Shown here: piece after piece, positions 1 to 64,000 of the stretch | Layout of the letters: every line of letters starts with the position of its first letter | How positions within the stretch are numbered: position 1 is the stretch's first letter | Origin: Planctomycetota bacterium | Lineage (GTDB): Bacteria; Planctomycetota; UBA1135; UBA2386 | Direction: 5' to 3' | Assembly: GCA_046290465.1 (NCBI GenBank) | Contig: JBKAGP010000001.1 | Span: forward strand, 128,001 to 192,000 | DNA length: 64,000 bases | Position numbers and translations under genes: made by a program | The notes under the pieces: model-generated | Seen by the model: only the letters and a program-made list of their open reading frames with translations | Database searches by the model: none | Told to the model about the DNA's origin: nothing

Positions 1-798
1 GAGCGGTTCCTCGAGACGCAGCAGGCCGTCGCCGCGAACCTGTGGTCGCTCGGTCTCGTGGCGACCTGGCGCGTGCTGCTGATCATCCGGGTGGTCAGCG
101 TCGTGCACGACGTGCCCTTCCGCCGCGCGGCAGGGGTGGTCCTGCTGGTCGCCGACGTGGTCGCGCTGGCCCTGATCCAGCTGCTGCCGTTCCCGATCAT
201 CGTGGTCATGGGCGGCGCGCAGGATCCGGCGACCGAGACCATCCGCGGAACGGCGTGCGCCGTGCTCGGGTGGGGCGTCGTCACGCTGCCGGTCTGGTTC
301 GGCATGACGATCTTTGCGCGTATCGAAGCTCGCAAGCAGGGGGGCTGGCGCGACGGACCCGCGCTCGAGCCGACGCGCGCGGTGCATGTGTCGATCTGGC
401 TGCTCGCGGCGCTCCTGCTGGCGGCGTCGGGGCCCGCCGTTGGGGCCGCGCAGCATCGTCAGGTGGAGCGTGCAGAGCAGCGGCGCGCCCGGGTCTCGGC
501 TGTGTGGGCTGCGATCGAGGCGTTGCCTCCCCCGAATCCTGCGGGGGAGCTGTCCGCATCGGAGCGGCAGCTATGCAAGCAGCTGCAGGAGGCAGTAGGG
601 GCTCTGGATCGCGACACCATCGAGCGTATGGCGGCAGCGGACACGATCCAGATCGCGGCCGCCGTCTTGCTGCGTCCGGGGTTGGGGGACCCGGTGAAGC
701 CTGTGCTGCGTCAGCTGCTAGACGGGCACGGCCACCCACGCCGATTCCGACTACCGGAGCAAGCCCTGGACGAATGGGTGCGGCTGTTCCGCCACTGA
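1..798 (+). CDS. Hypothetical membrane protein, 5'-truncated by the window edge
   Basis: Frame 1 is open from base 1 to TGA at 796-798. Several hydrophobic TM-like segments are followed by a soluble C-terminus. Confidence 0.7.
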   Translation, partial: ERFLETQQAVAANLWSLGLVATWRVLLIIRVVSVVHDVPFRRAAGVVLLVADVVALALIQLLPFPIIVVMGGAQDPATETIRGTACAVLGWGVVTLPVWFGMTIFARIEARKQGGWRDGPALEPTRAVHVSIWLLAALLLAASGPAVGAAQHRQVERAEQRRARVSAVWAAIEALPPPNPAGELSASERQLCKQLQEAVGALDRDTIERMAAADTIQIAAAVLLRPGLGDPVKPVLRQLLDGHGHPRRFRLPEQALDEWVRLFRH

Positions 799-799
799 G

Positions 800-1108
800 C
801 TAGTCGTCGGACGTCGGCATCGAGCACCCGCTCGGCGCGTCGTCCGTGCCGCAGGTCGGCTTGCAGCCGCCCTTCGGTTCGCTCGACTCCGTGTCCTTCT
901 TGGCGTCCTCGGCGTAGCTCGACGAACGGTAGTCGGTCTCGTAGAAGCCCGAACCCTTGAAGATCACGCCGGCGCCGGTGCCGATCAGCCGCTCGAGCTT
1001 GTTCTTCTTGCACTGCGGACACTTCTTCAGCGGGTCCGCACTCATGCTCTGGAACTCTTCGAAGCGGTGTCCGCAGCTGCTGCAGGCGTAGTCGTAGGTC
1101 GGCATCAC
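800..1108 (-). CDS. FmdB-family zinc-ribbon protein
   Basis: MPTYDYACSSCGH..CPQC..GAGVIFKGSGFYETDY signature; last gene of the chaperone operon. Confidence 0.9.
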   Translation of the reverse strand: MMPTYDYACSSCGHRFEEFQSMSADPLKKCPQCKKNKLERLIGTGAGVIFKGSGFYETDYRSSSYAEDAKKDTESSEPKGGCKPTCGTDDAPSGCSMPTSDD

Positions 1109-1115
1109 TCGGCTC

Positions 1116-1733
1116 CTATTCGCCGGCCTTGGGGCCGGCGACGATCACCCTGCTGTGGCGCACGACGTGCTCGCCGAGCATGTAGCCGGTCTGCATGACG
1201 CGCAGGACCTGGTTCTCGGGCACGTCGGCGTTCGGCTCCTTGCCGAGCGCCTCGTGGCGGGCCGGGTCGAACGGCTGGCCCTCGGCCGGGATCTCCTTGA
1301 GCCCGTGGCGCTCGAGCGCGCCGCTGAGCATCGTGCGCACCATGCGCACGCCCTCGACCAGCGCGTCGACGTCGCCGGCCTGGCCCGCGGCCGAGCCGTC
1401 GGCGGCCTCGCCGTCGTAGCTCTGCAGCGCCAGCCCGAACGTGTCGAGCACCGGCAGCAGCTCCTGGGTCAGGCCTTCGAGCGTGCGCCGACGGCCGTCC
1501 TCGAGCTCCTGGCGCTGGCGGCGCAGGATGTTCTGGGTGTCGGCCATCGCGCGCTGCAGCTTGGCTTCGAGCTGGTCGCGCTCCTCGCGCAGCTTCGTCA
1601 TCTCGGCTTCGTGCGCAGGGATCTCGACGGTCGGCTCGTCGCCGCCCGCGTCGGGGCCGGCGCCTTGGTTCTGCTCGTCGAGGTCCTTGGGGTCTTCCGT
1701 CGAATCTGTCACGTTCGGCTCCTGATCGCTCAC
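1116..1733 (-). CDS. grpE: Nucleotide exchange factor GrpE
   Basis: LLPVLD, [11 protein letters not shown] and [16 protein letters not shown] motifs; GTG start overlaps the dnaJ stop. Confidence 0.95.
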
Positions 1734-2875
1734 GAGAAGATGTCCTTCACCTTCTCGAAGATCGTCTTCTTCTGGTCCTTCTTGGGCTTCTTGCCGGTCT
1801 CGAGCTCGTCGAACTTGTCGAGCAGCTCACGTTGTTCGGCGGTGATCTTGGCGGGCACGTCGACCTGGATCTGCACCACCAGGTTGCCGCGGCCGTAGCC
1901 GTCGGGGCGGGGCAGGCCGTGGTTGCGAACGCGCAGCTTCTCGCCCGGCTGGGTGCCGGACGGGATCTTCATCATCACCTGTTCGCCGGTGATGGTCGGG
2001 ATCTCGACCTCGTCGCCGATGACCGCCTGGCGGAACGAGATCCGCGTCTGCATCAGCAGGTCGTCGCCGTAGCGCGTGAACACCGGGTGTTCCTTGACGT
2101 GCAGCACGACGATCAGGTCGCCGGGCGGCGCGCCACCCTCGCCGGGTTCGCCCTGGCCGGGGATGCGCTCGGCGTGGCCGTTCTCGATGCCGGCCGGGAT
2201 GGTGATGTTGACCGGCGACGTCTTCGGCACCGCGCCGCGTCCCTTGCACTTGGTGCAGGGCGTCTCGATCATCTCGCCCTGACCCTGGCAGGTCGGGCAG
2301 GTCTGGCGCAGCTGGAAGAACCCCTGCGAACGCACGACCTGGCCGTGGCCCTCGCAGGTCTGGCAGGTCTTCTTGCTGGTGCCGGGCTTGGCGCCGGAGC
2401 CGGCGCAGGTGCCGCAGGCCTCGGCGCGCTTCAGCTCGATGGTCTTCTTGACGCCGGTGGCGACCTCTTCGAGGGTCAGCTCCAGGTCGACCTTGAGGCT
2501 GGCGCCGCGCCGGCCGCGACCGCGCCGGCCGCCGCCGAACAGCTGGTCGAAGAAGCCGCCGCCACCGCCGCCGCCGAACATGTCGCCGAACGCGGCGAAG
2601 ATGTCCTCGGCCGATGAGAAGCCGGCGCCGCCACCGCCGCCCGCGCCGTCGACGCCGGCGTGGCCGAACTGGTCGTAGCGCTGCCGCTTCTGCGCGTCGC
2701 TGAGCACTGCGTAGGCCTCGGCGGCCTCCTTGAAGCGCTTCTCGGCCGCTTCGTCCCCCGGGTTCTTGTCCGGGTGGTTGGCGATCGCGAGCTTGCGATA
2801 GGCCTTCTTGATCGTGTCGTCGTCGGCCGATCGGTCGACGCCGAGGATCTCGTAGTAGTCGCGCTTCGTACTCAT
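1730..2875 (-). CDS. dnaJ: Chaperone DnaJ
   Basis: True start [13 protein letters not shown] (ATG at 2875). HPDKN J-domain, G/F region and four CxxCxGxG repeats. Confidence 0.97.
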
Positions 2876-2901
2876 GCGGCGTCGTGCGGTGGAAGGTCGG
2901 T

Positions 2902-2931
2902 CCCGTCCCGCGGCGGCTGCTGCGGGACGGG
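2902..2931. promoter_or_regulatory. GC-rich intergenic stem-loop between groEL and dnaJ (mRNA stabiliser or attenuator candidate)
   Basis: CCCGTCCCGCGGC-ggct-GCTGCGGGACGGG, a 13-bp stem with no U-tract. Confidence 0.5.
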
Positions 2932-2943
2932 TGGGCGAGCACC

Positions 2944-4554
<1,611 letters not shown>

Positions 4555-4560
4555 CTTGGA

Positions 4561-4854
4561 TCAGCCCTCCACCTTGGCCAGGATCTCGCTCTCGCGAAGG
4601 ATCTTGTAGTCGTCGCCGTCGACCTGCACGTCGCTGCCGGCGTACTTGCCGAACAGGACCACGTCGCCCTTCTTGACGTCGAGCTTGAGGCGCTTGCCGT
4701 CCTTGCCGAGGCGGCCTTCGCCGACCGCGGTCACCTTGCCGCGCTGCGGCTTTTCTTGGGCGCTGTCGGGCAGCAGGATGCCGCCGGCAGTCTTCTCTTC
4801 GGCGTCGAGCACCTTGAGCACGACGCGATCATCGAGGGGTCGCAGGGAAGCCAT
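4561..4854 (-). CDS. groES: Co-chaperonin GroES
   Basis: [23 protein letters not shown] and GKYAG motifs. Confidence 0.98.
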
Positions 4855-4908
4855 AATCAGTTACTCCGGATGTGTGTGTGTGGTTGTGTGCGTGAGGGGG
4901 TGGTGCGA

Positions 4909-6528
<1,620 letters not shown>

Positions 6529-6629
6529 CACAACCTTGGGGAGGATTCTGGATACTTCAGGGGTTGGCAGTTCCCGCGCGCCGTTGCACGCGGTGACCCG
6601 ACCTCGTCGTCGAGGCGGTCTGCATAGGA

Positions 6630-8015
6630 ATGGCGCGCGCGAGAGCAAAGGTGGTGCCGATGATGAAGGCGTTGGCCGCGGATCTGCGCGGCGGGTTCGA
6701 AGTTGCTTCTGGCAAACGGTTTGAGGATTCGGCGAACGCAGCGGCCAGCAGCCGCGGCGCGCCGGCCGCGCGACAAACTGTCAGCCTGTCGGACCGACGT
6801 CGTCGGGCCTTGCGCCATTCTGGCAGGGGGGCGTGCGTGGCCGCGGCCCTGTTGCTGGCCGCGGCGCTGCCGGCGCAGGCGTCCCGCCAGCTCGAACTGG
6901 ACCTGCGCAGCGGTCGCAAGCTGCTGGCCGAGCGGCTGATCGGCAGCCCGGAGTCGGGCTACGAGGCCCGCGTCGGGGGCCGCATGCAGAAGGTCGCGGC
7001 CAAGGACCTGCTGGCGGTCCGGCTCGGCCCGGCGACGGCGCCCGAACTGCTGCGCGTCGACCTGGTCGGCGGCGAACGGCTGTTCGGTGCGATCGCCGGC
7101 GGTGACGACAACGGCGACAACCTCGAACTGCTGTCGCCGGTGCTCGGCAAGCGCACGGTGCCGATCGACCGCATCGAGACGGTCGTGCATCCCGGCGTGC
7201 ATCCCGGCGACCAGGTCGTGCCCGAGGGCGTCGACGAGGCGCTGTTCGTCGAGACCCAGCGCGGCTACGACCTGATCGCCGGCACGCTGTTCCGGTTCGG
7301 GCCGCAGGGCGTGCAGTTCCAGGCCGAGGGCCGGGAAGGCGCGCAGTGGTTCGCGCCGCGCAAGTTCTCGTCGCTGCGGTTGCGCGGCGGCCTTCTGCGC
7401 GAGCAGCCGGCCGGCTGCACGCTGCTGACCCGCAGCGGCGACCGCCTCGGCGTCGCGATCGGCCGCTGCAGCGAGGACGGCGTCGAGGTGACGTTCGAGG
7501 CCGGCGACACCGCGACGGTGCGCTGGCTCGACCTCGCCTGCCTGGTGTTCGAGCACGGCGTCACGCACCTGTCGTCGCTGACGCCGACCGAGGTGGTCGA
7601 GCGCGGCTTCGGCGGCGAGCCGGTGCTGCGCTGGCGGCGCGACCGCAGCGTCGTCGGCACCGAACTGCTGGCCCACAACCGCGCCTACGGCCGCGGCCTC
7701 GGCGTGCACAGCATGAGCCGGCTGACCTTCGCCGTGCCCGAGGGCGCGACGCACTTCCGTTCGGCGGTGGCCTTCGACGACTCGGTCAACGCGTTGCCGC
7801 TGCGCGCGCACGCGGTCGCGCGGGTGCTGCGCAACGGCAAGCAGGTGTTCGAGGTCGACGACCTGGCGGCCGGCCAGCCGCCGCGCGACGTCGGCATGCA
7901 GGTCGTCGAGCCCGGCGACACGATCACGCTCGAGGTCGACTACGGCGACGGCCGCGACCTCGGCGATCGGGTCGACTGGCTGATGCCGCTGTTCCTGATG
8001 CGCAGCGGGTCGTAG
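6630..8015 (+). CDS. Secreted NPCBM/NEW2-domain protein (true start probably downstream, e.g. GTG at 6837)
   Basis: Signal-like [15 protein letters not shown]-terminal [35 protein letters not shown] is the NPCBM pattern. Confidence 0.75.
6644..6659 (-). promoter_or_regulatory. Putative sigma54 (-24/-12) promoter of the chaperone operon
   Basis: Minus strand reads CGGCACCACCTTTGCT, i.e. GG-N10-GC with GGCAC and TTGC half-sites, ~115 bp upstream of groEL. Confidence 0.65.
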
Positions 8016-8017
8016 CG

Positions 8018-10330
8018 GTGACGCTGCCCGTCGTGCTCGCCACCGGCATGCTGCTCGCGCTGTGCGGGCTGGCCGCGGTGCGCACGGCGCCGGCGATCGC
8101 GCGCTGGCTGGCGCTGCTGGTCGTGCTCGCGTTCACGATCGTGGCCGGCATCTCCGACCGCACCGCCGAACGTCGCATCGAGCCGCGCGTCCAGCAGGTC
8201 GAACTCGCGGGCGAGCTCGCCGAGCACCGCGCCGCGATGCTGCGCGCCGCCGCCCGTTCGGGGCCGCGCAGCCAGGAGCTGCAGCTGCGCTGGCGCACGC
8301 GCGGTGCGGCGGCGGCGCCGGCGGCGGCGTTCGGCGCCGTAACCAGCCTGCCGGAAGCGATGCCGTTCGCCCCCGAGGACGTGCACATCCGCGCCGCGGC
8401 GCGGGTCGAAGCCGACCGGCCGGCGCTGCTCGAGATCGGCGTCGACGGCCTCGATCGCGACGTCCCCGCCGAACTGGTGGTGCGCGACCGCAACGGCGAG
8501 GTGCTGCGCGAGGCGGTCGTGATCGGGGCGACCGTTCGCAGCGTCACGTTCACGCCGATGCAGCCCGGCCGCTACGACGCCGTCCTCGAGGTCGTGGTCG
8601 GCGCGCACCGGGTGCAGGCGTCGGGCGGCTTCGACGTCGAGCCGCCGGCGGAGATCCTGGTCGTCGAGCCGACCGGCGTGCTCGCCGCCGCGCTGCGCGC
8701 GCAGGGCGAACGGGTGCGCGAGGCCGACCGCTGGCCGGCCGACTGGCGGCGTCACCGCCGGGTCGTGCTCGGCCAGGACCTGTCGGTCGCGCAGCAGCGG
8801 GAGCTGGTCGACGCGGTGCGCGACGGCGTCGGGCTGTTCGTGCTCGGCGCCGCGTTCGGACCCGACGGCGCGCCGCTGCGCGCCATCCTGCCGGTGCGGC
8901 CGCTGCCGCAGCAGCCCGACGAAGGCGATGGCGAGGGCCCGGGCGGTGGCGATCCGGAGCCGCGCCCCGAACCGCCCGAAGCGGGCGAGCCGTCGCCGCC
9001 GCCGCCGCCGCAGCCCGACAGGATCGGCGACACCGAGGGCGCGAGTCCGATCTCGGAGGAGCCGATCGAGGTCGACAAGCACGCGATCGCGATGGTGCTG
9101 GTGGTCGACCGCTCCGAGAGCATGGGCAACCGGCTCCCGGACGGCATGACCAAGATGAGCTACGCCAAGACCAGCGCGCTGCGCACCGCGCAGACGCTCG
9201 GCGAAGGCGACCGCGTCGGCCTGGTGACGTTCGGCGACCAGGGAGCGGCGCGCATCGAACTGCCGTTGACCGATGCGACCCGCAGCGCAGCGGTGCGGGC
9301 CGGCATCGAGAAGCTGGCCCACCAGAAGGAGTGGACGTTCTTGCTCAGCGGCCTGCGCAGCGCCCACGCGATGCTGCGCGACGAGCCGGCGGCGGTCAAA
9401 CACGTGGTCGTGCTGACCGACGGCGAGTTCCAGATGGGGCAGGCGCTGCCGCTGCGGCGCGAGGCGCACCTGATGCGTTCGCGCAGCAAGATCACGGTGT
9501 CGATCATCTCGATCGTCGACGCGCAGACCGACCCGGACTTCAAGGCGAAGTCGCGCGAGATCGCGCACGACGGCGGTGGCGAGTTCATCGCGACCGGCAA
9601 CGCCAGCACCGTGCCCGTGCTGGTCAGCGGCGAGGTGACGCGCGCGCTGTCGCGGGCCGGTCGCAAGCCCAACGTGCCGGGCGAGGATCCGGACCGGCCG
9701 GCGCCGCAGGAGGAGCCGCAGCCGGAGCCGCCGCCAGCAGAACAGCCGGAGCAGCCCGCGCCGACGGAGGCGCCGCGCGCCCTGCCGGTGTTCTCGGTGG
9801 TCGAGTCGCCGCTGCTGCAGCCCGAGCCGGCCGAGTGGCCGATGCTCGGTGCGGCCGTCGCGTGCGAGGCGCCGCTCGACAGCCGCGTGCTGCTGGTCGT
9901 CGGCGAGCAGGGCTGGCCGCTGCTGTCGTTCGCCAATCGGGGGCTCGGCCGCGTCGGCGCGTTCGCGGCGGACCTCGGCGGGGCGTCGGGGCGCGCGTTC
10001 CGCGAGGCCGACGCGTTCCCGGCGTGGATCGCGCAGTGGCTGCGGGCGACCGCGGCGGCCGAGCCGTCGGTCGAGGCCGAGGACCTGCGCTCGGACGGCG
10101 AGGTCCGGCCGCCAGCGCCGGTGCCCGACGACGTCGACTACCTGCGCGCGCTCGGCGGCGGCGCCCCGCGCACCGGCGACGAGCCGGCGCCGGCGCCGAC
10201 CGCGGTGGTCGGCAGCGCCGTGGTCGAGCAGGTTTCGCGGCTGGCGCCCTGGCTGCTGCCGCTGCTGCTGCTGCTGGCGATCGCAGAACGCGTGGCGACG
10301 GCGCGTGCGCTGCGGCGCGGGCGCAGCTGA
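8018..10330 (+). CDS. Membrane-anchored vWA-domain protein with glutamine-amidotransferase-like region
   Basis: GTG start at 8018. MIDAS motif VVDRSESM, VVVLTDG, GLGRVGAF; N- and C-terminal TM helices; Pro-rich linkers. Confidence 0.8.
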   Translation: MTLPVVLATGMLLALCGLAAVRTAPAIARWLALLVVLAFTIVAGISDRTAERRIEPRVQQVELAGELAEHRAAMLRAAARSGPRSQELQLRWRTRGAAAAPAAAFGAVTSLPEAMPFAPEDVHIRAAARVEADRPALLEIGVDGLDRDVPAELVVRDRNGEVLREAVVIGATVRSVTFTPMQPGRYDAVLEVVVGAHRVQASGGFDVEPPAEILVVEPTGVLAAALRAQGERVREADRWPADWRRHRRVVLGQDLSVAQQRELVDAVRDGVGLFVLGAAFGPDGAPLRAILPVRPLPQQPDEGDGEGPGGGDPEPRPEPPEAGEPSPPPPPQPDRIGDTEGASPISEEPIEVDKHAIAMVLVVDRSESMGNRLPDGMTKMSYAKTSALRTAQTLGEGDRVGLVTFGDQGAARIELPLTDATRSAAVRAGIEKLAHQKEWTFLLSGLRSAHAMLRDEPAAVKHVVVLTDGEFQMGQALPLRREAHLMRSRSKITVSIISIVDAQTDPDFKAKSREIAHDGGGEFIATGNASTVPVLVSGEVTRALSRAGRKPNVPGEDPDRPAPQEEPQPEPPPAEQPEQPAPTEAPRALPVFSVVESPLLQPEPAEWPMLGAAVACEAPLDSRVLLVVGEQGWPLLSFANRGLGRVGAFAADLGGASGRAFREADAFPAWIAQWLRATAAAEPSVEAEDLRSDGEVRPPAPVPDDVDYLRALGGGAPRTGDEPAPAPTAVVGSAVVEQVSRLAPWLLPLLLLLAIAERVATARALRRGRS

Positions 10331-10350
10331 TCGCGTATCGTCGCGCGCCC

Positions 10351-10650
10351 ATGCCCTCCGTCTCCGATCGCGTCGCCGAGGCGCACCGGCGCCACTGGCG
10401 CACCAACGTTCGTCTCTCCCTGTCGCTGCTCGTGGTCTGGGCGGCGGTCTCGCTCGGCTGTGGCGTGCTGTTCGCCGACGCGCTCAACGCCTGCACCTTC
10501 CTCGGCTTCCCGCTCGGGTTCTGGTTCGCGCAGCAGGGTGCGATCGTGACGTTCGTCGTGCTGATCCTGATCTACGCGGTCGGCATGGCGCGGCTCGACC
10601 GGCGCCTGCAGCGCGAGCTGCAGCAGATCGAGCGGGAGTCCGACGCGTGA
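10351..10650 (+). CDS. DUF4212 / solute:sodium symporter small subunit
   Basis: HWRTNVRL..GFPLGFWFAQQGAI..YAVGM..LD; its TGA overlaps the symporter GTG start. Confidence 0.9.
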   Translation: MPSVSDRVAEAHRRHWRTNVRLSLSLLVVWAAVSLGCGVLFADALNACTFLGFPLGFWFAQQGAIVTFVVLILIYAVGMARLDRRLQRELQQIERESDA

Positions 10651-12443
10651 GCGTGCAGGGCTGGACGTTCCTGTTCGTCGCGTGCACGTTCGGGCTCTAC
10701 CTGTTGCTGGCCTGGCGCGCGCGGGTGCGCGACACCCGCGGCTTCTTCGTCGCGGGCCGCGGCGTGCCGGCGATCGCCAACGGCATGGCGACCGCGGCCG
10801 ACTGGATGTCGGCGGCGTCGTTCCTCGGCATGGCCGGCACGATCTCGATCCTCGGCTTCGCCGGCGGCGTCTACCTGATGGGCTGGACCGGCGGCTTCGT
10901 GCTGCTGGCGCTGCTGCTTGCGCCGTATTTACGCAAGTTTGGCCACTTCACGGTGCCGGACTTCGTCGGCGATCGCTTCGAGTCGCAGACCGCGAGGCTG
11001 GTCGCGCTGCTGTGTGCGCTGTTCATCAGCTTCACCTACGTCGCCGGCCAGATGCGCGGCGTCGGCATCGTGTTCGCGCGCTTCCTCGAGGTCGACGTCA
11101 CCGTCGGGGTGTTGATCGGCATGGTGCTGGTGTTCGTCTACGCGACGCTCGGCGGCATGAAGGGCATCACCTACACGCAGGTCGCCCAGTACTGGGTGTT
11201 GATCTGCGCGTTCGTGGTGCCGGTCGCCGCGATCAGCTACCAGCTGACCGGCCACGCGGTGCCGCAGCTCGGCATGGGCGCGGAGCTGCAGACCTCGGGC
11301 GAACGGCTGCTTGCGACGCTCGATCGCATCCACGAGGACCTCGGCTTCTCGAGCTACACCGAGGCGTTCGAGGGCAGCTGGGACCGCGTCAACGTGTTCT
11401 GCACGACGCTGGCGCTGATGGCCGGGACCGCCGGCCTGCCGCACGTGATCGTGCGCTTCTACACCGTCAAGAACGTGCAGGCCGCGCGCTGGTCCGGCTT
11501 CTGGGCGCTGCTGTTCATCGCGATCCTCTACCTGTCGGCGCCGGCGACCGCCGCGTTCGCGCGCTACTACGTGTTCGAGAGCCTCAACGGCAAGACCGAG
11601 CAGCAGCTGCCGCAGTGGTTCGACACCTGGGAGCGCACCGGGCTGGTGATCTGGCTCGACGACGGCGACGGCAGGATGGCCTACCACGGCCCCGAGCAGG
11701 CCGCGCAGAACGAGCTGTTCCGCACCGGCAAGCTCTCGGCCGCCGAGATGGAGGCGTTCCAGGCCGCGCACGCGCGCTGGCTCGCGAACGAGCCGGGCGG
11801 CCGCGACGTGCGGCCGGAGCTGACCGCGCTCGGCAACGCCGGGCCCGACCGCGACATCCTGGTGCTGGCGCTGCCGGAGATGGCCAACCTGGCCGCGTGG
11901 ATCATCGCGCTGGTCGCGGCCGGCGGCCTCGCCGCGGCGCTGTCGACGGCGTCGGGGCTGCTGCTGGTCATCAGCAGCAGCATCGCGCACGACCTCTACT
12001 ACCGCACGCTGCGGCCGCAGGCCAACGAGAGCGAACGGCTGCGGCTGTCGCGCATCGCGATCGGCTTCGCCGTCGTCGTCGCCGGCCTGTTCGGCATCTA
12101 CCCGCCGGGGTTCGTCGCCGAGGTGGTGGCGTTCGCGTTCGGCTTGGCGGCGTCGTCGTTCTTCCCGGTGCTGGTGCTCGGCATCTTCTCGGTGCGCGTT
12201 GGCACGGTGCCGGCGATCGCGGGCATGGTCGCCGGCATCGGCTTCACCGCCGGCTACATCCTGTCGACGGTCTACTTCGGGGCCGACCGCTGGTGCTTCG
12301 GCATCGGCCCGCAGGGCATCGGGGCGGTCGGCATGGTCGTCAACTTCGTCGTCGCCGGCGCGCTGACGCCGCTCTGTCGCGGGCCGTCGGCTGCGGCTCG
12401 CGAGATGGTCGCGCAGATTCGCGCGCCGGAGCAGGACGCGTGA
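10647..12443 (+). CDS. Sodium:solute symporter (ActP-like cation/acetate symporter family)
   Basis: NGMATAADWMSAASF, GTAGLPHVIVRFYTV and AAGGLAAALSTASGLLL motifs. Confidence 0.92.
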   Translation: MSVQGWTFLFVACTFGLYLLLAWRARVRDTRGFFVAGRGVPAIANGMATAADWMSAASFLGMAGTISILGFAGGVYLMGWTGGFVLLALLLAPYLRKFGHFTVPDFVGDRFESQTARLVALLCALFISFTYVAGQMRGVGIVFARFLEVDVTVGVLIGMVLVFVYATLGGMKGITYTQVAQYWVLICAFVVPVAAISYQLTGHAVPQLGMGAELQTSGERLLATLDRIHEDLGFSSYTEAFEGSWDRVNVFCTTLALMAGTAGLPHVIVRFYTVKNVQAARWSGFWALLFIAILYLSAPATAAFARYYVFESLNGKTEQQLPQWFDTWERTGLVIWLDDGDGRMAYHGPEQAAQNELFRTGKLSAAEMEAFQAAHARWLANEPGGRDVRPELTALGNAGPDRDILVLALPEMANLAAWIIALVAAGGLAAALSTASGLLLVISSSIAHDLYYRTLRPQANESERLRLSRIAIGFAVVVAGLFGIYPPGFVAEVVAFAFGLAASSFFPVLVLGIFSVRVGTVPAIAGMVAGIGFTAGYILSTVYFGADRWCFGIGPQGIGAVGMVVNFVVAGALTPLCRGPSAAAREMVAQIRAPEQDA

Positions 12444-12558
12444 GGGCCATGCCAGCGGCGGGTGCGCCGAACGCTTAGGGATTTCCCTGGGTCGCTCATG
12501 TTGCCGATCGCCGCGCGCCGATCAGGGGAGGGTCGCGCTCGCCACGCGGCTCCTCGCC

Positions 12559-13824
12559 ATGAACTCCGCCACCTCGATCGGGATCTCCAGCAGCGCGTCG
12601 CCGATGGCGCGCGTCGGGCGCCTGACGCCCCTGCCGGGCGTCGCGCTGCGTAGCCATCCGGACCGCGCCCAGTTACGCCAGTTCCTGAAGGAGCTGCGGC
12701 TGCCGCTGGCGGCGGGCCAGGCGATGCTCGATCTGGTCGAGGAGGCCGACGTGCCGGAGGCCGTGCGCATGGCGATGAACGCGGTGCGCAACCACAACGA
12801 GTACCTGCAGCAGTTCGTCAGCGACTACGCCGAGTTCGGCCGGCTCGAGCAGGACGCGGTGCAGCCGTCGCCCGTCGAGGTGGCGCTGCGTGCGTGGTTG
12901 GAGCAGGCGCTGCGCGACGAGGCTGACCGGGCCACCGAACTCGGCCTCGAGGTCGCGGTGACCTACCGCAGCTTCCTGCCCGACCGGGTCGTGTTCGACG
13001 CGGTGCTGGTCCGGCGTGCGATCGCGGCGGTGCTGCACGTCGCGATGCAGCGCGCGCTGCCGGGCCGCTTCGACGTCCGGATCAGCTACGAGGAGGCGCC
13101 GGGAGGCGACCGGCCGGCACAGCTGGTCGTCGAGGTCGCCACCCACGGCGGCGGCTTCGCGGAGATCGAACTCGGCTACGTGTTCGCGCCGTTCCACGTG
13201 CGCGACGCGGCGGCGAGGCCGCTGCTCGGCCTGACGCTCGCGCAGCGCCTGACCGAACTGCTCGGCGGCGAACTGCGCGTCGAGTCGCCGGGACGTTCGG
13301 TGTGCAGCTACCGCCTTGCGCTGCGCGCCGAGCCGAGCGAACGGGCGGTCTGGATCGACCCGACTGGTGACGGTGGCCACCTCGGCCTGGTCCGGCCCGG
13401 CAAGGTGCTGGTGGTCGGCAGCTGCGAGCGCAGCTTCGAACGGTGCCGGACGGCGCTGCAGCACGCCGGCTACCAGGTCGAACGCGCCGAGCGCGAAGAG
13501 TTGGTGCTGCCGCGCATCGATCGCACGCCGAACCGCTGGTGCGCGATCGTCGTCGACACGACCTGCCGTGGCGAACGGCTGGCGGGCTTCGCCGGGGCGA
13601 TCCGCGCGCTCGGCTTCGGCAACCGGCTGCTGTCGCTGTGCGACGACGAGGCCGTCGAAGCGCGCGCGAGCGGCGTCGACGAGGTGGTGCCGGCGCCGGG
13701 CGGCGCCATCGCGCAGCAGGCGCTGCTGGCGGCCCTGCAGGGAACCCTGCTGGGAACCCTGCTGGGACGCGCAGCTACAGCGACCGCAGGAACGCGACCA
13801 GCGCCTCCTGATCGCTCGCGCTGA
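12559..13824 (+). CDS. Degenerate hybrid histidine kinase/receiver protein (pseudokinase)
   Basis: HisKA-like FLKELRLPL (no His), F/G2-box remnants VFAPF..LGLTLAQRLTELLGGELRVESPG, and a C-terminal receiver-like fold (KVLVVG..AIVVDT). Confidence 0.7.
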   Translation: MNSATSIGISSSASPMARVGRLTPLPGVALRSHPDRAQLRQFLKELRLPLAAGQAMLDLVEEADVPEAVRMAMNAVRNHNEYLQQFVSDYAEFGRLEQDAVQPSPVEVALRAWLEQALRDEADRATELGLEVAVTYRSFLPDRVVFDAVLVRRAIAAVLHVAMQRALPGRFDVRISYEEAPGGDRPAQLVVEVATHGGGFAEIELGYVFAPFHVRDAAARPLLGLTLAQRLTELLGGELRVESPGRSVCSYRLALRAEPSERAVWIDPTGDGGHLGLVRPGKVLVVGSCERSFERCRTALQHAGYQVERAEREELVLPRIDRTPNRWCAIVVDTTCRGERLAGFAGAIRALGFGNRLLSLCDDEAVEARASGVDEVVPAPGGAIAQQALLAALQGTLLGTLLGRAATATAGTRPAPPDRSR

Positions 13825-14767
13825 GCGTCAGCGGCTTCATCTTGCGGTCGAGGTGGGCGTTGCGTTCGCCGCCGCGCGCGTAGAACGCGACCACCTCCTC
13901 GAGCGTGCGCAGCGACCCGTCGTGCATGTACGGCGCGGTCAGCCGCACCGAACGCAGCGTCGGCGTCTTCCAGCGACCGCGGTCGCGCTCGTCGTTGCTG
14001 ATCGCCGCGCGGCCCGGCTCGGCCTTGCCGTCGACGACCCCGATGCCGGTGTTGTGGAAGCGCTCGTCGGTGAACAGCGGCGGCGTGTGGCACTTCCAGC
14101 AGCCGCCCTTGCTCTCGAAGATCCACTGGCCGTGGCGTTCCTGGGCGTTCATCGCGTCGACCTCGCCGCGCAGGAAGCGATCGTACGGCGCGTCGCCGGT
14201 GACGATGCCGCGCACGAACGTCGCCAGCGCGCGCTGCAGGCCCTGACGGTCGGCCTCGCCGGCGAACGCGGCGGCGAACGCCTTCTGGTAGCCGGCGTCC
14301 TGCTTGAGGCGCGCCAGCGCGTCGTCGACCGACGAGCCCATCTCACGCGGATCGGCGATCGGCTCGAGCACGAACGCCTCGAGGGTCGGCGAGCCGCCGT
14401 CCCAGCGCTGCAGCGGCGCGTAGCCGCGGTTGAACAGCGTCGGCGCGTGCCGCACCGCGACCTGGCCGGCGACACCCGGAGGCTTCGCCGCCGGATGCGC
14501 GAAGCCGGTCGCGGCAGGGTGGCAGGTCGCGCACGAGACCGAGCCGTCGCGGCTCAGGATGCCGTCGTGGAACAGCTTGCGCCCGAGCTCGAACATCGCC
14601 TCGGTCGGCTGGTAGCCGACCGGCTTCGGCATCGGCGGCAGGCCCTTCGGCGGTGCCGTCAGGAACGAGAACGACGGCGCCGGCGGCGCCGGCCGCGCGG
14701 GCGCCGGCTGGTCCTGGGCCAGGACGCAGCCGAGCGCGAACGGGATGCATGGCAGCGGACGGATCAC
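13775..14767 (-). CDS. Di-heme cytochrome c peroxidase (CCP/MauG family)
   Basis: SCATCH and GCWKCH heme motifs; LGRKLFHD, RHAPTLFN and KTPTLR..TAPYMHDGS. Confidence 0.93.
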   Translation of the reverse strand: MIRPLPCIPFALGCVLAQDQPAPARPAPPAPSFSFLTAPPKGLPPMPKPVGYQPTEAMFELGRKLFHDGILSRDGSVSCATCHPAATGFAHPAAKPPGVAGQVAVRHAPTLFNRGYAPLQRWDGGSPTLEAFVLEPIADPREMGSSVDDALARLKQDAGYQKAFAAAFAGEADRQGLQRALATFVRGIVTGDAPYDRFLRGEVDAMNAQERHGQWIFESKGGCWKCHTPPLFTDERFHNTGIGVVDGKAEPGRAAISNDERDRGRWKTPTLRSVRLTAPYMHDGSLRTLEEVVAFYARGGERNAHLDRKMKPLTLSASDQEALVAFLRSL

Positions 14768-14782
14768 GCCCGCATGCTACTG

Positions 14783-15907
14783 CTAGTGGGCGCGGAAGGT
14801 CATCTGGGTGGCAGAACGGTACGTCTGCCCCGGCTCGAGCACCGTGTCGGGGAAGTTCGCGTGGTGGATCGCGTCCGGATGGTGCTGGGTCTCGAGGCAG
14901 ATCGCGCTGCGCTGCGGGTAGGTCCGGCCGCCCTTGCCGGTCTGGCCGAACAGGAAGTTGCCGGTGTAGACCTGCAGGCTCGGCTCGGTCGTCTCGATCA
15001 CCATCGAGCGGCCGGTCGGCTTGTGCTGCAGTTCGGCGACGCGGCGCATCGTGCCGGCTTCGCCGTCGAGCACCAGGTTGTGGTCGTAGCCCGCGGCCGG
15101 CGTGTCGACCAGGTGTTCGATCATCAGGCCGAGCGCGGTCGGCTGCTGGAAGTCGAGCGGCGTGCCGAGCACCGGCGCGATCTCGCCGGTCGGGATCAGC
15201 GTCGCGTCGGTGGGGGTGTAGCGCGCGGCGTCGACCTGCAGCGTGTGGTCGAGCACCGTTGCCGAGCCGGCGCCGCCGAGGTTCCAGTAGGCGTGGTTGG
15301 TCAGGTTGACCGGCGTGCGCTTGTCGGTGCGCGCTTCGTAGTCGATGCGCAGCCGGTCGTCGGCGTGCAGCGTGTAGGTCACCGCGATCGACAGCTCACC
15401 GGGGTAGCCCTCTTCGCCGTCGGGGCTCGTGTAGGTGAACCGCAGCGCCGGCGCGCCGTCGGCCGTCCTCTGGCGTTCGGCGTTCCAGGTGACCTTGTCG
15501 AGGCTGCGCTCGGCGCCGCCGTGCAGGTGGTTGGGGCCGTTGTTCTTGGCCAGCACGTAGTCGTAGCCGTCGAGCGAGAACTCGCCGTTCGCGATCCGGT
15601 TGCAGACGCGGCCGGTGGTGCAGCCGAAGTACTGGTTGCGGTCCGACTGGTAGCCGGCCACGTCGTCGAAGCCGAGGATCACGTCGCCCAGGAAGCCGGC
15701 GCGGTCGGGGACCCGCACGGCGACCAGGGTCGCGCCGTGGTCGGTGACATCGACCTCGACGTTGCCGTTGCGCAGCGTCCAGAGCGTCGCGGGGCGACCC
15801 TCCGAGTTGCTGCCGAAGTGACGGGACGTGATGGCGTTCTCGGGGAGTTCGGGCATCGACGAGCAGGCGGCGAGGAGGGCCAACGCCGCGAGGGTGGGAC
15901 GCGTCAT
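14783..15907 (-). CDS. galM: Aldose 1-epimerase (galactose mutarotase), predicted lipoprotein
   Basis: Start MTRPTLAALALLAAC (lipobox). GRVCNRI, NHLHGG, NLTNHAYWNL and ICLETQHHPDA motifs. Confidence 0.93.
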   Translation of the reverse strand: MTRPTLAALALLAACSSMPELPENAITSRHFGSNSEGRPATLWTLRNGNVEVDVTDHGATLVAVRVPDRAGFLGDVILGFDDVAGYQSDRNQYFGCTTGRVCNRIANGEFSLDGYDYVLAKNNGPNHLHGGAERSLDKVTWNAERQRTADGAPALRFTYTSPDGEEGYPGELSIAVTYTLHADDRLRIDYEARTDKRTPVNLTNHAYWNLGGAGSATVLDHTLQVDAARYTPTDATLIPTGEIAPVLGTPLDFQQPTALGLMIEHLVDTPAAGYDHNLVLDGEAGTMRRVAELQHKPTGRSMVIETTEPSLQVYTGNFLFGQTGKGGRTYPQRSAICLETQHHPDAIHHANFPDTVLEPGQTYRSATQMTFRAH

Positions 15908-15973
15908 AGCGACGCAGGCTAGCCCGCCGGCAGGGCCCATGCCAACGGCGCGTGGCCGTCGCGGCTGCGGGCC

Positions 15974-16012
15974 AAAAGAAAAGCCCCGCGGCCGTCTCGA
16001 GCCGCGGGGCTT
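15974..16012 (-). terminator. Intrinsic terminator, unit A
   Basis: 12-bp stem AAGCCCCGCGGC/GCCGCGGGGCTT followed by a T-tract on the minus strand. Confidence 0.85.
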
Positions 16013-16068
16013 CGTTCGTTCTGGTTCCCGACACCACACCGGGAACCACCCAAGTCTGCAACCATGCT
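15974..16068 (-). ncRNA. Candidate small RNA A (~95 nt)
   Basis: Lies between an ECF-type promoter (16073-16099) and terminator A. Internal hairpin GGTTCCC..GGGAACC is preceded by CTTGGGT, as in unit B. Confidence 0.55.
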
Positions 16069-16072
16069 CAGG

Positions 16073-16099
16073 AACGTGGGCACCAGGCCCCACGTTGCA
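16073..16099 (-). promoter_or_regulatory. ECF-sigma-type promoter, unit A
   Basis: TGCAAC-N17-CGTT on the minus strand. Confidence 0.65.
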
Positions 16100-16182
16100 C
16101 CATGTCTCTACGGCTTCGACGGGGTTGGCGGCTCGTCCTTTCGCATTCCTCGGTGGAACGGCTCCTGCCGACTGCCGGGGAC

Positions 16183-16368
16183 CTGATCACTTGGCTGTTG
16201 GTCCGCTGCGTGCCAAGGCAGCCACACCCCCCAGAGCCGCCGGCGAGGCCATGTTCGGGCCCTGCGGCGTCACCGGAGGGCCAGGCGGGGCGATTCCTCA
16301 CGAAATGCGGACCAGAGTCCCGATCACCCTGCCACGGTCGCCGCGGCGACCAACAACCAAGTGGTCAG
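16183..16368. ncRNA. Candidate structured RNA (~186 nt) closed by a long stem; identity unknown
   Basis: CTGATCACTTGGCTGTTGGTC pairs with GACCAACAACCAAGTGGTCAG, extended inward by CCGC.GCG..GGCAG/CTGCC..CGC.GCGG. Confidence 0.4.
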
Positions 16369-16406
16369 CTGCATCTGGTGCCGTGGGCCGTATCTGGGCG
16401 AGCCCG

Positions 16407-16447
16407 AAACGAAAAAGGCCCCGCGGCAGGACCGACTGCCGCGGGGC
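16407..16447 (-). terminator. Intrinsic terminator, unit B
   Basis: Stem GCCCCGCGGCAG/CTGCCGCGGGGC followed by CTTTTTCGTTT on the minus strand. Confidence 0.85.
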
Positions 16448-16500
16448 GAGGGCTCGACCTTGGCTCCCCCTCAGGAGCCACCCAAGGGATCGAGCAAGGG
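16407..16500 (-). ncRNA. Candidate small RNA B (~90 nt)
   Basis: Promoter at 16505-16530, nested hairpin GCTCGA..CCTTGG..GGCTCC-TGAGGG-GGAGCC..AAGG.TCGAGC, then terminator B. Confidence 0.55.
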
Positions 16501-16504
16501 TGGT

Positions 16505-16530
16505 AACGCCGGAGCGGCCGCCGTGTTGCA
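16505..16530 (-). promoter_or_regulatory. ECF-sigma-type promoter, unit B
   Basis: TGCAAC-N16-CGTT on the minus strand. Confidence 0.65.
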
Positions 16531-16551
16531 TGTCGCAGCGGTGTATCGGTC

Positions 16552-16589
16552 AAAAAACAAAGCCCCGCGGCTGTCCGACCGCGGGGCTT
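16552..16589 (-). terminator. Intrinsic terminator, unit C
   Basis: Stem AAGCCCCGCGG/CCGCGGGGCTT followed by TGTTTTTT on the minus strand. Confidence 0.85.
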
Positions 16590-16676
16590 CGTGCCCGGTC
16601 GGCGCCTCGTCCCAAAGGCGCCGCGGTTTCCTCTCGGGGGCTCCCCCTCAGGAGCCGCGCATCTGCGATGCACGGG
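16552..16676 (-). ncRNA. Candidate small RNA C (~125 nt)
   Basis: Promoter at 16681-16707. Contains the 18-nt hairpin identical to unit B (16639-16656), a GGCGCC hairpin, and terminator C. Confidence 0.55.
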
Positions 16677-16680
16677 GAGG

Positions 16681-16707
16681 AACGTCGGGCCGGTTGGCGG
16701 CGTTGCA
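16681..16707 (-). promoter_or_regulatory. ECF-sigma-type promoter, unit C
   Basis: TGCAAC-N17-CGTT on the minus strand. Confidence 0.65.
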
Positions 16708-16751
16708 GCCGGGCCCGGATTCGCGGCACGGGGGTGGCCTCAGCGGCGGCG

Positions 16752-17447
16752 CTACTTCGCCGGAACGAACAGCCGGACCTGCTCGAGCGCGACCTCGTCG
16801 AGGTGGCCGGTGCGGGCGTCTGCGATCGCGTGCAGGTGGCTCTGTCGGTTGTGGTGGGTCAGCTGGCCGGCGGCGTCCTCGACGTAGAAGCCGACCAGCG
16901 TCAGGTCGTCGGCCGGCCCGTCGTAGCGCCACGGCGACGGGCCGGTCGGGTTGGCGATCGGGCAGGCGCCGGCGATGACGTGCATCCGCAGGTTGCGGGC
17001 CCGGCCGGTCACTCGCACCGGCGTCGGCGCGAACGGGTCGACGCCGCGCTGGCGCAGCGCCTCGCCGATGCGCTGCTCGAGGGTCGCGTAGTCGGCGCAG
17101 TCGGGCAGCGGCAGCTCGGTCCACGCGGCGACCTCGCACGCGACCAGCAGGGTCGCACGCTCGCCGGGGCGGGCATCGCGCATCGCGACGTCGTCGCCGA
17201 CGCGTTCGGCGACCAGCGCGCGACCGTCGGCGATCGTCACCTCGCCGCGTAGCCCGGCGAGCGCGCCGACGCCGACCGCGGTCGGGGTCGCGACGTCGGT
17301 GAGCACCACCCGGCCTTCGTCGTTGCCGTTGCGCATCACGTCGCGCAGGCCGCCGAAGGTGCGCACGGGGCCGGTGGCGGGCGGCGCGGTGCAGCTCGCC
17401 AGCAGCAGCACGGCCAGCAGCGCGACCAGCATCGGAGCACGGTTCAT
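16752..17447 (-). CDS. Lipoprotein with alpha-acetolactate-decarboxylase-like fold
   Basis: Start MNRAPMLVALLAVLLLASC (lipobox). GVGALAGLRGEVTIADG and LVGFY..HLH..GHL resemble ALDC motifs. Confidence 0.65.
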   Translation of the reverse strand: MNRAPMLVALLAVLLLASCTAPPATGPVRTFGGLRDVMRNGNDEGRVVLTDVATPTAVGVGALAGLRGEVTIADGRALVAERVGDDVAMRDARPGERATLLVACEVAAWTELPLPDCADYATLEQRIGEALRQRGVDPFAPTPVRVTGRARNLRMHVIAGACPIANPTGPSPWRYDGPADDLTLVGFYVEDAAGQLTHHNRQSHLHAIADARTGHLDEVALEQVRLFVPAK

Positions 17448-17466
17448 GGCGACAGCGTAACCGGCG

Positions 17467-18990
17467 TCACGCGGCGCCGCGCGCGTGCGGCACCAGGATC
17501 TCGACCAGCGTCCAGCCGGCGACGTCGTTGGTCGCGGTGATCGTGCCGCCGTGGGCCTCGGCGACCCTTCGCGCGACCAGCAGGCCGAGGCCCGACGAGT
17601 CCGCCTGCGTGTCGCGACGGCTGACCTGGCCGAGGTCGACGTCGCCCTTGTCGCACGCAAAGCCGTCGCCGTCGTCGGCGACGTAGAGCCGCACGCCCTC
17701 GTCGACGACCTGCACGCCGATGCGCACCCGCGTGCGCGCGTGGCGGATCGCGTTGCTCAGCAGGTTCTCGCAGGCGCGCAGCAGCCGGTGGCCGTCGCCG
17801 GTGATCTCGCCGGGCTCGCCCTCGGACTCGACCTGCAGCGTGATGCCGTTGAGGTCGGCTTGCGGTCGCAGCGAACGGGCCGCATCGGCGACCAGTTCGA
17901 GCGGCGGGATCGGCTCGAGGTCGAGTTCGTCGCCGATCTCCAGGCGCGCGATCTCGAACAGGTCGTTGACGAACGAGCGCACCCGGCGCAGGTCGTGCCT
18001 GGCCAGCTCGAGCGCCTCGCGGGTCGCTTCGGAGGCGCCGTCGAGGTCGTTGCGGGCGCGGTCGAGGCAGACCGACAGCGACGTCAGCGGCGTGCGGATG
18101 TCGTGGCTGACCTGGGCGATCCATTCGCGCCGGTTCTGGTCCTGCTCGCGCAGGTTCTCGACCAGTTCGCCGATGCGCGTGCGCATGTCGTTGAGCGCCG
18201 CGGCCAGCAGCGAGATCTCGTCGCGGCCGCGCGCGGTGAACGGTCCCGGCAGGTCGGCGTCGGCGCTGGCTTCGACCTCGCGCGCCAGCGCGCGCAGCCG
18301 CCGCGTCACCAGGAACGACACCACGATGCCGAGCAGCAGCGCGGTGGCGACGGCGATGCCGACCATCACGGCGTTCGAGATCCGGCTGTACTGGAACCGC
18401 CGGGCCTCCTGCTCGGCGACCAGCTCGGGGCTCAGCGACAGGTCGGTGTCGGCGTCGAGGTCGAGCAGCGGCGCGTCGACGTAGAACTCGCTGGTGACGC
18501 GGTCGGCGTCGAGCGTGTAGACCATCGAGTTGACGAAGCCCTGCAGCGTCTCGTCCTCGTAGACCGGTCGCACGTAGCTGAACACCGTGCCGGCGACCTT
18601 GCCGCCGATCGCCAGCCGGTAGCGCGGCGCGGCGGTCAGGTCGGCGTCGTCGACGGCGGTCAGTTCGGGCGAGCGCGCGACGATGTCGCCGGTCAGGTCG
18701 AGCACGAACGCCAGCGTCTCGTTGGAGCGGCGCGCGTCGAAGTAGACCTGCAGCCGGTGGGCGATCGCCGGGTCCTGCTGGGCGTCGCGGTCGCGCATCA
18801 CCGCGACCAGCGAGTCGTGCGCCTGGTCGTCGGGGCTGACCGTCGGCGCCGGGATCGCGAACGTGTCGAACGCCCACGCCGTCAGCGTCGAACGCAGCCA
18901 GCCGAACGCCAGCATCACCAGGGCGGCGACCAGCGTCAGCTTGACGACCAGGCTGCCGAGCCGCGCTGCGCGACGGGGCCGCTGGCTCAC
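17467..18990 (-). CDS. Membrane sensor histidine kinase (HAMP-HisKA-HATPase)
   Basis: GTG start overlaps the regulator stop. Two TMs, GRDEI HAMP, SHDIRTPL, NLLSNAIRH, DDGDG and GLGL motifs. Confidence 0.93.
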   Translation of the reverse strand: MSQRPRRAARLGSLVVKLTLVAALVMLAFGWLRSTLTAWAFDTFAIPAPTVSPDDQAHDSLVAVMRDRDAQQDPAIAHRLQVYFDARRSNETLAFVLDLTGDIVARSPELTAVDDADLTAAPRYRLAIGGKVAGTVFSYVRPVYEDETLQGFVNSMVYTLDADRVTSEFYVDAPLLDLDADTDLSLSPELVAEQEARRFQYSRISNAVMVGIAVATALLLGIVVSFLVTRRLRALAREVEASADADLPGPFTARGRDEISLLAAALNDMRTRIGELVENLREQDQNRREWIAQVSHDIRTPLTSLSVCLDRARNDLDGASEATREALELARHDLRRVRSFVNDLFEIARLEIGDELDLEPIPPLELVADAARSLRPQADLNGITLQVESEGEPGEITGDGHRLLRACENLLSNAIRHARTRVRIGVQVVDEGVRLYVADDGDGFACDKGDVDLGQVSRRDTQADSSGLGLLVARRVAEAHGGTITATNDVAGWTLVEILVPHARGAA

Positions 18991-19691
18991 TGCGGTGCCT
19001 CCTCGTCGTTGAGCCGGTAGCCGACGCCCCAGACGGTCGCGATGAACTGCGCCGCCGCCGGGTTGTCCTCGATCTTGCGGCGCAGCTTGCGCACGTGCAG
19101 GTCGATCGTGCGCGAGTCGCCGACGCCGCCGCGCACGCCCCAGACGTGCTCGAGCAGCTGGTCGCGCGTCCACGCCTTGCCCGGGTTCTTCAGCAGGAAC
19201 AGCAGCAGGTCGAACTCGCGCGGCGCGAACTCGATCTTGCGGTCGCCGCGGCCGGCCTCGCGCGACTCGGCATCGGCCCACAGCTCGCGGCAGCGGTAGA
19301 GCTGCTGGGTCACCTGCTGGCGCGAGCGGCGCAGCACGCTGCGGATGCGGGCCAGCACCTCCTCGACCTCGAACGGCTTGACGACGTAGTCGTCGGCGCC
19401 GGCGTCGAGGCCGCGCACGCGATCCCGCGCCGCGTCGCGGGCGGTCAGCACGATGATCGGGGTGGCGACGCCGCGTTCGCGCAGCTGGCGGCAGAAGTCG
19501 AGGCCGTCGCCGTCGGGCAGGCCGAGGTCGAGCAGCACCAGGCTGTGGCGGGCTGCGTCGGCGTCGCGCGCCTGGCCGAGATCGGCCGCCTCCCGCACCT
19601 GCAGGCCTGCTTCGCAGAGCGCCGCCCGCAGCTCGTGCCGGACGCGCACGTCGTCTTCGACCAGCAGGATGGAGTCGGGATCACGGCTCAT
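18987..19691 (-). CDS. OmpR/PhoB-family response regulator
   Basis: ILLVEDD, LLDLGLPDGDG, GADDYVVKPF and IATVWGVGYR motifs. Confidence 0.95.
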   Translation of the reverse strand: MSRDPDSILLVEDDVRVRHELRAALCEAGLQVREAADLGQARDADAARHSLVLLDLGLPDGDGLDFCRQLRERGVATPIIVLTARDAARDRVRGLDAGADDYVVKPFEVEEVLARIRSVLRRSRQQVTQQLYRCRELWADAESREAGRGDRKIEFAPREFDLLLFLLKNPGKAWTRDQLLEHVWGVRGGVGDSRTIDLHVRKLRRKIEDNPAAAQFIATVWGVGYRLNDEEAPQ

Positions 19692-19903
19692 CGACGCGAA
19701 CAGTCTGGGCAGGCGGTTGTATCCGCGCCGTTTCCTTCCGGGCGGCGCTTTCCTGCCAGGCCGCGCTCGGGCCGGGCCTTCCGCCGCGATCTGCGCGAAT
19801 CTGGCGGAGGTTTCCATTTGGTAACAAAGGAGACGGCAGGATCTGGGCGTCGGCGATCCGATACCTTGGTCGTCCGTTTCTGAAACTCCTCCGAGGAACC
19901 TAC

Positions 19904-21034
19904 ATGCGAACGAACGTCCCCTTGCTCGCGGCTCTCGCGCTGGCCGGCTCTGCCGCCGCCCAGGCGCTGCCGAAGAGCGGCGAGGTCGCGCTGCAGACCA
20001 AGATCCAGCGCCGCCAGAAGCTGCTGCTCCCCGGTGAGGCCGCCACCGCGGTCGCCACCGGCTTCCACTTCCAGGACGGCATCGGCGCCGACTTCCGCGC
20101 CGACATCGACGGCGAAGCGCTGCGCATCGACGCCGACGGCGACGGCGAACTCGAGACCCGCATCGAGGGCGACAAGGGCTTCGTCGTGCTGGCGAAGGAC
20201 GGCCGCCGCTACGGCGTCTCGCTGCACAAGCAGGGCGAGTGGACGTTCGTCGCCGGCTCGGTGGTGCAGGGCGAACTCGCCGGCACGCGGATCCGGATCG
20301 TCGACCAGAACCACAACGGCCGCTTCGACGACATCGGCAAGGACGCGCTGGTGATCGGCAACGGCCGCGCCGCCTCGTTCCTGTCGGAGGTGGTCTCGAT
20401 CGGCGGCGAGCTGAAGCAGATCGAGGTCGCCGCCGACGGCAGCAAGCTGCGGTTCGCGCCGTTCGCGGGCGCCACCGGCAAGCTGTCGCTGCGCGCGGTC
20501 ACCGACGGCAAGGTGATGGCCGCCGTGCTCAACAGCACCGACGGCCGCTACTCGGTGCACCTCAGCAAGCACGACGCCGAGATGGTCGTGCCGGCCGGCG
20601 ACTACGTGCTGCACTCGGGCGTGCTGTCGCTCGCCGGCAGCCGGGTCGCGATGAGCCAGGGCCGCAGCAAGCCGTTCGCGGTCGCCGCCGACGCCGCCGA
20701 GAAGCTCCAGTGGGGCGGCCCGGCCAAGGCCGAGTTCGCCTACCAGGACCAGGGCGGCCAGCTGACCTTCGACCCGAACCGGATCTGGTTCTACGGTGCG
20801 AAGAACGAGGAGTACAAGAACTGGAACCCGGTCGGGAAGTCGCCGCGCATCACGGTCGTCGATCGTTCGACCGGAGAGGTGATCGCCGAGACCAGATTCC
20901 CAGGCAGTTGTTGAGGCCGAGGCCTCGTACCGGTCGCCGTGAGCGTGCCGAACAACACCAAGGAACTGCACATCGAGATGGTCTTCGACAACTGGGCGTT
21001 CGGCGAGATCGTCGGCACCCCGCGCGGGCTGTAG
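19904..21034 (+). CDS. Secreted protein, candidate selenoprotein (UGA at 20912-20914 read as Sec); 336 aa if UGA is a stop, 376 aa with readthrough
   Basis: Signal peptide and Ca-binding-like DADGDG/DQNHNG loops. After ..FPGSC-TGA the frame continues for 39 codons with strong GC3 bias to TAG at 21032-21034. Confidence 0.65.
20931..20950 (+). promoter_or_regulatory. Putative bacterial SECIS hairpin
   Basis: CGGUCGC-cguga-GCGUGCCG. The apical loop begins 23 nt after UGA and has GU at loop positions 2-3. Confidence 0.5.
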
Positions 21035-21040
21035 TCGGCC

Positions 21041-21101
21041 CCGCTCGAAGCACAGCCCGCTCGAACGACAGCTGGCTCGAACGCAGCCGGCTCGAAGCAC
21101 A
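21041..21101 (+). repeat. Four imperfect ~16-bp tandem repeats (core GCTCGAA)
   Basis: GCTCGAA at 21043, 21059, 21075 and 21090. Confidence 0.75.
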
Positions 21102-21171
21102 CCTGACGCGCCCGTTCCCCCCGAGTCCCCCGACCCGGCGGGCGCACCCCTGATCGAGACGTTTCCCGCCC

Positions 21172-23502
21172 ATGGTCCGTACCCATCGAATCGTCGCGCT
21201 CGTGCTGCTGGCATGCAGCATCGCCCTCGGCCCCCTGGCGGCACAACAGGGGGAAGCGCGCGTGCCCGTGCGCGTGCTCGGCGGCCGCCTGGTCGCCCGC
21301 TGCCAGCTGTCGTCGCCGACCAACAGCGCGCCGGTCAACCTGTGGATCTCGTTCGACAAGCCGGTCGGCCTCGAACTGCACAACAAGGTCGCCAACGGCC
21401 TCGCGGTCGAGCAGCCCGACGGCACCACGCTGCCGATGACGATCGAACTGCCGGGCCTCGACATCGAAGTGCCGATGCGCGAGCACGGCGACGAGCAGGC
21501 GATGGAGGACTTCACCAAGCGGTGGGCGCCGCAGATGGAGGAGGTCGCCTGTGCCGGCACGATCGGCGCGAAAATCCTCAAGGACTACGAGGTCACCTTC
21601 GACCTGCCGCGCGGCCAGCTGCGGCTCAAGCGGGCGGTCGACCGCGGCGGCGAACGGCCGACCGGTCCCGAGCAGCACTACGTGCCGGCGTCGGTCGCCG
21701 GCGACGTCGTCTGGATGCCCGCTCGTCTGCAGAACGGCACCACGCGCATGATCGGCCTCGGCTCGACCAGCCTCGACAGCATCGTCGACGAGGACTTCTG
21801 CTTCGAGGTCGACCAGCCCGGCGGCCGCATCGGTCGCGTCGAGGTAGCCGGCATCGATCTGTCCGAGGTCGTTGCATGGCGGCCTGAACTGTTCGACCTG
21901 GTGCACCGCGACGGCGCGCTGGCGACGCTCGGCCTCGGCTTCCTGCAGCAGTTCCGCGTCAGCGTCGACGTGCAGAACGGCTGGATCGGCCTGACCCGCG
22001 TGCGCGAGCAGCCGTTCCCCGAGGAGGAGGCCGCGTTCTTCGACGCCCGCGCCGAGGAGGACGCCGAGGCGCTGGTCGCGTGGATCCGCGAGCACGGCGG
22101 CTCCCGGCTGGCCGGTGAGTGTGCCAACCTGCTGCTGCAGATGCAGATCGACGAGGGCGCGCCGAAGGAGGACATCGAGCCGGCGCTGCAGTGGGCGCAC
22201 GCGGCGCGGCCGGCGGACCTGCGCGCGACCGAGGCGCTCGACGCCGTCGACGCGCTGGTGCAGGCGCGCCGCCCCGACCTCGCGGTGATGGCCGGGCGCA
22301 TGGGCATCGAGGACGGTCGCGCCGACCGCTACCCCGAGGCCGTGCACCGGCTGCACGTGCGCCTCGGCGAGCTGCTGCTCGAGATGGAGGATACGCGCGG
22401 CGCGTGGGAGCATCTGATGTCGGCGGCGTTCGGGCTGACCGACGCGTTCGGCTCGGCCGACCGCGCCAAGGTCAACCTGCTGCTCGGTCGCGTCTACGAG
22501 CTCAAGGGCAAGCACAAGCGCGCGATGTCGCGCTACGTGCAGGCGGTGATCTCGCCGGAGTTCGGTCCGCAGGCGGTGCCGCGGATCGAGGCGCTGCAGC
22601 AGAAGATGGGCGGCGAGCCGTTCTCGGTGGCGCTGGTTGACCGGATGATCTCGGGCAAGGTGCGCAGCATGACGGCGCCGACCCGCTTCGAGGTCGACGA
22701 CAAGACCGACACCAACCGCTGCGTGCTGATCGAGCACGTCACCAACCCGCACCTCGGCCAGAAGCAGGGCGAGCGCTGGCGCGCGTTCACCGAAGGTGGC
22801 GCGATGGTGTTCGAGGCGCTGCAGAGCCACTTCCCCGGCGATCGCGTGGCGCTGCTGTCCTACCACACCGACGCGCCGCGGCCGGTCGCGATCATGAACG
22901 AGCTGTCGCTGACGGTCGCCGAGTCGGTCGGCAAGCGGCCGGTGTTCCTGGTCGACGGCGTGCAGGCCGGGCCCGGCGCGTGTCGCTATCCGGACGCCGA
23001 CACGGTCTACCAGGACGTGCGCGACTCGGCGGTCGCGCGGTTGAAGCGCAAGAGCGACTTCACGATCGAACTCGACGCGCGCATCGAGGACGGCGTGGTG
23101 CGCGGCGAGGCCCGCATCGCCGGCCCGGCGCGCGGGCGCCGCATCGAGCTGGTGCTGGCCGAGAAGGGCGCCATCTACCCGGGCCTCGGTGCGACCGTCG
23201 TGCACCGCATGGTCGCGCGGGCGGCGCTGACCGGCTCGGTGTTCGGTGCCGCCTGGCGCCCCGAGGACGGCAAGATGGTGCTGCCGTTCGAACGCAGCCT
23301 CGACCAGATCGTCGCCGACAACGTCGCGTTCCTCGACGACTACGAGCAGAGCGGTGGCTCACCGGCCTCGCGCCTTTCGACCGGCATGGCCAAGGACCAG
23401 CTGGTGGTCGTCGCGATCGTGCGCGACCCCGGCGGCCGGCGCGTCGACCAGTGCGCGCAGTGCGACGTGCGCGTCGGGACGCCGCAGGAGGACCAACGAT
23501 GA
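21172..23502 (+). CDS. Secreted multidomain protein: two retropepsin-like lobes, TPR-like helices, thioredoxin/Omp28-like C-terminus
   Basis: Signal peptide; GTIGAKILKDYEVTFDLPRGQL and LGLGFLQQFRVSVD; VLIEHVTN..ALLSYH..PVFLVDG..HRMVAR. Confidence 0.65.
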   Translation: MVRTHRIVALVLLACSIALGPLAAQQGEARVPVRVLGGRLVARCQLSSPTNSAPVNLWISFDKPVGLELHNKVANGLAVEQPDGTTLPMTIELPGLDIEVPMREHGDEQAMEDFTKRWAPQMEEVACAGTIGAKILKDYEVTFDLPRGQLRLKRAVDRGGERPTGPEQHYVPASVAGDVVWMPARLQNGTTRMIGLGSTSLDSIVDEDFCFEVDQPGGRIGRVEVAGIDLSEVVAWRPELFDLVHRDGALATLGLGFLQQFRVSVDVQNGWIGLTRVREQPFPEEEAAFFDARAEEDAEALVAWIREHGGSRLAGECANLLLQMQIDEGAPKEDIEPALQWAHAARPADLRATEALDAVDALVQARRPDLAVMAGRMGIEDGRADRYPEAVHRLHVRLGELLLEMEDTRGAWEHLMSAAFGLTDAFGSADRAKVNLLLGRVYELKGKHKRAMSRYVQAVISPEFGPQAVPRIEALQQKMGGEPFSVALVDRMISGKVRSMTAPTRFEVDDKTDTNRCVLIEHVTNPHLGQKQGERWRAFTEGGAMVFEALQSHFPGDRVALLSYHTDAPRPVAIMNELSLTVAESVGKRPVFLVDGVQAGPGACRYPDADTVYQDVRDSAVARLKRKSDFTIELDARIEDGVVRGEARIAGPARGRRIELVLAEKGAIYPGLGATVVHRMVARAALTGSVFGAAWRPEDGKMVLPFERSLDQIVADNVAFLDDYEQSGGSPASRLSTGMAKDQLVVVAIVRDPGGRRVDQCAQCDVRVGTPQEDQR

Positions 23503-24991
23503 GCGAGACGCGCCGCTCCAAGGAGCAGATCCGCGCCGGCCTCGAGCAGCTGGCCCGCCCGGTCGCCGAGCACATCCAGGAACACCACGTGCGCCAGCAG
23601 GCCGGCACCGTGCGCGGGCTGGCCGCACCGCTGCTGGTGTTCCCCGCCGTCTACCTGGTGCTGACGCTGCTGTTCGCGCTGGTCGGTGTCGACCTGCGCT
23701 GGCCGTGGTTCGTGCTGCTGCCGCTGACGCTGCTGCTGCCGACGATGCGCGTGCTGCTGCGCCGCAAGGCAGCGCGCGAGCTGCGCGTGCGCGAGCAGCA
23801 GGCCCTGTGCCTGCTCGACCGCGAGCTGGACCTCGACGACCGTTTGTCGACGGCGCACGCGTTCAGCGCCGAGCAGGAGCCCGACGGCTTCATGCTGGCG
23901 GCGATGCACGACGCCGACCGGCGCCTGCGCGAGGCCCAGGGCCGCAAGCCGCGGCCGACGGCGGCCGAACCGGAGAACGCCGCGCCGATGTGGCTCGCCG
24001 GCGTCGCCGCGCTGGTGCTGCTCTGCGTCGCGACGCAGGTGACGCCGGCGCGTTCGGATGGGGCCGATGCGCCGCTCACCGGCCAGCGCGCCGAGGTGGC
24101 CGGCCACGACCGTCGCGACGACGTGCGCGAGCCGGTGGCACCGCCCGCGGGCGAACGGCCGAACCCCGAGCAACGCACGCCGAGGCGGGCCGAACGCGAC
24201 GCCGTCGACTCGTCGGCCGGCGAGGACGACAACCCGACCGAGGCGCAGCGCAAGGGGCGCAACCCGATGGGCTCGGGCCGCAGCGCCGAAGCGCGCACGG
24301 CCGCCGGCGGCGGCAGCGAGCGCGGCCAGCCGAGCAACCAGGCGCAGTCGACCAAGGGCGGCAAGGCCAAGAAGCCCAAGGAGAAGAAGAAGGACCAGCC
24401 GCGCGCGGACGAGCGCGAGCGCCAGGACGAGCCGAACAAGCCGCCGGAGGAGTCGGGCTCGACCCAGGGCCGCGGCTCCGGCAAGGGCTCGTCGAAGTCG
24501 CCGACCGCGTCGCCGTGGTCGGCCAAGGACCAGGTCGTCACCGACGAAGAGGAAGACCCCGAAGAGGACGAAGAGGTCGACGACGAGAACGACGAGTCGA
24601 AGGCGCGCGGCGGCGTGCAGCCGAACCTTCGCCAGCGCAAGCCGCCGGTGAACCGCGACCTGCAGATCTCGATGGGCAACGGCCAGCCGCAGGACGACGC
24701 CAACGGCCGCGGCGGCCCCGGTGGCCCGAAGAAGCAGCGCGGCGTCGCGCAGCTCGTGCTCGGCGTGACGTTCCCCGACCACGTCAGCGCCAAGCCCAAC
24801 CCTGGCATCTCCAAGATCACCCAGGAACGGATCGAACCCCAGGCCCAGCAGGGCGACCGCATCCCCGGCGAAGGCCGCGGCGCGCGCGCCGCCCCGATGG
24901 GCCACCTGACCAAGAGGACCCTGAGCCCCTGGATGCAGGAGCTCGTGCGCAGTTTCTACCTCAGCCTTCGCGAGGAAGGCGGACCGCAGTG

Positions 24992-24992
<1 letters not shown>
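23499..24992 (+). CDS. Membrane protein with long charged low-complexity C-terminus (MoxR-cluster associated)
   Basis: ATG at 23499 overlaps the upstream stop. Three TM segments, LDRELDLDDRLSTA motif, C-terminal ELVRSFY. Confidence 0.75.
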
Positions 24993-26002
<1,010 letters not shown>

Positions 26003-26044
26003 CCGTCGCGTTCTCTTCGCAGCTTCCTCCACGTCTTCCCGCCG

Positions 26045-26944
26045 ATGCCCGCGACCGCACCGACCCGACAGGAACTCTTCGATCCGGAGTTCCTCGAGGC
26101 CGTCACCCGCTTCCGGATCCTGGCGCAGCGCGTCGCGCGCGGCGGCGTGCACGCCGAGCAGCGTTCGCGCCACGTCGGCTCCGGCATGGAGTTCCGCGAC
26201 TACCGCGGCTATGCGCCGGGCGACGACCTGCGCGCGATCGACTGGAACATCTACCGAAGGCTCGGCCGGGTGTTCCTGCGCCTGTTCGAGGAGTTCGAGG
26301 ACCTGCCGGTCTACCTGGCGCCCGACGTCAGCGGCAGCATGTGGCACGGTGACAAGCCGCGCGCGCATGCCGGCCTGCGCTCGGCGTTCGCGCTGGCGCT
26401 CGCGGCGTTGAACCACCACGACAGCGTCGGGTTGTTCCCGTTCGCCGAGCAGCTGCGCATCGCGCTGCCGGCCAGGAGCGGCAACGTGCGCAAGATGCGG
26501 ATCGCCGAGGCGCTGGCGGCGCAGACGCCGGGCGGGCAGACCGACTTCGTCGCGTCGCTCGGCAAGTTCGCGCGCATGGGGCAGCGCCGGGGCCTGCTGG
26601 TGGTGATCTCGGACTTCTTCGACCCGAACGGCATCGCCGCCGTGCAGGACAGCCTCGCCCGCCAGCGCCACCGGCTGGTGCTGGTGCAGCTGGTGCGCAA
26701 GTCGGACCGGGACCCGTCGCTGAGCGGCGACCTGCTGGTCAAGGACTGCGAGAGCGGCCAGCAGCACGACGTGTCGGTCACGGCCGACGTGCTCGCCGCC
26801 TACCGGCGCGCCTACCAGCAGCACCAGGAAGGCCTCGAGAAGCTGGCGGTGCAGCGGCAGGCGGGCCTGGTGCAGGTCGACGTCGACGAACCGGTCCTGC
26901 CGCAGCTGTCGCAACTGTTCGAGACGGGGGCACTGATCGTATGA
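26045..26944 (+). CDS. DUF58 domain protein
   Basis: GSGMEFRDYRGYAPGDDLRAIDW, DVSGSM and VVISDF motifs. Confidence 0.93.
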   Translation: MPATAPTRQELFDPEFLEAVTRFRILAQRVARGGVHAEQRSRHVGSGMEFRDYRGYAPGDDLRAIDWNIYRRLGRVFLRLFEEFEDLPVYLAPDVSGSMWHGDKPRAHAGLRSAFALALAALNHHDSVGLFPFAEQLRIALPARSGNVRKMRIAEALAAQTPGGQTDFVASLGKFARMGQRRGLLVVISDFFDPNGIAAVQDSLARQRHRLVLVQLVRKSDRDPSLSGDLLVKDCESGQQHDVSVTADVLAAYRRAYQQHQEGLEKLAVQRQAGLVQVDVDEPVLPQLSQLFETGALIV

Positions 26945-28644
26945 GCTTCGGCTTCGTTCCGGCGCTGCTCGGCGTCTTCGGTCTGCTCGCGATCGCGGCG
27001 GCGCTGTTCGCGCTGCAGCGGCTGCGCGTCCGCCACCAGCAGGTGGAGGTCGAGACCACGCTGTTCTGGAAGCAGGCGATCGAGGAGTCGCGCGCCCGCG
27101 TGTTGACGCAGCGCTTCCGCCACCCGTGGACCTACGCGCTGCTGCTGCTGATCTGTGCGCTGCTGTGGCTGTCGTTCGCCGGCATTCGCGGCGACGGTGG
27201 CGACGGCCGCCGCCACCTGGTGCTGCTCGACGGCTCGGCCGGCATGGCCCACGGCGAACGGTTCGCGCGCGCGATCGAACGCGCCCAGGACTACGTTGCC
27301 GGCCTGCCGCAGGAACGCCGCACGGTGGTGCTGTGCGCGGGCCGCACCGAGACCCTGCTGCGGCCCGGCGAGCCGGCCCTGCTGCTGTCGCGCCGGCTCG
27401 ACGGAGTGGCACCGGCCGCGGCGCCCAACCGGATCGCCGAGGTGCTGTTCGACCTGGTCCGCGCCGCCGACGGCGTGCCGACGACCGTCTGCGTGGTCGG
27501 CGACGCGCCGCTGCGCGCAGCCGAACGCGCGCTGCTGCCCGACTCGGTGCGGCTGCGTCGCCTGCCGGTGCCGCCCCGTAGTGGCGCCAACGCCGGCATC
27601 ACCGCGCTCGGCGTGCGGCCCGCGGCGTCCGGTCGCTGGGACGCGGTCGACGTGCTGGTCGAGGTCCTGGCCCTATCGGGCGCGACCGACGGCGCCGCGC
27701 CGCGGCTGCGTCTCGACGACGTCGACTGGACCGGCACCCCGTCGGCCGAGCCCGTCGACGGCGGCCGGCGCTTCCGCTACCGCGACGTGCCGGCGAACGG
27801 CCAGCAGCTGACCGCGTCGCTCGCGGGCGGCGACGCGCTGGCGCTCGACGACGTCGCGACGTTCGTACTGCCGGACCGCGCCCCGATCCCGGTCGCGATC
27901 GGGCCCGGCGTGCCGGCGATCGTGCTGCGCGCGGTCGCCTCCGATCCCGGCCTGGTGCGTCGCGATGGCGATGCGCGGGTCGTGGTGCGCGTCGCCGGCA
28001 CGACCTTCGGCAGCGGCCTGCCGGCGTTCGAACTGGCCGACCCCGAGCAGTCCGACGACGCCTTCCTGGTGTTCCATCCGCCAGGCCAGGATCCGTCGGC
28101 CGTGCTCGACGAACTCTACACCGGGCTCGGCCTGCACGAGATCGACGCGATGGCGGCTGCCGCCGCGCTCGGCCGCGCGGTCACGATGGGTGCGAAGCCA
28201 GCCGAACGGAAGGGGCTGTGGGTCTGGCGGCAGCTGCTCGACCCCGACTACGACTTCGTGCGCTCGCGTTCGTTCCCGCTGTTCGTCGGGCTCGGCCTGC
28301 GCTGGCTCGCCGACTTCGAAGAAGGCCCGGCGCGGGTCGCCGTCGGCGAACCGGTCGCCGCGCACGACGGTGACGTCACCGTAGACGAAGTGCGCGGCCG
28401 CAGCTTCGGTGCCGCGTTCGTGCCGCGGCAGCCCGGCCCACACCAGCCCGCGCGCGGTGCGGCCTTCGCGGCCTCGCTGCTCGACCCGCATGCCAGCGGG
28501 CTCGCGCCGGCCGACCTGGCCGACATCGACGAACTCGACGCGGCGTCGTCGTCGGGCTTCGACCTGATCACCGTCCTGCTGCTCTTCGCGCTGCTGCTGC
28601 TCGCGGCTGAGTGGGTGCTGTTCCGCACGTCCCGCATCCCGTAG
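26941..28644 (+). CDS. BatA-like N-terminal double-TM plus degenerate vWA protein
   Basis: LFALQRLR..VETTLFW, LVLLDGSAGM, and C-terminal LLLAAEW TM. Confidence 0.8.
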   Translation: MSFGFVPALLGVFGLLAIAAALFALQRLRVRHQQVEVETTLFWKQAIEESRARVLTQRFRHPWTYALLLLICALLWLSFAGIRGDGGDGRRHLVLLDGSAGMAHGERFARAIERAQDYVAGLPQERRTVVLCAGRTETLLRPGEPALLLSRRLDGVAPAAAPNRIAEVLFDLVRAADGVPTTVCVVGDAPLRAAERALLPDSVRLRRLPVPPRSGANAGITALGVRPAASGRWDAVDVLVEVLALSGATDGAAPRLRLDDVDWTGTPSAEPVDGGRRFRYRDVPANGQQLTASLAGGDALALDDVATFVLPDRAPIPVAIGPGVPAIVLRAVASDPGLVRRDGDARVVVRVAGTTFGSGLPAFELADPEQSDDAFLVFHPPGQDPSAVLDELYTGLGLHEIDAMAAAAALGRAVTMGAKPAERKGLWVWRQLLDPDYDFVRSRSFPLFVGLGLRWLADFEEGPARVAVGEPVAAHDGDVTVDEVRGRSFGAAFVPRQPGPHQPARGAAFAASLLDPHASGLAPADLADIDELDAASSSGFDLITVLLLFALLLLAAEWVLFRTSRIP

Positions 28645-28657
28645 CCGAGGCCCCCCG

Positions 28658-31129
28658 ATGAACTTCCAGTATCCCGGTTTCCTCTGGCTGCTGCCGCTCG
28701 TGCTGCTGGTGTGGTTCGTGCCGCGGCGACCCGCCGACGCGCGCCGCGCCCTGCTGCGCACGGTCGTGCTGGTCGCGCTGCTGCTGGGCCTCGCGCGGCC
28801 CGTGCTGGTGCGCTCGTCGTGGAGCGACCACCACGTCGTGGTCGTCGATCGCACCGGCAGCGTCGCCGATCCGGCGGCGGTCGACCGTGCGCTCGCGGCC
28901 GTGGTCCAGAAGCTGCAGCCCGACGCGGTGCGGGTGCTCGTCGAGATCGGCGAACGTGCCGGTGCCACCGACGCGCCGGCCGGCTTCGACCAGCTGCTGC
29001 AGGTGCGTTCGAGAGGCCGCTCGCCGCTCGGCGATGCGCTGCACGCGGCGCTGCGGGCGATCCCCGCCGGCACCGGCGGCGCCATCACGCTGATCAGCGA
29101 CGGCCGCGGCACCGACTCTGGCTGGCAGCGCGCGGTCCAGGAACTGACCGAACGCGATCTGCCGCTGCACGTCGTCGCCGTGCCGGCCGCCGACACCAAC
29201 GCGCGGCCGGTCGGCATCGTCCCGCTCGACGAACTGCGCGTCGGCCACGTCGGCCGCGTGCGCGTCGCGGTCGCCGCCGCCGACGCCGAACTGCAGGTCA
29301 CCCTGAAGGCCGATGGCGAGGTCGTCGGCCAGCCGGTCGCGCTCACGTGTCGCGGCGTCGCCACCGTCGACCTGCCGTTCGAGCCGCGCGCGAGCGGCTT
29401 CGTCGACCTGACCGTCGAGGTCGCGCGCACCGACGCCGCCGAGCAAGACCCGTCCGACGACACGCGGACCCGCACCGTCGCCGTGCAGGAGCCGCTGCGC
29501 GTGCTCTACCTCGGCGGCCGCGTGCAGCAGGCCGGAGAACACCTCGGCCAGCTGCTCGGTGACGGCTTCGAGCTGCGGCAGCCGGCCGGGGATGCGATCG
29601 ACCTCGCCGACGTCGACCTGACCGTGCTCGACGACCGCGCTGCGGCCGAGGTGCCGACCGCCTGGCAGCAGGCGATCGCCGACGCCGTGCAGCAGCGCGG
29701 CATGGGCCTGTTGGTCAGCGGCGGCCGTTCGGCGTTCGGTCCCGGCGGCTACCACGACACCGTGATCGAGACCATCTCGCCGGTCGAGTACGTGCAGAAG
29801 GAGGAGAAGAAGGACCCGAGCACCACGCTCGCGGTCGTCATCGACACCTCCGGCTCGATGGTCGGCAACCGGATGACGCTGGCCAAGGAGGTCGCGCGGC
29901 TGGCGATCCGCCGCCTGCTGCCGCACGACAAGGTCGGCATCGTCGAGTTCTACGGCACCAAGCAGTGGGCCGCGCCGATCCAGTCGGCCGCCAACTCGAT
30001 CGACCTGCAGCGCGCCATCAACCGCCTCGGTGCTTCGGGCGGCACGGTGCTGTTCCCGGCGATCGAGGAGTGCTACTACGCGCTCAAGAACGTGCAGACG
30101 CGCTACAAGCACGTGCTCGTGATCACCGACGCCGGCGTCGAGACCGGGCCCTACGAGAACCTGCTGCGCAAGATGGCCGACGAGGGCATCGCGACGTCGA
30201 CGGTGCTGGTTGGCCCGGGCCGTCACAGCGAGTTCCTGGTCGAGCTCGCCGACTGGGGCGGGGGCCGCTACTACCACTCGCCCGACCGCTTCAACCTGCC
30301 CGAGCTGCTGCTGAAGAAGCCGAGCACGTCGATGCTGCCGCCGTACCGTCCCGGCAACTACGCGGTCGAGACCCGCGGCGGCCGCGGCTGGTGGGGGGAC
30401 GTCGACCCGAAGCAGATCCCGCCGGTGGAGACGCTGGTCGAGACCTCGGCGCGGCCCGGTGCCGACGTGTTGATGTCGGTGCAGGGCAGCGGTCGGCCGG
30501 TGCTCGCGTCGTGGCGCTACGGCCTCGGCCGCGTCACCGCGATGACCACCGAGCCGGTCGGCCCGGGCACGCGCGGCTGGCGCGACTGGGACGGCTACGG
30601 GCCGATGCTGGCCCGCCTGCTGGCCCGCACGTCGCGCTCGTCGCAGCCGCCGTTCTCGTTCCTGCTGCGTCGCGACGCCGAACACCTGTACGTCGAGGCA
30701 CGCCGCGCCACTCGCGGCGCGAGCGCGCCACGGGTCGCTGTCGCCGATGGCGCCGAGGTCGATCTGCGCGAGGTCGCGCCGGGCGTGTTCGCCGGCGTGC
30801 ACGTCGCGGCGGCGAGCGACGACGTGCGCCTGCTCGCGACCGATGGTTCGGGCTGGCGCCACCACCTCTGCTCCGATGCGCTCGATGGAGGCGTCCCGGA
30901 GACCCAGGTCGACCCGCGTGAGGCCCTGCCGCTGCCGGCGATCGCCACGCACACCGGCGGTGCGTTCGTGGCGGTCGGCGCAGCCGCGCCGGCCCTGTCG
31001 CTGCGCCGCTCCGGCACGCCGCTGCAGGTGGTGCCGTTGTGGCCGTGGCTGGTCCTGCTGTCCCTGCTCGCATTCCTGTTCGACGTGTTCGACCGCCGTC
31101 GCGGCGCCGGCACGCGGAGGCCCGTCTGA
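28658..31129 (+). CDS. Double vWA / glutamine-amidotransferase-like membrane protein
   Basis: MNFQYPGFLWLL BatA-type start; VVDRTGS; VIDTSGSM MIDAS; GGRSAFGPGGY; PVLASWRYGLGRV. Confidence 0.85.
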   Translation: MNFQYPGFLWLLPLVLLVWFVPRRPADARRALLRTVVLVALLLGLARPVLVRSSWSDHHVVVVDRTGSVADPAAVDRALAAVVQKLQPDAVRVLVEIGERAGATDAPAGFDQLLQVRSRGRSPLGDALHAALRAIPAGTGGAITLISDGRGTDSGWQRAVQELTERDLPLHVVAVPAADTNARPVGIVPLDELRVGHVGRVRVAVAAADAELQVTLKADGEVVGQPVALTCRGVATVDLPFEPRASGFVDLTVEVARTDAAEQDPSDDTRTRTVAVQEPLRVLYLGGRVQQAGEHLGQLLGDGFELRQPAGDAIDLADVDLTVLDDRAAAEVPTAWQQAIADAVQQRGMGLLVSGGRSAFGPGGYHDTVIETISPVEYVQKEEKKDPSTTLAVVIDTSGSMVGNRMTLAKEVARLAIRRLLPHDKVGIVEFYGTKQWAAPIQSAANSIDLQRAINRLGASGGTVLFPAIEECYYALKNVQTRYKHVLVITDAGVETGPYENLLRKMADEGIATSTVLVGPGRHSEFLVELADWGGGRYYHSPDRFNLPELLLKKPSTSMLPPYRPGNYAVETRGGRGWWGDVDPKQIPPVETLVETSARPGADVLMSVQGSGRPVLASWRYGLGRVTAMTTEPVGPGTRGWRDWDGYGPMLARLLARTSRSSQPPFSFLLRRDAEHLYVEARRATRGASAPRVAVADGAEVDLREVAPGVFAGVHVAAASDDVRLLATDGSGWRHHLCSDALDGGVPETQVDPREALPLPAIATHTGGAFVAVGAAAPALSLRRSGTPLQVVPLWPWLVLLSLLAFLFDVFDRRRGAGTRRPV

Positions 31130-34100
31130 TGTCCGTGGTTCGTGTCGCAGCAGCGCTGGCAGCGCTCTGGTGTTCGTCGTGGTTCGCGTTGGCGCAGGAC
31201 GGTGCGGTGCGGGGTCCCAGTACGCAGGATCCGGGCACCCAGGACCCCGACGCCCTCGCTCCCGAGGTCGTGCGGCTGGTCGATGCCACGCTGCAGGGAC
31301 CGTCGCCGGAGGCCGGCGCGGACGCCGTCTGGCAGGCGGCGTCGGCGGCACACGGCGAGTGCACCCAGGTGGTGGCCGAGCTGCGTCGTCGCATCGAAGC
31401 CGACGACCGGGCCGCGACGCGCCGCCTGCTGTGCGGCGTGCTGCGCTACCAGGGTCGCACGCGCCAGGCGCTGCGCGTGCTCGACGGCATCGACGTGGCC
31501 TTGCGCACCGACGCCGACCTGCTGCTGCGTGCCGAACTGCTCGACGCGCTCGGCAAGGGCGACGACGCCGGCAAGGCCTACGAGGATCTGCTGGCGCGCG
31601 AGCTCGAGCCGGCGCTGCGGCGCCGCATCCTGTTCCGGCGGGCTTTGGTCGGCAGCGACTCGATCCAGCAGCTCCGGGACTTCGCCGCCAGTGACGGCAA
31701 CGACCGCGAGCAGCGCAACCAGGCTGCGATCATCCTCGCGCTGCGCAACGAGCCGAAGGCCGCGCTCGAGCTCTACGAAGTCTCCGGCGAAGGCACGGCG
31801 CGGTTTCGTCAGCTGGTGCGTCTCGCCGAGTGGGCGCTGGCCGCCGACGAACCCGAACGTGCCCAGCAGCTCGCCTGGGAGGCGGTCGACGTCGCCAAGA
31901 TGCGCCGCGATCGCCGCTATGCGCTGACCGTGGTGGTCTCGGCCTACCGGGCCGGTGACGCCATCGACGCGCTGCTGCAGCGGTTCGAAGCGGCTGAGTC
32001 GCTCGACAAGGACGCGCGCCAGATCTGGATCGACCTGCTGCGCGACGAGGGCCGGGTCGACGACGCGCTGCGCCTGTTCCGACAGGAAGGCGACGGCGCC
32101 TGGACCCCGGCGCTGCGGCGCCAGCTGCTCGAGATCTGTCGCGAGACCGGCCGCGAGGCGGTGCTGGTGTCGCAGTTCGAGGAGCTGATCGCGGCCGAGC
32201 CGGACAACCTGGAGTGGCGCAGCGGGCTCAGCCGTCACTACCTGGAGAGCGGCGACCGCGAGCGCGCCAGGGCCGCGTGGCAGAGCTACGGCAAGGACCG
32301 GGGCGACGCCCAGGCGCAGCTCGATGCGGCGTTCTCGTTGATGGAGCTGGGCCTCGACGACCTGGCCGAAGCGCGCGCCAAGGCGGCCGCCGAAAGCGCG
32401 TCGCTGCGGCGCGCGGCGCAGATGTTCATCGTCAAGCTGCACGTCAACCGCGGCCGCTTCCGCCAGGCGACGACGATGCTCGACGAGATCGAGCGCACTG
32501 CCGATGGCCGCGACAGCGTGCTCAGCGAGGTCGCCGGCATCTACGAACGCATCGACCGCCTCGACAAGGCGGTCGGCGTGCTCGACCGGATGCGTGAGGC
32601 CTACGGCGGCTTCCTCGGCACCGACCTCGACATGAAGTACGCGCTGCTGCTGTCGAAGGTCGACCGCGAGCACGACGCGCTGGCGGTCTGGCGATCGCTC
32701 TGGACCAAGGTGCGCAGCACGCCGCGCGGCCGCTACGTCGAGGACCGCATGATGACGGTGGCCTCGCGCCTCGGCGTGCTGGCCAAGATCGCGATCGAGC
32801 TCGAGGACCGTCTCGACGCCGGCACCGCCGACACCACCGACGTCGAACTGCTGGTGCGGCTCTACATCAAGGTCGGCGACTCGGCCGCGGCGACCGAGAT
32901 CACCGAGCAGGCGCTGCGCGGCCAGGACGTCGGCGACGTCGAGCTGATCCGGCGCAAGGCGACCATCTACCTCGCTTGCCAGGACTACCGCGAGTACGAG
33001 GAGCTGATCGAGCAGCTGATCCGGCTCGACCCGGACAACCGCGTCGAGCACATGCGCGAGCTGACCCTGAGTCGCCTCGAGCGCGGCCGCCGCGCGCAGG
33101 CGATCGAGAACCTGCCGAAGCTGCGCGAGGCGGCCGAGGACGGCGGCATCGCCGACGAGTTCGAGGCCGGCATCTTCCAGCTGGCCGGCCTGACCGACCG
33201 TGCGCTGAAGAGCTACACCAAGGGCCTCGGCCGCTACCCCGACCGCATCGACACGCACCTGCTGGTCGCCAACCTGATGCGGGAGACCGGCAGCGAGATG
33301 GAGGCGGCGCGCCGCTTCCAGTACCTGGCGGCCACGGCCGAGCGCGACGACCTGTTCACGATCGCGATCGACGGCATCCTCAACCTGCGTGCGCAGCAGC
33401 AGTCGCAGGTGCCCAACGGCCTGGTCGAGTGGGCGATGCGGGTCACGCTCGAGCGCCTGGCCGAGCGTTCGCACCGCTTCTACCTGCACCGGCTCGCCGC
33501 CGACCTCGCCGAGGAACTCAACGACATGCCGATGTCGATCCGCACGCTGACGGCCGGGATCCCGGTCGCCGGCGAACGGCGCACCGCCTTGCTGCGCGAG
33601 ATCCTCGGCAAGATCCGGTCGCTCGACCGCAACGCGCGGGTCGTGTTCGGCGGCAGCCGGCAGCTGCGCATCAGCCCCAACTGGGACTACAAGCCGTACG
33701 TGATGGTCGGCCGGCGGCTGCTCGGTCAGGGAGAGGTGGTGCCGCCGCAGGTGTTCATGGACCTCGCCGCGGTGTTCCTGCACGCCAAGGCCGTGCCCGA
33801 CGCGATGCGCACGTTCTCGCGTGCCGCCGAACTGCTCGATCGCGCCGAGGTCAACCGCCAGGCCGCCGCGGTGCTCGAGCAGGCCGAGCGCTACGAGCCG
33901 GCGCTGCAGTTCTACCGCCGGCTGCTGTCGGTCGACGTCACCGACGTCGCGCTGATGGCGAAGATCGCCAGGCTCGAGGAGCTGGTCGGTCGCGACGACG
34001 CCGCCTGCGCGGTCTACCGGCAGGGCCTCGCTTCGGCGCTGCAGCAGACCCAGGACCGGGTGCACGTCGCCACCGAGGAGGAGCCCGACCCGAACGACAT

Positions 34101-37100
34101 CCTGTCGATCTACGGCGGCCAGCGGAACGTCGACGCGCTGCAGCAGACGATCCCGCTGCTGGTCGAGGGGCTGCTGGTGACGCTGCCCGAGGCGGACGCC
34201 GAGGCCTTCCTGACCGAGATGGCCGCGACCGTCGAACGCGACCTGCAGCAGCTTGGCGCCGCGGCCGCCGGCGCGGTCGAGACGATCGGCGAGTTCCCGC
34301 GGCTGCGGGCGCGGGCCGACGCCCTGCGACGGCTGTGCCTGTGCTTCCGCCACCTGCCGATCAGCGACGCGATCGACGCCAGGCTGTTGCAGCGCTTTCC
34401 GACCGACCGCGAGCTGGCTCGCCAGAGCATCGGCTACCGCGCCGAACGCGGCTTCCACGTCGCCGCGACGCGGCTGCTGCAGCACGGCGAGTTCGCGGAC
34501 GATCCGGCGTTCGCCTGGCTGCGCCGCAGCGAGGTCGGCGACGGGCCGGTGGCGCCGGCGGTCGCCGCCTCGCACGTCGTGCCGATGCTCGTCGGTCGCA
34601 AGGACGAACTGCGCACGATGCTGCAGAACGTCGACGCCGCGGCGATCGACCCGTCCAACGTGCAGAGCGTGCCGCTGCTGCTGGGCGCCTGCATCCTGGT
34701 CGGCGCCGACGATGCCGCCGAACGGATCGCGCGGGCCGGCGTGCGCATCACCGCGAGCATGAGCGAGCGGCAGCGGGTCCTGCAGAATCGCGAGAGCGCC
34801 AACACGATCCTCAACCTGGCCTCGCGACTCGATCCCGATCTGCGCCAGCGGCTGCTGTCGTACCGCGTCGAACGCACCGCCGCCAAGGGGGCCAAGGCGC
34901 TGGTCAGCCTGCAGTACGAGCTCGAGGCCGAGCGTGACTTCCAGCTCGACCCGGATCGGATCGAGGAGATGCTGCGCGCCGAGGTTGCCAACAGCGCGCA
35001 GGAGCAGTTCGGCCTGCGCAGCATGAACCTGCTGCATTTTCTGCCCCAGGAGCGGCGCGCACCGCTGGTGCGCGAACTGTACACGTCGGCGCCGCGCAGC
35101 CAGCGCCTCAACGTGCTGACCGAGGGCGCCGACTTCGTGCCCGAACCGCTGTCGGACGGGTTCTTGAGCTGGTACGAGGGCGTGTTCCGGCGCGAGTTCG
35201 AGGCCGCCGACCAGCAGGCTCGCCGGCGCGCCGGCTTCGGCTACTCGGAGATCGGCAGCAAGCGACTGATGCGGCTGCGGCTCGAGGCGTCGCTGTCGAT
35301 GGGGGGCTCGCACCGGGAGTGGCTGCGGCTGCTGCAGATCGTCGTCGACCTCGACGACCGCGCCGCGGCTGCGCGCATGCTCGAGGAGGGCATCCCGGCG
35401 ATGATCACGCGCGACGATCTGGCCGGCGTGGTGCCCAACCGTCCGAAGGGGCTCAACAAGCGGCAGGTCGACGACGCCGTCCGTCAGATCGTGACCAGTG
35501 GCCTGCAGCAGCAGGCGATCGCCGTCGTCGAGCGCAAGCTGCAAGAGCGGCCCGAGCACGAGGCGCTGCGCTACATGCAGTGGCAGCTGCGCACCAAGAT
35601 GCCGGGCGCGGTGGCGTTCGTCGAACGCGCGCTGCAGGACGGCGGCGACGACGTCGACCTGCTCGAACGCGCGATGCGCTTCCAGCGCCAGTGCGGCCGG
35701 TTGGTCGACGCCACCGAGACGTTGCAGCGCCTGGTCGAGCTCGACGAGAAGCGCGCCAAGAGCTGGCGTTCGCAGCTCGCGGCGCTGCACGTCCGGCTCG
35801 GCAACCAGCCGGCGGCCGACGCGCTCCGCAAGCAGCAGGCCGGCGCGGCGCGGCCGGGCGCGCGGCCATCGCAGCCGGCGACCTCGGCGGCGCGGTTGAT
35901 CAGCAGTTCGGGCGCGGTGGTGCAGGCGGTGTCGCTGGTCGGTGGCCGGCCGGCGCCGCGGGCCTCGGCCAAGGTGTCGGCGCTGCTGAAGGCGGACGAT
36001 CCGATCGAGGCCGAACGGGACCTGCGTCGCATCTGGCGCGGCCGCGGCCGCGAGCGCCGCGGCTTCGTGATCGGCACGCCGCCGGCGGAGATCCTGATCT
36101 CGCAGCAGGACCTGGCGGCGCTCGCCGGCAAGGAGTTCGCGGTGGCCGAGGCGCGCCGGATGCGGCGCCTGCTCGAGGACTCCGGCCAGCTCGACTCGAA
36201 GAGCCTGCTCGGTGCGCTGCTGGCCGTCGCGCCCAAGGCCGAGCACGTCTCGGCGGCGATCGACGAGCTGCTCGCGACGCTCGAGCGCGGCGAGGGCGGC
36301 ACGGCCGAGGCAGTGCAGCTGCTGACGGCGTTGGCCAACGAAGAGCTGCCCGACGCGCAGCGGCGTCGGGTCGTCGACTTGCTGCTGCACCGACGCGAGA
36401 CGCCCGACGAGGCGCGGCTGCGTAACGTCGCGCACGAACTGGTGCGCGATGGCCGCAAGACCGAGGCTGCGGCGCTGTATCGCCTGGCGATCCTCGCCGG
36501 CGGCGAGGGCCTGCCGGCCTACCTGCTGCGCAACCGCAAGGAGCAGCCCGGCGACGTGATCCGGGACGTGCAGCAGCGGCTGGGCGACGAGCTCGGCCGT
36601 GAAACGGCGGTGGCCCTGTTCGACGACAAGCTCGCGACCGAGGACTCGGCGTCGATGATGCTGGCGGCGCTGAAGGCGTGGCCGCAGCTGCTGACCGAAG
36701 ACGAACTGGCCGAACGGCTGGTGACGCTGCAGGCGCGCATCGAGCGTCTGCGCGGCTCGCGGCTGGGCCGCCTGGCCTACGACCGCGACGCGCTGCCGAT
36801 GATGGGCGAGCTGTGCAAGGCGTTGGCGCGGGTCGGCCGTGCCGGCGAGGCGTTGGTCGAGCTCGAGCCCTTGCTGTGCGGCGCGCGCCCGGACATGTAC
36901 GGCCGCACCCCGCCGCGCAACGCGTCGCAGGTGCAGCGGGTGCTCGACGAGCTGCTGCAGCTGGAACTCGCCGACCGCGAGGCGTGGCTGCGAACGATCG
37001 GCGAACGGGTGGTCGCGTGGCAGCAGGCGGGTCGGCTGGCCGATGCGTCGAAGACGCTCGCGGCGGTCGGCCTGCAGCTCGCCGAGGCCGGCCTTTCGGA

Positions 37101-37497
37101 GCTCGCCGGCCAATGCGCCGACGGCCTCGCCGAGTTGGCGGTCGACGACGCCACCGCCGAGCAGCAGCTGGCGGCGCTGTGGCGCGCGCTCGGGGACGAG
37201 ACCCGGGCCTACACGCTCGAGAAGACGCTGCTGACGCGGCGGCGGCTGGCGATCGCCGAGCTGCCGCGGGTGTTGCAGCAGCTGCGCGACAACGAAGGAC
37301 CGCCCGTCGCGTTCGCCGCCGGCGAGCAGGCGCTGGCCTACACGCGCGACCCCAGCTTCCTCGAGAAGATGATCGAACTGGCGGACGAGGTCGGCCAGAG
37401 CGAGCGCGCCGACGGCTGGCGCCAGGAGCTCGAGGAGCGCAAGCCGAAGCCGGCCGAGCAGCCGCAGCAGGAGCCGGCGGCCGCAGGGCGCGGCTAG
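31129..37497 (+). CDS. Giant (~2120 aa) secreted TPR/alpha-solenoid protein
   Basis: ATG at 31129 overlaps the upstream TGA. Signal peptide and numerous TPR-like helical repeats; typical codon bias in this frame. Confidence 0.85.
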   Translation: MSVVRVAAALAALWCSSWFALAQDGAVRGPSTQDPGTQDPDALAPEVVRLVDATLQGPSPEAGADAVWQAASAAHGECTQVVAELRRRIEADDRAATRRLLCGVLRYQGRTRQALRVLDGIDVALRTDADLLLRAELLDALGKGDDAGKAYEDLLARELEPALRRRILFRRALVGSDSIQQLRDFAASDGNDREQRNQAAIILALRNEPKAALELYEVSGEGTARFRQLVRLAEWALAADEPERAQQLAWEAVDVAKMRRDRRYALTVVVSAYRAGDAIDALLQRFEAAESLDKDARQIWIDLLRDEGRVDDALRLFRQEGDGAWTPALRRQLLEICRETGREAVLVSQFEELIAAEPDNLEWRSGLSRHYLESGDRERARAAWQSYGKDRGDAQAQLDAAFSLMELGLDDLAEARAKAAAESASLRRAAQMFIVKLHVNRGRFRQATTMLDEIERTADGRDSVLSEVAGIYERIDRLDKAVGVLDRMREAYGGFLGTDLDMKYALLLSKVDREHDALAVWRSLWTKVRSTPRGRYVEDRMMTVASRLGVLAKIAIELEDRLDAGTADTTDVELLVRLYIKVGDSAAATEITEQALRGQDVGDVELIRRKATIYLACQDYREYEELIEQLIRLDPDNRVEHMRELTLSRLERGRRAQAIENLPKLREAAEDGGIADEFEAGIFQLAGLTDRALKSYTKGLGRYPDRIDTHLLVANLMRETGSEMEAARRFQYLAATAERDDLFTIAIDGILNLRAQQQSQVPNGLVEWAMRVTLERLAERSHRFYLHRLAADLAEELNDMPMSIRTLTAGIPVAGERRTALLREILGKIRSLDRNARVVFGGSRQLRISPNWDYKPYVMVGRRLLGQGEVVPPQVFMDLAAVFLHAKAVPDAMRTFSRAAELLDRAEVNRQAAAVLEQAERYEPALQFYRRLLSVDVTDVALMAKIARLEELVGRDDAACAVYRQGLASALQQTQDRVHVATEEEPDPNDILSIYGGQRNVDALQQTIPLLVEGLLVTLPEADAEAFLTEMAATVERDLQQLGAAAAGAVETIGEFPRLRARADALRRLCLCFRHLPISDAIDARLLQRFPTDRELARQSIGYRAERGFHVAATRLLQHGEFADDPAFAWLRRSEVGDGPVAPAVAASHVVPMLVGRKDELRTMLQNVDAAAIDPSNVQSVPLLLGACILVGADDAAERIARAGVRITASMSERQRVLQNRESANTILNLASRLDPDLRQRLLSYRVERTAAKGAKALVSLQYELEAERDFQLDPDRIEEMLRAEVANSAQEQFGLRSMNLLHFLPQERRAPLVRELYTSAPRSQRLNVLTEGADFVPEPLSDGFLSWYEGVFRREFEAADQQARRRAGFGYSEIGSKRLMRLRLEASLSMGGSHREWLRLLQIVVDLDDRAAAARMLEEGIPAMITRDDLAGVVPNRPKGLNKRQVDDAVRQIVTSGLQQQAIAVVERKLQERPEHEALRYMQWQLRTKMPGAVAFVERALQDGGDDVDLLERAMRFQRQCGRLVDATETLQRLVELDEKRAKSWRSQLAALHVRLGNQPAADALRKQQAGAARPGARPSQPATSAARLISSSGAVVQAVSLVGGRPAPRASAKVSALLKADDPIEAERDLRRIWRGRGRERRGFVIGTPPAEILISQQDLAALAGKEFAVAEARRMRRLLEDSGQLDSKSLLGALLAVAPKAEHVSAAIDELLATLERGEGGTAEAVQLLTALANEELPDAQRRRVVDLLLHRRETPDEARLRNVAHELVRDGRKTEAAALYRLAILAGGEGLPAYLLRNRKEQPGDVIRDVQQRLGDELGRETAVALFDDKLATEDSASMMLAALKAWPQLLTEDELAERLVTLQARIERLRGSRLGRLAYDRDALPMMGELCKALARVGRAGEALVELEPLLCGARPDMYGRTPPRNASQVQRVLDELLQLELADREAWLRTIGERVVAWQQAGRLADASKTLAAVGLQLAEAGLSELAGQCADGLAELAVDDATAEQQLAALWRALGDETRAYTLEKTLLTRRRLAIAELPRVLQQLRDNEGPPVAFAAGEQALAYTRDPSFLEKMIELADEVGQSERADGWRQELEERKPKPAEQPQQEPAAAGRG

Positions 37498-37802
37498 CGG
37501 GCAAAGCCCCGTCCGCACGCACACACGCCGCTTCCGCGGTCACAGCTGGCAGCGCGTCCACTACATGGACGCGCTCCTGGGGCGCCGCCCGCTGCAGCAG
37601 ACTGCGGCCCGGTTTCCGGGCGACACGGGCCCTTCGCCTTCCTGGCTCATCGCGAGATCGGGCCGGTGGCTCGCCCTGCGACTGTAGGGAATCTGCGCAT
37701 TTTCTCCGACCATGGCAGCGGCGCCATGGCGGCGCTGCCCGGCCTTGCGATCGCTGCGCGACGATGCAGGGGACCGTTCCCGAACGCAGAGAGGTGTCCG
37801 AC

Positions 37803-38486
37803 ATGAACGAGCAATCGCAGCATCCTGAGTCCGGCTTCACGCTGATCGAAGCGCTGATCGTCACGTCGCTGATCGGCGTGCTCGCCGGCGTGGCCGTCCC
37901 GAACCTGCTGGCCAGCCGGCTGGCCGCCAACGAGGCCGCCGTCATCGCGACCATGCGCGCGATCTCGACCGCGCAGTTTCAGTTCCAGAGTTCGGGCGAG
38001 CTCGACTCGAACTTCGACGCCGGCTACGAGTTCGGCACGCTCGGCGAACTCGGCGCGCTCGAGGTGCTGCGCGGCTCGACCGAGACGCTGTCGCGCAACC
38101 TGCTGTCGAAGTCGGTCGCCAACACCGACAACACCGGCCGCGTCACGCACCACGGCTACCACTTCCGGCTGTTCCTGCCGGCGGCCGACGGTGCCGGCCT
38201 CGCCGGCATCTCGGCCAACGCCGCGAGCATCGACGCCGAGCAGGCGCAGCGCTACTGGAGCTGCGTCGCGTGGCCGATCGAGACCGGCACGACCGGCAAC
38301 CGCGCGTTCTTCGTCAACCAGCAGGGCCAGGTCCTACAAGCCCGCGACTCGGGCTACACCGGCAGCACCTCGGTGCCCGACGCCGGCGTCGGCCTGCTCG
38401 GCGTCGCCCCGACCCACATCCACTCCCAGGCCCTCGCCACCGACACCACCGGCGCCGACGGCAACCACTGGGTCCTGGTCCACTGA
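37803..38486 (+). CDS. Prepilin-type N-terminal cleavage/methylation protein with DUF2950-like C-terminus
   Basis: G|FTLIEALIV..VAVPNL..AANE; HGYHFRL..AWP..GTTGNRAFFVNQQG. Confidence 0.85.
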   Translation: MNEQSQHPESGFTLIEALIVTSLIGVLAGVAVPNLLASRLAANEAAVIATMRAISTAQFQFQSSGELDSNFDAGYEFGTLGELGALEVLRGSTETLSRNLLSKSVANTDNTGRVTHHGYHFRLFLPAADGAGLAGISANAASIDAEQAQRYWSCVAWPIETGTTGNRAFFVNQQGQVLQARDSGYTGSTSVPDAGVGLLGVAPTHIHSQALATDTTGADGNHWVLVH

Positions 38487-38488
38487 GA

Positions 38489-38572
38489 GTTGCGGTACGG
38501 TTCGCGGTTCATCCTCCAACTTCCGCGCGCTCGCGCGGAAGTTGGAGGATGAACCGCGTACCGTACCGCAAC
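38489..38572. repeat. 84-bp near-perfect palindrome (41-bp arms, one mismatch)
   Basis: GTTGCGGTACGGTTCGCGGTTCATCCTCCAACTTCCGCGCG-ct-CGCGCGGAAGTTGGAGGATGAACCGCGTACCGTACCGCAAC. Confidence 0.9.
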
Positions 38573-38594
38573 CTTTCGGGGCTAGGGTTCTGGG

Positions 38595-39563
38595 ATGGTG
38601 ACGGTCGATCTCGAGCGCGTGCAGCGGCTGCGCGAACGGTTCCTGGAGGGGCGGCGTGGGCGGCGGGCGATGCCGGACTACTGGCGGGATGCGCGCGACC
38701 TCGCCGCGTACGACGCGATCCTCGGGGCGCGCATCGGGTGGAAGTGGGATGCGGCGCTCGCGGAGTGCGCGGCACGCGGCTGGCGGCCGTCGGCCGGGCA
38801 CACGGTGCTCGACTTCGGCTGTGGGTCGGGGGTGGCGGCGCGCCGCTACGTCGATCGGTTCGGTGCCGGTGAGGTGCGCTACCACGACCGTTCGCCGCAC
38901 GCGATGGCGTTCGCCGTCGAACGCATGCAGGAGGGCCACGCGCACGTCGCCGTCGTCGCGCAACCGAGCGTGCGCGACCTCGAGGTCGACGTCGTGCTGG
39001 TCAGCCACGTCGTCAGCGAACTTGACGAACGCGGCCTGCAGCAGCTCGAGCAGCTGCTGCGCAGATGCCCGCGCGCGATCGTGGTGGAGTCCGGCAACCG
39101 CCCGGTCGCGCGACGGCTCGCGGCGCTGCGCGACCGGTTGCTCGACCAGTTCGGCGTGGTCGCGCCGTGTCCGCATCGGCAGCCGTGTCCGACGCTCGCC
39201 AACGACGACGACTGGTGCCACTTCTTCGCCAGCCCGCCGGGCGAGGTGTTCACCGACGGCGACTGGGTCAAGGCCGCGCGCAGCCTCGGCATCGACCTGC
39301 GCTCGCTGCCGTACGCGTTCGTGGCGCTCGATCGCGACGCGGCCGACGCCGAGCGCCAGAGTCCCAGAGTGCCGGAAACCAGGGTGCGGAACCGCAGGGT
39401 GCTCGGCCGCGCGTCGATCAACCCGGTGGTCGCGACGGCGCAGGCGTGTTCGGCGTCCGGCCTGGAATCCATCGAGGTCCACAAGCGTACCGATGCCAGG
39501 CTCTGGCGGGCGCTGAAGAAGAACCCGGAACAGGCGCAGGAGCTGCTGCAGGACCGCCCCTGA
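38595..39563 (+). CDS. Rsm22-family SAM-dependent methyltransferase-like protein
   Basis: VLDFGCGSG, SHVVSEL, VVESG and VVAPCPHRQPCP..WCHF motifs. Confidence 0.85.
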   Translation: MVTVDLERVQRLRERFLEGRRGRRAMPDYWRDARDLAAYDAILGARIGWKWDAALAECAARGWRPSAGHTVLDFGCGSGVAARRYVDRFGAGEVRYHDRSPHAMAFAVERMQEGHAHVAVVAQPSVRDLEVDVVLVSHVVSELDERGLQQLEQLLRRCPRAIVVESGNRPVARRLAALRDRLLDQFGVVAPCPHRQPCPTLANDDDWCHFFASPPGEVFTDGDWVKAARSLGIDLRSLPYAFVALDRDAADAERQSPRVPETRVRNRRVLGRASINPVVATAQACSASGLESIEVHKRTDARLWRALKKNPEQAQELLQDRP

Positions 39564-39621
39564 CGAGCAGGTCGCGCCGTGGGCCCGCCGTCAACGGGAC
39601 CCGCCCGCAGCGAGCCCGCTC

Positions 39622-42258
39622 TCAACGCGTCCGGATCAGCTTCTGGAAGCGGGCGTCGTCGCGGATCGCATCGAAGTTGGGGTTCTTGTGCCGCAGCACG
39701 TGGCCGGCCGCCACCGCGTGCTCGAGCCAGTCCAGCGCGACCTCGCAGTTGCGGGCGCGCCGTTCGCCCTGACACGGCACGTCGAGCAGCACCGACGCGG
39801 CCCACGCGCGCCACTTCGGCTCCAACGGCAGCTCGCCCAGTCGCAGCTGGTTCTTCTCGAGCGCGTCCCAGTCCTTCGCCGCCAGCAGCATCGCGCCGAG
39901 CAGGCGCAGGTTGTGGGCGAGCAACCGCGGCGACTCGGCGTCCTGCGGGTTGGCCTGCAGCGCCAGCTCGATGTCGGCGATGCCGCCCTCGACCAGCGGC
40001 CGCGCCTCGTCGAAGCGGTTCTTGCGCATCCACAGCAACCCGAGGTTGGCGCGCACTCCGGCGCGCAGCTTGGGCACCTCGGGCGTCAGCGGGTGCTTCT
40101 GCACCAGCCGGTCGAGCAGCGGCAGCGCATCGCGCGCGACCGCGATCGCGTCGTCGTCGCGCCGCTGGTGCTGCATCAGGCTCGAACGTTCGTTGAGCGC
40201 CATCGCGCGCACGTAGTCGGGCGTCGGCCACCTTCGCGCGTCGGTGGTGTGCCCGACCAGGCCATCGAGCAGCTCGTCGTTGGCGCGCGCGGCCTCGTCG
40301 AGGCGACCGTGTCGCTTCAGGAACCGCACCAGGTTGAGCTGCGCCACCGAACGCGTCAGCGGGAAGGTGCCAGGCTCGTCGCTCGGCGGCGTCACCATCG
40401 CGGCCAGCTCGATCGCCCGCCGCAGCGCCGCCTCGGCCGCCTCGACGTCGCCTTCGGCGCCGGCGATGCGCGACGCGTCGGTCTCGACCGAACGCAGCTC
40501 CTTGGCCGCGTCGTTCGCCGACGACGTCTGCAGCAGCGGCGTCAGCAGCCGCCGCGCGTCGGCCAGCACGTCGCCAGCCTGCCCGAACTCGGCGCGGGCG
40601 CAGTGGATCGCGCTGAGCCGCGCCCGGAACGTGCCGCTCAGCAGCGCCTGCCGCTGGTTCGAGCGGGGGTCGCCTTCGTCGGCGATCGCCTCACACGCCA
40701 GCTGCTCGGCGTCCGCCATGCGCCCGAGGCGGCCGAGCACCACCACCAGCTTGAGCGTGACGGTCTGGTGCAGCAGCCGCGCCTCGTCGCGGTGCACCGC
40801 GTCCTCGCGCAGCTGCGCCAGCAGCTGGCGCGCGTCGACCAGCATGTCGTGCGCGGTGTCGAGCGCGGCGGCGTTGTGCAGCCGGTCCGAGGTCAGGCCG
40901 GCGAGCAGCCGGCGCACCGCCTGCATGCTGACGCGCACGCTGTGGTCCGAACGTTCGGTCTGTTCGCGCAGCGCGGCGTTGGCGTCCCGCTGGTAGACGT
41001 AGAGCGACACGAACAGCCCAAAGCACGACAGCAGCGCGACCAGCGTGGTCGATGCCAGGGCCTGATGCCGCTGCACGAACCGCCGCGCCCGCACGGCCGT
41101 CGGCAGGCGGCGCGCGGCGATCGGCCGCCGTTCGAGCACGGCCGTCAGGTCGTCGGCGAACGCCTGCGGGGTCGGGTAGCGGCGCAGGCGGTCGCGCTCC
41201 ATGCCGCACGCCAGCACCACGCGCAGCTCGGGCGGCAGGTCGCGCCGGTGCCGCAGCGACTGTCGCTCGCCGGTCAGGATCCGGCGGCGCAGCTCCTCGG
41301 TGTCGGTCGTCGAGAACGGCGAGTCGAGCGTCAGCAGCGTGAACAGCGTGATCGCCAGGCCGTAGACGTCGGTGCGTTCGTCGGCGGGTTCGCCGCGCAG
41401 CACCTCGGGCGCCATGTAGGCGGGGGAGCCGGCGGTGGCGCCGCTCTGGGTCAACTGGTCGTCGGAGCGCGTGTGCGACAGCCCGAAGTCGAGCACCACC
41501 GCGCGGCCGTCGGGCGTCAGCATCACGTTGGACGGCTTCAGGTCGCGGTGCAGCACGTCGCGTTCGTGCGCGTGCTGGATGCCGAACGCGGCCTTGCGCA
41601 GCAGCCGCACGGCCGCCTGCCAGTAGCCGTCGCCGAACACCTCGTCGGGGTCGCGGTCGGTGATCCCGCCGCCGAGCGCCTGGCGCAGATCGGCGCCGGT
41701 CAGCTGGCTCGGGTCGCGGCCACGCAGCGCGGCGATCGCCTGCATGCCGTTGCGGCCGTCGAGCAGCGGCATCGCATAGTAGCTGACGCCAGCGGCCGTG
41801 CCGGTGGCCAGGATCGGCACGATCGCCGGATGGTCGATCCTCGCGATCGCGTCGATCTCGCGCTGGAAGCGCTGTTGCGCGCGGTCGAACATCAGCAGCT
41901 CCGGGCGCACGATCTTCAGCGCGACGCGGCGGCCGAGCGACTCCTGCCGGGCGACGTAGACGACGCCCATGCCGCCGGCACCGAGCTGCCGTTCGACCAC
42001 GAACTCGCCGAACCGTTCGGGCAGCGCCGGGGTCGGCTGGTCGAGCAGCTGCAGCCGCTGCAGGTCGGACAGGGCCCGCACCAGCTCGCGGGCGTGCTCG
42101 GGGTGCTGGCCGAGGAAGCGCTGCAGGCCGGCGTCCCCGTCGGTCTCACGCGCCTCGAGGGCCTCGGCGAGCAGCTGCTCGAGCACCTCGGTCGTGTCGG
42201 AGAGAGGGTCCTTGGGTCGATCGGCGGTCACGGTTGCGAGCGAGGGACAGGTGGCCAT
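39622..42258 (-). CDS. Ser/Thr protein kinase with TM and TPR-like C-terminus (start uncertain)
   Basis: LGAGGMGVVY, VALKIV, HRDLKPSNV, DFG and GSPAYMAPE motifs. Confidence 0.92.
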   Translation of the reverse strand: MATCPSLATVTADRPKDPLSDTTEVLEQLLAEALEARETDGDAGLQRFLGQHPEHARELVRALSDLQRLQLLDQPTPALPERFGEFVVERQLGAGGMGVVYVARQESLGRRVALKIVRPELLMFDRAQQRFQREIDAIARIDHPAIVPILATGTAAGVSYYAMPLLDGRNGMQAIAALRGRDPSQLTGADLRQALGGGITDRDPDEVFGDGYWQAAVRLLRKAAFGIQHAHERDVLHRDLKPSNVMLTPDGRAVVLDFGLSHTRSDDQLTQSGATAGSPAYMAPEVLRGEPADERTDVYGLAITLFTLLTLDSPFSTTDTEELRRRILTGERQSLRHRRDLPPELRVVLACGMERDRLRRYPTPQAFADDLTAVLERRPIAARRLPTAVRARRFVQRHQALASTTLVALLSCFGLFVSLYVYQRDANAALREQTERSDHSVRVSMQAVRRLLAGLTSDRLHNAAALDTAHDMLVDARQLLAQLREDAVHRDEARLLHQTVTLKLVVVLGRLGRMADAEQLACEAIADEGDPRSNQRQALLSGTFRARLSAIHCARAEFGQAGDVLADARRLLTPLLQTSSANDAAKELRSVETDASRIAGAEGDVEAAEAALRRAIELAAMVTPPSDEPGTFPLTRSVAQLNLVRFLKRHGRLDEAARANDELLDGLVGHTTDARRWPTPDYVRAMALNERSSLMQHQRRDDDAIAVARDALPLLDRLVQKHPLTPEVPKLRAGVRANLGLLWMRKNRFDEARPLVEGGIADIELALQANPQDAESPRLLAHNLRLLGAMLLAAKDWDALEKNQLRLGELPLEPKWRAWAASVLLDVPCQGERRARNCEVALDWLEHAVAAGHVLRHKNPNFDAIRDDARFQKLIRTR

Positions 42259-42307
42259 CGAAAGAAGCGGAGGAGCGCGGTCGGCATCACACGGATTTCC
42301 TGGCAAG

Positions 42308-43426
42308 ATGCAGATCGTGCGCGACGGTGATGGTGACGGCGGGTGGCTCGCCCCCGAACAGGTCTGGCCCAACGGCGGTGGTGAAGCGGCGTTCGAGCTG
42401 ATCGACGTGCGCGCGCCCGTCGAGGTGCAGAAGAACGCGCTGCCGGGTGCGCATCCGCTGCCGATCCTGACCGACGAAGAGCGGCACCTGGTCGGCGCGT
42501 GCTACCACGAACGCGGCCACGACGCGGCGGTCGAGCTCGGCGTGTCGCTGACGGCGCCGCACCGCGAGGCTCGGGTGGCGGGGTGGCGCAAGGTCGTAGC
42601 GCAGACGGAGAAGCCCGTCGCGCTGACCTGCTGGCGTGGCGGCGACCGCAGCGCGATCGCGCAGCGGTGGCTCGACGGCGAACTGCCGCGGGTGCGCGGC
42701 GGCGCCAAGGCGCTGCGGCGGTTCCTGATGCAGCGGCTCGACCAGCTGGTGCGCGAGCAGCGCTTCGTCGTGGTCGCCGGCCTGACCGGATCCGGCAAGA
42801 CCGATGCTCTGCACGCGGTGGCCAGCGCGGCGCCGGCGCGCGTGCACGTGCTCGACCTCGAACACATGGCCCGTCATCGCGGCAGCGCGTTCGGCGGCCA
42901 CGGCGAACCCCAGCCGGCGCAGGCGACGTTCGAGAACCGCGTCGCCGCGTCGCTGCAGCTGAGCGACGCCGACTTCGTGCTGGTCGAGGACGAGGCGCGC
43001 CACGTCGGCCGCGTGCTGCTGCCCAAGGAACTGTGGCAGCGGATCAAGCGCGCACCGATCGCGCTGCTCGACGGACCCGACGACGAACGGGTCGCGCGGA
43101 TCGCGCGCGAGTACGCGTTCGAGCCGTGCGCGCACGAAGATCGGCAGGTGGTCAAGGCGCGGCTGGTCGCGTCGGTCGAGAAGCTGCACAAGCGACTCGG
43201 CGGCGCGATGGCCAAGGCGTGCGTCGACGCGCTGATGCACGCCGACCACGACGACCGCTGGCACACCGTCGAGGCGCACGATCCGTGGATCCGGCCGCTG
43301 CTGGTCGACTACTACGACAAGCACTACAGCCAGGAGCTGAGGCGCTATCCGCGCGAGGTCGTCTACCGCGGCGACATCAACGGGCTGGTCGGTTGGCTGC
43401 AGGCCGGTGGCGGCGTGGTGCGCTGA
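42308..43426 (+). CDS. selU: tRNA 2-selenouridine synthase
   Basis: Rhodanese domain (IDVRAPVE, CWRGGDRS) plus P-loop GLTGSGKT, LDLE.MARHRGSAFG and LLVDYYD. Confidence 0.92.
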   Translation: MQIVRDGDGDGGWLAPEQVWPNGGGEAAFELIDVRAPVEVQKNALPGAHPLPILTDEERHLVGACYHERGHDAAVELGVSLTAPHREARVAGWRKVVAQTEKPVALTCWRGGDRSAIAQRWLDGELPRVRGGAKALRRFLMQRLDQLVREQRFVVVAGLTGSGKTDALHAVASAAPARVHVLDLEHMARHRGSAFGGHGEPQPAQATFENRVAASLQLSDADFVLVEDEARHVGRVLLPKELWQRIKRAPIALLDGPDDERVARIAREYAFEPCAHEDRQVVKARLVASVEKLHKRLGGAMAKACVDALMHADHDDRWHTVEAHDPWIRPLLVDYYDKHYSQELRRYPREVVYRGDINGLVGWLQAGGGVVR

Positions 43427-43430
43427 TCGA

Positions 43431-46400
43431 TCAGGCCGGCTGCGCGGCCTTGCGCCGCGAGGCGGCTTGCAGCGTCGCGGGCCACCAGACCGACAGCAGC
43501 AGCAGCGCGGCGATCCACCAGGTCGCCAAGGAGTGCGGCAGACGTTCGAAGGCGACCAGCATCGCGGTCGCCGTCCACACGCACGCCGCCAAGGTTGCCC
43601 ACAGCCGGCCGCGCGCGTGCGCCGCGATCGTCCAGGCGCCCAGGATCGTCAGCCCTAGCGGCACCCAGCTGGGGTAGCCACAGACGCCATCGATCCAGAC
43701 GTGCTGCCTGGACGTGATCAGGCCGAACACGATCAACGCATGGGAACCGCCCAGCGCCCGCGGGTGCCTCGGGGCGAACATGACCAGCACCAAGCCGAGC
43801 AGCAGGAACAGCAGCGAGAGCGCGAACATCACGAAGTCGGCCAGCGAACGGCGCACGTAGGTCTGCCACGGCAAGTAGGCCGCTTCCGTTCGCGTTTCGA
43901 TCGCTGCCGGCACCATCACTCCTGCTGCCCGCGCCCGCGCCAGCACCCGGCCGATGCCGTCGCTGCGGTAGCCGTCGTCCAGCCGGCCTACGCGGCTCCA
44001 GGCGTACTTGCGGATGCGATCATCTTCGGTGCCGAGCGCGAGCAGGATCCACGAGTAGCCATTCGTGAACCAGCCGTCGCGCTGCTCGGGCTGGGGGTCG
44101 TCGAGCGCGCTCGCGTCGCCGGCGAACAGCCGCGCCAGCAGCCGTACGTCCGAACGGTACTCCGGGAGGTCTTGCTGCTGCGGCAGTCCGTGCAGCTTGT
44201 GGTCGATCGTGCGGAGCGCGCCGCGCGCCGGTGGAACGTGTACGAAGGCGGCGCTGTAGACCTGGTGGATCTCGTGCAGCTGGTGCGGGTAGTCGGCGTC
44301 GGCGACGCGCTGCAGCGATGCTGCGAGTGCCCGGCGCCAGTCCGACAGGTCCCAGCGCTCGGGCCGTTCGTCGGCCGGGCGCAGGCTTGCCAGCACGACG
44401 AACTCGAAGCTGCTGCCGTCGGGGCCGAGCCAGCGGCCACGGCCGATCTCGCACACGTAGCTCGCGGGGTGTCGTTCGCCGTTGGCCGACACCTGCAGGT
44501 GCACTTCGGGGTGCCGCAGGTTGGCGACCCGCACGTCGCCTTCGAGGTCGAACCGTCCGGCGCGCCAGTGCGTGCGTACGGATCCGTGCAACGCCGCCGG
44601 CGCCGCGCCGTCGCCGAACTGCGGCGGCCGCACCGTGCCCAGGTAGAACCGCAGGAACGGCAGCGCGTGCTCGATCGGCGCCGTGAACGCGACCTCGTCC
44701 TCGCCGAGCACCGGCACCGTGTGCTGCCAGACGAGCGTGGGCTCGACGGCGTGGTCGATCCTGGCCAGCACCGCGAGGCGCAGCGGCCGTTCGGTCCGGT
44801 CGATCGAACCGAGCGCGCGCTCCCAACGCGTCACCAGCGTGTCGCCCGGTGCGCGCTCCTCGTACGGGATCCGGATGCCGGCCGGCGCGAGCTCCACCAA
44901 CAGGTGGTGCAGCCAGGCACGCTGGCGCGAGGGCTGCCGCAGGCGGTCGAGCACCGCCTCGGCCGAGACGGGCGGCTCCGGCCCCCAGCCGAGCGCGCGC
45001 TGTAGCAGCTCCCGGATCGGCGTCGTGCGGTGCTCCTGCCACCAGCCGGCCGCGGCCCCGGGATCCGACTCCATGCAGCCCGTGTGCGCGGCGAGCCAGT
45101 GGTGCAGTTGCCCGGCCCGGTGGTCGGCAGGTCGGTCGGCGAGGCGCGCTGCCACCAGGTCCGCGCGCACGCTGGCGGTCGCCGGCGCGTCGGCTGCGCG
45201 GACCCGTGGCCAGGCCTGCGCCAGCCAGTCGAGGTCGGCCTCGCGGATCACCAGGTCCTTGCCGTCCGCGGTCTCGTAGAGGAACGGCAGCCACGCGCAG
45301 CGATGCAACAGCCGGGCGGCATCCTTGCGGTTGCCCAACGGCTGGCTGCGGTCGCCGACGATCGCCGTCAGCCCGTCGAGGAACGCGTGATCGACGAACT
45401 CGTACGCCGCGATCGGCAGGCGCGCTTGCGGACGGGCGGCGCCGAACAGCACGTTGCGCAGCCGCAGGCCGGGGAGGTGCGGCAGACGATGGGCTGCGCG
45501 CAGCAGCGTCGGGATCGCGGTTCGCTGCTCCGCCGTCCAATGGCCGGGGTCATTCAGGTCGAACCTCGCAAGCACGTCGAACTCGTGCATCGCACCGTCC
45601 GGGCGGCGGCCCGGTGCGGTCGTGTCGTCGTCGCGCGGCCGCTTTACTGGCGAGAGATCGACGCCGAACGCGATCAGTCGCCGACGCGCGTCGTCGAACG
45701 CCGCTCGCTGCTCGGCACTCGCCTGCTCGCACAACGCCACCGTCGTGCTCTGGCTCGCGTCGAGCACCACGTGGCTGGCCGTAGCAATCAGCTGGTCGGC
45801 CTGCGACGTGTCGTCGCCTGGGTCGTACAGATAGCTGCGGGCCGCCTCGTCGGTCAGTGCCTCGAGGTAGAGCGTGCGTTCGGCGAGCGTCAGGTCGTCG
45901 GGGTCCACCCCGTCGAACAGCTCCACGCACACCGTGGCGGCGCCCGCCGTGTTGCCGGCCTCGGCGAGCGCGGTCGCGACCGCGACGCCGTTGGCGCGCT
46001 GCATCGAAGGCACCACGAACCACCAGACGGCCAGCAGCACGAGCGCCGCCGGCAGCAGCGCGCCGAGGATGCTGGAGCGATGACGCGCGACGAACCGCGC
46101 TGCCCGGCCGAACTCCGAGCGCGGCCGCGCCAGGATCTCCTTGCCGATCGAGAACCGTTCGAGGTCCTCTGCCAGCGCCTGCACGGTCGCGTAGCGCTCG
46201 GTCGGGTTCTTGCGCATCGCCTTGTCGACGATGACCTGCAGGTCGAGCGGTACGCGCGCGTTGCGCTTGCGCAGCGGCACCGGCTCGCTCGCGACGACGG
46301 CGTGCATCAGCTGCGCCAGCGGCAGCCCGGCGAACGGCGCCTTGCCGGCGAGGCATTCGTAGAGGATCGCGCCGAGCGCGTAGACGTCGGTCTGTTCGCC

Positions 46401-47177
46401 GATGCGGTCCTGGTCGCCGAGCGCCTGCTCGGGGCTCATGTAGGCCGGCGTGCCGAGCATCTGGCCGGTCATGGTGGCGCCGTGCTCGGCGCCGAGTTCG
46501 CGCGCCAGGCCGAAGTCGCAGACGAACGCGTCGCCGCTCGCGTCGAGCAGCACGTTGCCGGGCTTGAGGTCGCGGTGCATGACGCCCTTGCCGTGCGCAT
46601 ACGCCATCGCCGAGCAGACCTGCAGCAGCAGCTTGACGGCCTGGGTGGTCGGCATCGCGCCGTTCTCGAGGCGCTGGGCCTCGAGGCGCTGGGCGAGCGT
46701 GCAGCCGTCGATCAGGTCCATCGTGAAGTAGACGAAGCCGTCGGCCTTGCCGACCTCGTGCACCGAGACGATGTGGCGGTGGCGCAGCCTGGCGAGGCTC
46801 TTGGCCTCGCGCTCGAAGCGGCGGATCGCATCGCCGAACATCAGGTCGCCGGGCCGCAGCACCTTGACGGCGAGGTCGCGGTCGAGCGACTTCTGGTGGG
46901 CGCGGTAGACGACGCCCATGCCGCCGCGGCCGAGCTCGTCGAGCACCTCGTAGTCGTCGGAGAGCCGTGGGGGAGCGAGGTCGTGCTGCTGTGCCACCGC
47001 GTCGTCGCCGAGCACGTCGTGCATCGCCTGCAGGGCCTGCAGCGCCTTCAGCACGTCGGGCTCGGGGATCGAGAAGCGCTCGGCGAGCTTGCAGGTGTCG
47101 ACCGACTGCCCGGCGTCGAGCGCCTGCTGCAGCTCGTCGCAGAGCTGGCCCATGCGTTCTTCGAGGTCGCCGCTCAT
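43431..47177 (-). CDS. Ser/Thr protein kinase paralog 2 (kinase, TM, large sensor region, multi-TM C-terminus)
   Basis: [21 protein letters not shown] and GTPAYMSPE motifs; 1248 aa. Confidence 0.93.
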   Translation of the reverse strand: MSGDLEERMGQLCDELQQALDAGQSVDTCKLAERFSIPEPDVLKALQALQAMHDVLGDDAVAQQHDLAPPRLSDDYEVLDELGRGGMGVVYRAHQKSLDRDLAVKVLRPGDLMFGDAIRRFEREAKSLARLRHRHIVSVHEVGKADGFVYFTMDLIDGCTLAQRLEAQRLENGAMPTTQAVKLLLQVCSAMAYAHGKGVMHRDLKPGNVLLDASGDAFVCDFGLARELGAEHGATMTGQMLGTPAYMSPEQALGDQDRIGEQTDVYALGAILYECLAGKAPFAGLPLAQLMHAVVASEPVPLRKRNARVPLDLQVIVDKAMRKNPTERYATVQALAEDLERFSIGKEILARPRSEFGRAARFVARHRSSILGALLPAALVLLAVWWFVVPSMQRANGVAVATALAEAGNTAGAATVCVELFDGVDPDDLTLAERTLYLEALTDEAARSYLYDPGDDTSQADQLIATASHVVLDASQSTTVALCEQASAEQRAAFDDARRRLIAFGVDLSPVKRPRDDDTTAPGRRPDGAMHEFDVLARFDLNDPGHWTAEQRTAIPTLLRAAHRLPHLPGLRLRNVLFGAARPQARLPIAAYEFVDHAFLDGLTAIVGDRSQPLGNRKDAARLLHRCAWLPFLYETADGKDLVIREADLDWLAQAWPRVRAADAPATASVRADLVAARLADRPADHRAGQLHHWLAAHTGCMESDPGAAAGWWQEHRTTPIRELLQRALGWGPEPPVSAEAVLDRLRQPSRQRAWLHHLLVELAPAGIRIPYEERAPGDTLVTRWERALGSIDRTERPLRLAVLARIDHAVEPTLVWQHTVPVLGEDEVAFTAPIEHALPFLRFYLGTVRPPQFGDGAAPAALHGSVRTHWRAGRFDLEGDVRVANLRHPEVHLQVSANGERHPASYVCEIGRGRWLGPDGSSFEFVVLASLRPADERPERWDLSDWRRALAASLQRVADADYPHQLHEIHQVYSAAFVHVPPARGALRTIDHKLHGLPQQQDLPEYRSDVRLLARLFAGDASALDDPQPEQRDGWFTNGYSWILLALGTEDDRIRKYAWSRVGRLDDGYRSDGIGRVLARARAAGVMVPAAIETRTEAAYLPWQTYVRRSLADFVMFALSLLFLLLGLVLVMFAPRHPRALGGSHALIVFGLITSRQHVWIDGVCGYPSWVPLGLTILGAWTIAAHARGRLWATLAACVWTATAMLVAFERLPHSLATWWIAALLLLSVWWPATLQAASRRKAAQPA

Positions 47178-47212
47178 CGGGCCTCGATCTGGTCGTGGTG
47201 TGCGGCGGTCAT
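47174..47212 (-). pseudogene. 12-codon mini-ORF (MTAAHHDQIEAR), probable relic of a duplicated ECF sigma gene
   Basis: Its TGA overlaps the kinase ATG (ATGA), like the ECF/kinase-1 GTGA junction. CACCACGACCA resembles the ECF start CACAACGACCA. Confidence 0.45.
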
Positions 47213-47221
47213 GCGGGCGTC

Positions 47222-47263
47222 CTCCATTGTGTCAGGGGAGGATCGCGCCGCCAGCGCCAGAAA
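47222..47263 (-). promoter_or_regulatory. Duplicated upstream/promoter element, copy 2
   Basis: CTCCATTGTG-nn-AGGGGA-n6-CGCCGCCAGCGCCA is also found at 51609-51646. Confidence 0.65.
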
Positions 47264-47267
47264 CGGC

Positions 47268-50200
47268 TCAGGCAGGTTGCGCCAACTGCAACCGACGGCG
47301 GGCGGTGTTGGCCGTGTTGGCCCACAAGGACTGCAGCACGATGCCTACGATGGCGATCAGGCCGACGAGGATCGGATGCTCGAGGGAGTCCGTCACGAAC
47401 GCGATGGTGGCACCGGTCCAGAATAGCGGTGCCACCAGCCATACGGGGCTTCGCGTGAGCCGCCAGCAGATCGCCCAGGCTCCGAGCACGTGCAGGCCGT
47501 GGCCCAGCCACGATGGGTTCCAGTCCATGCCGCTGGCACGCAGGGACCACAAGGGGAGAAGCATGCCGCTGATCCACAGTACTTTGGCGGCGTCACGGCG
47601 AAGGGAGCGTGCGCGAAGGGTGAACCGGAGGGCGAGCGCAGCGATCAACACGTGTCCGATCAGCAGGAGCAGCAGCTTGGCGTTGTCCGCTACCCAGGCC
47701 AGCACGGGCGATGGTGTGGAGCGCGCCTGTGCGTCCAGCCAGTCGGGGCGTTGGCCATCGAGAGACTTCGTGGATGCCAGCCGTCGAAGGAGATACCCGG
47801 GCACGGGCTGCGCGGCGAGCTGAGCGAAGGCGTAGGCACGCAGCGTCTCCGAGTCCGTGGTCGTGGCCAGCCTCGCGAAGAAGGTCGGGTTCATGATGCC
47901 GTGTGGGGACATGCCTGCTTCGCCCGTCTCGATCCGGATCGCCGCCTCGTCGCCGGCGAGGAGCAGGCCAGCCTTGCGGGGGATGACGCAGCCCGAGCTC
48001 CTCTCGTGCTTGTTGGCCTTTGCTTGAAGCTCGCGCAGGGCTTCGACCTTGTCGGCCATCGGAAAGAAGGCCGCCGCTGCGATTCTCTGTGCGTGTCCGG
48101 TTACGTATTCGTCCGGTAGGGACGCGAGGTGGTCCAGGGTGCGTTGGATCGCTTGCACCCAGTCCTCTCGATCCCATACGTCCGTCGCGGTAGCAGCGGG
48201 TTCGAGCACGCCCAGGGCAAAGACCGCGTATCCCGTGGCTCCCTCTCTCGATTGCCAGGTCGCGCCACCGAGCATCGTCACGAGGCCTTCGGGGCAGTCG
48301 CTGTTCGCGCTGTCGCTGTGGCTCAGGCTCAGCCCCGGCGTCCAGCGCGTTCGAATGGTCGTGACGCCTGACAGCGTGGCGTCGTCGCCGCTCCAACGGA
48401 TGCTTGCGCGGCCAACCATCGAGCATTTCTCGAGGCCGCCCGATGTGCGGTGTCGGTGGCGTCCGACGAACAGACCGTGGTAGGGCATGTCGTTCTCGAT
48501 CACGGTGTGCCACGCAGCCTGCTCGCCGTAGCCGAGGACCTGTCGGTGTTGGCCGATCAGGCGAGGCGTGGCCTCGCCGTTGCCGATGGCGAACGTGGCG
48601 GCACGGAAGACGCGGCGTTGGCGGTCGCTGCGTCCCAAAGCCTGCCGCCAGCGCGCCAGGCAATCGCCCTGGTTCCAGATCGTGAGAAGTGGCACCTGGG
48701 TCGCGTCGGATGCGGTCAGTTCGAGCAGGTGGTGCACGCGTGCGGTCTCTTCGCCTCGATGCGACGCCAGCTGTTGGAGCAGATCGTCGATCGTCAGTTC
48801 CGATACGGGCACATTCCGCATCCGTCTGGGCAGCAGATGCTGTCGTGGGTCCAGGTCGCGGTGTTCCCGCCACCAGGCGCGCAGCGCTTTAGGACCGTGC
48901 GATTGTCCCGTGTGTCGGCGCAGCCAATGCTTCAAGCGCCACGTTCGACGGTGCCGCTCCTTCGGATCTGGGATGGCCTGCGCTTCGATCAGGCGTTCGA
49001 GCACGAGGTCGATGCGGCGCACGTAGGCCGCACGGCGATCCAAGCCTCGCAGCGACTGCCATGCCTGTTCGAGCCAGTTGAGATCCGATTCGCGGATGCC
49101 GTCGAGCGATGGACCCTTCGCATGGAGAAACGGCAGCCAACCGATGCGATGGAAAAGGGCGGCAGCACAGCGGCGCGTTTCGAACGGCAGGGATCGGTCC
49201 ATGACCACCCCCAGGATGCGCTCCATGTGGTCACGCTCGACGAACGCGCATGTTGGGCCGTCGCCGCGGGCCACGTGGTTCATCCGCTCACGGGTCGCTT
49301 CGGGTAGCCGGTGGTGCACCGGCAGCAGGCTGACGAACCTCGCGAACGCGGTTTCGTGCCAAGCGTCATGGTCCGCATCGCTGGCGAGAGCGTGCACGAT
49401 TGCGAGGCTGTTCGCATCACCGCGGCCGGGCGTGTCGTCTTCGAGCAGCTTCCGGTAGCTCGGATGGTGCCGGTAGAGCCCGTTCTTGTCCGGCAGCATG
49501 GCCGCCAGCCGGACGTAATCCAGGTAGTAGTCCTGGACGGGCAGGCCATCCGGGCCACTGGCCAGCTTCAGGAAACCCGCGTGATGCTCGCCTTCGACGC
49601 TCTGCACCAGGCTCTCGGCGCGAGCGACGAGATCGTCGGCGCGTGCGTGCTCGGCGGCCGACCCGCGCACATGGCTACGCGCTGCCTCGTCGACCAGGGC
49701 TCCAAGCAGCTCGATCAGCTCGGATCCAGACAAGTCGCCTGGGCTCTTGTCTGCATGGGCGTTCTCGAAGGCAGCAAGTGCACCTGGGGTGTTGCCCGCG
49801 GCCCGGAGTTGCCGTGCAAGCATCAGCGTTCGTCCCTGCATCCACGCTGGCAGCACGAACAGCCACGCACACAGCGAAAGAACGGCAACCGGCGCAAGCG
49901 CAGCGAAAACCGAGTTGCGGTTGCGGCGCACGAAGCTGGCAGCCCACGACCATTCCGTACGCGGCCGAGCCAGGATCTCCTTGCCGGTCGAGAACCGTTC
50001 GAGATCTTCGGCGAACGCCTGCACGGTGGCGTAGCGCTGCGCCGGGTCTTTGTGCATGGCCATCTCACAGATGACCTCGAGGTCCGCCGGGACGTGCACC
50101 CCGTGCCGCCGCAGCGGCACGGGGTCGCGCTCGAGCACGGCCTGCATCAGCTGCGCCAGCGGCAGGTCGGCGAAGGGAGGTCTCCCGCTCAGGCACTGGT

Positions 50201-51002
50201 AGAGGATCGCGCCGAGCGCGTAGACGTCGGTGCGTTCCCCGATGGCGTCGCGCTGTCCCAGGGCCTGTTCGGGCGCCATGTACGCTGGGGTGCCGAGCAT
50301 CTGGCCCGTCAGGGTGGCGCCTGCCTCGCTGCCGAGCTCGCGCGCCAGGCCGAAGTCGCAGACGAACGCGTCGCCGTCGCCGTCGAGCAGGACGTTGCCC
50401 GGCTTGAGGTCGCGGTGCATCACGCCCTTGCCGTGCGCGTACGCCATCGCGGAGCTGACCTGCAGCAAGAGCTTGACGGCTTGCGTCGTCGGCATCGGGC
50501 CTTCCTCGAGGCGCTCGGCGAGCGTGCAGCCGTCGACGAGGTCCATCGTGAAGTAGACGAAGCCGTCGGTCTTGCCGACCTCGTGCACCGAGACGATGTG
50601 GCGGTGGCGCAGCCTGGCGAGGCTCTTGGCCTCGCGCTCGAAGCGGCGGATCGCGTCGCCGAACAGCAGGTCGCCGGGCCGCAGCACCTTGACGGCGAGG
50701 TCGCGGTCGAGCGATTTCTGGTGGGCGCGGTAGACGACGCCCATGCCGCCGCGGCCGAGCTCGTCGAGCACCTCGTAGTCGTCGGAGAGCCGTGGGGGCG
50801 CGAGGTCGTGCTGCTGTGCCACCGCGTCCTCGCCGAGCACGTCGTGCATCGCGCGCAGCGCCTGCAGCGCCTTGAGCACGTCCGGCTGCGGGATTGCGAA
50901 GCGTTCGGCCAGCTCGCCGGTATCGATCGACTGCCCGGCGTCGAGCGCCTGCTGCAGCTTGTCGCAGAGCTGGCCCATGCGTTCTTCGAGGTCGCCGCTC
51001 AC
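47268..51002 (-). CDS. Ser/Thr protein kinase paralog 1, translationally coupled to the ECF sigma factor
   Basis: Same kinase motifs as paralog 2; GTG start overlaps the ECF stop; 1244 aa. Confidence 0.93.
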
Positions 51003-51598
51003 GCAAGGCCTCCGACCTCGCCGAGCAGGTCGCCGAGCCGCACCGTCGCGCGGCCGATCAGCCGCCGGACCGACGTCGGGCTGGTGCCGATGCGCTCGGC
51101 GATCTCGGCGATTTCGCGGCCCTCGAAGTGGCGCATCAGCAGCACGTCACGTTCGTCTCCCGGCAGCGAGGTGATCGCCTCGGCCAGCCACGTGCGCCGT
51201 TCGCTGCGGCCGGCCTGCGTCAGCACGCCGGTCTGCTCGGCCTCAAGCCGGTCGATCAGCTGCGACACCCGCGCGAGTTCGCCGGGCGAGCGCTTCTTGG
51301 CGCCGTGGTATTCGGCGCGCGTGCGGATCTGGTTCTCGGCGATCTGGCACAGCCAGCGAACGAACGATCCGGGACCGCGATCCTCGAACCGACCGAACGC
51401 CTGGTGCGCGGCCAGGTAGGTCTCCTGCAGCAGGTCGCGCGACTCCTCGCGGCTGCGCAGCTGCTTGCCGAGCCGGACGCGCAGGTACAGTTCGAGCCGG
51501 GCCGCGGCGTGTTCGAACAGCTGGTCGTAGGCTTCGGGGTCGCCTTCCCTGGCGCGGGCCAGCAGCTGCAAGGTCTCTGGGTGGTCGTTGTGGGGCAT
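50999..51598 (-). CDS. ECF-type RNA polymerase sigma-70 factor (kinase-associated)
   Basis: [31 protein letters not shown] and region 4 [23 protein letters not shown] at 51598. Confidence 0.93.
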
Positions 51599-51608
51599 CG
51601 ACGTCGGG

Positions 51609-51651
51609 CTCCATTGTGCTAGGGGAAGTTGTCGCCGCCAGCGCCACGAAA
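51609..51651 (-). promoter_or_regulatory. Upstream/promoter element of the ECF-kinase operon, copy 1
   Basis: Minus strand reads CTGGCG-N17-CACAAT (sigma70-like spacing); shared with the 47222-47263 copy. Confidence 0.55.
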
Positions 51652-51689
51652 AAGCTGGCCCTGCCCGCCGCATCCGTCACGCTGTGGAC

Positions 51690-51968
51690 ATGACCAGCGC
51701 ATCCGCCCGTCACATCCTCGTCGACTCCGAGCAGCAGTGCCTCGATCTCAAGGCCCAGATCGAGGGCGGCGCCTCGTTCGAGGACCTCGCCAAGCAACAC
51801 TCGTCGTGCCCGTCCGGCGCCCGCGGCGGCGCGCTTGGCACGTTCAACCCGGGCCAGATGGTCAAGGAGTTCGACACCGTCGTGTTCAACGAAGCCGTCG
51901 GCGAAGTGCACGGGCCGGTGAAGACGCAGTTCGGCTACCACCTGATCGAGATCACCGAGCGTTCGTAG
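51690..51968 (+). CDS. ppiC: Parvulin-type peptidyl-prolyl isomerase
   Basis: ASARHILV, HSSCPSG..GG.LG.F.PGQMVKEFD and VKTQFGYHLI motifs. Confidence 0.95.
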   Translation: MTSASARHILVDSEQQCLDLKAQIEGGASFEDLAKQHSSCPSGARGGALGTFNPGQMVKEFDTVVFNEAVGEVHGPVKTQFGYHLIEITERS

Positions 51969-52114
51969 GCGGCAGCGGGGTTCGGCCCCCTCGCCGGCGG
52001 TCGGACCAGTCGATGTCCCAGCCGATGTCATCGTCGGCATGCCCGATCCGCGCGCTGCCGCCGTGCGCCGAGCCGCGGCTGGACGGCGCGCCGGTGCGAG
52101 CGCCCCGGTAGCGC

Positions 52115-54280
52115 TCAGAACCGCATCTCGTACTGCACCTTCACCGTGCCCGCCTGGCGCTGCGTGCGCCAGCGGTCGAACGGGTCGGTCGCGTCGCTGT
52201 TGTAGACGACGAACAGGCGGGCGACCGGGGTGATGTCCCAGCGCAGGCGGGTGTTGACGCCGAGCGAGTCGCTCTCGGTGTCGAACTGGGCGAACGTGGT
52301 CCAGGTGAGGTCCGGCGAGAACGTGAACTGCACCTCGACGCCGTAGAGGTCGGTGGCGAAGTCGCGGCCACCGACGCGGCCGCGGTTCCACTCGGCGCTG
52401 GCCTCGAGCGTGACCAGCGGGCCGAGGAACGTGCGCGTGCTCGCCTCGATCTGGTCGAGGTGGCCGTCGTAGAATTCGCCGCCGTTCCAGCCGAGCGAAC
52501 CGGTGACGGCGCGCTTGGTCGCGGTCGAGAAGAACGCGCCGTAGCGCAGCCACTCGTAGTCGCCGGCCGCGACGACCGCACCGTCGGAGAGGTCGAACGG
52601 CGCGTCCGGACGGTCGCCGACCGCCGACGTGATCAACGCAAACTCGTCGCCGCTCTCGAGCGTCACGTCGACCGGCGCGAACTCGACCTCGTAGCTCTGC
52701 CAGCGGTGCGACAGGTCGGTGAACAGCGACGCCTCGAACGCGAACACCTGCCGGCGCAGCCAGCCGTTCTGCGGCCGCCAGCCGTAGTCGGCGCCGAACC
52801 GGTGCTTGTAGACGCCGGGGCGCGGCACGAAGCCGAGCGACGGGTCGAAGTCCTCGTCGATGCGCCAGCTCTGCCAGACGATGTCCCAGTCGTCGTTGGG
52901 GTAGTCGACCTTGATGCCGTAGGCGCCGGGGTTGCCGTCGAGGTCGTCGCGACCCATCGTCAGCCCGAACACGCCGATCAGGAAGTTGCGGTCGCCGAAG
53001 AGCCGGGAGGTCTGGTAGGTCGCGTCGGCGCCGATCGTGTAGCTGCCGTCGCGGCCGAGCGGATCGCCTGTGGTCGCCAGGATGCCGACGTTGGACTCGG
53101 CCAGCACGTCCTGGCGCAGCCGCACCACGCCCATCGTCGACGCCGGCGCGAGGCCGTCCTCGCCGCCGGTGCGCGTCAGCAGCGCGCCGACGCTGGTGCC
53201 GCCGACGCGGCCGACGACCTTGCTGCCGAAGCGCAGCGGCACCGTGCGGCCGTCGACCAGCCCGATGCGGCGGCTCTGGAACGGCACGATGTTGCGCTGC
53301 AGGCCGAGGCCGAAGTCGAACGCGTCGGCGCCTTCGTAGAAGAACGGCCGGCGCTCGGGGAAGAACAGCGGGAAGCGCGTCAGGTTGATCTGGCGGCGGT
53401 CGACGTCGGCTTCGGCGAAGTCCGAGTTGACGGTGACGATCGCCGCCAGTTCGGGCGTGATCCGCAGCGAGGCGTCGAGGCTGCCGTCGAACTCGTCGCC
53501 GGTGTCCTCGACCGGGTCGTTGGACCGCACGCTGCGCGCGACCGCCGACGGCATCACCAGCACGCCGAGGCCGAGGTCGAACCGGGGCACGCCGACGATG
53601 TAGCCGGCGCGGCTGAGCTGGGTGACGCGCTGGTCGAGGCGTGGTGTCGACCAGCGGCTGCGCTCGAGCAGGCGCTGCACGCGCCGTTCGACGTTGAACT
53701 GCCAGCGGTCGGAGCTGCCGTCGAACACCAGGATCGCGACCGGCACGCGCACCTCGAGGGTCCAGCCGTCGGCGTCGACGTGGGTGCGCGCCTCCCAGGC
53801 GCCGTTCCAGTCCGGGTTCTCGGACTCGCCGCGGTCGGCGACCAGCGCGTCGTAGCGCGCGCCGCGCGGATTGACCGCGAGCACGTAGCCGGTGCGGCCG
53901 TCGGCGACCGGACCGAGCACGATCTTGACGTGGTCCTCGGAGCCGAGCTCGGCGTCGCGCGCCACCGCGAACGCCGACAGCTGGTCGGGGTCGTCATGGC
54001 AGCGCACGCCGATGTACAGGTTCTTGCGGTCGGCGAGCACGCGGATCTCGGTACCGACCGCGGGTGCTGCACCCTGCACCGGTTCGATCGCGGTCAGACC
54101 CGGGATCTTGTCGGCGCGTTGCCAGGCGGCTTCGTCGAGGCGGCCGTCGACGCGCATCGCCTCGGCGACGCCGACGCGCAGTTCGGGCGGCCGCTGCCCG
54201 GGTTGCTGTTGGGCGAGCGCCGGCGTCGTGCTGGCGAGCACCAGCGCGGCTGCGAAGCGGGTTCGGCCGAGGGACGTCAC
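52115..54280 (-). CDS. Outer-membrane protein with CBM9-like N-terminus and DUF5916-like beta-barrel
   Basis: GTG at 54280 and signal peptide; [37 protein letters not shown]-terminal YEMRF. Confidence 0.85.
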
Positions 54281-55230
54281 AGCTGCAACAGCGCCTCTCG
54301 CGTCATCCGCCGCGTGTAGCGATGGATCTTCCAGTGGTCGGGTGCCCAGCCGTCGAGGAAACGGTGGAAGTCCGCCCACGCCGCCGGATACAGCGCGCGC
54401 CACTCCCGCTCGAGTTGGTCCGCGTCGACGTCGCCGGGCAGGCGTGGGCGCAGCTCGGCGAAGTAGGTGTCGAGGTGGCGCTCGGCCTGCCGTTCGCACT
54501 GGTCGTCGTCGAGGCAGCTGCTGAGGAAGTAGGCGACGTCCTGGATGCCGCAGCCGCCGCCGACGTACTGGAAGTCGACCGCGGCGACGTCGTCGGCGGC
54601 GAAGCAGAAGTTGGCGACCTTGGCGTCGCCGTGCACGAGCGTGCGGTGGCGGCAGGTGCGCAGGGCCGCGTCGAGCGGCGCCGCGGCCCGCCGCAGTTCG
54701 TCGTCGCGCATCGCGGCGAGTTCGTCCTGGCGGGTGGCGAGGTGCCAGTAGGTGCCGTTCGGCCACAGGCCGGGCGGTGTCGGGCCGAGGTGCGCGGCGT
54801 GGAACGAGGCCAGCCAGCGCAGGCAGCGCTGCAGCTCGACGCCTTCGAGCCGTTGCCGCCGGCCGTCGTAGCCCGACGCGTCGAGGTCCTCGAGCAGCAG
54901 CAGGAAGCCGGTGTCGGTGCGTTTGGCGGCGTGGCAGCGCGCGGTGCGGTGGCTCGCACGCGGCTCGCGATCGAGGTAGAACGCGCGCTCGACCTCGTAC
55001 GAACGCAGCTTGCGCTGGTGCGAGGTGCGACCCGACCAACCGCGCGGGTGCTGCACGACCGACGGCGGCTGCACGTGCTTGACGATCGCGCTCGGCAGCG
55101 CTGCGCCGTCGAGCTGCACGCGCAGGATCTGGCCGTAGCCGGACCACAGCGTCTGCACCGTTTCCGCTGCGAGCACGCGGCCGCCGAGGTGGGCGGCGAT
55201 CCAGTCGGGCAGCATCGGGTCGTCGATCAT
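54277..55230 (-). CDS. Choline/ecdysteroid-kinase-like phosphotransferase (APH fold)
   Basis: [32 protein letters not shown] and VDFQYVGGG motifs. Confidence 0.88.
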
Positions 55231-55326
55231 GCGCGACGCATCATCTGGCCACGGGCGCGGCTGGCAACCGCGTTCCGGGGCACGGGCGAACGTGGCGGGC
55301 TCGTCGCGTGCGTGGGGCCCTGCCGC

Positions 55327-56670
55327 TCAGGCCGACGGCTGGGGCGTCGGCGTCGCGTCGCGCTGGCCACGGCCGCTGCGCCAAAGCCACCAGGTCTGCG
55401 CCAGTCCGGCGACGGTGAACGCGAGCAGCGTCACCTGGATGCCCGGCAGGTCCTGCAGCCAGCGCATGCCGGCGAGCAGGCACACGGTGCAGACCGCGAG
55501 GTAGAGCACCACCGCCTCGGTGATCGGGCGCGTGCGCTTGTGGTGCACCATCCGGCCCTGCAGGTAGTTCTGCGCGACCGAGTAGATCGGCATCGCGAGT
55601 GCCAGCGGCAGCGACGTGCAGGCCAGCGCGGTCAGCTCGGTGGACAGCCCGCTGACCTTCGCGAACCAGACGCCGCCGAGCGGGGTCAGCGCGAGCAGCG
55701 TAAGCACCGCGGTGGTCACCGAGGCGATGCCGACCCCGACGCGGTACAGCGCGCGGCCGCCGCCCGGCTCGCCGGCCAGCGACACGACCACCTCGTTGAA
55801 CGCGAAGCCGGCGCTGCGCGACAGGAACACGATGCCGTAGACGGCCGGCCAGGCGGCCAGCGACTGCAGCGGGGCGTGCATCTTACTCATCGCCCACGAA
55901 CCGATCGGCTGGATCACGATGGTGATGATCGGCGTGAACGCCAGCGGCGTGTAGAACGCGGCGAACGCGCGCCAGCTGATGAGCTCGCCGTCGGGTTCCG
56001 CCGGCAGCTTCGGGCGCGCCGCGCGACGGAACGACCAGCCGGCCCACGCGGCTTCGGCCAGCACGCCGCACGAGATCGCGGCGGCGCCGACGACGATGCC
56101 GGGCCAGGTGCCGACCGCGAGGCCGAGCAGCAGCACCAGCACGTTCGCGACCAGGCGCACGATGGTGCCGACGCCGACCAGGTCGGAGCGGCCGCAGCGG
56201 ATCAGCACGCCCTGCTGGAAGCGGCGGTAGCCGATCGCCCAGGTCCACGGCGTCATCAGCATCATGCCGATCCGGCCGGGCTCGACGATCGCCGCCGGCA
56301 CGCCGATCACGTCGCGCACGATGACGTCGTAGAGCGGCGTGAACGCGACCGCGACGTGCACGATCGTCAGCAGCAGCGAGGCCAGGTGCGCGAACCGCAG
56401 CAGCCGGGCGTGGGTCGCGAGGTCTTTGACCAGCGCCGTCGATGCCGCGAGCAGCATGATGATCGGCGCCTCGATCAGGATCGACAGCGGGTAGACCAGC
56501 GCGCCGATCGCGGCGAGGTGCGGCTCGCCGCCCGGCATGCGCGTCATCGCCGCCGTCAGCATCGGCATCTCGACGCCCATCAGCAGCCAGCTGCCGGCGA
56601 GCGGCCACCACAGGGTGAGCACGCGGCGGGCGGTGACGGGGGCGGCGGAGTTGCGGGGGGCGGCGGTCAC
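55327..56670 (-). CDS. MATE/ANKH-like polytopic membrane transporter
   Basis: About 12 TM segments in two pseudo-repeated halves (WWPLAGSW.. / FYTPLAFT..; RRFQQG / QNYLQG). Confidence 0.7.
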   Translation of the reverse strand: MTAAPRNSAAPVTARRVLTLWWPLAGSWLLMGVEMPMLTAAMTRMPGGEPHLAAIGALVYPLSILIEAPIIMLLAASTALVKDLATHARLLRFAHLASLLLTIVHVAVAFTPLYDVIVRDVIGVPAAIVEPGRIGMMLMTPWTWAIGYRRFQQGVLIRCGRSDLVGVGTIVRLVANVLVLLLGLAVGTWPGIVVGAAAISCGVLAEAAWAGWSFRRAARPKLPAEPDGELISWRAFAAFYTPLAFTPIITIVIQPIGSWAMSKMHAPLQSLAAWPAVYGIVFLSRSAGFAFNEVVVSLAGEPGGGRALYRVGVGIASVTTAVLTLLALTPLGGVWFAKVSGLSTELTALACTSLPLALAMPIYSVAQNYLQGRMVHHKRTRPITEAVVLYLAVCTVCLLAGMRWLQDLPGIQVTLLAFTVAGLAQTWWLWRSGRGQRDATPTPQPSA

Positions 56671-56775
56671 GGCGGCGGCACGTCATAGCCCCTGCGCGGT
56701 CGGGCACGAGGGCAATTCCGCGTCGCTCGGTGAGGTCGTGCCTGGCGACGCCGTCGGTGTCGCCGGCGAGGCGCG

Positions 56776-58764
56776 TTACCGGCGGCCGCTCCAGCGCAGC
56801 ATCTGGTCGGCGAGGTCGAGGCAGTGCACGGCCTCGACGTCGGTGACGTCACCGTCGGCGTTGCGGACCAGGCGCAGTTCCGGCTGCACGAAGCCGGTGA
56901 CCGAGGGCAGGTCGAGGTCCGCGATGCGCGCCAGCACCTGCTGGTGCAGCGCGCGGTCGATCCTGGTGCCGTAGGTCTCGACCAGCGCCTTGCCGGCGGC
57001 GAAGTCGCCGGTCGCCTTGATCCGCATCAGCTCGCCGAGCAGTTCGCCGCAGCCTTGCCGGAACCGTTCGGCGGAGTCGACCACGTAGAACGTCTTGCCG
57101 TCCCGCTCCTCGACGTGCACGCCGTAGCCCTTGTCGAGCAGCCACAGCACGATCAGCTGGCGGTTGCGCATGTGGTCCTCCTCGACCCGTTCGCCGAGCG
57201 GCACGCGCCGCAGCTGCACCAGCGCGTTGCGCGCGTAGGCCTCGTACTTGGCGAGCACCGCGTCGTCGTTGGGCACCAGCCCCATGTCCTTGCACTTCTG
57301 GTCGGCGCACCAGTAGAGGCCGACCAGGTCGGCGCGGCCCTCTTCGAGCGTGCTGTAGTAGAGGCCGAGGCGCTGGGCCGGGTTGGGGATCTCGGGGTTC
57401 ACCTGGCCCGATGCATGGCCGACGACCTCGTGCAGGTTGGTGTGCAGGTCGTCCATCGAGGCCGCGTAGAGGCGCGCGCGGGCGGCCTCCTCCGGCGTGA
57501 ACGAGAACTCGTCGAGGCTGCCGGCGGCCTTGACCAGGTTGTAGGTCTCGACCACGTTGGCGAGGTTGACCGACTTGCTGCCGTACTGCTGGCGCACGTC
57601 GGCCTCGTTGGGCAGGTTGATGCCGATCGGCGTGATCGGGCCGGAGTCGCCGGTCTCGGTGACGACCGAGATCGCGCGCGCCGAGATGCCCTTGACGTCC
57701 TGCTTCTTGAACTCGTCGGCCCACGGCATGCGCTGTTCGAACCACGGCGCCTCGACCGCCAGCTCGGCGATCGCGCGGGTCTTGTGCTCGTCGCGGAAGC
57801 TGATCACCGACTCCCATGAGCCCTTGATGCCGCGCGCGTCGAGGTAGACCTCGACGAAGCCGAGGATGAAGTCGATGCGGCTGTCGTTGTCCTGCACCCA
57901 CGCAATGTTGAACTCGCGCCAGTCGTTCAGGTCGCCGGTCTGGTTGTAGCGGATCAGCTTCTTCAGGGCCTTCTCGGTCGGCGCCGGCGCGAACGGCAGC
58001 GCGCGCGTCAGGTGCTCGTTGATCGCGTTCAGTTCGGCGGCGTAGCGGCCGGGCGGGATGGTGGCGCCGTCGCCGCAGCGGTAGACCTCCTCGATCAGTC
58101 GGCCGTCGGTCTTGACGAGCCGCGAGTTGAGGCCGTTGTGCTCCTCGAAGCCCTCGAGGTCGGCGGTGGTGACGCCGACGTAGAGGTTGTTGGCGCTCTG
58201 CACCAGCGGGTCGTTGCCGTGCTCGGTGCTCTTGTCGGTGACCGACAGGTCGGAGTCCATGTCCGTCATCACCTCGTAGGCGTGGCGGACGTCGCGCAGC
58301 GTGCGCAGCTGCTGCCGGCCCATCGCGTGGCCGGCCGCGACCGCGGTGTTGCACGCGGTTTCGAACTGCTCGAAGGTGAGCTGCAGCGGCACCTTCTTGG
58401 TGGTCAGGTTGTCGTGGATGCCGGAGTGCACCCAGAACAGCTTGCAGTAGCGCTCGACCTCGTCGCGCACCTCGGCCGGGAAGTCGGCGCGCACCAGCCA
58501 CAGCGACTCCAGGATCCAGCGCAGGCCGAGCGTGTGCTGGTAGCGCTGGTCGAGGAAGATGTCGCGGCCGGCGATGGCGGCCTGCGACAGGTGGTAGGCG
58601 AGCATCTTGTCGCGCAGCGGCAGCTCCTCGAAGCCGTCGGCGTAGAGCTGCACGACGACGGTCTTGTCGACGCGGTCGAGCTGGACCTTGCGGGCGGGGC
58701 CGGACTGGCACGCGGTCAGCGCGGCCAGCACGGCGAGAGATGCGAGGTGGGGGGGCTTGTTCAT
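56776..58764 (-). CDS. Dipeptidyl peptidase III (peptidase M49), lipoprotein
   Basis: Start MNKPPHLASLAVLAALTAC; GINLPN, HEVVGH zinc motif and EEGRAD. Confidence 0.92.
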   Translation of the reverse strand: MNKPPHLASLAVLAALTACQSGPARKVQLDRVDKTVVVQLYADGFEELPLRDKMLAYHLSQAAIAGRDIFLDQRYQHTLGLRWILESLWLVRADFPAEVRDEVERYCKLFWVHSGIHDNLTTKKVPLQLTFEQFETACNTAVAAGHAMGRQQLRTLRDVRHAYEVMTDMDSDLSVTDKSTEHGNDPLVQSANNLYVGVTTADLEGFEEHNGLNSRLVKTDGRLIEEVYRCGDGATIPPGRYAAELNAINEHLTRALPFAPAPTEKALKKLIRYNQTGDLNDWREFNIAWVQDNDSRIDFILGFVEVYLDARGIKGSWESVISFRDEHKTRAIAELAVEAPWFEQRMPWADEFKKQDVKGISARAISVVTETGDSGPITPIGINLPNEADVRQQYGSKSVNLANVVETYNLVKAAGSLDEFSFTPEEAARARLYAASMDDLHTNLHEVVGHASGQVNPEIPNPAQRLGLYYSTLEEGRADLVGLYWCADQKCKDMGLVPNDDAVLAKYEAYARNALVQLRRVPLGERVEEDHMRNRQLIVLWLLDKGYGVHVEERDGKTFYVVDSAERFRQGCGELLGELMRIKATGDFAAGKALVETYGTRIDRALHQQVLARIADLDLPSVTGFVQPELRLVRNADGDVTDVEAVHCLDLADQMLRWSGRR

Positions 58765-58822
58765 GATCTCCGGTCGGCGAGCATAGCCGTGCCCGTACCA
58801 GAACCCGAAGCCGACCAACCGA

Positions 58823-60199
58823 ATGCCCCGCACGCTCCCGACGTTGCTCACCGCGGCCTGCCTGTCGCCGCTGCTCCCCGCCCAGTCGTGGAACCAGGTC
58901 GCCACGGCCAGCAACCCCGGCCAGATCCGGGACGCCGCGATGGCGTTCCATTCGGCGAGCGGCGAGGCCGTGTTGTTCGGCGGCTGGCCGGCGCTCGGCG
59001 CCACCTGGGAGTTCGACGGCAGCAGCTGGAGCAACGCCAACCCGATCGGTTCGCCGCCCGGCCGCCGCGAGTTCGCGATGGTCGAGGACACGCAGCGAGG
59101 CCGCCTGGTGATGTTCGGTGGCCAGGGCAGCTCCGGCCTGCTGGCCGACACGTGGGAGTACAACGGCAGCGTCTGGACCAACGTCACGCCGGCGACGAGC
59201 CCGCCGGCGCGGCTTGGCCACACCATGGCCTACGACGTGCAGCGCGGCGTCACCGTGCTGTTCGGTGGCACGCCCAACGCCAACCTGCCGCCGAACTTCA
59301 CCGACACGTGGGAGTGGGACGGCAGCAGCTGGACCCAGGTGGCGACGGCCAACGCGCCGTTCGAGCCGGTCTACGCGAGCATGTGCTACGACGTCGTGCG
59401 CGGCGTCTGCGTGCTGACCGGCGGCACCAGCCTGTTCGGTGCACCCGACCAGCGCACGTGGGAGTACGACGGCGTCGACTGGACCGACCGCACCAACGTG
59501 GTCGGCACCGCGCCGACCTCGATCCCGGGCCTCGGGGTGCAGCAGGCGCAGATGGTCTACGACCAGGCGCGCGGCGTCTGCGTGCACTACGGCGGCCGCA
59601 CGCCGAACGGCACGTTCTCGACCGAGACGTGGGAGTACGACGGCGCGGCGTGGACGCAGGTCGGCAGCGGCACGCCGTCGTCGCGCAGCCGCTTCGCGAT
59701 GGCGTTCGACAGCAGCCGCGGCGTCGCCGTGCTCTACGGCGGCATCAGCGGCAACTTCCAGACCTGGTTCACCGAGACGTTCGAGTACGCGGCCGGCGTG
59801 CCGGCGGACTACCAAGTGTTCGGCGGTGGCTGCGCCGGCTCGCAGGGCGTGCCGAGCAACAGCGCGTCGCAGCTGCCGGTGCTCGGCCAGTCGCTGGTCG
59901 TCGACATCGGCAACATGCCGGCGCCCGAAGTGATGGCGCTGGTGTTCGGCCTGAGCACCGTGACGCCGGCCGTCGACCTCGGCTTCCTCGGTGCGCCCGG
60001 CTGCCCCGCGCGGGTGTCGCCGGACGTGCTCGTCGCGGTGACCGGCGGGGCCGGCACCGCGAGCTACACGCTGCCGATCCCCAACAACCCGGCGCTGATG
60101 GCCGCCGAACTGCACACCCAGGCGGTCGTGCTCGAGGCCGCCGCCAACGCCTTCGGCGCGATCGTCTCGAACGCCGCCACCGCCACCCTCGGCACCTGA
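58823..60199 (+). CDS. Secreted Kelch-like beta-propeller protein with conserved C-terminal domain
   Basis: Six repeats of MAYD..RG..VLFGG..TWEYDG..W; signal peptide. Confidence 0.88.
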   Translation: MPRTLPTLLTAACLSPLLPAQSWNQVATASNPGQIRDAAMAFHSASGEAVLFGGWPALGATWEFDGSSWSNANPIGSPPGRREFAMVEDTQRGRLVMFGGQGSSGLLADTWEYNGSVWTNVTPATSPPARLGHTMAYDVQRGVTVLFGGTPNANLPPNFTDTWEWDGSSWTQVATANAPFEPVYASMCYDVVRGVCVLTGGTSLFGAPDQRTWEYDGVDWTDRTNVVGTAPTSIPGLGVQQAQMVYDQARGVCVHYGGRTPNGTFSTETWEYDGAAWTQVGSGTPSSRSRFAMAFDSSRGVAVLYGGISGNFQTWFTETFEYAAGVPADYQVFGGGCAGSQGVPSNSASQLPVLGQSLVVDIGNMPAPEVMALVFGLSTVTPAVDLGFLGAPGCPARVSPDVLVAVTGGAGTASYTLPIPNNPALMAAELHTQAVVLEAAANAFGAIVSNAATATLGT

Positions 60200-60289
60200 C
60201 CCCGCATACCGAACCCGGTTCAGGCTGCGCCACTTGCTGCCGCATACCGAACCCCGCATACCGAACCCGGTTCAGGTTGCGCCATTTGC
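60199..60289 (+). repeat. Two ~39-bp direct repeats plus a partial third copy (REP-like)
   Basis: ACCCCGCATACCGAACCCGGTTCAGGYTGCGCCAYTTGC at 60199 and 60251, with CCGCATACCGA between them. Confidence 0.8.
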
Positions 60290-60622
60290 CACGGCCGGGG
60301 CTGCGTGCGCGTCCACGGCTCGTCGGCGCGGCCGCGCGCGATTCGTCGACGTTCCGCTGCTGGGTGTCGGCGTTTTTTGCAGGCAGACTTCGGGGCCGCA
60401 GCGACGTGCTGCAATGGCCGCATTGGCGCCGTGCCTCTGCTGCGATGGGGATCCGCGGTGTTTCTCGCCGCCGTAAGTGAGCCGTTGCCAGGGGTCTAGC
60501 GGCACGCCCGGGCGAACTGGCGGATTGACGGAGCCAGGTTTTTGGGGGAGCCTTCTGCCGTGCCCACCGGACTCGGTGCGGCACAATCACGTCTCTGTAT
60601 CTCGTTTCTCAGAACGAACACC

Positions 60623-62647
60623 ATGTCCAAGAACCTCTGCCCCGTGGCATTGGCGGTCGCCGCCTTTGCTGCCCCGATGGTTGCCCAGGTGGGCAACCAG
60701 GTCGCCATCCCGGCGCACAACAACGTCTACAACGGCTTCAGCCGCGGCTACAGCTTCGTCGCCAACAACGACTTCTTCATCCAGGACTTCGAGCTGCCGC
60801 TCGACGCCCAGCAGGCTGGTGACATCGCCGGCGTGGTGGTGCGCATCAACGGCGTGCAGGTCTTCTACGCCACCGGCGGCACCAACGCGATCATGACGCC
60901 GCCGGCGCCGATCTCGGTGATGACGGGTGACATCGTCGACGTCGTCGGCAACTGGTCGCCGGTCGCCACGACGAACTTCACTGCGCACAACTCGTACAGC
61001 CCGACGGGCGCTCCGTTCGCCACCACGATCGAAGGCGTCGCGACCAACCTGGATCGCACGGGCGTGCAGTACGACATCAACGACCCGGCCTACACCACGG
61101 CTGCCTACCTGGCTCCGACCACGGGCCAGATCGGCCGAGTCTGGACCTACACCACCCCGCCGGCCGGCATCTTCGCCAGCTTCTCGGCGGCTCCCGCGTC
61201 CGGCGCCTCGCCGCTGACGGTCGCGTTCACGGACACGACCTTCACGGACGATCCGGGCGGCGTGATCTCGTGGGACTGGGACCTCGACGGCGACGGCCTG
61301 ACGGATTCGACTGCCCAAAACCCGACGTTCACCTACGCCTCGTGCGGTAGCTACGACGTCACCCTGACGGCCACCGACGTCATCAACGGCAGCAGCACCA
61401 CGACGGTTGTCGGTGCGGTCACCGTCGACGAGGTCGTCGCCGACTTCTCGGTCGCCGAGCTGGTCCCCGGCAGCGGCCTGTGGCAGTTCACCGACCTGTC
61501 GAGCCCGACGCCGACGGCGTGGGACTGGGACTTCGACGGGGACGGCACGGTCGACGACACCAACCAGAACCCGGTCTACTTCGACCCGAGCATGAGCCCG
61601 ATCCTGAGCCTGCCGAACTGCACCCTGACCGTTCAGGGCGCTGGCGGCTGCTTCTCGGACACGCTCGTGCGCGCAGTCAACGCTACCGGCTACGGCGTCG
61701 CCAACGGCCCGATGGCTGGCGGCAACGGCACGCTCGCCACCCCGGCGGTCGGCACCTACTTCGACATCAGCGTCGGTGTTGCCGAAGGCATCAGCATCAC
61801 CGGCATGGAGACCGGTGTCTACGGCTACGCCGGCACCGCCGACGTCCGCGTCTACATCACCCCTGGCACGCACGTCGGCAACGAAGGCAACGCTGCCGCG
61901 TGGACGCTCGCCGGTGAAGGCGTCGTCACGTTCACGGGCACCGGTGCGGTCGCCACTCCGGAGTTCGCCTCGGTCGCGCTGAACAACCCGTTCTACCTGC
62001 CTGCCGGTGACTACGGGGTCGCGTGCTACCACATCGACCAGGCCGGTGGCTCGGTCCAGGTGTCGTACACCAACGGCCCGGCCAACAGCCCCTACGGCAA
62101 CGCCGACCTGACGATCCACCCGGCTGGCGTCGGTTGCTCGTCGACGAGTGAGCTCGGCCCGTGTGCCTTCTCGCCGCGTCTGTGGAACGGTCGCTTCCTC
62201 TACGAGACCTGCTCGGTGTCGAGCAACGCCGCGGGCGGCACCTACGCCATCGGCTGCGCCAACTCGGCTGGTGTCGTTCCGAGCCTCGCGATGGCTTCGC
62301 TGCCGCAGCTCGGCGGCAACTACGAGGTCGACCTCGACGCCGGTCTCGGCGTGGCGGCCGCCTCGATCATCGTGCTCGGCGAGAGCAAGGACCTGTTCAA
62401 CGCGCTGCCGCTGCCGTTCGACCTGGGTGTCATCGGTGCGCCGGGCTGTAACCTGGCCGTCAGCGCCGACGCCACGTCGCTGCTGATCGCCAACGCGGGC
62501 CCGGGCAACCTCTACTCGCTGCCGATCCCGAACGACCCGCTGCTGATCTGCGCGAAGTTCTACGCGCAGGCCGCGGTGCTCGACATCCCGGCCAACACGC
62601 TTGGCTTCGTGCTGTCGAACGCGCAAGCCGCCGTCATCGGCAACTGA
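60623..62647 (+). CDS. Secreted PKD-domain protein with the same C-terminal domain
   Basis: ATG at 60623 and signal peptide; two PKD motifs (ISWDWDLDGDG..NPTFTY..YDVTLT; WDWDFDGDG). Confidence 0.88.
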   Translation: MSKNLCPVALAVAAFAAPMVAQVGNQVAIPAHNNVYNGFSRGYSFVANNDFFIQDFELPLDAQQAGDIAGVVVRINGVQVFYATGGTNAIMTPPAPISVMTGDIVDVVGNWSPVATTNFTAHNSYSPTGAPFATTIEGVATNLDRTGVQYDINDPAYTTAAYLAPTTGQIGRVWTYTTPPAGIFASFSAAPASGASPLTVAFTDTTFTDDPGGVISWDWDLDGDGLTDSTAQNPTFTYASCGSYDVTLTATDVINGSSTTTVVGAVTVDEVVADFSVAELVPGSGLWQFTDLSSPTPTAWDWDFDGDGTVDDTNQNPVYFDPSMSPILSLPNCTLTVQGAGGCFSDTLVRAVNATGYGVANGPMAGGNGTLATPAVGTYFDISVGVAEGISITGMETGVYGYAGTADVRVYITPGTHVGNEGNAAAWTLAGEGVVTFTGTGAVATPEFASVALNNPFYLPAGDYGVACYHIDQAGGSVQVSYTNGPANSPYGNADLTIHPAGVGCSSTSELGPCAFSPRLWNGRFLYETCSVSSNAAGGTYAIGCANSAGVVPSLAMASLPQLGGNYEVDLDAGLGVAAASIIVLGESKDLFNALPLPFDLGVIGAPGCNLAVSADATSLLIANAGPGNLYSLPIPNDPLLICAKFYAQAAVLDIPANTLGFVLSNAQAAVIGN

Positions 62648-62777
62648 TCGTCGAGGCCAGGGTCCTCTGCGGATCCAGGTCGCGGCCCTGCGGGGCCGCT
62701 CGAAGCGGGGCTGCCAGATGGCAGCCCTGCTTTGCTGTACGGATCGCATGCGCGGTCCGATGGCGTATCCTTCACGC

Positions 62778-64000
62778 ATGCTGCGCCCGCTGCTGTCCGC
62801 GCTCTGCCTCTGCTGGGGGCTCGCCGCCCAGGCCAAGGATCCGCCGAAGGTCGTCTCGATGACGCCGGCCAACGGCGCAACGATCCCGGCGACGACCAGC
62901 GAACTGGTCGTGACGTTCGATCGCGACATGTTTCGCGGCGGCCACTCGATCTGCGGCGGCGGCAAGAGCCTGCCGAAGGTCCGCGGCCGGCCCCGGTGGA
63001 AGGGCGACCGCACGCTGGTGATCCCGGTGCAGCTGCAGCCCGACCAGGAATACGAGCTGAGCCTGAATTGCTCGTCGGCACGCAAGATCCAGGCGAAGGA
63101 TGGTGTTCGGTTGCCGCCGACGCGGTGGACGTTCACGACGTTTCCCAAGCCACTGCGCCCCTTCGCCGAACAACAGCAGCGCAACCGAGAGGCCCTGGCC
63201 CGGCTCGAGGTGCTGCTCACGAACAGCTACGCTTACCGCGACCGCGTCGTCGCGGACTGGCCGGCACTGCTCGAACGCCACCGCGGCAAGTTGCGGGACG
63301 CACGCACCGACCGAGCCTTTGCAGTCGCGACCAGCGAACTGCTGCAGGCGACCCAGGACCAGCACATCGTGGTTGGCTATCGCGACAGCAGCTACGCGCC
63401 ATTCACGCCGTTGGTCGAACCGCTCTACCGGACCTTTGCGGTGCGGCGTCTGTTCCAGCTCGAGCGGGTCACGCCGCGTGCGTTCCGCGGCCGCACCGAC
63501 GATGGCATCGCCTACCTGCTGATCACCGGCTGGCAGGAGGCCGTCGACGTCGAACGGCTGCTCGGCGCGATCGCCGAGATGATGGACGCCAAGGCGCTCG
63601 TGATCGACGTGCGCCCGAACGTCGGCGGCGACGAGCGCATCGCACGTCGCGTCGCCAGCTGGTTCGTGCAGGGCGAGAAGGTCTACGCCCGGCATCGCAG
63701 CATCGGCGCGGACGGCCTCGGTCCGGTCGTCGATCGCAAGGTCCGTGGCAACGACGTGGTCTACGATCGACCGGTAGCCGTGCTCGCGGGGCCGCGCGTG
63801 ATGAGCAGCTGCGAGGCCTTCGTGATGATGATGAAGCAGGCCGCGGGCGTGCAGGTCGTCGGCCAGAAGACCCGGGGCAGCAGCGGCAACCCGGTCGTGC
63901 ACGAGCTCGGCAACGCCGTCTCGGTGCAGCTTCCGAGCTGGCAGGCGCTGCGCCCCGACGGCACCTGTTTCGAAGGCGAGGGCATCGAGCCCGACGTGTT
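62778..64000 (+). CDS. S41-family peptidase with N-terminal Ig-like domain, 3'-truncated (absent from the ORF track)
   Basis: My translation gives MLRPLLSALCLCWGLAAQA, PPKVVSMTPANGA..VVTFDRDM, ALVIDVRPNVGG, PVAVLAGPRVMSSCEAF and VVGQKTRGSSGNP. Confidence 0.88.
   Translation, partial: MLRPLLSALCLCWGLAAQAKDPPKVVSMTPANGATIPATTSELVVTFDRDMFRGGHSICGGGKSLPKVRGRPRWKGDRTLVIPVQLQPDQEYELSLNCSSARKIQAKDGVRLPPTRWTFTTFPKPLRPFAEQQQRNREALARLEVLLTNSYAYRDRVVADWPALLERHRGKLRDARTDRAFAVATSELLQATQDQHIVVGYRDSSYAPFTPLVEPLYRTFAVRRLFQLERVTPRAFRGRTDDGIAYLLITGWQEAVDVERLLGAIAEMMDAKALVIDVRPNVGGDERIARRVASWFVQGEKVYARHRSIGADGLGPVVDRKVRGNDVVYDRPVAVLAGPRVMSSCEAFVMMMKQAAGVQVVGQKTRGSSGNPVVHELGNAVSVQLPSWQALRPDGTCFEGEGIEPDV

Follow-up and report, generated by a model that had tools for sequence, protein, structure and literature searches.

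An array of three putative sibling small RNAs behind ECF-type promoters in a planctomycete genome

Introduction

The locus analysed here has several described counterparts. In Listeria monocytogenes, the LhrC1-5 RNAs, about 110 nt long, are encoded in five copies whose individual promoters are co-regulated, and a C/U-rich motif within them pairs with Shine-Dalgarno (SD) regions in a regulation for which Hfq is dispensable (PMC4132741). An ECF-driven small RNA (sRNA) of about 90 nt, FoxI, is found in Fusobacterium nucleatum, a bacterium without Hfq; for FoxI, as for MicA, RybB, VrrA and MicV of the sigmaE arm, SD pairing with envelope-protein mRNAs has been predicted or shown (PMC9546586). Similarly, OmrA/OmrB, PrrF1/PrrF2 and AbcR1/AbcR2 are tandem paralogs that combine shared with divergent segments, OmrA/OmrB being associated with Hfq; the copy number and linkage of such tandem siblings vary among relatives, and an insertion element splits omrA from omrB in one strain (PMC4211561). 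A survey from 2022 put the Rfam sRNA families of the whole PVC group at only eight (PMC9029176), and the literature consulted, as available and mostly without subscription papers, holds no description of the present family or of ECF-driven sRNAs in Planctomycetota.

The window, a stretch of 64,000 nt from a Planctomycetota genome (assembly GCA_046290465.1, contig JBKAGP010000001.1, positions 128,001 to 192,000), contains a gene-free gap for which an earlier note had proposed three sibling sRNAs of one ECF regulon. Comparison across genomes now suggests that these units belong to a likely undescribed family of regulatory sRNAs that is restricted to one uncultured genus. The preferred reading, held at a probability of roughly 0.6, is that they are sibling sRNAs which would repress translation by pairing with SD regions.

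Anatomy of the array

The gap between the start of galM (15907) and the stop of a gene resembling alpha-acetolactate decarboxylase (ALDC; 16752) measures 844 nt (15908-16751), and a codon model trained on this genome calls no gene in it, which bears out the roughly 840 bp without a credible ORF that had been reported. The promoters, hairpins and terminators previously placed in three minus-strand units likewise all hold in the sequence (Table 1). The ALDC-like gene is the upstream neighbour of the array in several relatives also, and the nearest relatives of galM lie mostly in Planctomycetota metagenome-assembled genomes. For each unit, the RNA start is predicted about 6 nt past CGTT and the 3' end is placed at the U-tract.

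Table 1. Coordinates of the array, its neighbours and related elements (window positions, or genome positions where prefixed by C1)
Feature	Position	Strand	Basis
galM, aldose 1-epimerase, flanking gene	14783..15907	-	PF01263, E 2e-94
Alpha-acetolactate-decarboxylase-like flanking gene	16752..17432	-	PF03306, E 4e-7
Unit C (gamma type), promoter motif TGCAAC-N17-CGTT	16681..16707	-	Sequence; orthologous units carry the same motif
Unit C, predicted RNA, ~124 nt	16552..16675	-	Fold z -5.7; alignment; covariance model 63 bits (training sequence)
Unit C, shared hairpin GGCUCC-UGAGGG-GGAGCC	16639..16656	-	Sequence; covariation in gamma alignment
Unit C, intrinsic terminator and U-tract	16552..16587	-	Terminator scan; stem 16587-16562
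Unit B (beta type), promoter motif TGCAAC-N16-CGTT	16505..16530	-	Sequence
Unit B, predicted RNA, about 88-90 nt	16412..16499	-	Fold; beta-unit comparison
Unit A (alpha type), promoter motif TGCAAC-N17-CGTT	16073..16099	-	Sequence
Unit A, predicted RNA, ~94 nt	15974..16067	-	Fold; alignment; alpha units in G011, G013
MITE, 186 nt, 21-nt terminal inverted repeats	16183..16368		Two copies elsewhere, 85-86% identical
1.18-kb IS copies (G000)	C1:1-1177, 123781-124959, 5916070-5917250, 6110739-6111918		21-nt inverted ends
Dispersed unit	C1:5551739	-	Promoter motif, hairpin, terminator; unrelated context
Dispersed unit	C1:1421935	+	Promoter motif, hairpin, terminator; unrelated context

Unit C comprises a 5' hairpin, the shared hairpin, an extra hairpin (16601-16622) that is missing from other gamma units, and the terminator. 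Unit B is predicted to fold into a long hairpin with a GCUCGA/UCGAGC base and the shared hairpin on top, followed by the terminator, and unit A has a CUUGGGU-GGUUCC stem, a different, G/U-rich loop (16023-16047) and its own terminator. The 18-mer hairpin is identical in units C (16656-16639) and B (16479-16462), CTTGGGTGGYTCC is common to units A and B, and terminator stems of the form GCCCCGCGG...CCGCGGGGC lie at 16587-16562, 16447-16418 and 16010-15983, a U-tract following each. A terminator scan finds five terminator-like sites against 0.6 +/- 0.8 in shuffles, and the folding z-scores of the bodies are -5.7 for unit C and -3.6 and -4.0 for the other two.

Sibling sRNAs comprise at least two homologous genes, each with its own promoter and terminator; there are five such genes in this genome and one to three per relative. 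This separate equipment of every unit departs from the arrangement of a type III toxin-antitoxin RNA array, and the genes downstream of the units are galM or a convergent sulfatase, as against the toxin gene expected of such a system. The three units also lack the terminal inverted repeats, or the many dispersed promoter-less copies, by which MITE and REP elements are recognised.

A true MITE, overlooked in the earlier note, fills most of the space between units B and A; it stands outside the RNA family and is missing from the arrays of relatives. The same 21-nt ends bound four copies of a 1.18-kb IS of this genome, of which the MITE is a non-autonomous relative, and about seven MITE derivatives of 186-196 nt. 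The ORF of the IS (355 aa) gives a weak IS1-transposase match (33 bits against a cut-off of 100) and no Pfam match.

RNA structure and constraint

Conservation and covariation in relatives, the lack of which had been named as a refuting outcome, are found within the genus. In 12 gamma units, 95% of the cells pair, compared with 39-53% in slid controls; changes on both sides affect 8 of 20 pairs, of which six belong to the terminator and the other two to the first hairpin, and the covariation score of the alignment is reached by none of 500 shuffles. For instance, hairpin pair 27-40 occurs as UA in five units, CG in four and UG in three.

Constraint is also visible at strain level. A strain contig (X3) departs from the array region by 27 base differences and one gap; among the 26 substitutions itemised, the 307 bases of the unit bodies carry 1 and the remaining 442 intergenic bases carry 18 (p = 0.0007), the latter becoming 10 in 256 when the MITE is set aside (p = 0.003). 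No reading frame is common to all unit types, and the combination of an intrinsic terminator with the lack of a conserved reading frame is that of ECF-driven sRNAs.

Family members and lineages

The genome holds five units, namely the array of three and two dispersed ones. Dispersed unit D lies in antisense orientation between the genes of two exported proteins (479 and 474 aa) that are paralogs of each other and belong to no Pfam family (L021:5072-8269; G000:C1 about 5550070-5553270).

A covariance model (CM) built from 16 bodies, with the promoters left out, gives strong matches in G001, G002, G009, G010, G011 and G013, all of them training sequences, and a new match of 60 bits in G006, where the -10 is intact and the -35 degenerate; clear members by CM are present in 7 of the 14 other genus genomes, and on metagenome contigs besides. 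G008 and G012 each have one decayed unit in the syntenic ALDC-galM gap, with the terminator and a hairpin kept and the promoter lost, which may be transcribed from another promoter; both decayed units (L382, G008:C150; L384, G012:C28) retain GAGGCATGGTTCGAWGTGGAGAG. Nothing convincing was found in G003, G004, G005, G007 and G014, genomes that are 71-90% complete. The metagenome matches listed with the family terminator come from four loci; two of these nearly duplicate G011 and G001, which leaves L259 and L265 as the new ones, the latter being a two-unit array beside a pilin-like gene.

Beyond the genus, the CM returned no convincing unit in 76 other family genomes, in each of which 46 candidates were scored, so that divergent members may be missed. 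Patterns joining the promoter to the hairpin or to the terminator gave no convincing unit outside the genus in 91 family genomes, and the exact hairpin pattern had three chance matches, none with the motif, in 400 other phylum genomes. The hairpin pattern also matched 10 viral contigs, none family-like, and a loose promoter+GGHTYC pattern matched all 201 of 201 genomes, at control level. Extra-genus CM matches below about 40 bits were rejected as generic terminators or tRNA 3' ends; among those inspected, 1 of 27 is preceded by the motif, but in its body it does not resemble the family. With Rfam 15 the window yields no match at gathering score, and the best of 30 weak matches in the gap reaches 24.8 bits, all being sub-threshold and mostly terminator-driven, which agrees with the previous statement that no known family could be matched.

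The units sort into three types, gamma (unit C), beta (unit B) and alpha (unit A). Beta units are 78-90% identical across four genomes; unit B is 78-86% identical to the beta units of G002, G009 and G011, whereas its identity to the remaining units of the same genome is 63-71%. Wherever several units occur, their order is gamma, beta, alpha. The conservation of the types across genomes and this constant order imply that the array predates these species, and on such comparative grounds each of the three array positions represents an orthologous lineage of its own, one that arose before the species diverged. The earlier proposal of sibling sRNAs in one ECF regulon is thus upheld as regards paralogous non-coding units behind one ECF-type motif, which the comparison supports, with the refinement that these units are not interchangeable.

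Promoter motif and candidate sigma factors

The consensus of ECF promoters has a spacer of 16-18 nt and the positions C-31, C-13 and G-12 (PMC7776599; PMC7826278 for ECF background). The spacing of the present motif and these three positions agree with that consensus, and a bipartite ECF-type promoter with a spacer in this range precedes each RNA. In 19 units, GCAAC and CGTT are 89-100% conserved and most spacer columns 32-75%, a difference that arises partly by construction because the units were listed by motif. Base +6 is a purine in 15 of the 19, units B and C of the window being exceptions with C, and base +5 is never G.

The genome scan for TGCAAC-N16/17-CGTT that had been suggested divides in its outcome: taken alone, the motif shows no enrichment (15 sites, with about 12.5 expected), whereas the motif joined to a terminator does, a strong terminator following GCAAC-N16/17-CGTT at 5 of 136 sites and at 2 of 1356 with control spacings. 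In a metagenome scan by a hairpin-only pattern, where 5 short-context matches were dropped, the family terminator is present in 5 of the 113 full-context matches among those listed; the motif stands upstream of all five and of none of the other 108.

Setting four unit sites aside leaves 11 full-motif sites, of which 9 are intergenic (27 of 89 at control spacings; p = 0.0015) and 6 precede a good ORF (17 of 123 controls; p = 0.0035). Among the genes downstream of motif sites are those for DUF2203, PEP-CTERM and redoxin-domain proteins, for Hcp and for a Ser/Thr kinase. Of the 15 genus genomes, 10 keep an exact copy of the motif upstream of DUF2203, G001 and G003 differ from it by one change each, and G007, G008 and G012, all three without intact units, no longer have it, although kin genomes are not independent in this or any other count across genomes; in G008 and G012 it is gone both there and at the sole decayed syntenic unit. 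Taken across these comparisons, the units are very probably real ECF-driven transcripts.

Two side observations concern this regulon. Upstream of the DUF2203 gene (G000:C1:5814229-5814657; L400-L414), a GTCACACTA element is kept in nearly all 15 genomes and is possibly another promoter or operator. The Hcp-family gene (G000:C1:2114534-2115170; L389) lies downstream of TGCAAC-N16-CGTT, its 5' leader measuring about 150 nt.

Matches to sigma region 2 number 98 in the genome, and a residue filter, numbered against Escherichia coli RpoE, kept about 40 of 97 sigma factors. The ECF at 50999-51598, one of the 98 and raised in the earlier note as a possible cognate, falls away, no ortholog being present among the sigma loci compared from G001, a 94%-complete genome with an intact unit, and from G014 (best identity 31-35%). 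Another ECF, C1:6391495, is ruled out as it was not found in G001 or G013. One factor that matches the profile of presence in G001 and G014 and absence from G007, G008 and G012 is ECF C1:2765693, of the TIGR02989 type. Every one of the seven genomes whose units are fully intact has it, as does G014, while it was not found in G003-G008 or in G012 (for G012, among 11 of 19 sigma loci compared). Because the DUF2203 promoter is retained in G004, G005 and G006 although they lack this factor, it is only a candidate, and a tentative one, for the cognate sigma factor; shared genome reduction could also explain the profile match. Separately, ECF G000:C1:6437814-6438326 has TGCAAC-N17-CGGT just upstream of its start and no ortholog among the compared sigma sets of relatives, and is possibly autoregulatory or a member of the regulon of the units.

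Proposed mode of action and predicted targets

Under the preferred reading, the three units would be separately transcribed as sibling sRNAs of 88-124 nt under the control of a single ECF sigma factor, for which TGCAAC-N16/17-CGTT is the predicted recognition motif, with transcription running from about 6 nt past CGTT to the U-tract. In the beta and gamma units, pairing would begin between the UGAGGG loop and a CCCUCA that immediately precedes an AGGAG ribosome-binding site, after which the 5' arm GGYUCC would invade across that site and translation would be repressed; alpha units would address other targets through their own G/U-rich loop. If the transcripts are ECF-driven, action by mRNA pairing is their most plausible function, with fair odds in its favour.

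The segment GGYUCC-UGAGGG is the most conserved one of the beta and gamma units and is the complement of CCCUCA-GGAGYC, an SD site with its upstream flank; beta and gamma share this seed, and that of alpha differs. The anti-SD arm sits paired within a GC-rich stem. PF17209, PF04352 and PF13083 have no match in the genome (94% complete), where Hfq, ProQ, KhpA/B and likewise CsrA were looked for and not found. The chaperone gene that belongs to an Hfq- or ProQ-dependent sRNA is therefore missing from what was searched, and pairing would be chaperone-independent or mediated by an unknown protein.

The top predicted target is the fasciclin gene C1:2846538, which has a perfect 15-nt match across the SD. 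In an unbiased scan this site ranks first of 4892 initiation regions at -31.7 kcal/mol, the next reaching -25.0. The expectation of such a match is 0.0009 in the SD-anchored register, and a 15-nt match anywhere in the initiation window is obtained with 4% of bodies after shuffling and with 10% of 52-mers taken from real intergenic sequence. In none of the other genus genomes examined, unit-bearing ones included, do the fasciclin homologs have the site, and the closest fasciclin orthologs belong to genomes without intact units or to G010, which has a variant loop. Observed apart from the units, a second conserved ECF-type motif, GCATCC-N16/17-CGAA, stands upstream of most fasciclin homologs across the genus (L326, L327-L349), and an ECF gene directly follows the fasciclin gene, an arrangement reminiscent of the SigK regulon.

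A second candidate site precedes the gene of an exported TPR protein (C1:6187987) and is broadly kept across the genus. It is also strong in G007 and G008, both without intact units, and weak with the genome's own seed in G001, G006 and G013 (-17 to -18 kcal/mol) and in G010 (-7.5 kcal/mol), where the changed loop finds no compensation in the target. The site was rejected as one that tracks the RNA, since the eight unit-bearing genomes average -25.4 and the six others -19.0 kcal/mol at p = 0.04 with kin dependence. The product is a conserved exported protein of 278 aa with a weak TPR match, present in 14 of 15 genus genomes (G000:C1:6187987; L365-L378), and an upstream element, GGGACCAATCCGTTACGTGGG, is conserved at most of its orthologs.

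At the level of the whole genome, alpha-seed predictions contain no outlier, and enrichment is seen neither for CTC-AGGAG among ribosome-binding sites (5 of 262, with 2.5 expected) nor for signal-peptide-like genes in the top 20 predicted targets (35% against 31%). It is doubtful that a fuller scheme applies in its entirety, in which a chaperone-less sRNA family would form the non-coding arm of the ECF regulon, the loop-and-arm anti-RBS seed would silence exported-protein mRNAs, among them that of the fasciclin gene at the head of another ECF's operon, which would amount to sigma-to-sigma cross-talk by way of RNA, and the three siblings would be sub-specialised.

Alternative explanations

The foremost alternative is that the ECF-driven RNAs titrate an RNA-binding protein, which would contact the hairpin loop together with two purine-rich flanks, AGACGAG and GAGAUGGGCACGAA. 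A stem kept by compensatory change, unpaired flanks conserved in the gamma units, the suitability of multi-copy arrays for titration and the weakness of the target evidence for mRNA pairing would all fit such a decoy. CsrB, RsmY and RsmZ are sponges of this kind, small terminated RNAs with short hairpins and purine-rich loops. The present units differ from them in that the 94%-complete genome has no CsrA and each unit has a single such hairpin instead of a repeated run of GGA-loop hairpins, by which CsrA sponging in particular is ruled out. Moreover, the types keep different loops and flanks across species, a better fit to different pairing targets, and titration is accordingly regarded as rather unlikely.

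Improbable, too, is a mimic of a translation start, in which an SD-like GGAG followed by AUG in gamma units would act as a sponge for anti-SD sRNAs or 30S subunits. An AUG does lie a few nucleotides past the purine-rich 3' arm in 12 of 12 aligned gamma units, but unit C of the window and the beta and alpha types are without it, and base pairing in the stem engages the SD-like arm.

Just as little room is left for non-functional repeats, that is, duplicated terminators or tRNA-Asn 3' remnants of integrative elements with an incidental motif. The tRNA-Asn trailer (L143; G000:C1:1545965-1546046) has the same 9-bp terminator arms, ends in GAGGAGCCA and is the best non-family CM match at 26 bits, and the family is confined to one genus; generic terminators, however, score equally or higher (20-37 bits), and the promoter boxes, the type-specific bodies and the strain-level constraint are all conserved, and the copies number only five. 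Since all five copies have the motif, the REP-type repeat without a promoter, which had been named earlier as the outcome that would overturn the proposal, is not what is found. A tRNA-derived origin of the units is possible, while present non-function is unlikely. In G088 and G145, several non-tRNA copies ending in GGGGAGCCA plus the trailer resemble integration-site remnants (L120, L122, L125, L130).

That the units are mRNAs for tiny peptides is very improbable, since the 8-codon frame (GUG/UUG to UGA) that all 4 of the 4 beta units have, starting close to their predicted 5' end, shows only amino-acid-changing and no synonymous differences, its bases pair in the fold, and no frame is common to the gamma and alpha units.

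Comparison with known systems

With titration, start mimicry, inert repeats and peptides thus weighed, SD pairing by sibling sRNAs stays the preferred reading. The covariance model and the promoter motif define the family, through which a wider regulon (DUF2203, Hcp, Ser/Thr kinase, exported proteins) becomes readable, and the genus offers a natural loss series of units. The combination of a sigma factor with sibling sRNAs is an architecture of a known kind, and the array would extend this design to an ECF-rich phylum and to a genome without Hfq, ProQ, CsrA and KhpA/B.

Compared with LhrC1-5, the units are alike in being multi-copy, in having their own promoters and in Hfq-free SD pairing, which is predicted here. 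However, LhrC is two-component-driven with near-identical copies, whereas the units have an ECF-type promoter and three diverged lineages; the UCCC motifs of LhrC lie in loops and a single-stranded stretch, whereas the anti-SD bases of the units lie in a stem; and the two share no sequence or Rfam match. FoxI is described as one sRNA whose sigma dependence and targets have been tested, whereas the sigma factor and targets of the units are candidates; together with the sigmaE arm it addresses envelope-protein mRNAs, whereas the predicted targets of the units are not enriched for exported proteins. The PrrF1/PrrF2 and AbcR1/AbcR2 RNAs are, in addition, associated with Hfq. OmrA/B, PrrF and AbcR are pairs in Proteobacteria, whereas the present array has three members in a planctomycete; it resembles the OmrA/B kind, with no homology to it, in its tandem arrangement, its varying copy number and the element inserted between copies.

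Follow-up and report, generated by a model that had tools for sequence, protein, structure and literature searches.

The window, as we call the whole stretch of 64,000 nucleotides that was analysed, comes from a planctomycete genome of one contig, 6.59 Mb and 70% GC. It holds a selenoprotein gene at the head of a gene run that neighbour clustering recovers as conserved in the order selenoprotein, partner, membrane protein, MoxR, DUF58, BatA-like, vWA and TPR. The features of this locus are:

19904..21034, plus strand: selenoprotein gene; read-through product of 376 aa with Sec at residue 337, all-beta, predicted to be exported
19904..19960, plus strand: Sec/SPI-type signal peptide, assigned by eye (basic start, hydrophobic core, A-x-A before Gln20)
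20129..20146, plus strand: EF-hand-like DxDGDG motif, D76-G81, in conserved columns; probable Ca2+ site
20303..20332, plus strand: DQNxNGRFDD motif, D134-D143, the family signature, in conserved columns; second probable Ca2+ site
20714..21025, plus strand: Ig/FN3-like beta-sandwich, residues 271-374, which spans the UGA and bears the C-U loop in the structure model
20909..20914, plus strand: TGT TGA, codons of Cys336-Sec337; 25 homologous loci have TGA-TGA here, and Cys paralogs TGC-TGC
20915..21031, plus strand: 39 post-UGA codons, with strands 344-347, 355-363 and 367-373 and a clade-specific NWAFG tail
20931..20950, plus strand: bacterial SECIS hairpin; its loop, CGUGA (20938-20942), begins 23 nt past the UGA
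21172..23502, plus strand: partner gene, encoding 776 aa with a signal peptide, a pepsin-like bilobe that lacks the DTG motifs, TPR and a thioredoxin-Ig module of HBP35/Omp28-like type that lacks CxxC
23499..24992, plus strand: conserved membrane protein, 497 aa, with a long low-complexity tail and no Pfam match
24992..26002, plus strand: MoxR AAA+ ATPase
26045..26944, plus strand: DUF58 (vWA-like) protein
26941..28644, plus strand: protein with a BatA-like N-terminal domain (E 6e-5, under the Pfam cut-off)
28658..31129, plus strand: vWA-domain protein
31129..37497, plus strand: large TPR protein, the last in the run of abutting genes

The selenoprotein frame opens with ATG at 19904, reaches TGT-TGA at 20909-20914 and runs on for 39 more codons to a TAG at 21032-34, exactly as the original prediction had read it, with the TGA at 20912-20914 directly after Cys. 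The tryptic peptide ELHIEMVFDNWAFGEIVGTPR is encoded 3' of the UGA. The codons past the UGA had been described as ending in C or G, which agrees with a GC3 of 0.92 there and 0.97 in the gene body. The codons flanking the UGA had been called atypical; this is strong in the window gene, where A/T-ending codons are concentrated at codons 320-342, but mild across the family, whose four codons 5' of the UGA have a GC3 of 0.68-0.76 against 0.84 in the body (116 loci). An assembly error or a strain-specific nonsense mutation, both considered at the outset, is contradicted because contigs of runs X2, X4, X15 and X16 cross the TGA, the codon being unchanged among the rows listed, and because 27 of the 27 matches in relatives that extend into the C-terminal part contain one TGA. 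X15 and X16 are RNA-library contigs, whose spanning of the UGA says nothing of transcription, strand or level.

The hairpin proposed at 20931-20950, with GU near the start of its loop and 23 nt past the UGA, is found as described: the loop reads CGUGA from 20938, and the stem has 7 bp, one bulged U and a folding energy of -8.5 kcal/mol. Across the family it lies 20-26 nt downstream of the UGA. Its distribution follows the UGA, since a relaxed rule detects it in 137/141 UGA loci and 3/12 Cys loci, and a strict rule in 95/102 UGA-bearing homologs and 0/9 Cys homologs. Synonymous recoding of the same peptides would be expected to give 11.8 hairpins in 141, and in the genome background 939 of 102,600 TGA triplets have such a loop and stem at 18-32 nt under a rule similar to the strict one. 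The stem also covaries, so that the bSECIS check suggested earlier turned out in favour of the element. In 59 loci (55 distinct), six pairs of the named stem have changes on both sides, and the covariation score was reached in 0/500 shuffles and is higher than in every slid control. The central pair is intact in 55/55 loci and, in a larger set, in 102/102, as six pair types, and links a first codon position to a third (GCC/AGC, ACC/AGT, TCC/CGA). Synonymous changes per codon amount to 0.077 in the hairpin, 0.280 upstream and 0.185 downstream (150 pairs).

Homologs had been expected to align across the UGA, some with Cys, and this is what was found. A protein search gave 38 matches, the homologs being labelled Planctomycetota, and 36/36 aligned homologs (two fragments left out) stop at or beside Cys336. 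Loci were extracted with a profile whose match columns end at the Cys, which yielded 72 loci, 61 of them distinct; 60 of these have TGA at the site and one has TGC, and reading continues 36-58 codons past it in 56/61 and 187-189 codons in three. Among the best 150 of 1,789 representative-library matches, 108 end at the Sec site and 13 proteins cross it with Cys; five more cross it but have a different residue or a gap at the position, and the remaining 24 are either fragmentary or too distant. In addition to the 13 database proteins, Cys occupies the site in L091, L151-L159, L187 and L210. In a set of 153 loci, enriched for UU through the choice of loci, the pair is CU in 103, UU in 25, CC in 9, TU in 5, SU in 4, GU in 4, SC in 2 and IC in 1. 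The vicinal Cys-Sec motif of the original prediction is thus the common form, but its first Cys varies (UU, TU, SU, GU, IC, SC). Sec or Cys stands at the site in all 153 loci having either, and one further distant locus has neither. Locus L204 has the reversed order U-C (LGUCG) and five others have CxxU, and L209, with the motif FEYGUGG, matches the family profile at 3e-31.

In a sample of the phylum, 96 of 401 genomes match at 1e-25. Every genome listed as carrying a TGA-bearing match (55 of 55) has SelA, compared with 290/401 in the sample, a comparison in which kin are not independent; SelA is missing from four matching genomes, whose homologs are distant and contain no stop. As an observation in its own right, for a phylum with SelA in 290 of 401 genomes, the string 'Planctomyc' is absent from the main text of PMC13188914, PMC13326102, PMC12013277 and PMC13745706. 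The scaffold also occurs in other settings. Widespread paralogs of about 700 aa (G000:C1:6553390+ and L038-L043) join a helical N-terminal half to the same beta scaffold, which in them lacks the Cys/Sec loop, and two proteins (P0167, P0169) fuse the scaffold to zf-HC2 anti-sigma zinc fingers and both stop near the Sec site. Longer fused forms were not found among 8,000 candidates of 759-2165 aa in an alignment-based search, which is weak evidence.

The genome has what selenocysteine decoding needs. Its tRNA-Sec scores 72.8 bits (cut-off 47), and it encodes SelA, the SelB wing domain and a SelD that has its own in-frame TGA, so the proposed genome check for selA, selB, selC and selD found all four. 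The SelU that had been noted in the window is likewise there, within the ORF at 41969-43426 on the plus strand, as a tRNA 2-selenouridine synthase (MnmH/SelU) between two opposite-strand Ser/Thr kinase genes. On the comparative evidence, the TGA at 20912-14 is almost certainly a selenocysteine codon, read in a fold context in which the post-UGA residues complete the Ig-like domain. SelB, acting on the in-frame SECIS, would insert Sec at the UGA at 20912, and the ribosome would then proceed to the TAG at 21032 and finish that domain.

Two other readings of the UGA were weighed. Were it a true stop, and TGA-TGA a double stop, the downstream conservation would have to reflect an RNA element or a small ORF starting from the GTG of the loop. 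Gene callers do terminate there, in the 36 of 36 aligned homologs as in the 108 among the best 150 of 1,789, and 121/141 loci have an in-frame GTG, ATG or TTG no more than 12 codons from the UGA; however, 20/141 have no start codon there. Also against a stop, the 13 database proteins pass the site with Cys as a single chain, the hairpin is lost in the Cys paralogs, and the variation 3' of it falls mostly on third codon positions (0.353 vs 0.178 and 0.129). Moreover, the Ig domain would lose three strands, and in the TlpA fusions described below the frame stays open for 187-189 codons beyond the UGA. We therefore regard a stop as extremely unlikely. A changed genetic code, with UGA decoded as Trp, Cys or Gly, would fit the Cys found at the site in paralogs. 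Against it, TGA closes 2,336 coding-like ORFs in this genome, and only 74 have a coding-like continuation, in a scan in which the window's own site scored just below the cut-off owing to its atypical codons; in addition, tRNA-Sec is the only tRNA with anticodon UCA, and the presence of the hairpin follows the UGA. The probability left to a changed code is close to nil. Many more in-frame UGA candidates sit in redox motifs of this genome, for instance on C1 at 3673738+, 5113979+, 2896767-, 2746927-, 1207500-, 3811962+, 4807444-, 2767596+, 1298630- and 2991886-, some of them sharing the loop CGUG(A/C); by motif they are presumably TlpA-like (WUGPC several times), MsrA-like, peroxiredoxin-like, rhodanese-like and HMA-like.

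With the UGA read as selenocysteine, the product is a three-part, all-beta, exported selenoprotein. Its structure model, built from 57 sequences, has a pLDDT of 89.7 and a pTM of 0.84 and is all-beta; residues 1-16, the signal peptide region, are disordered, and the loop that holds C336-U337 is modelled less confidently (pLDDT 74 for block 331-340). The three post-UGA strands belong in the model to the domain 271-374, for which many Ig/FN3 chains tie at Z 6-7 with an rmsd of about 3 A over about 80 aligned residues (best Z 7.1, none at 8 or above). Weak, sub-threshold EF-hand matches occur in 13 of the 57 members. A PDB sequence search with the selenoprotein returned nothing useful (best E 6e-4, an antibody chain), Foldseek on the model gave TM-scores of 0.2 or less, and the ESM Atlas held for it only unnamed Planctomycetota clusters; these fold searches barely covered the N-terminal part (25-190). 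Sec in a thioredoxin fold of the UxxC/CxxU type was considered and rejected, as the U337 domain is all-beta at a pLDDT of about 90 and that fold appears just as a fused second domain in three loci. In these three a redoxin/AhpC-TSA (TlpA-type) domain follows the Sec domain, with WCGPC in two.

The original prediction could not assign the protein to any known Sec family, and we reached the same result. No Pfam or NCBIfam family matches the window selenoprotein, the 57 members have 12 weak NCBIfam matches with no selenoprotein model among them, and Table 1 of PMC13188914, with its 119 prokaryotic families, has none of this kind. The available text of PMC10778597 adds nothing further on the subject. 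We found no description of the family in the literature, where supplements beyond the texts consulted may bear on novelty. The window selenoprotein is a member of a real, uncatalogued family of exported planctomycete selenoproteins, whose notable features are a recurrent Sec-Sec site and a strict partner gene.

The Sec-Sec form emerged from a search of the class in which 187/301 genomes match, distant paralogs included. Two TGAs are present in 21 of the 150 matches listed, and in all 21 they form a TGA-TGA pair where C-U otherwise stands, and the domain continues past it; the phylum search added seven multi-TGA loci, of which four are UU and three just end in TGA. The 25 UU loci belong to 21 genomes, 9 genera and 3 families, a frequency in the locus set that is inflated by locus choice. 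SelA is encoded in 20/21 of these genomes, and the exception, which is 73% complete, has SelB. A hairpin is kept in 24/25 UU loci, 12 times at 23 nt and 12 times at 20 nt from the second UGA; in 12/25 loci its distances from the two codons are 23 and 20 nt, both of them spacings that single-UGA members use. On a tree of 58 rows, thinned by identity from 151 and with the motif masked, UU requires 6 changes, at least 5 of them forced by well-supported branches, and a single UU clade is rejected with p-AU 4e-76 (57 rows, the long branch L209 left out). Because the tree is unrooted, UU gains are not separable from losses. Very probably, a single bacterial SECIS serves two Sec insertions in succession, and the vicinal Sec-Sec site arose several times in the family. 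We found no bacterial Sec-Sec in the literature, again with the proviso that unseen supplements may bear on novelty: UU is absent from the 119 families in Table 1 of PMC13188914, and the term 'Sec-Sec' from the main text of that paper and of those on BSepDB (PMC13326102), deep-Sep (PMC12013277) and SelCysML (PMC13745706).

The partner gene directly follows the selenoprotein gene in 76/79 loci with an NWAFG-type tail and in 0/59 others. The 137-nt gap between the two has no terminator-like site on the plus strand, and no sigma-70-like promoter was found. The gap contains three imperfect 27-nt direct repeats (core GCTCGAA) at 21037-21110, a region that is variable among close strains. Upstream, a two-component pair, an aldose epimerase and an acetolactate-decarboxylase-like gene recur in just 4-8 close loci, and they were rejected as members of the system on account of that limited recurrence. 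The partner model has a pLDDT of 86.4. Its HBP35/Omp28-like module matches HBP35 (5y1a) at Z 20.6 and rmsd 2.6 A over 213 aligned residues (Foldseek E 2e-8), and the pepsin-like bilobe has a fold match at Z 15.3; a PDB sequence search with the partner gave nothing useful. Pepsin-like aspartic proteases carry two catalytic D-T/S-G motifs, and the partner alignment has no conserved DTG/DSG. In the thioredoxin-like domain, the ExFT strand precedes what we take to be the expected CxxC position, and after the ExFTN strand CxxC is absent in 16/16 aligned partner sequences. At L063 (8016-11663) the partner carries an additional TPR-like region at its N-terminus and reaches 1,216 aa.

As to function, we give an even chance to the whole explanation in which the selenoprotein is an extracytoplasmic vicinal redox pair that exchanges with thioredoxin-fold partners. 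Residues 336-337, in an inter-strand loop, would cycle between thiol/selenol and a selenenylsulfide ring, with UU members forming a diselenide and CC members a disulfide. The pair would most likely exchange electrons outside the cytoplasm with thioredoxin-fold domains, namely the TlpA domain of those members that carry the fusion and, for the window clade, the HBP35/Omp28-like, CxxC-less domain of the next gene, within a MoxR-vWA (Bat-type) assembly operon. The occurrence of CU, UU, CC, UC and CxxU, with Sec/Cys at the site in all 153 loci with either, is consistent with such chemistry, as are the repeated change to UU, the redoxin fusions, and the partner linkage together with the fold match to HBP35, a CxxC-dependent thioredoxin in the available text of PMC2907840. 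However, the first residue is T, S, G or I in 16/153 loci, some with a Cys three places upstream (the five CxxU loci), and therefore a vicinal ring is not obligatory; both WCGPC fusions have T-U rather than C-U. Five of the 18 proteins passing the site among the best 150 of 1,789 are distant full-length relatives without Cys there, and the scaffold therefore also works without redox chemistry. In addition, 59 loci have no partner gene, and deletion of all bat genes in Leptospira biflexa left oxidative stress tolerance unchanged, as far as the available part of PMC3557215 reports. A further proposal, in which an exported oxidoreductase consists of two chains and the selenoprotein forms its catalytic half, giving its C-U/U-U loop in trans to the CxxC-less neighbour while MoxR-vWA assembles the pair, appears rather unlikely to us.

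Less probable than the redox pair, but a serious possibility, is that C-U or U-U on the exported scaffold binds soft metals or metalloids (Hg, Cu, Ag, As), for capture, delivery or MoxR-vWA cofactor insertion. MoxR-vWA systems function in metal or cofactor insertion, and the selenoprotein itself has no thioredoxin fold. SaoL, HgcA and MbdU, the last of which binds metal, also have CU dipeptides, those of SaoL and HgcA being tied to metal chemistry in the available sources, a point that also tells against the redox pair, and one locus, L034, adjoins arsenic-resistance-like genes. However, no metal-resistance or transporter genes recur in the neighbour clusters, the sole domain fusion seen is to a TlpA-type oxidoreductase, and in the TU, SU and GU members the pair offers just one soft ligand. 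A role as an exported carrier of selenium, or as a sink for it, by which the SelD/SelA pathway would be fed or buffered, is improbable. The family gene does lie immediately 5' of selD-selA in L207 and L208 and near selA in three more genomes, and a second Sec was gained in several lineages; but a 40 kDa protein with one or two Se atoms makes poor storage, Cys-only paralogs occur in Sec-using genomes, and the window clade has its link with the MoxR operon instead of with sel genes. Among the distant families (L207, L208 and L209), the gene stands directly upstream of selD-selA or selA-like genes.

The family adds a large group of selenoproteins with Sec on an Ig-like domain, truncated in databases (108 among the best 150 of 1,789). 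CC, CU and UU on one scaffold form a natural series, vicinal diselenide included, and therefore the question of why Sec replaces Cys becomes testable on matched natural variants. The UU genes likewise make it testable whether SelB decodes two adjacent UGAs from one in-ORF hairpin. The pairing with a CxxC-less thioredoxin-fold gene offers a concrete candidate client for Bat-type MoxR operons, whose proposed redox role is unsupported in Leptospira in the available text of PMC3557215.

Compared with known systems, the SECIS conforms to the bacterial consensus set out in the available part of PMC13188914 (E. coli fdhF type). The in-frame UGA with a hairpin in the coding region, the G at the second loop position with U or G after it, and the 5-nt loop are shared; the spacing of 20-26 nt falls within the 16-37 that the model permits, and -8.5 kcal/mol compares with a model maximum of -7.5. 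In contrast to the known bSECIS genes of that source, 25 loci here put two adjacent UGAs before one hairpin. A consecutive Sec-Sec has been predicted in algal PDI_e (GUGUU motif), which its authors called the first such selenoprotein in the text available to us (PMC7539508). PDI_e is eukaryotic, with a thioredoxin fold and a 3'-UTR SECIS, whereas the present family is bacterial and has an Ig-like fold and one in-ORF SECIS, with a constrained codon distance.

The C-U dipeptide is shared with SaoL, SaoB, SaoC, HgcA, MbdU and KCU-star, CU families that databases likewise truncate, the cut falling at a Cys that aligns perfectly, tens of residues ahead of the true end, according to the available text of Haft and Gwadz (bioRxiv 10.1101/2022.07.06.499078). 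However, the 57 members match none of the NCBIfam models of these families (E up to 1), and they differ in their all-beta exported fold, in their UU and CxxU variants and in belonging to Planctomycetota rather than to anaerobic SAO loci.

Animal thioredoxin reductase ends in a C-terminal GCUG, a vicinal Cys-Sec followed by Gly, and the original prediction likened the present motif to it. Cys-Sec then Gly is indeed shared, but the site here is an internal loop with 39 residues following, in an exported protein whose first Cys is replaceable, and 36-58 residues follow it in 56/61 loci, so that a GCUG-like extreme C-terminus was not encountered among them. Neither Pfam nor the all-beta model shows an FAD/NADPH or pyridine nucleotide-disulfide oxidoreductase domain. 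Because C-U sits in an internal beta-sandwich loop and there is no flavoprotein domain, the analogy is merely chemical.

The partner shares the thioredoxin-like and Ig module of HBP35 of Porphyromonas gingivalis, Omp28 (PF11551) and PDB 2axo (Z 20.6 and 16.9) and clusters with Omp28 at 0.89-0.91 in the Atlas, but differs from HBP35 and Omp28 in lacking CxxC and in its fusion to a pepsin-like bilobe and TPRs. The operon shares MoxR, DUF58, BatA-like, vWA and TPR genes in a row with the MoxR-vWA Bat-type operons (Bacteroides aerotolerance; Leptospira, in the available part of PMC3557215). Domain scans of the operon gave no match to BatD, and in contrast to the Bat-type operons it is headed by a selenoprotein gene and a pepsin-TPR-HBP35-like gene.
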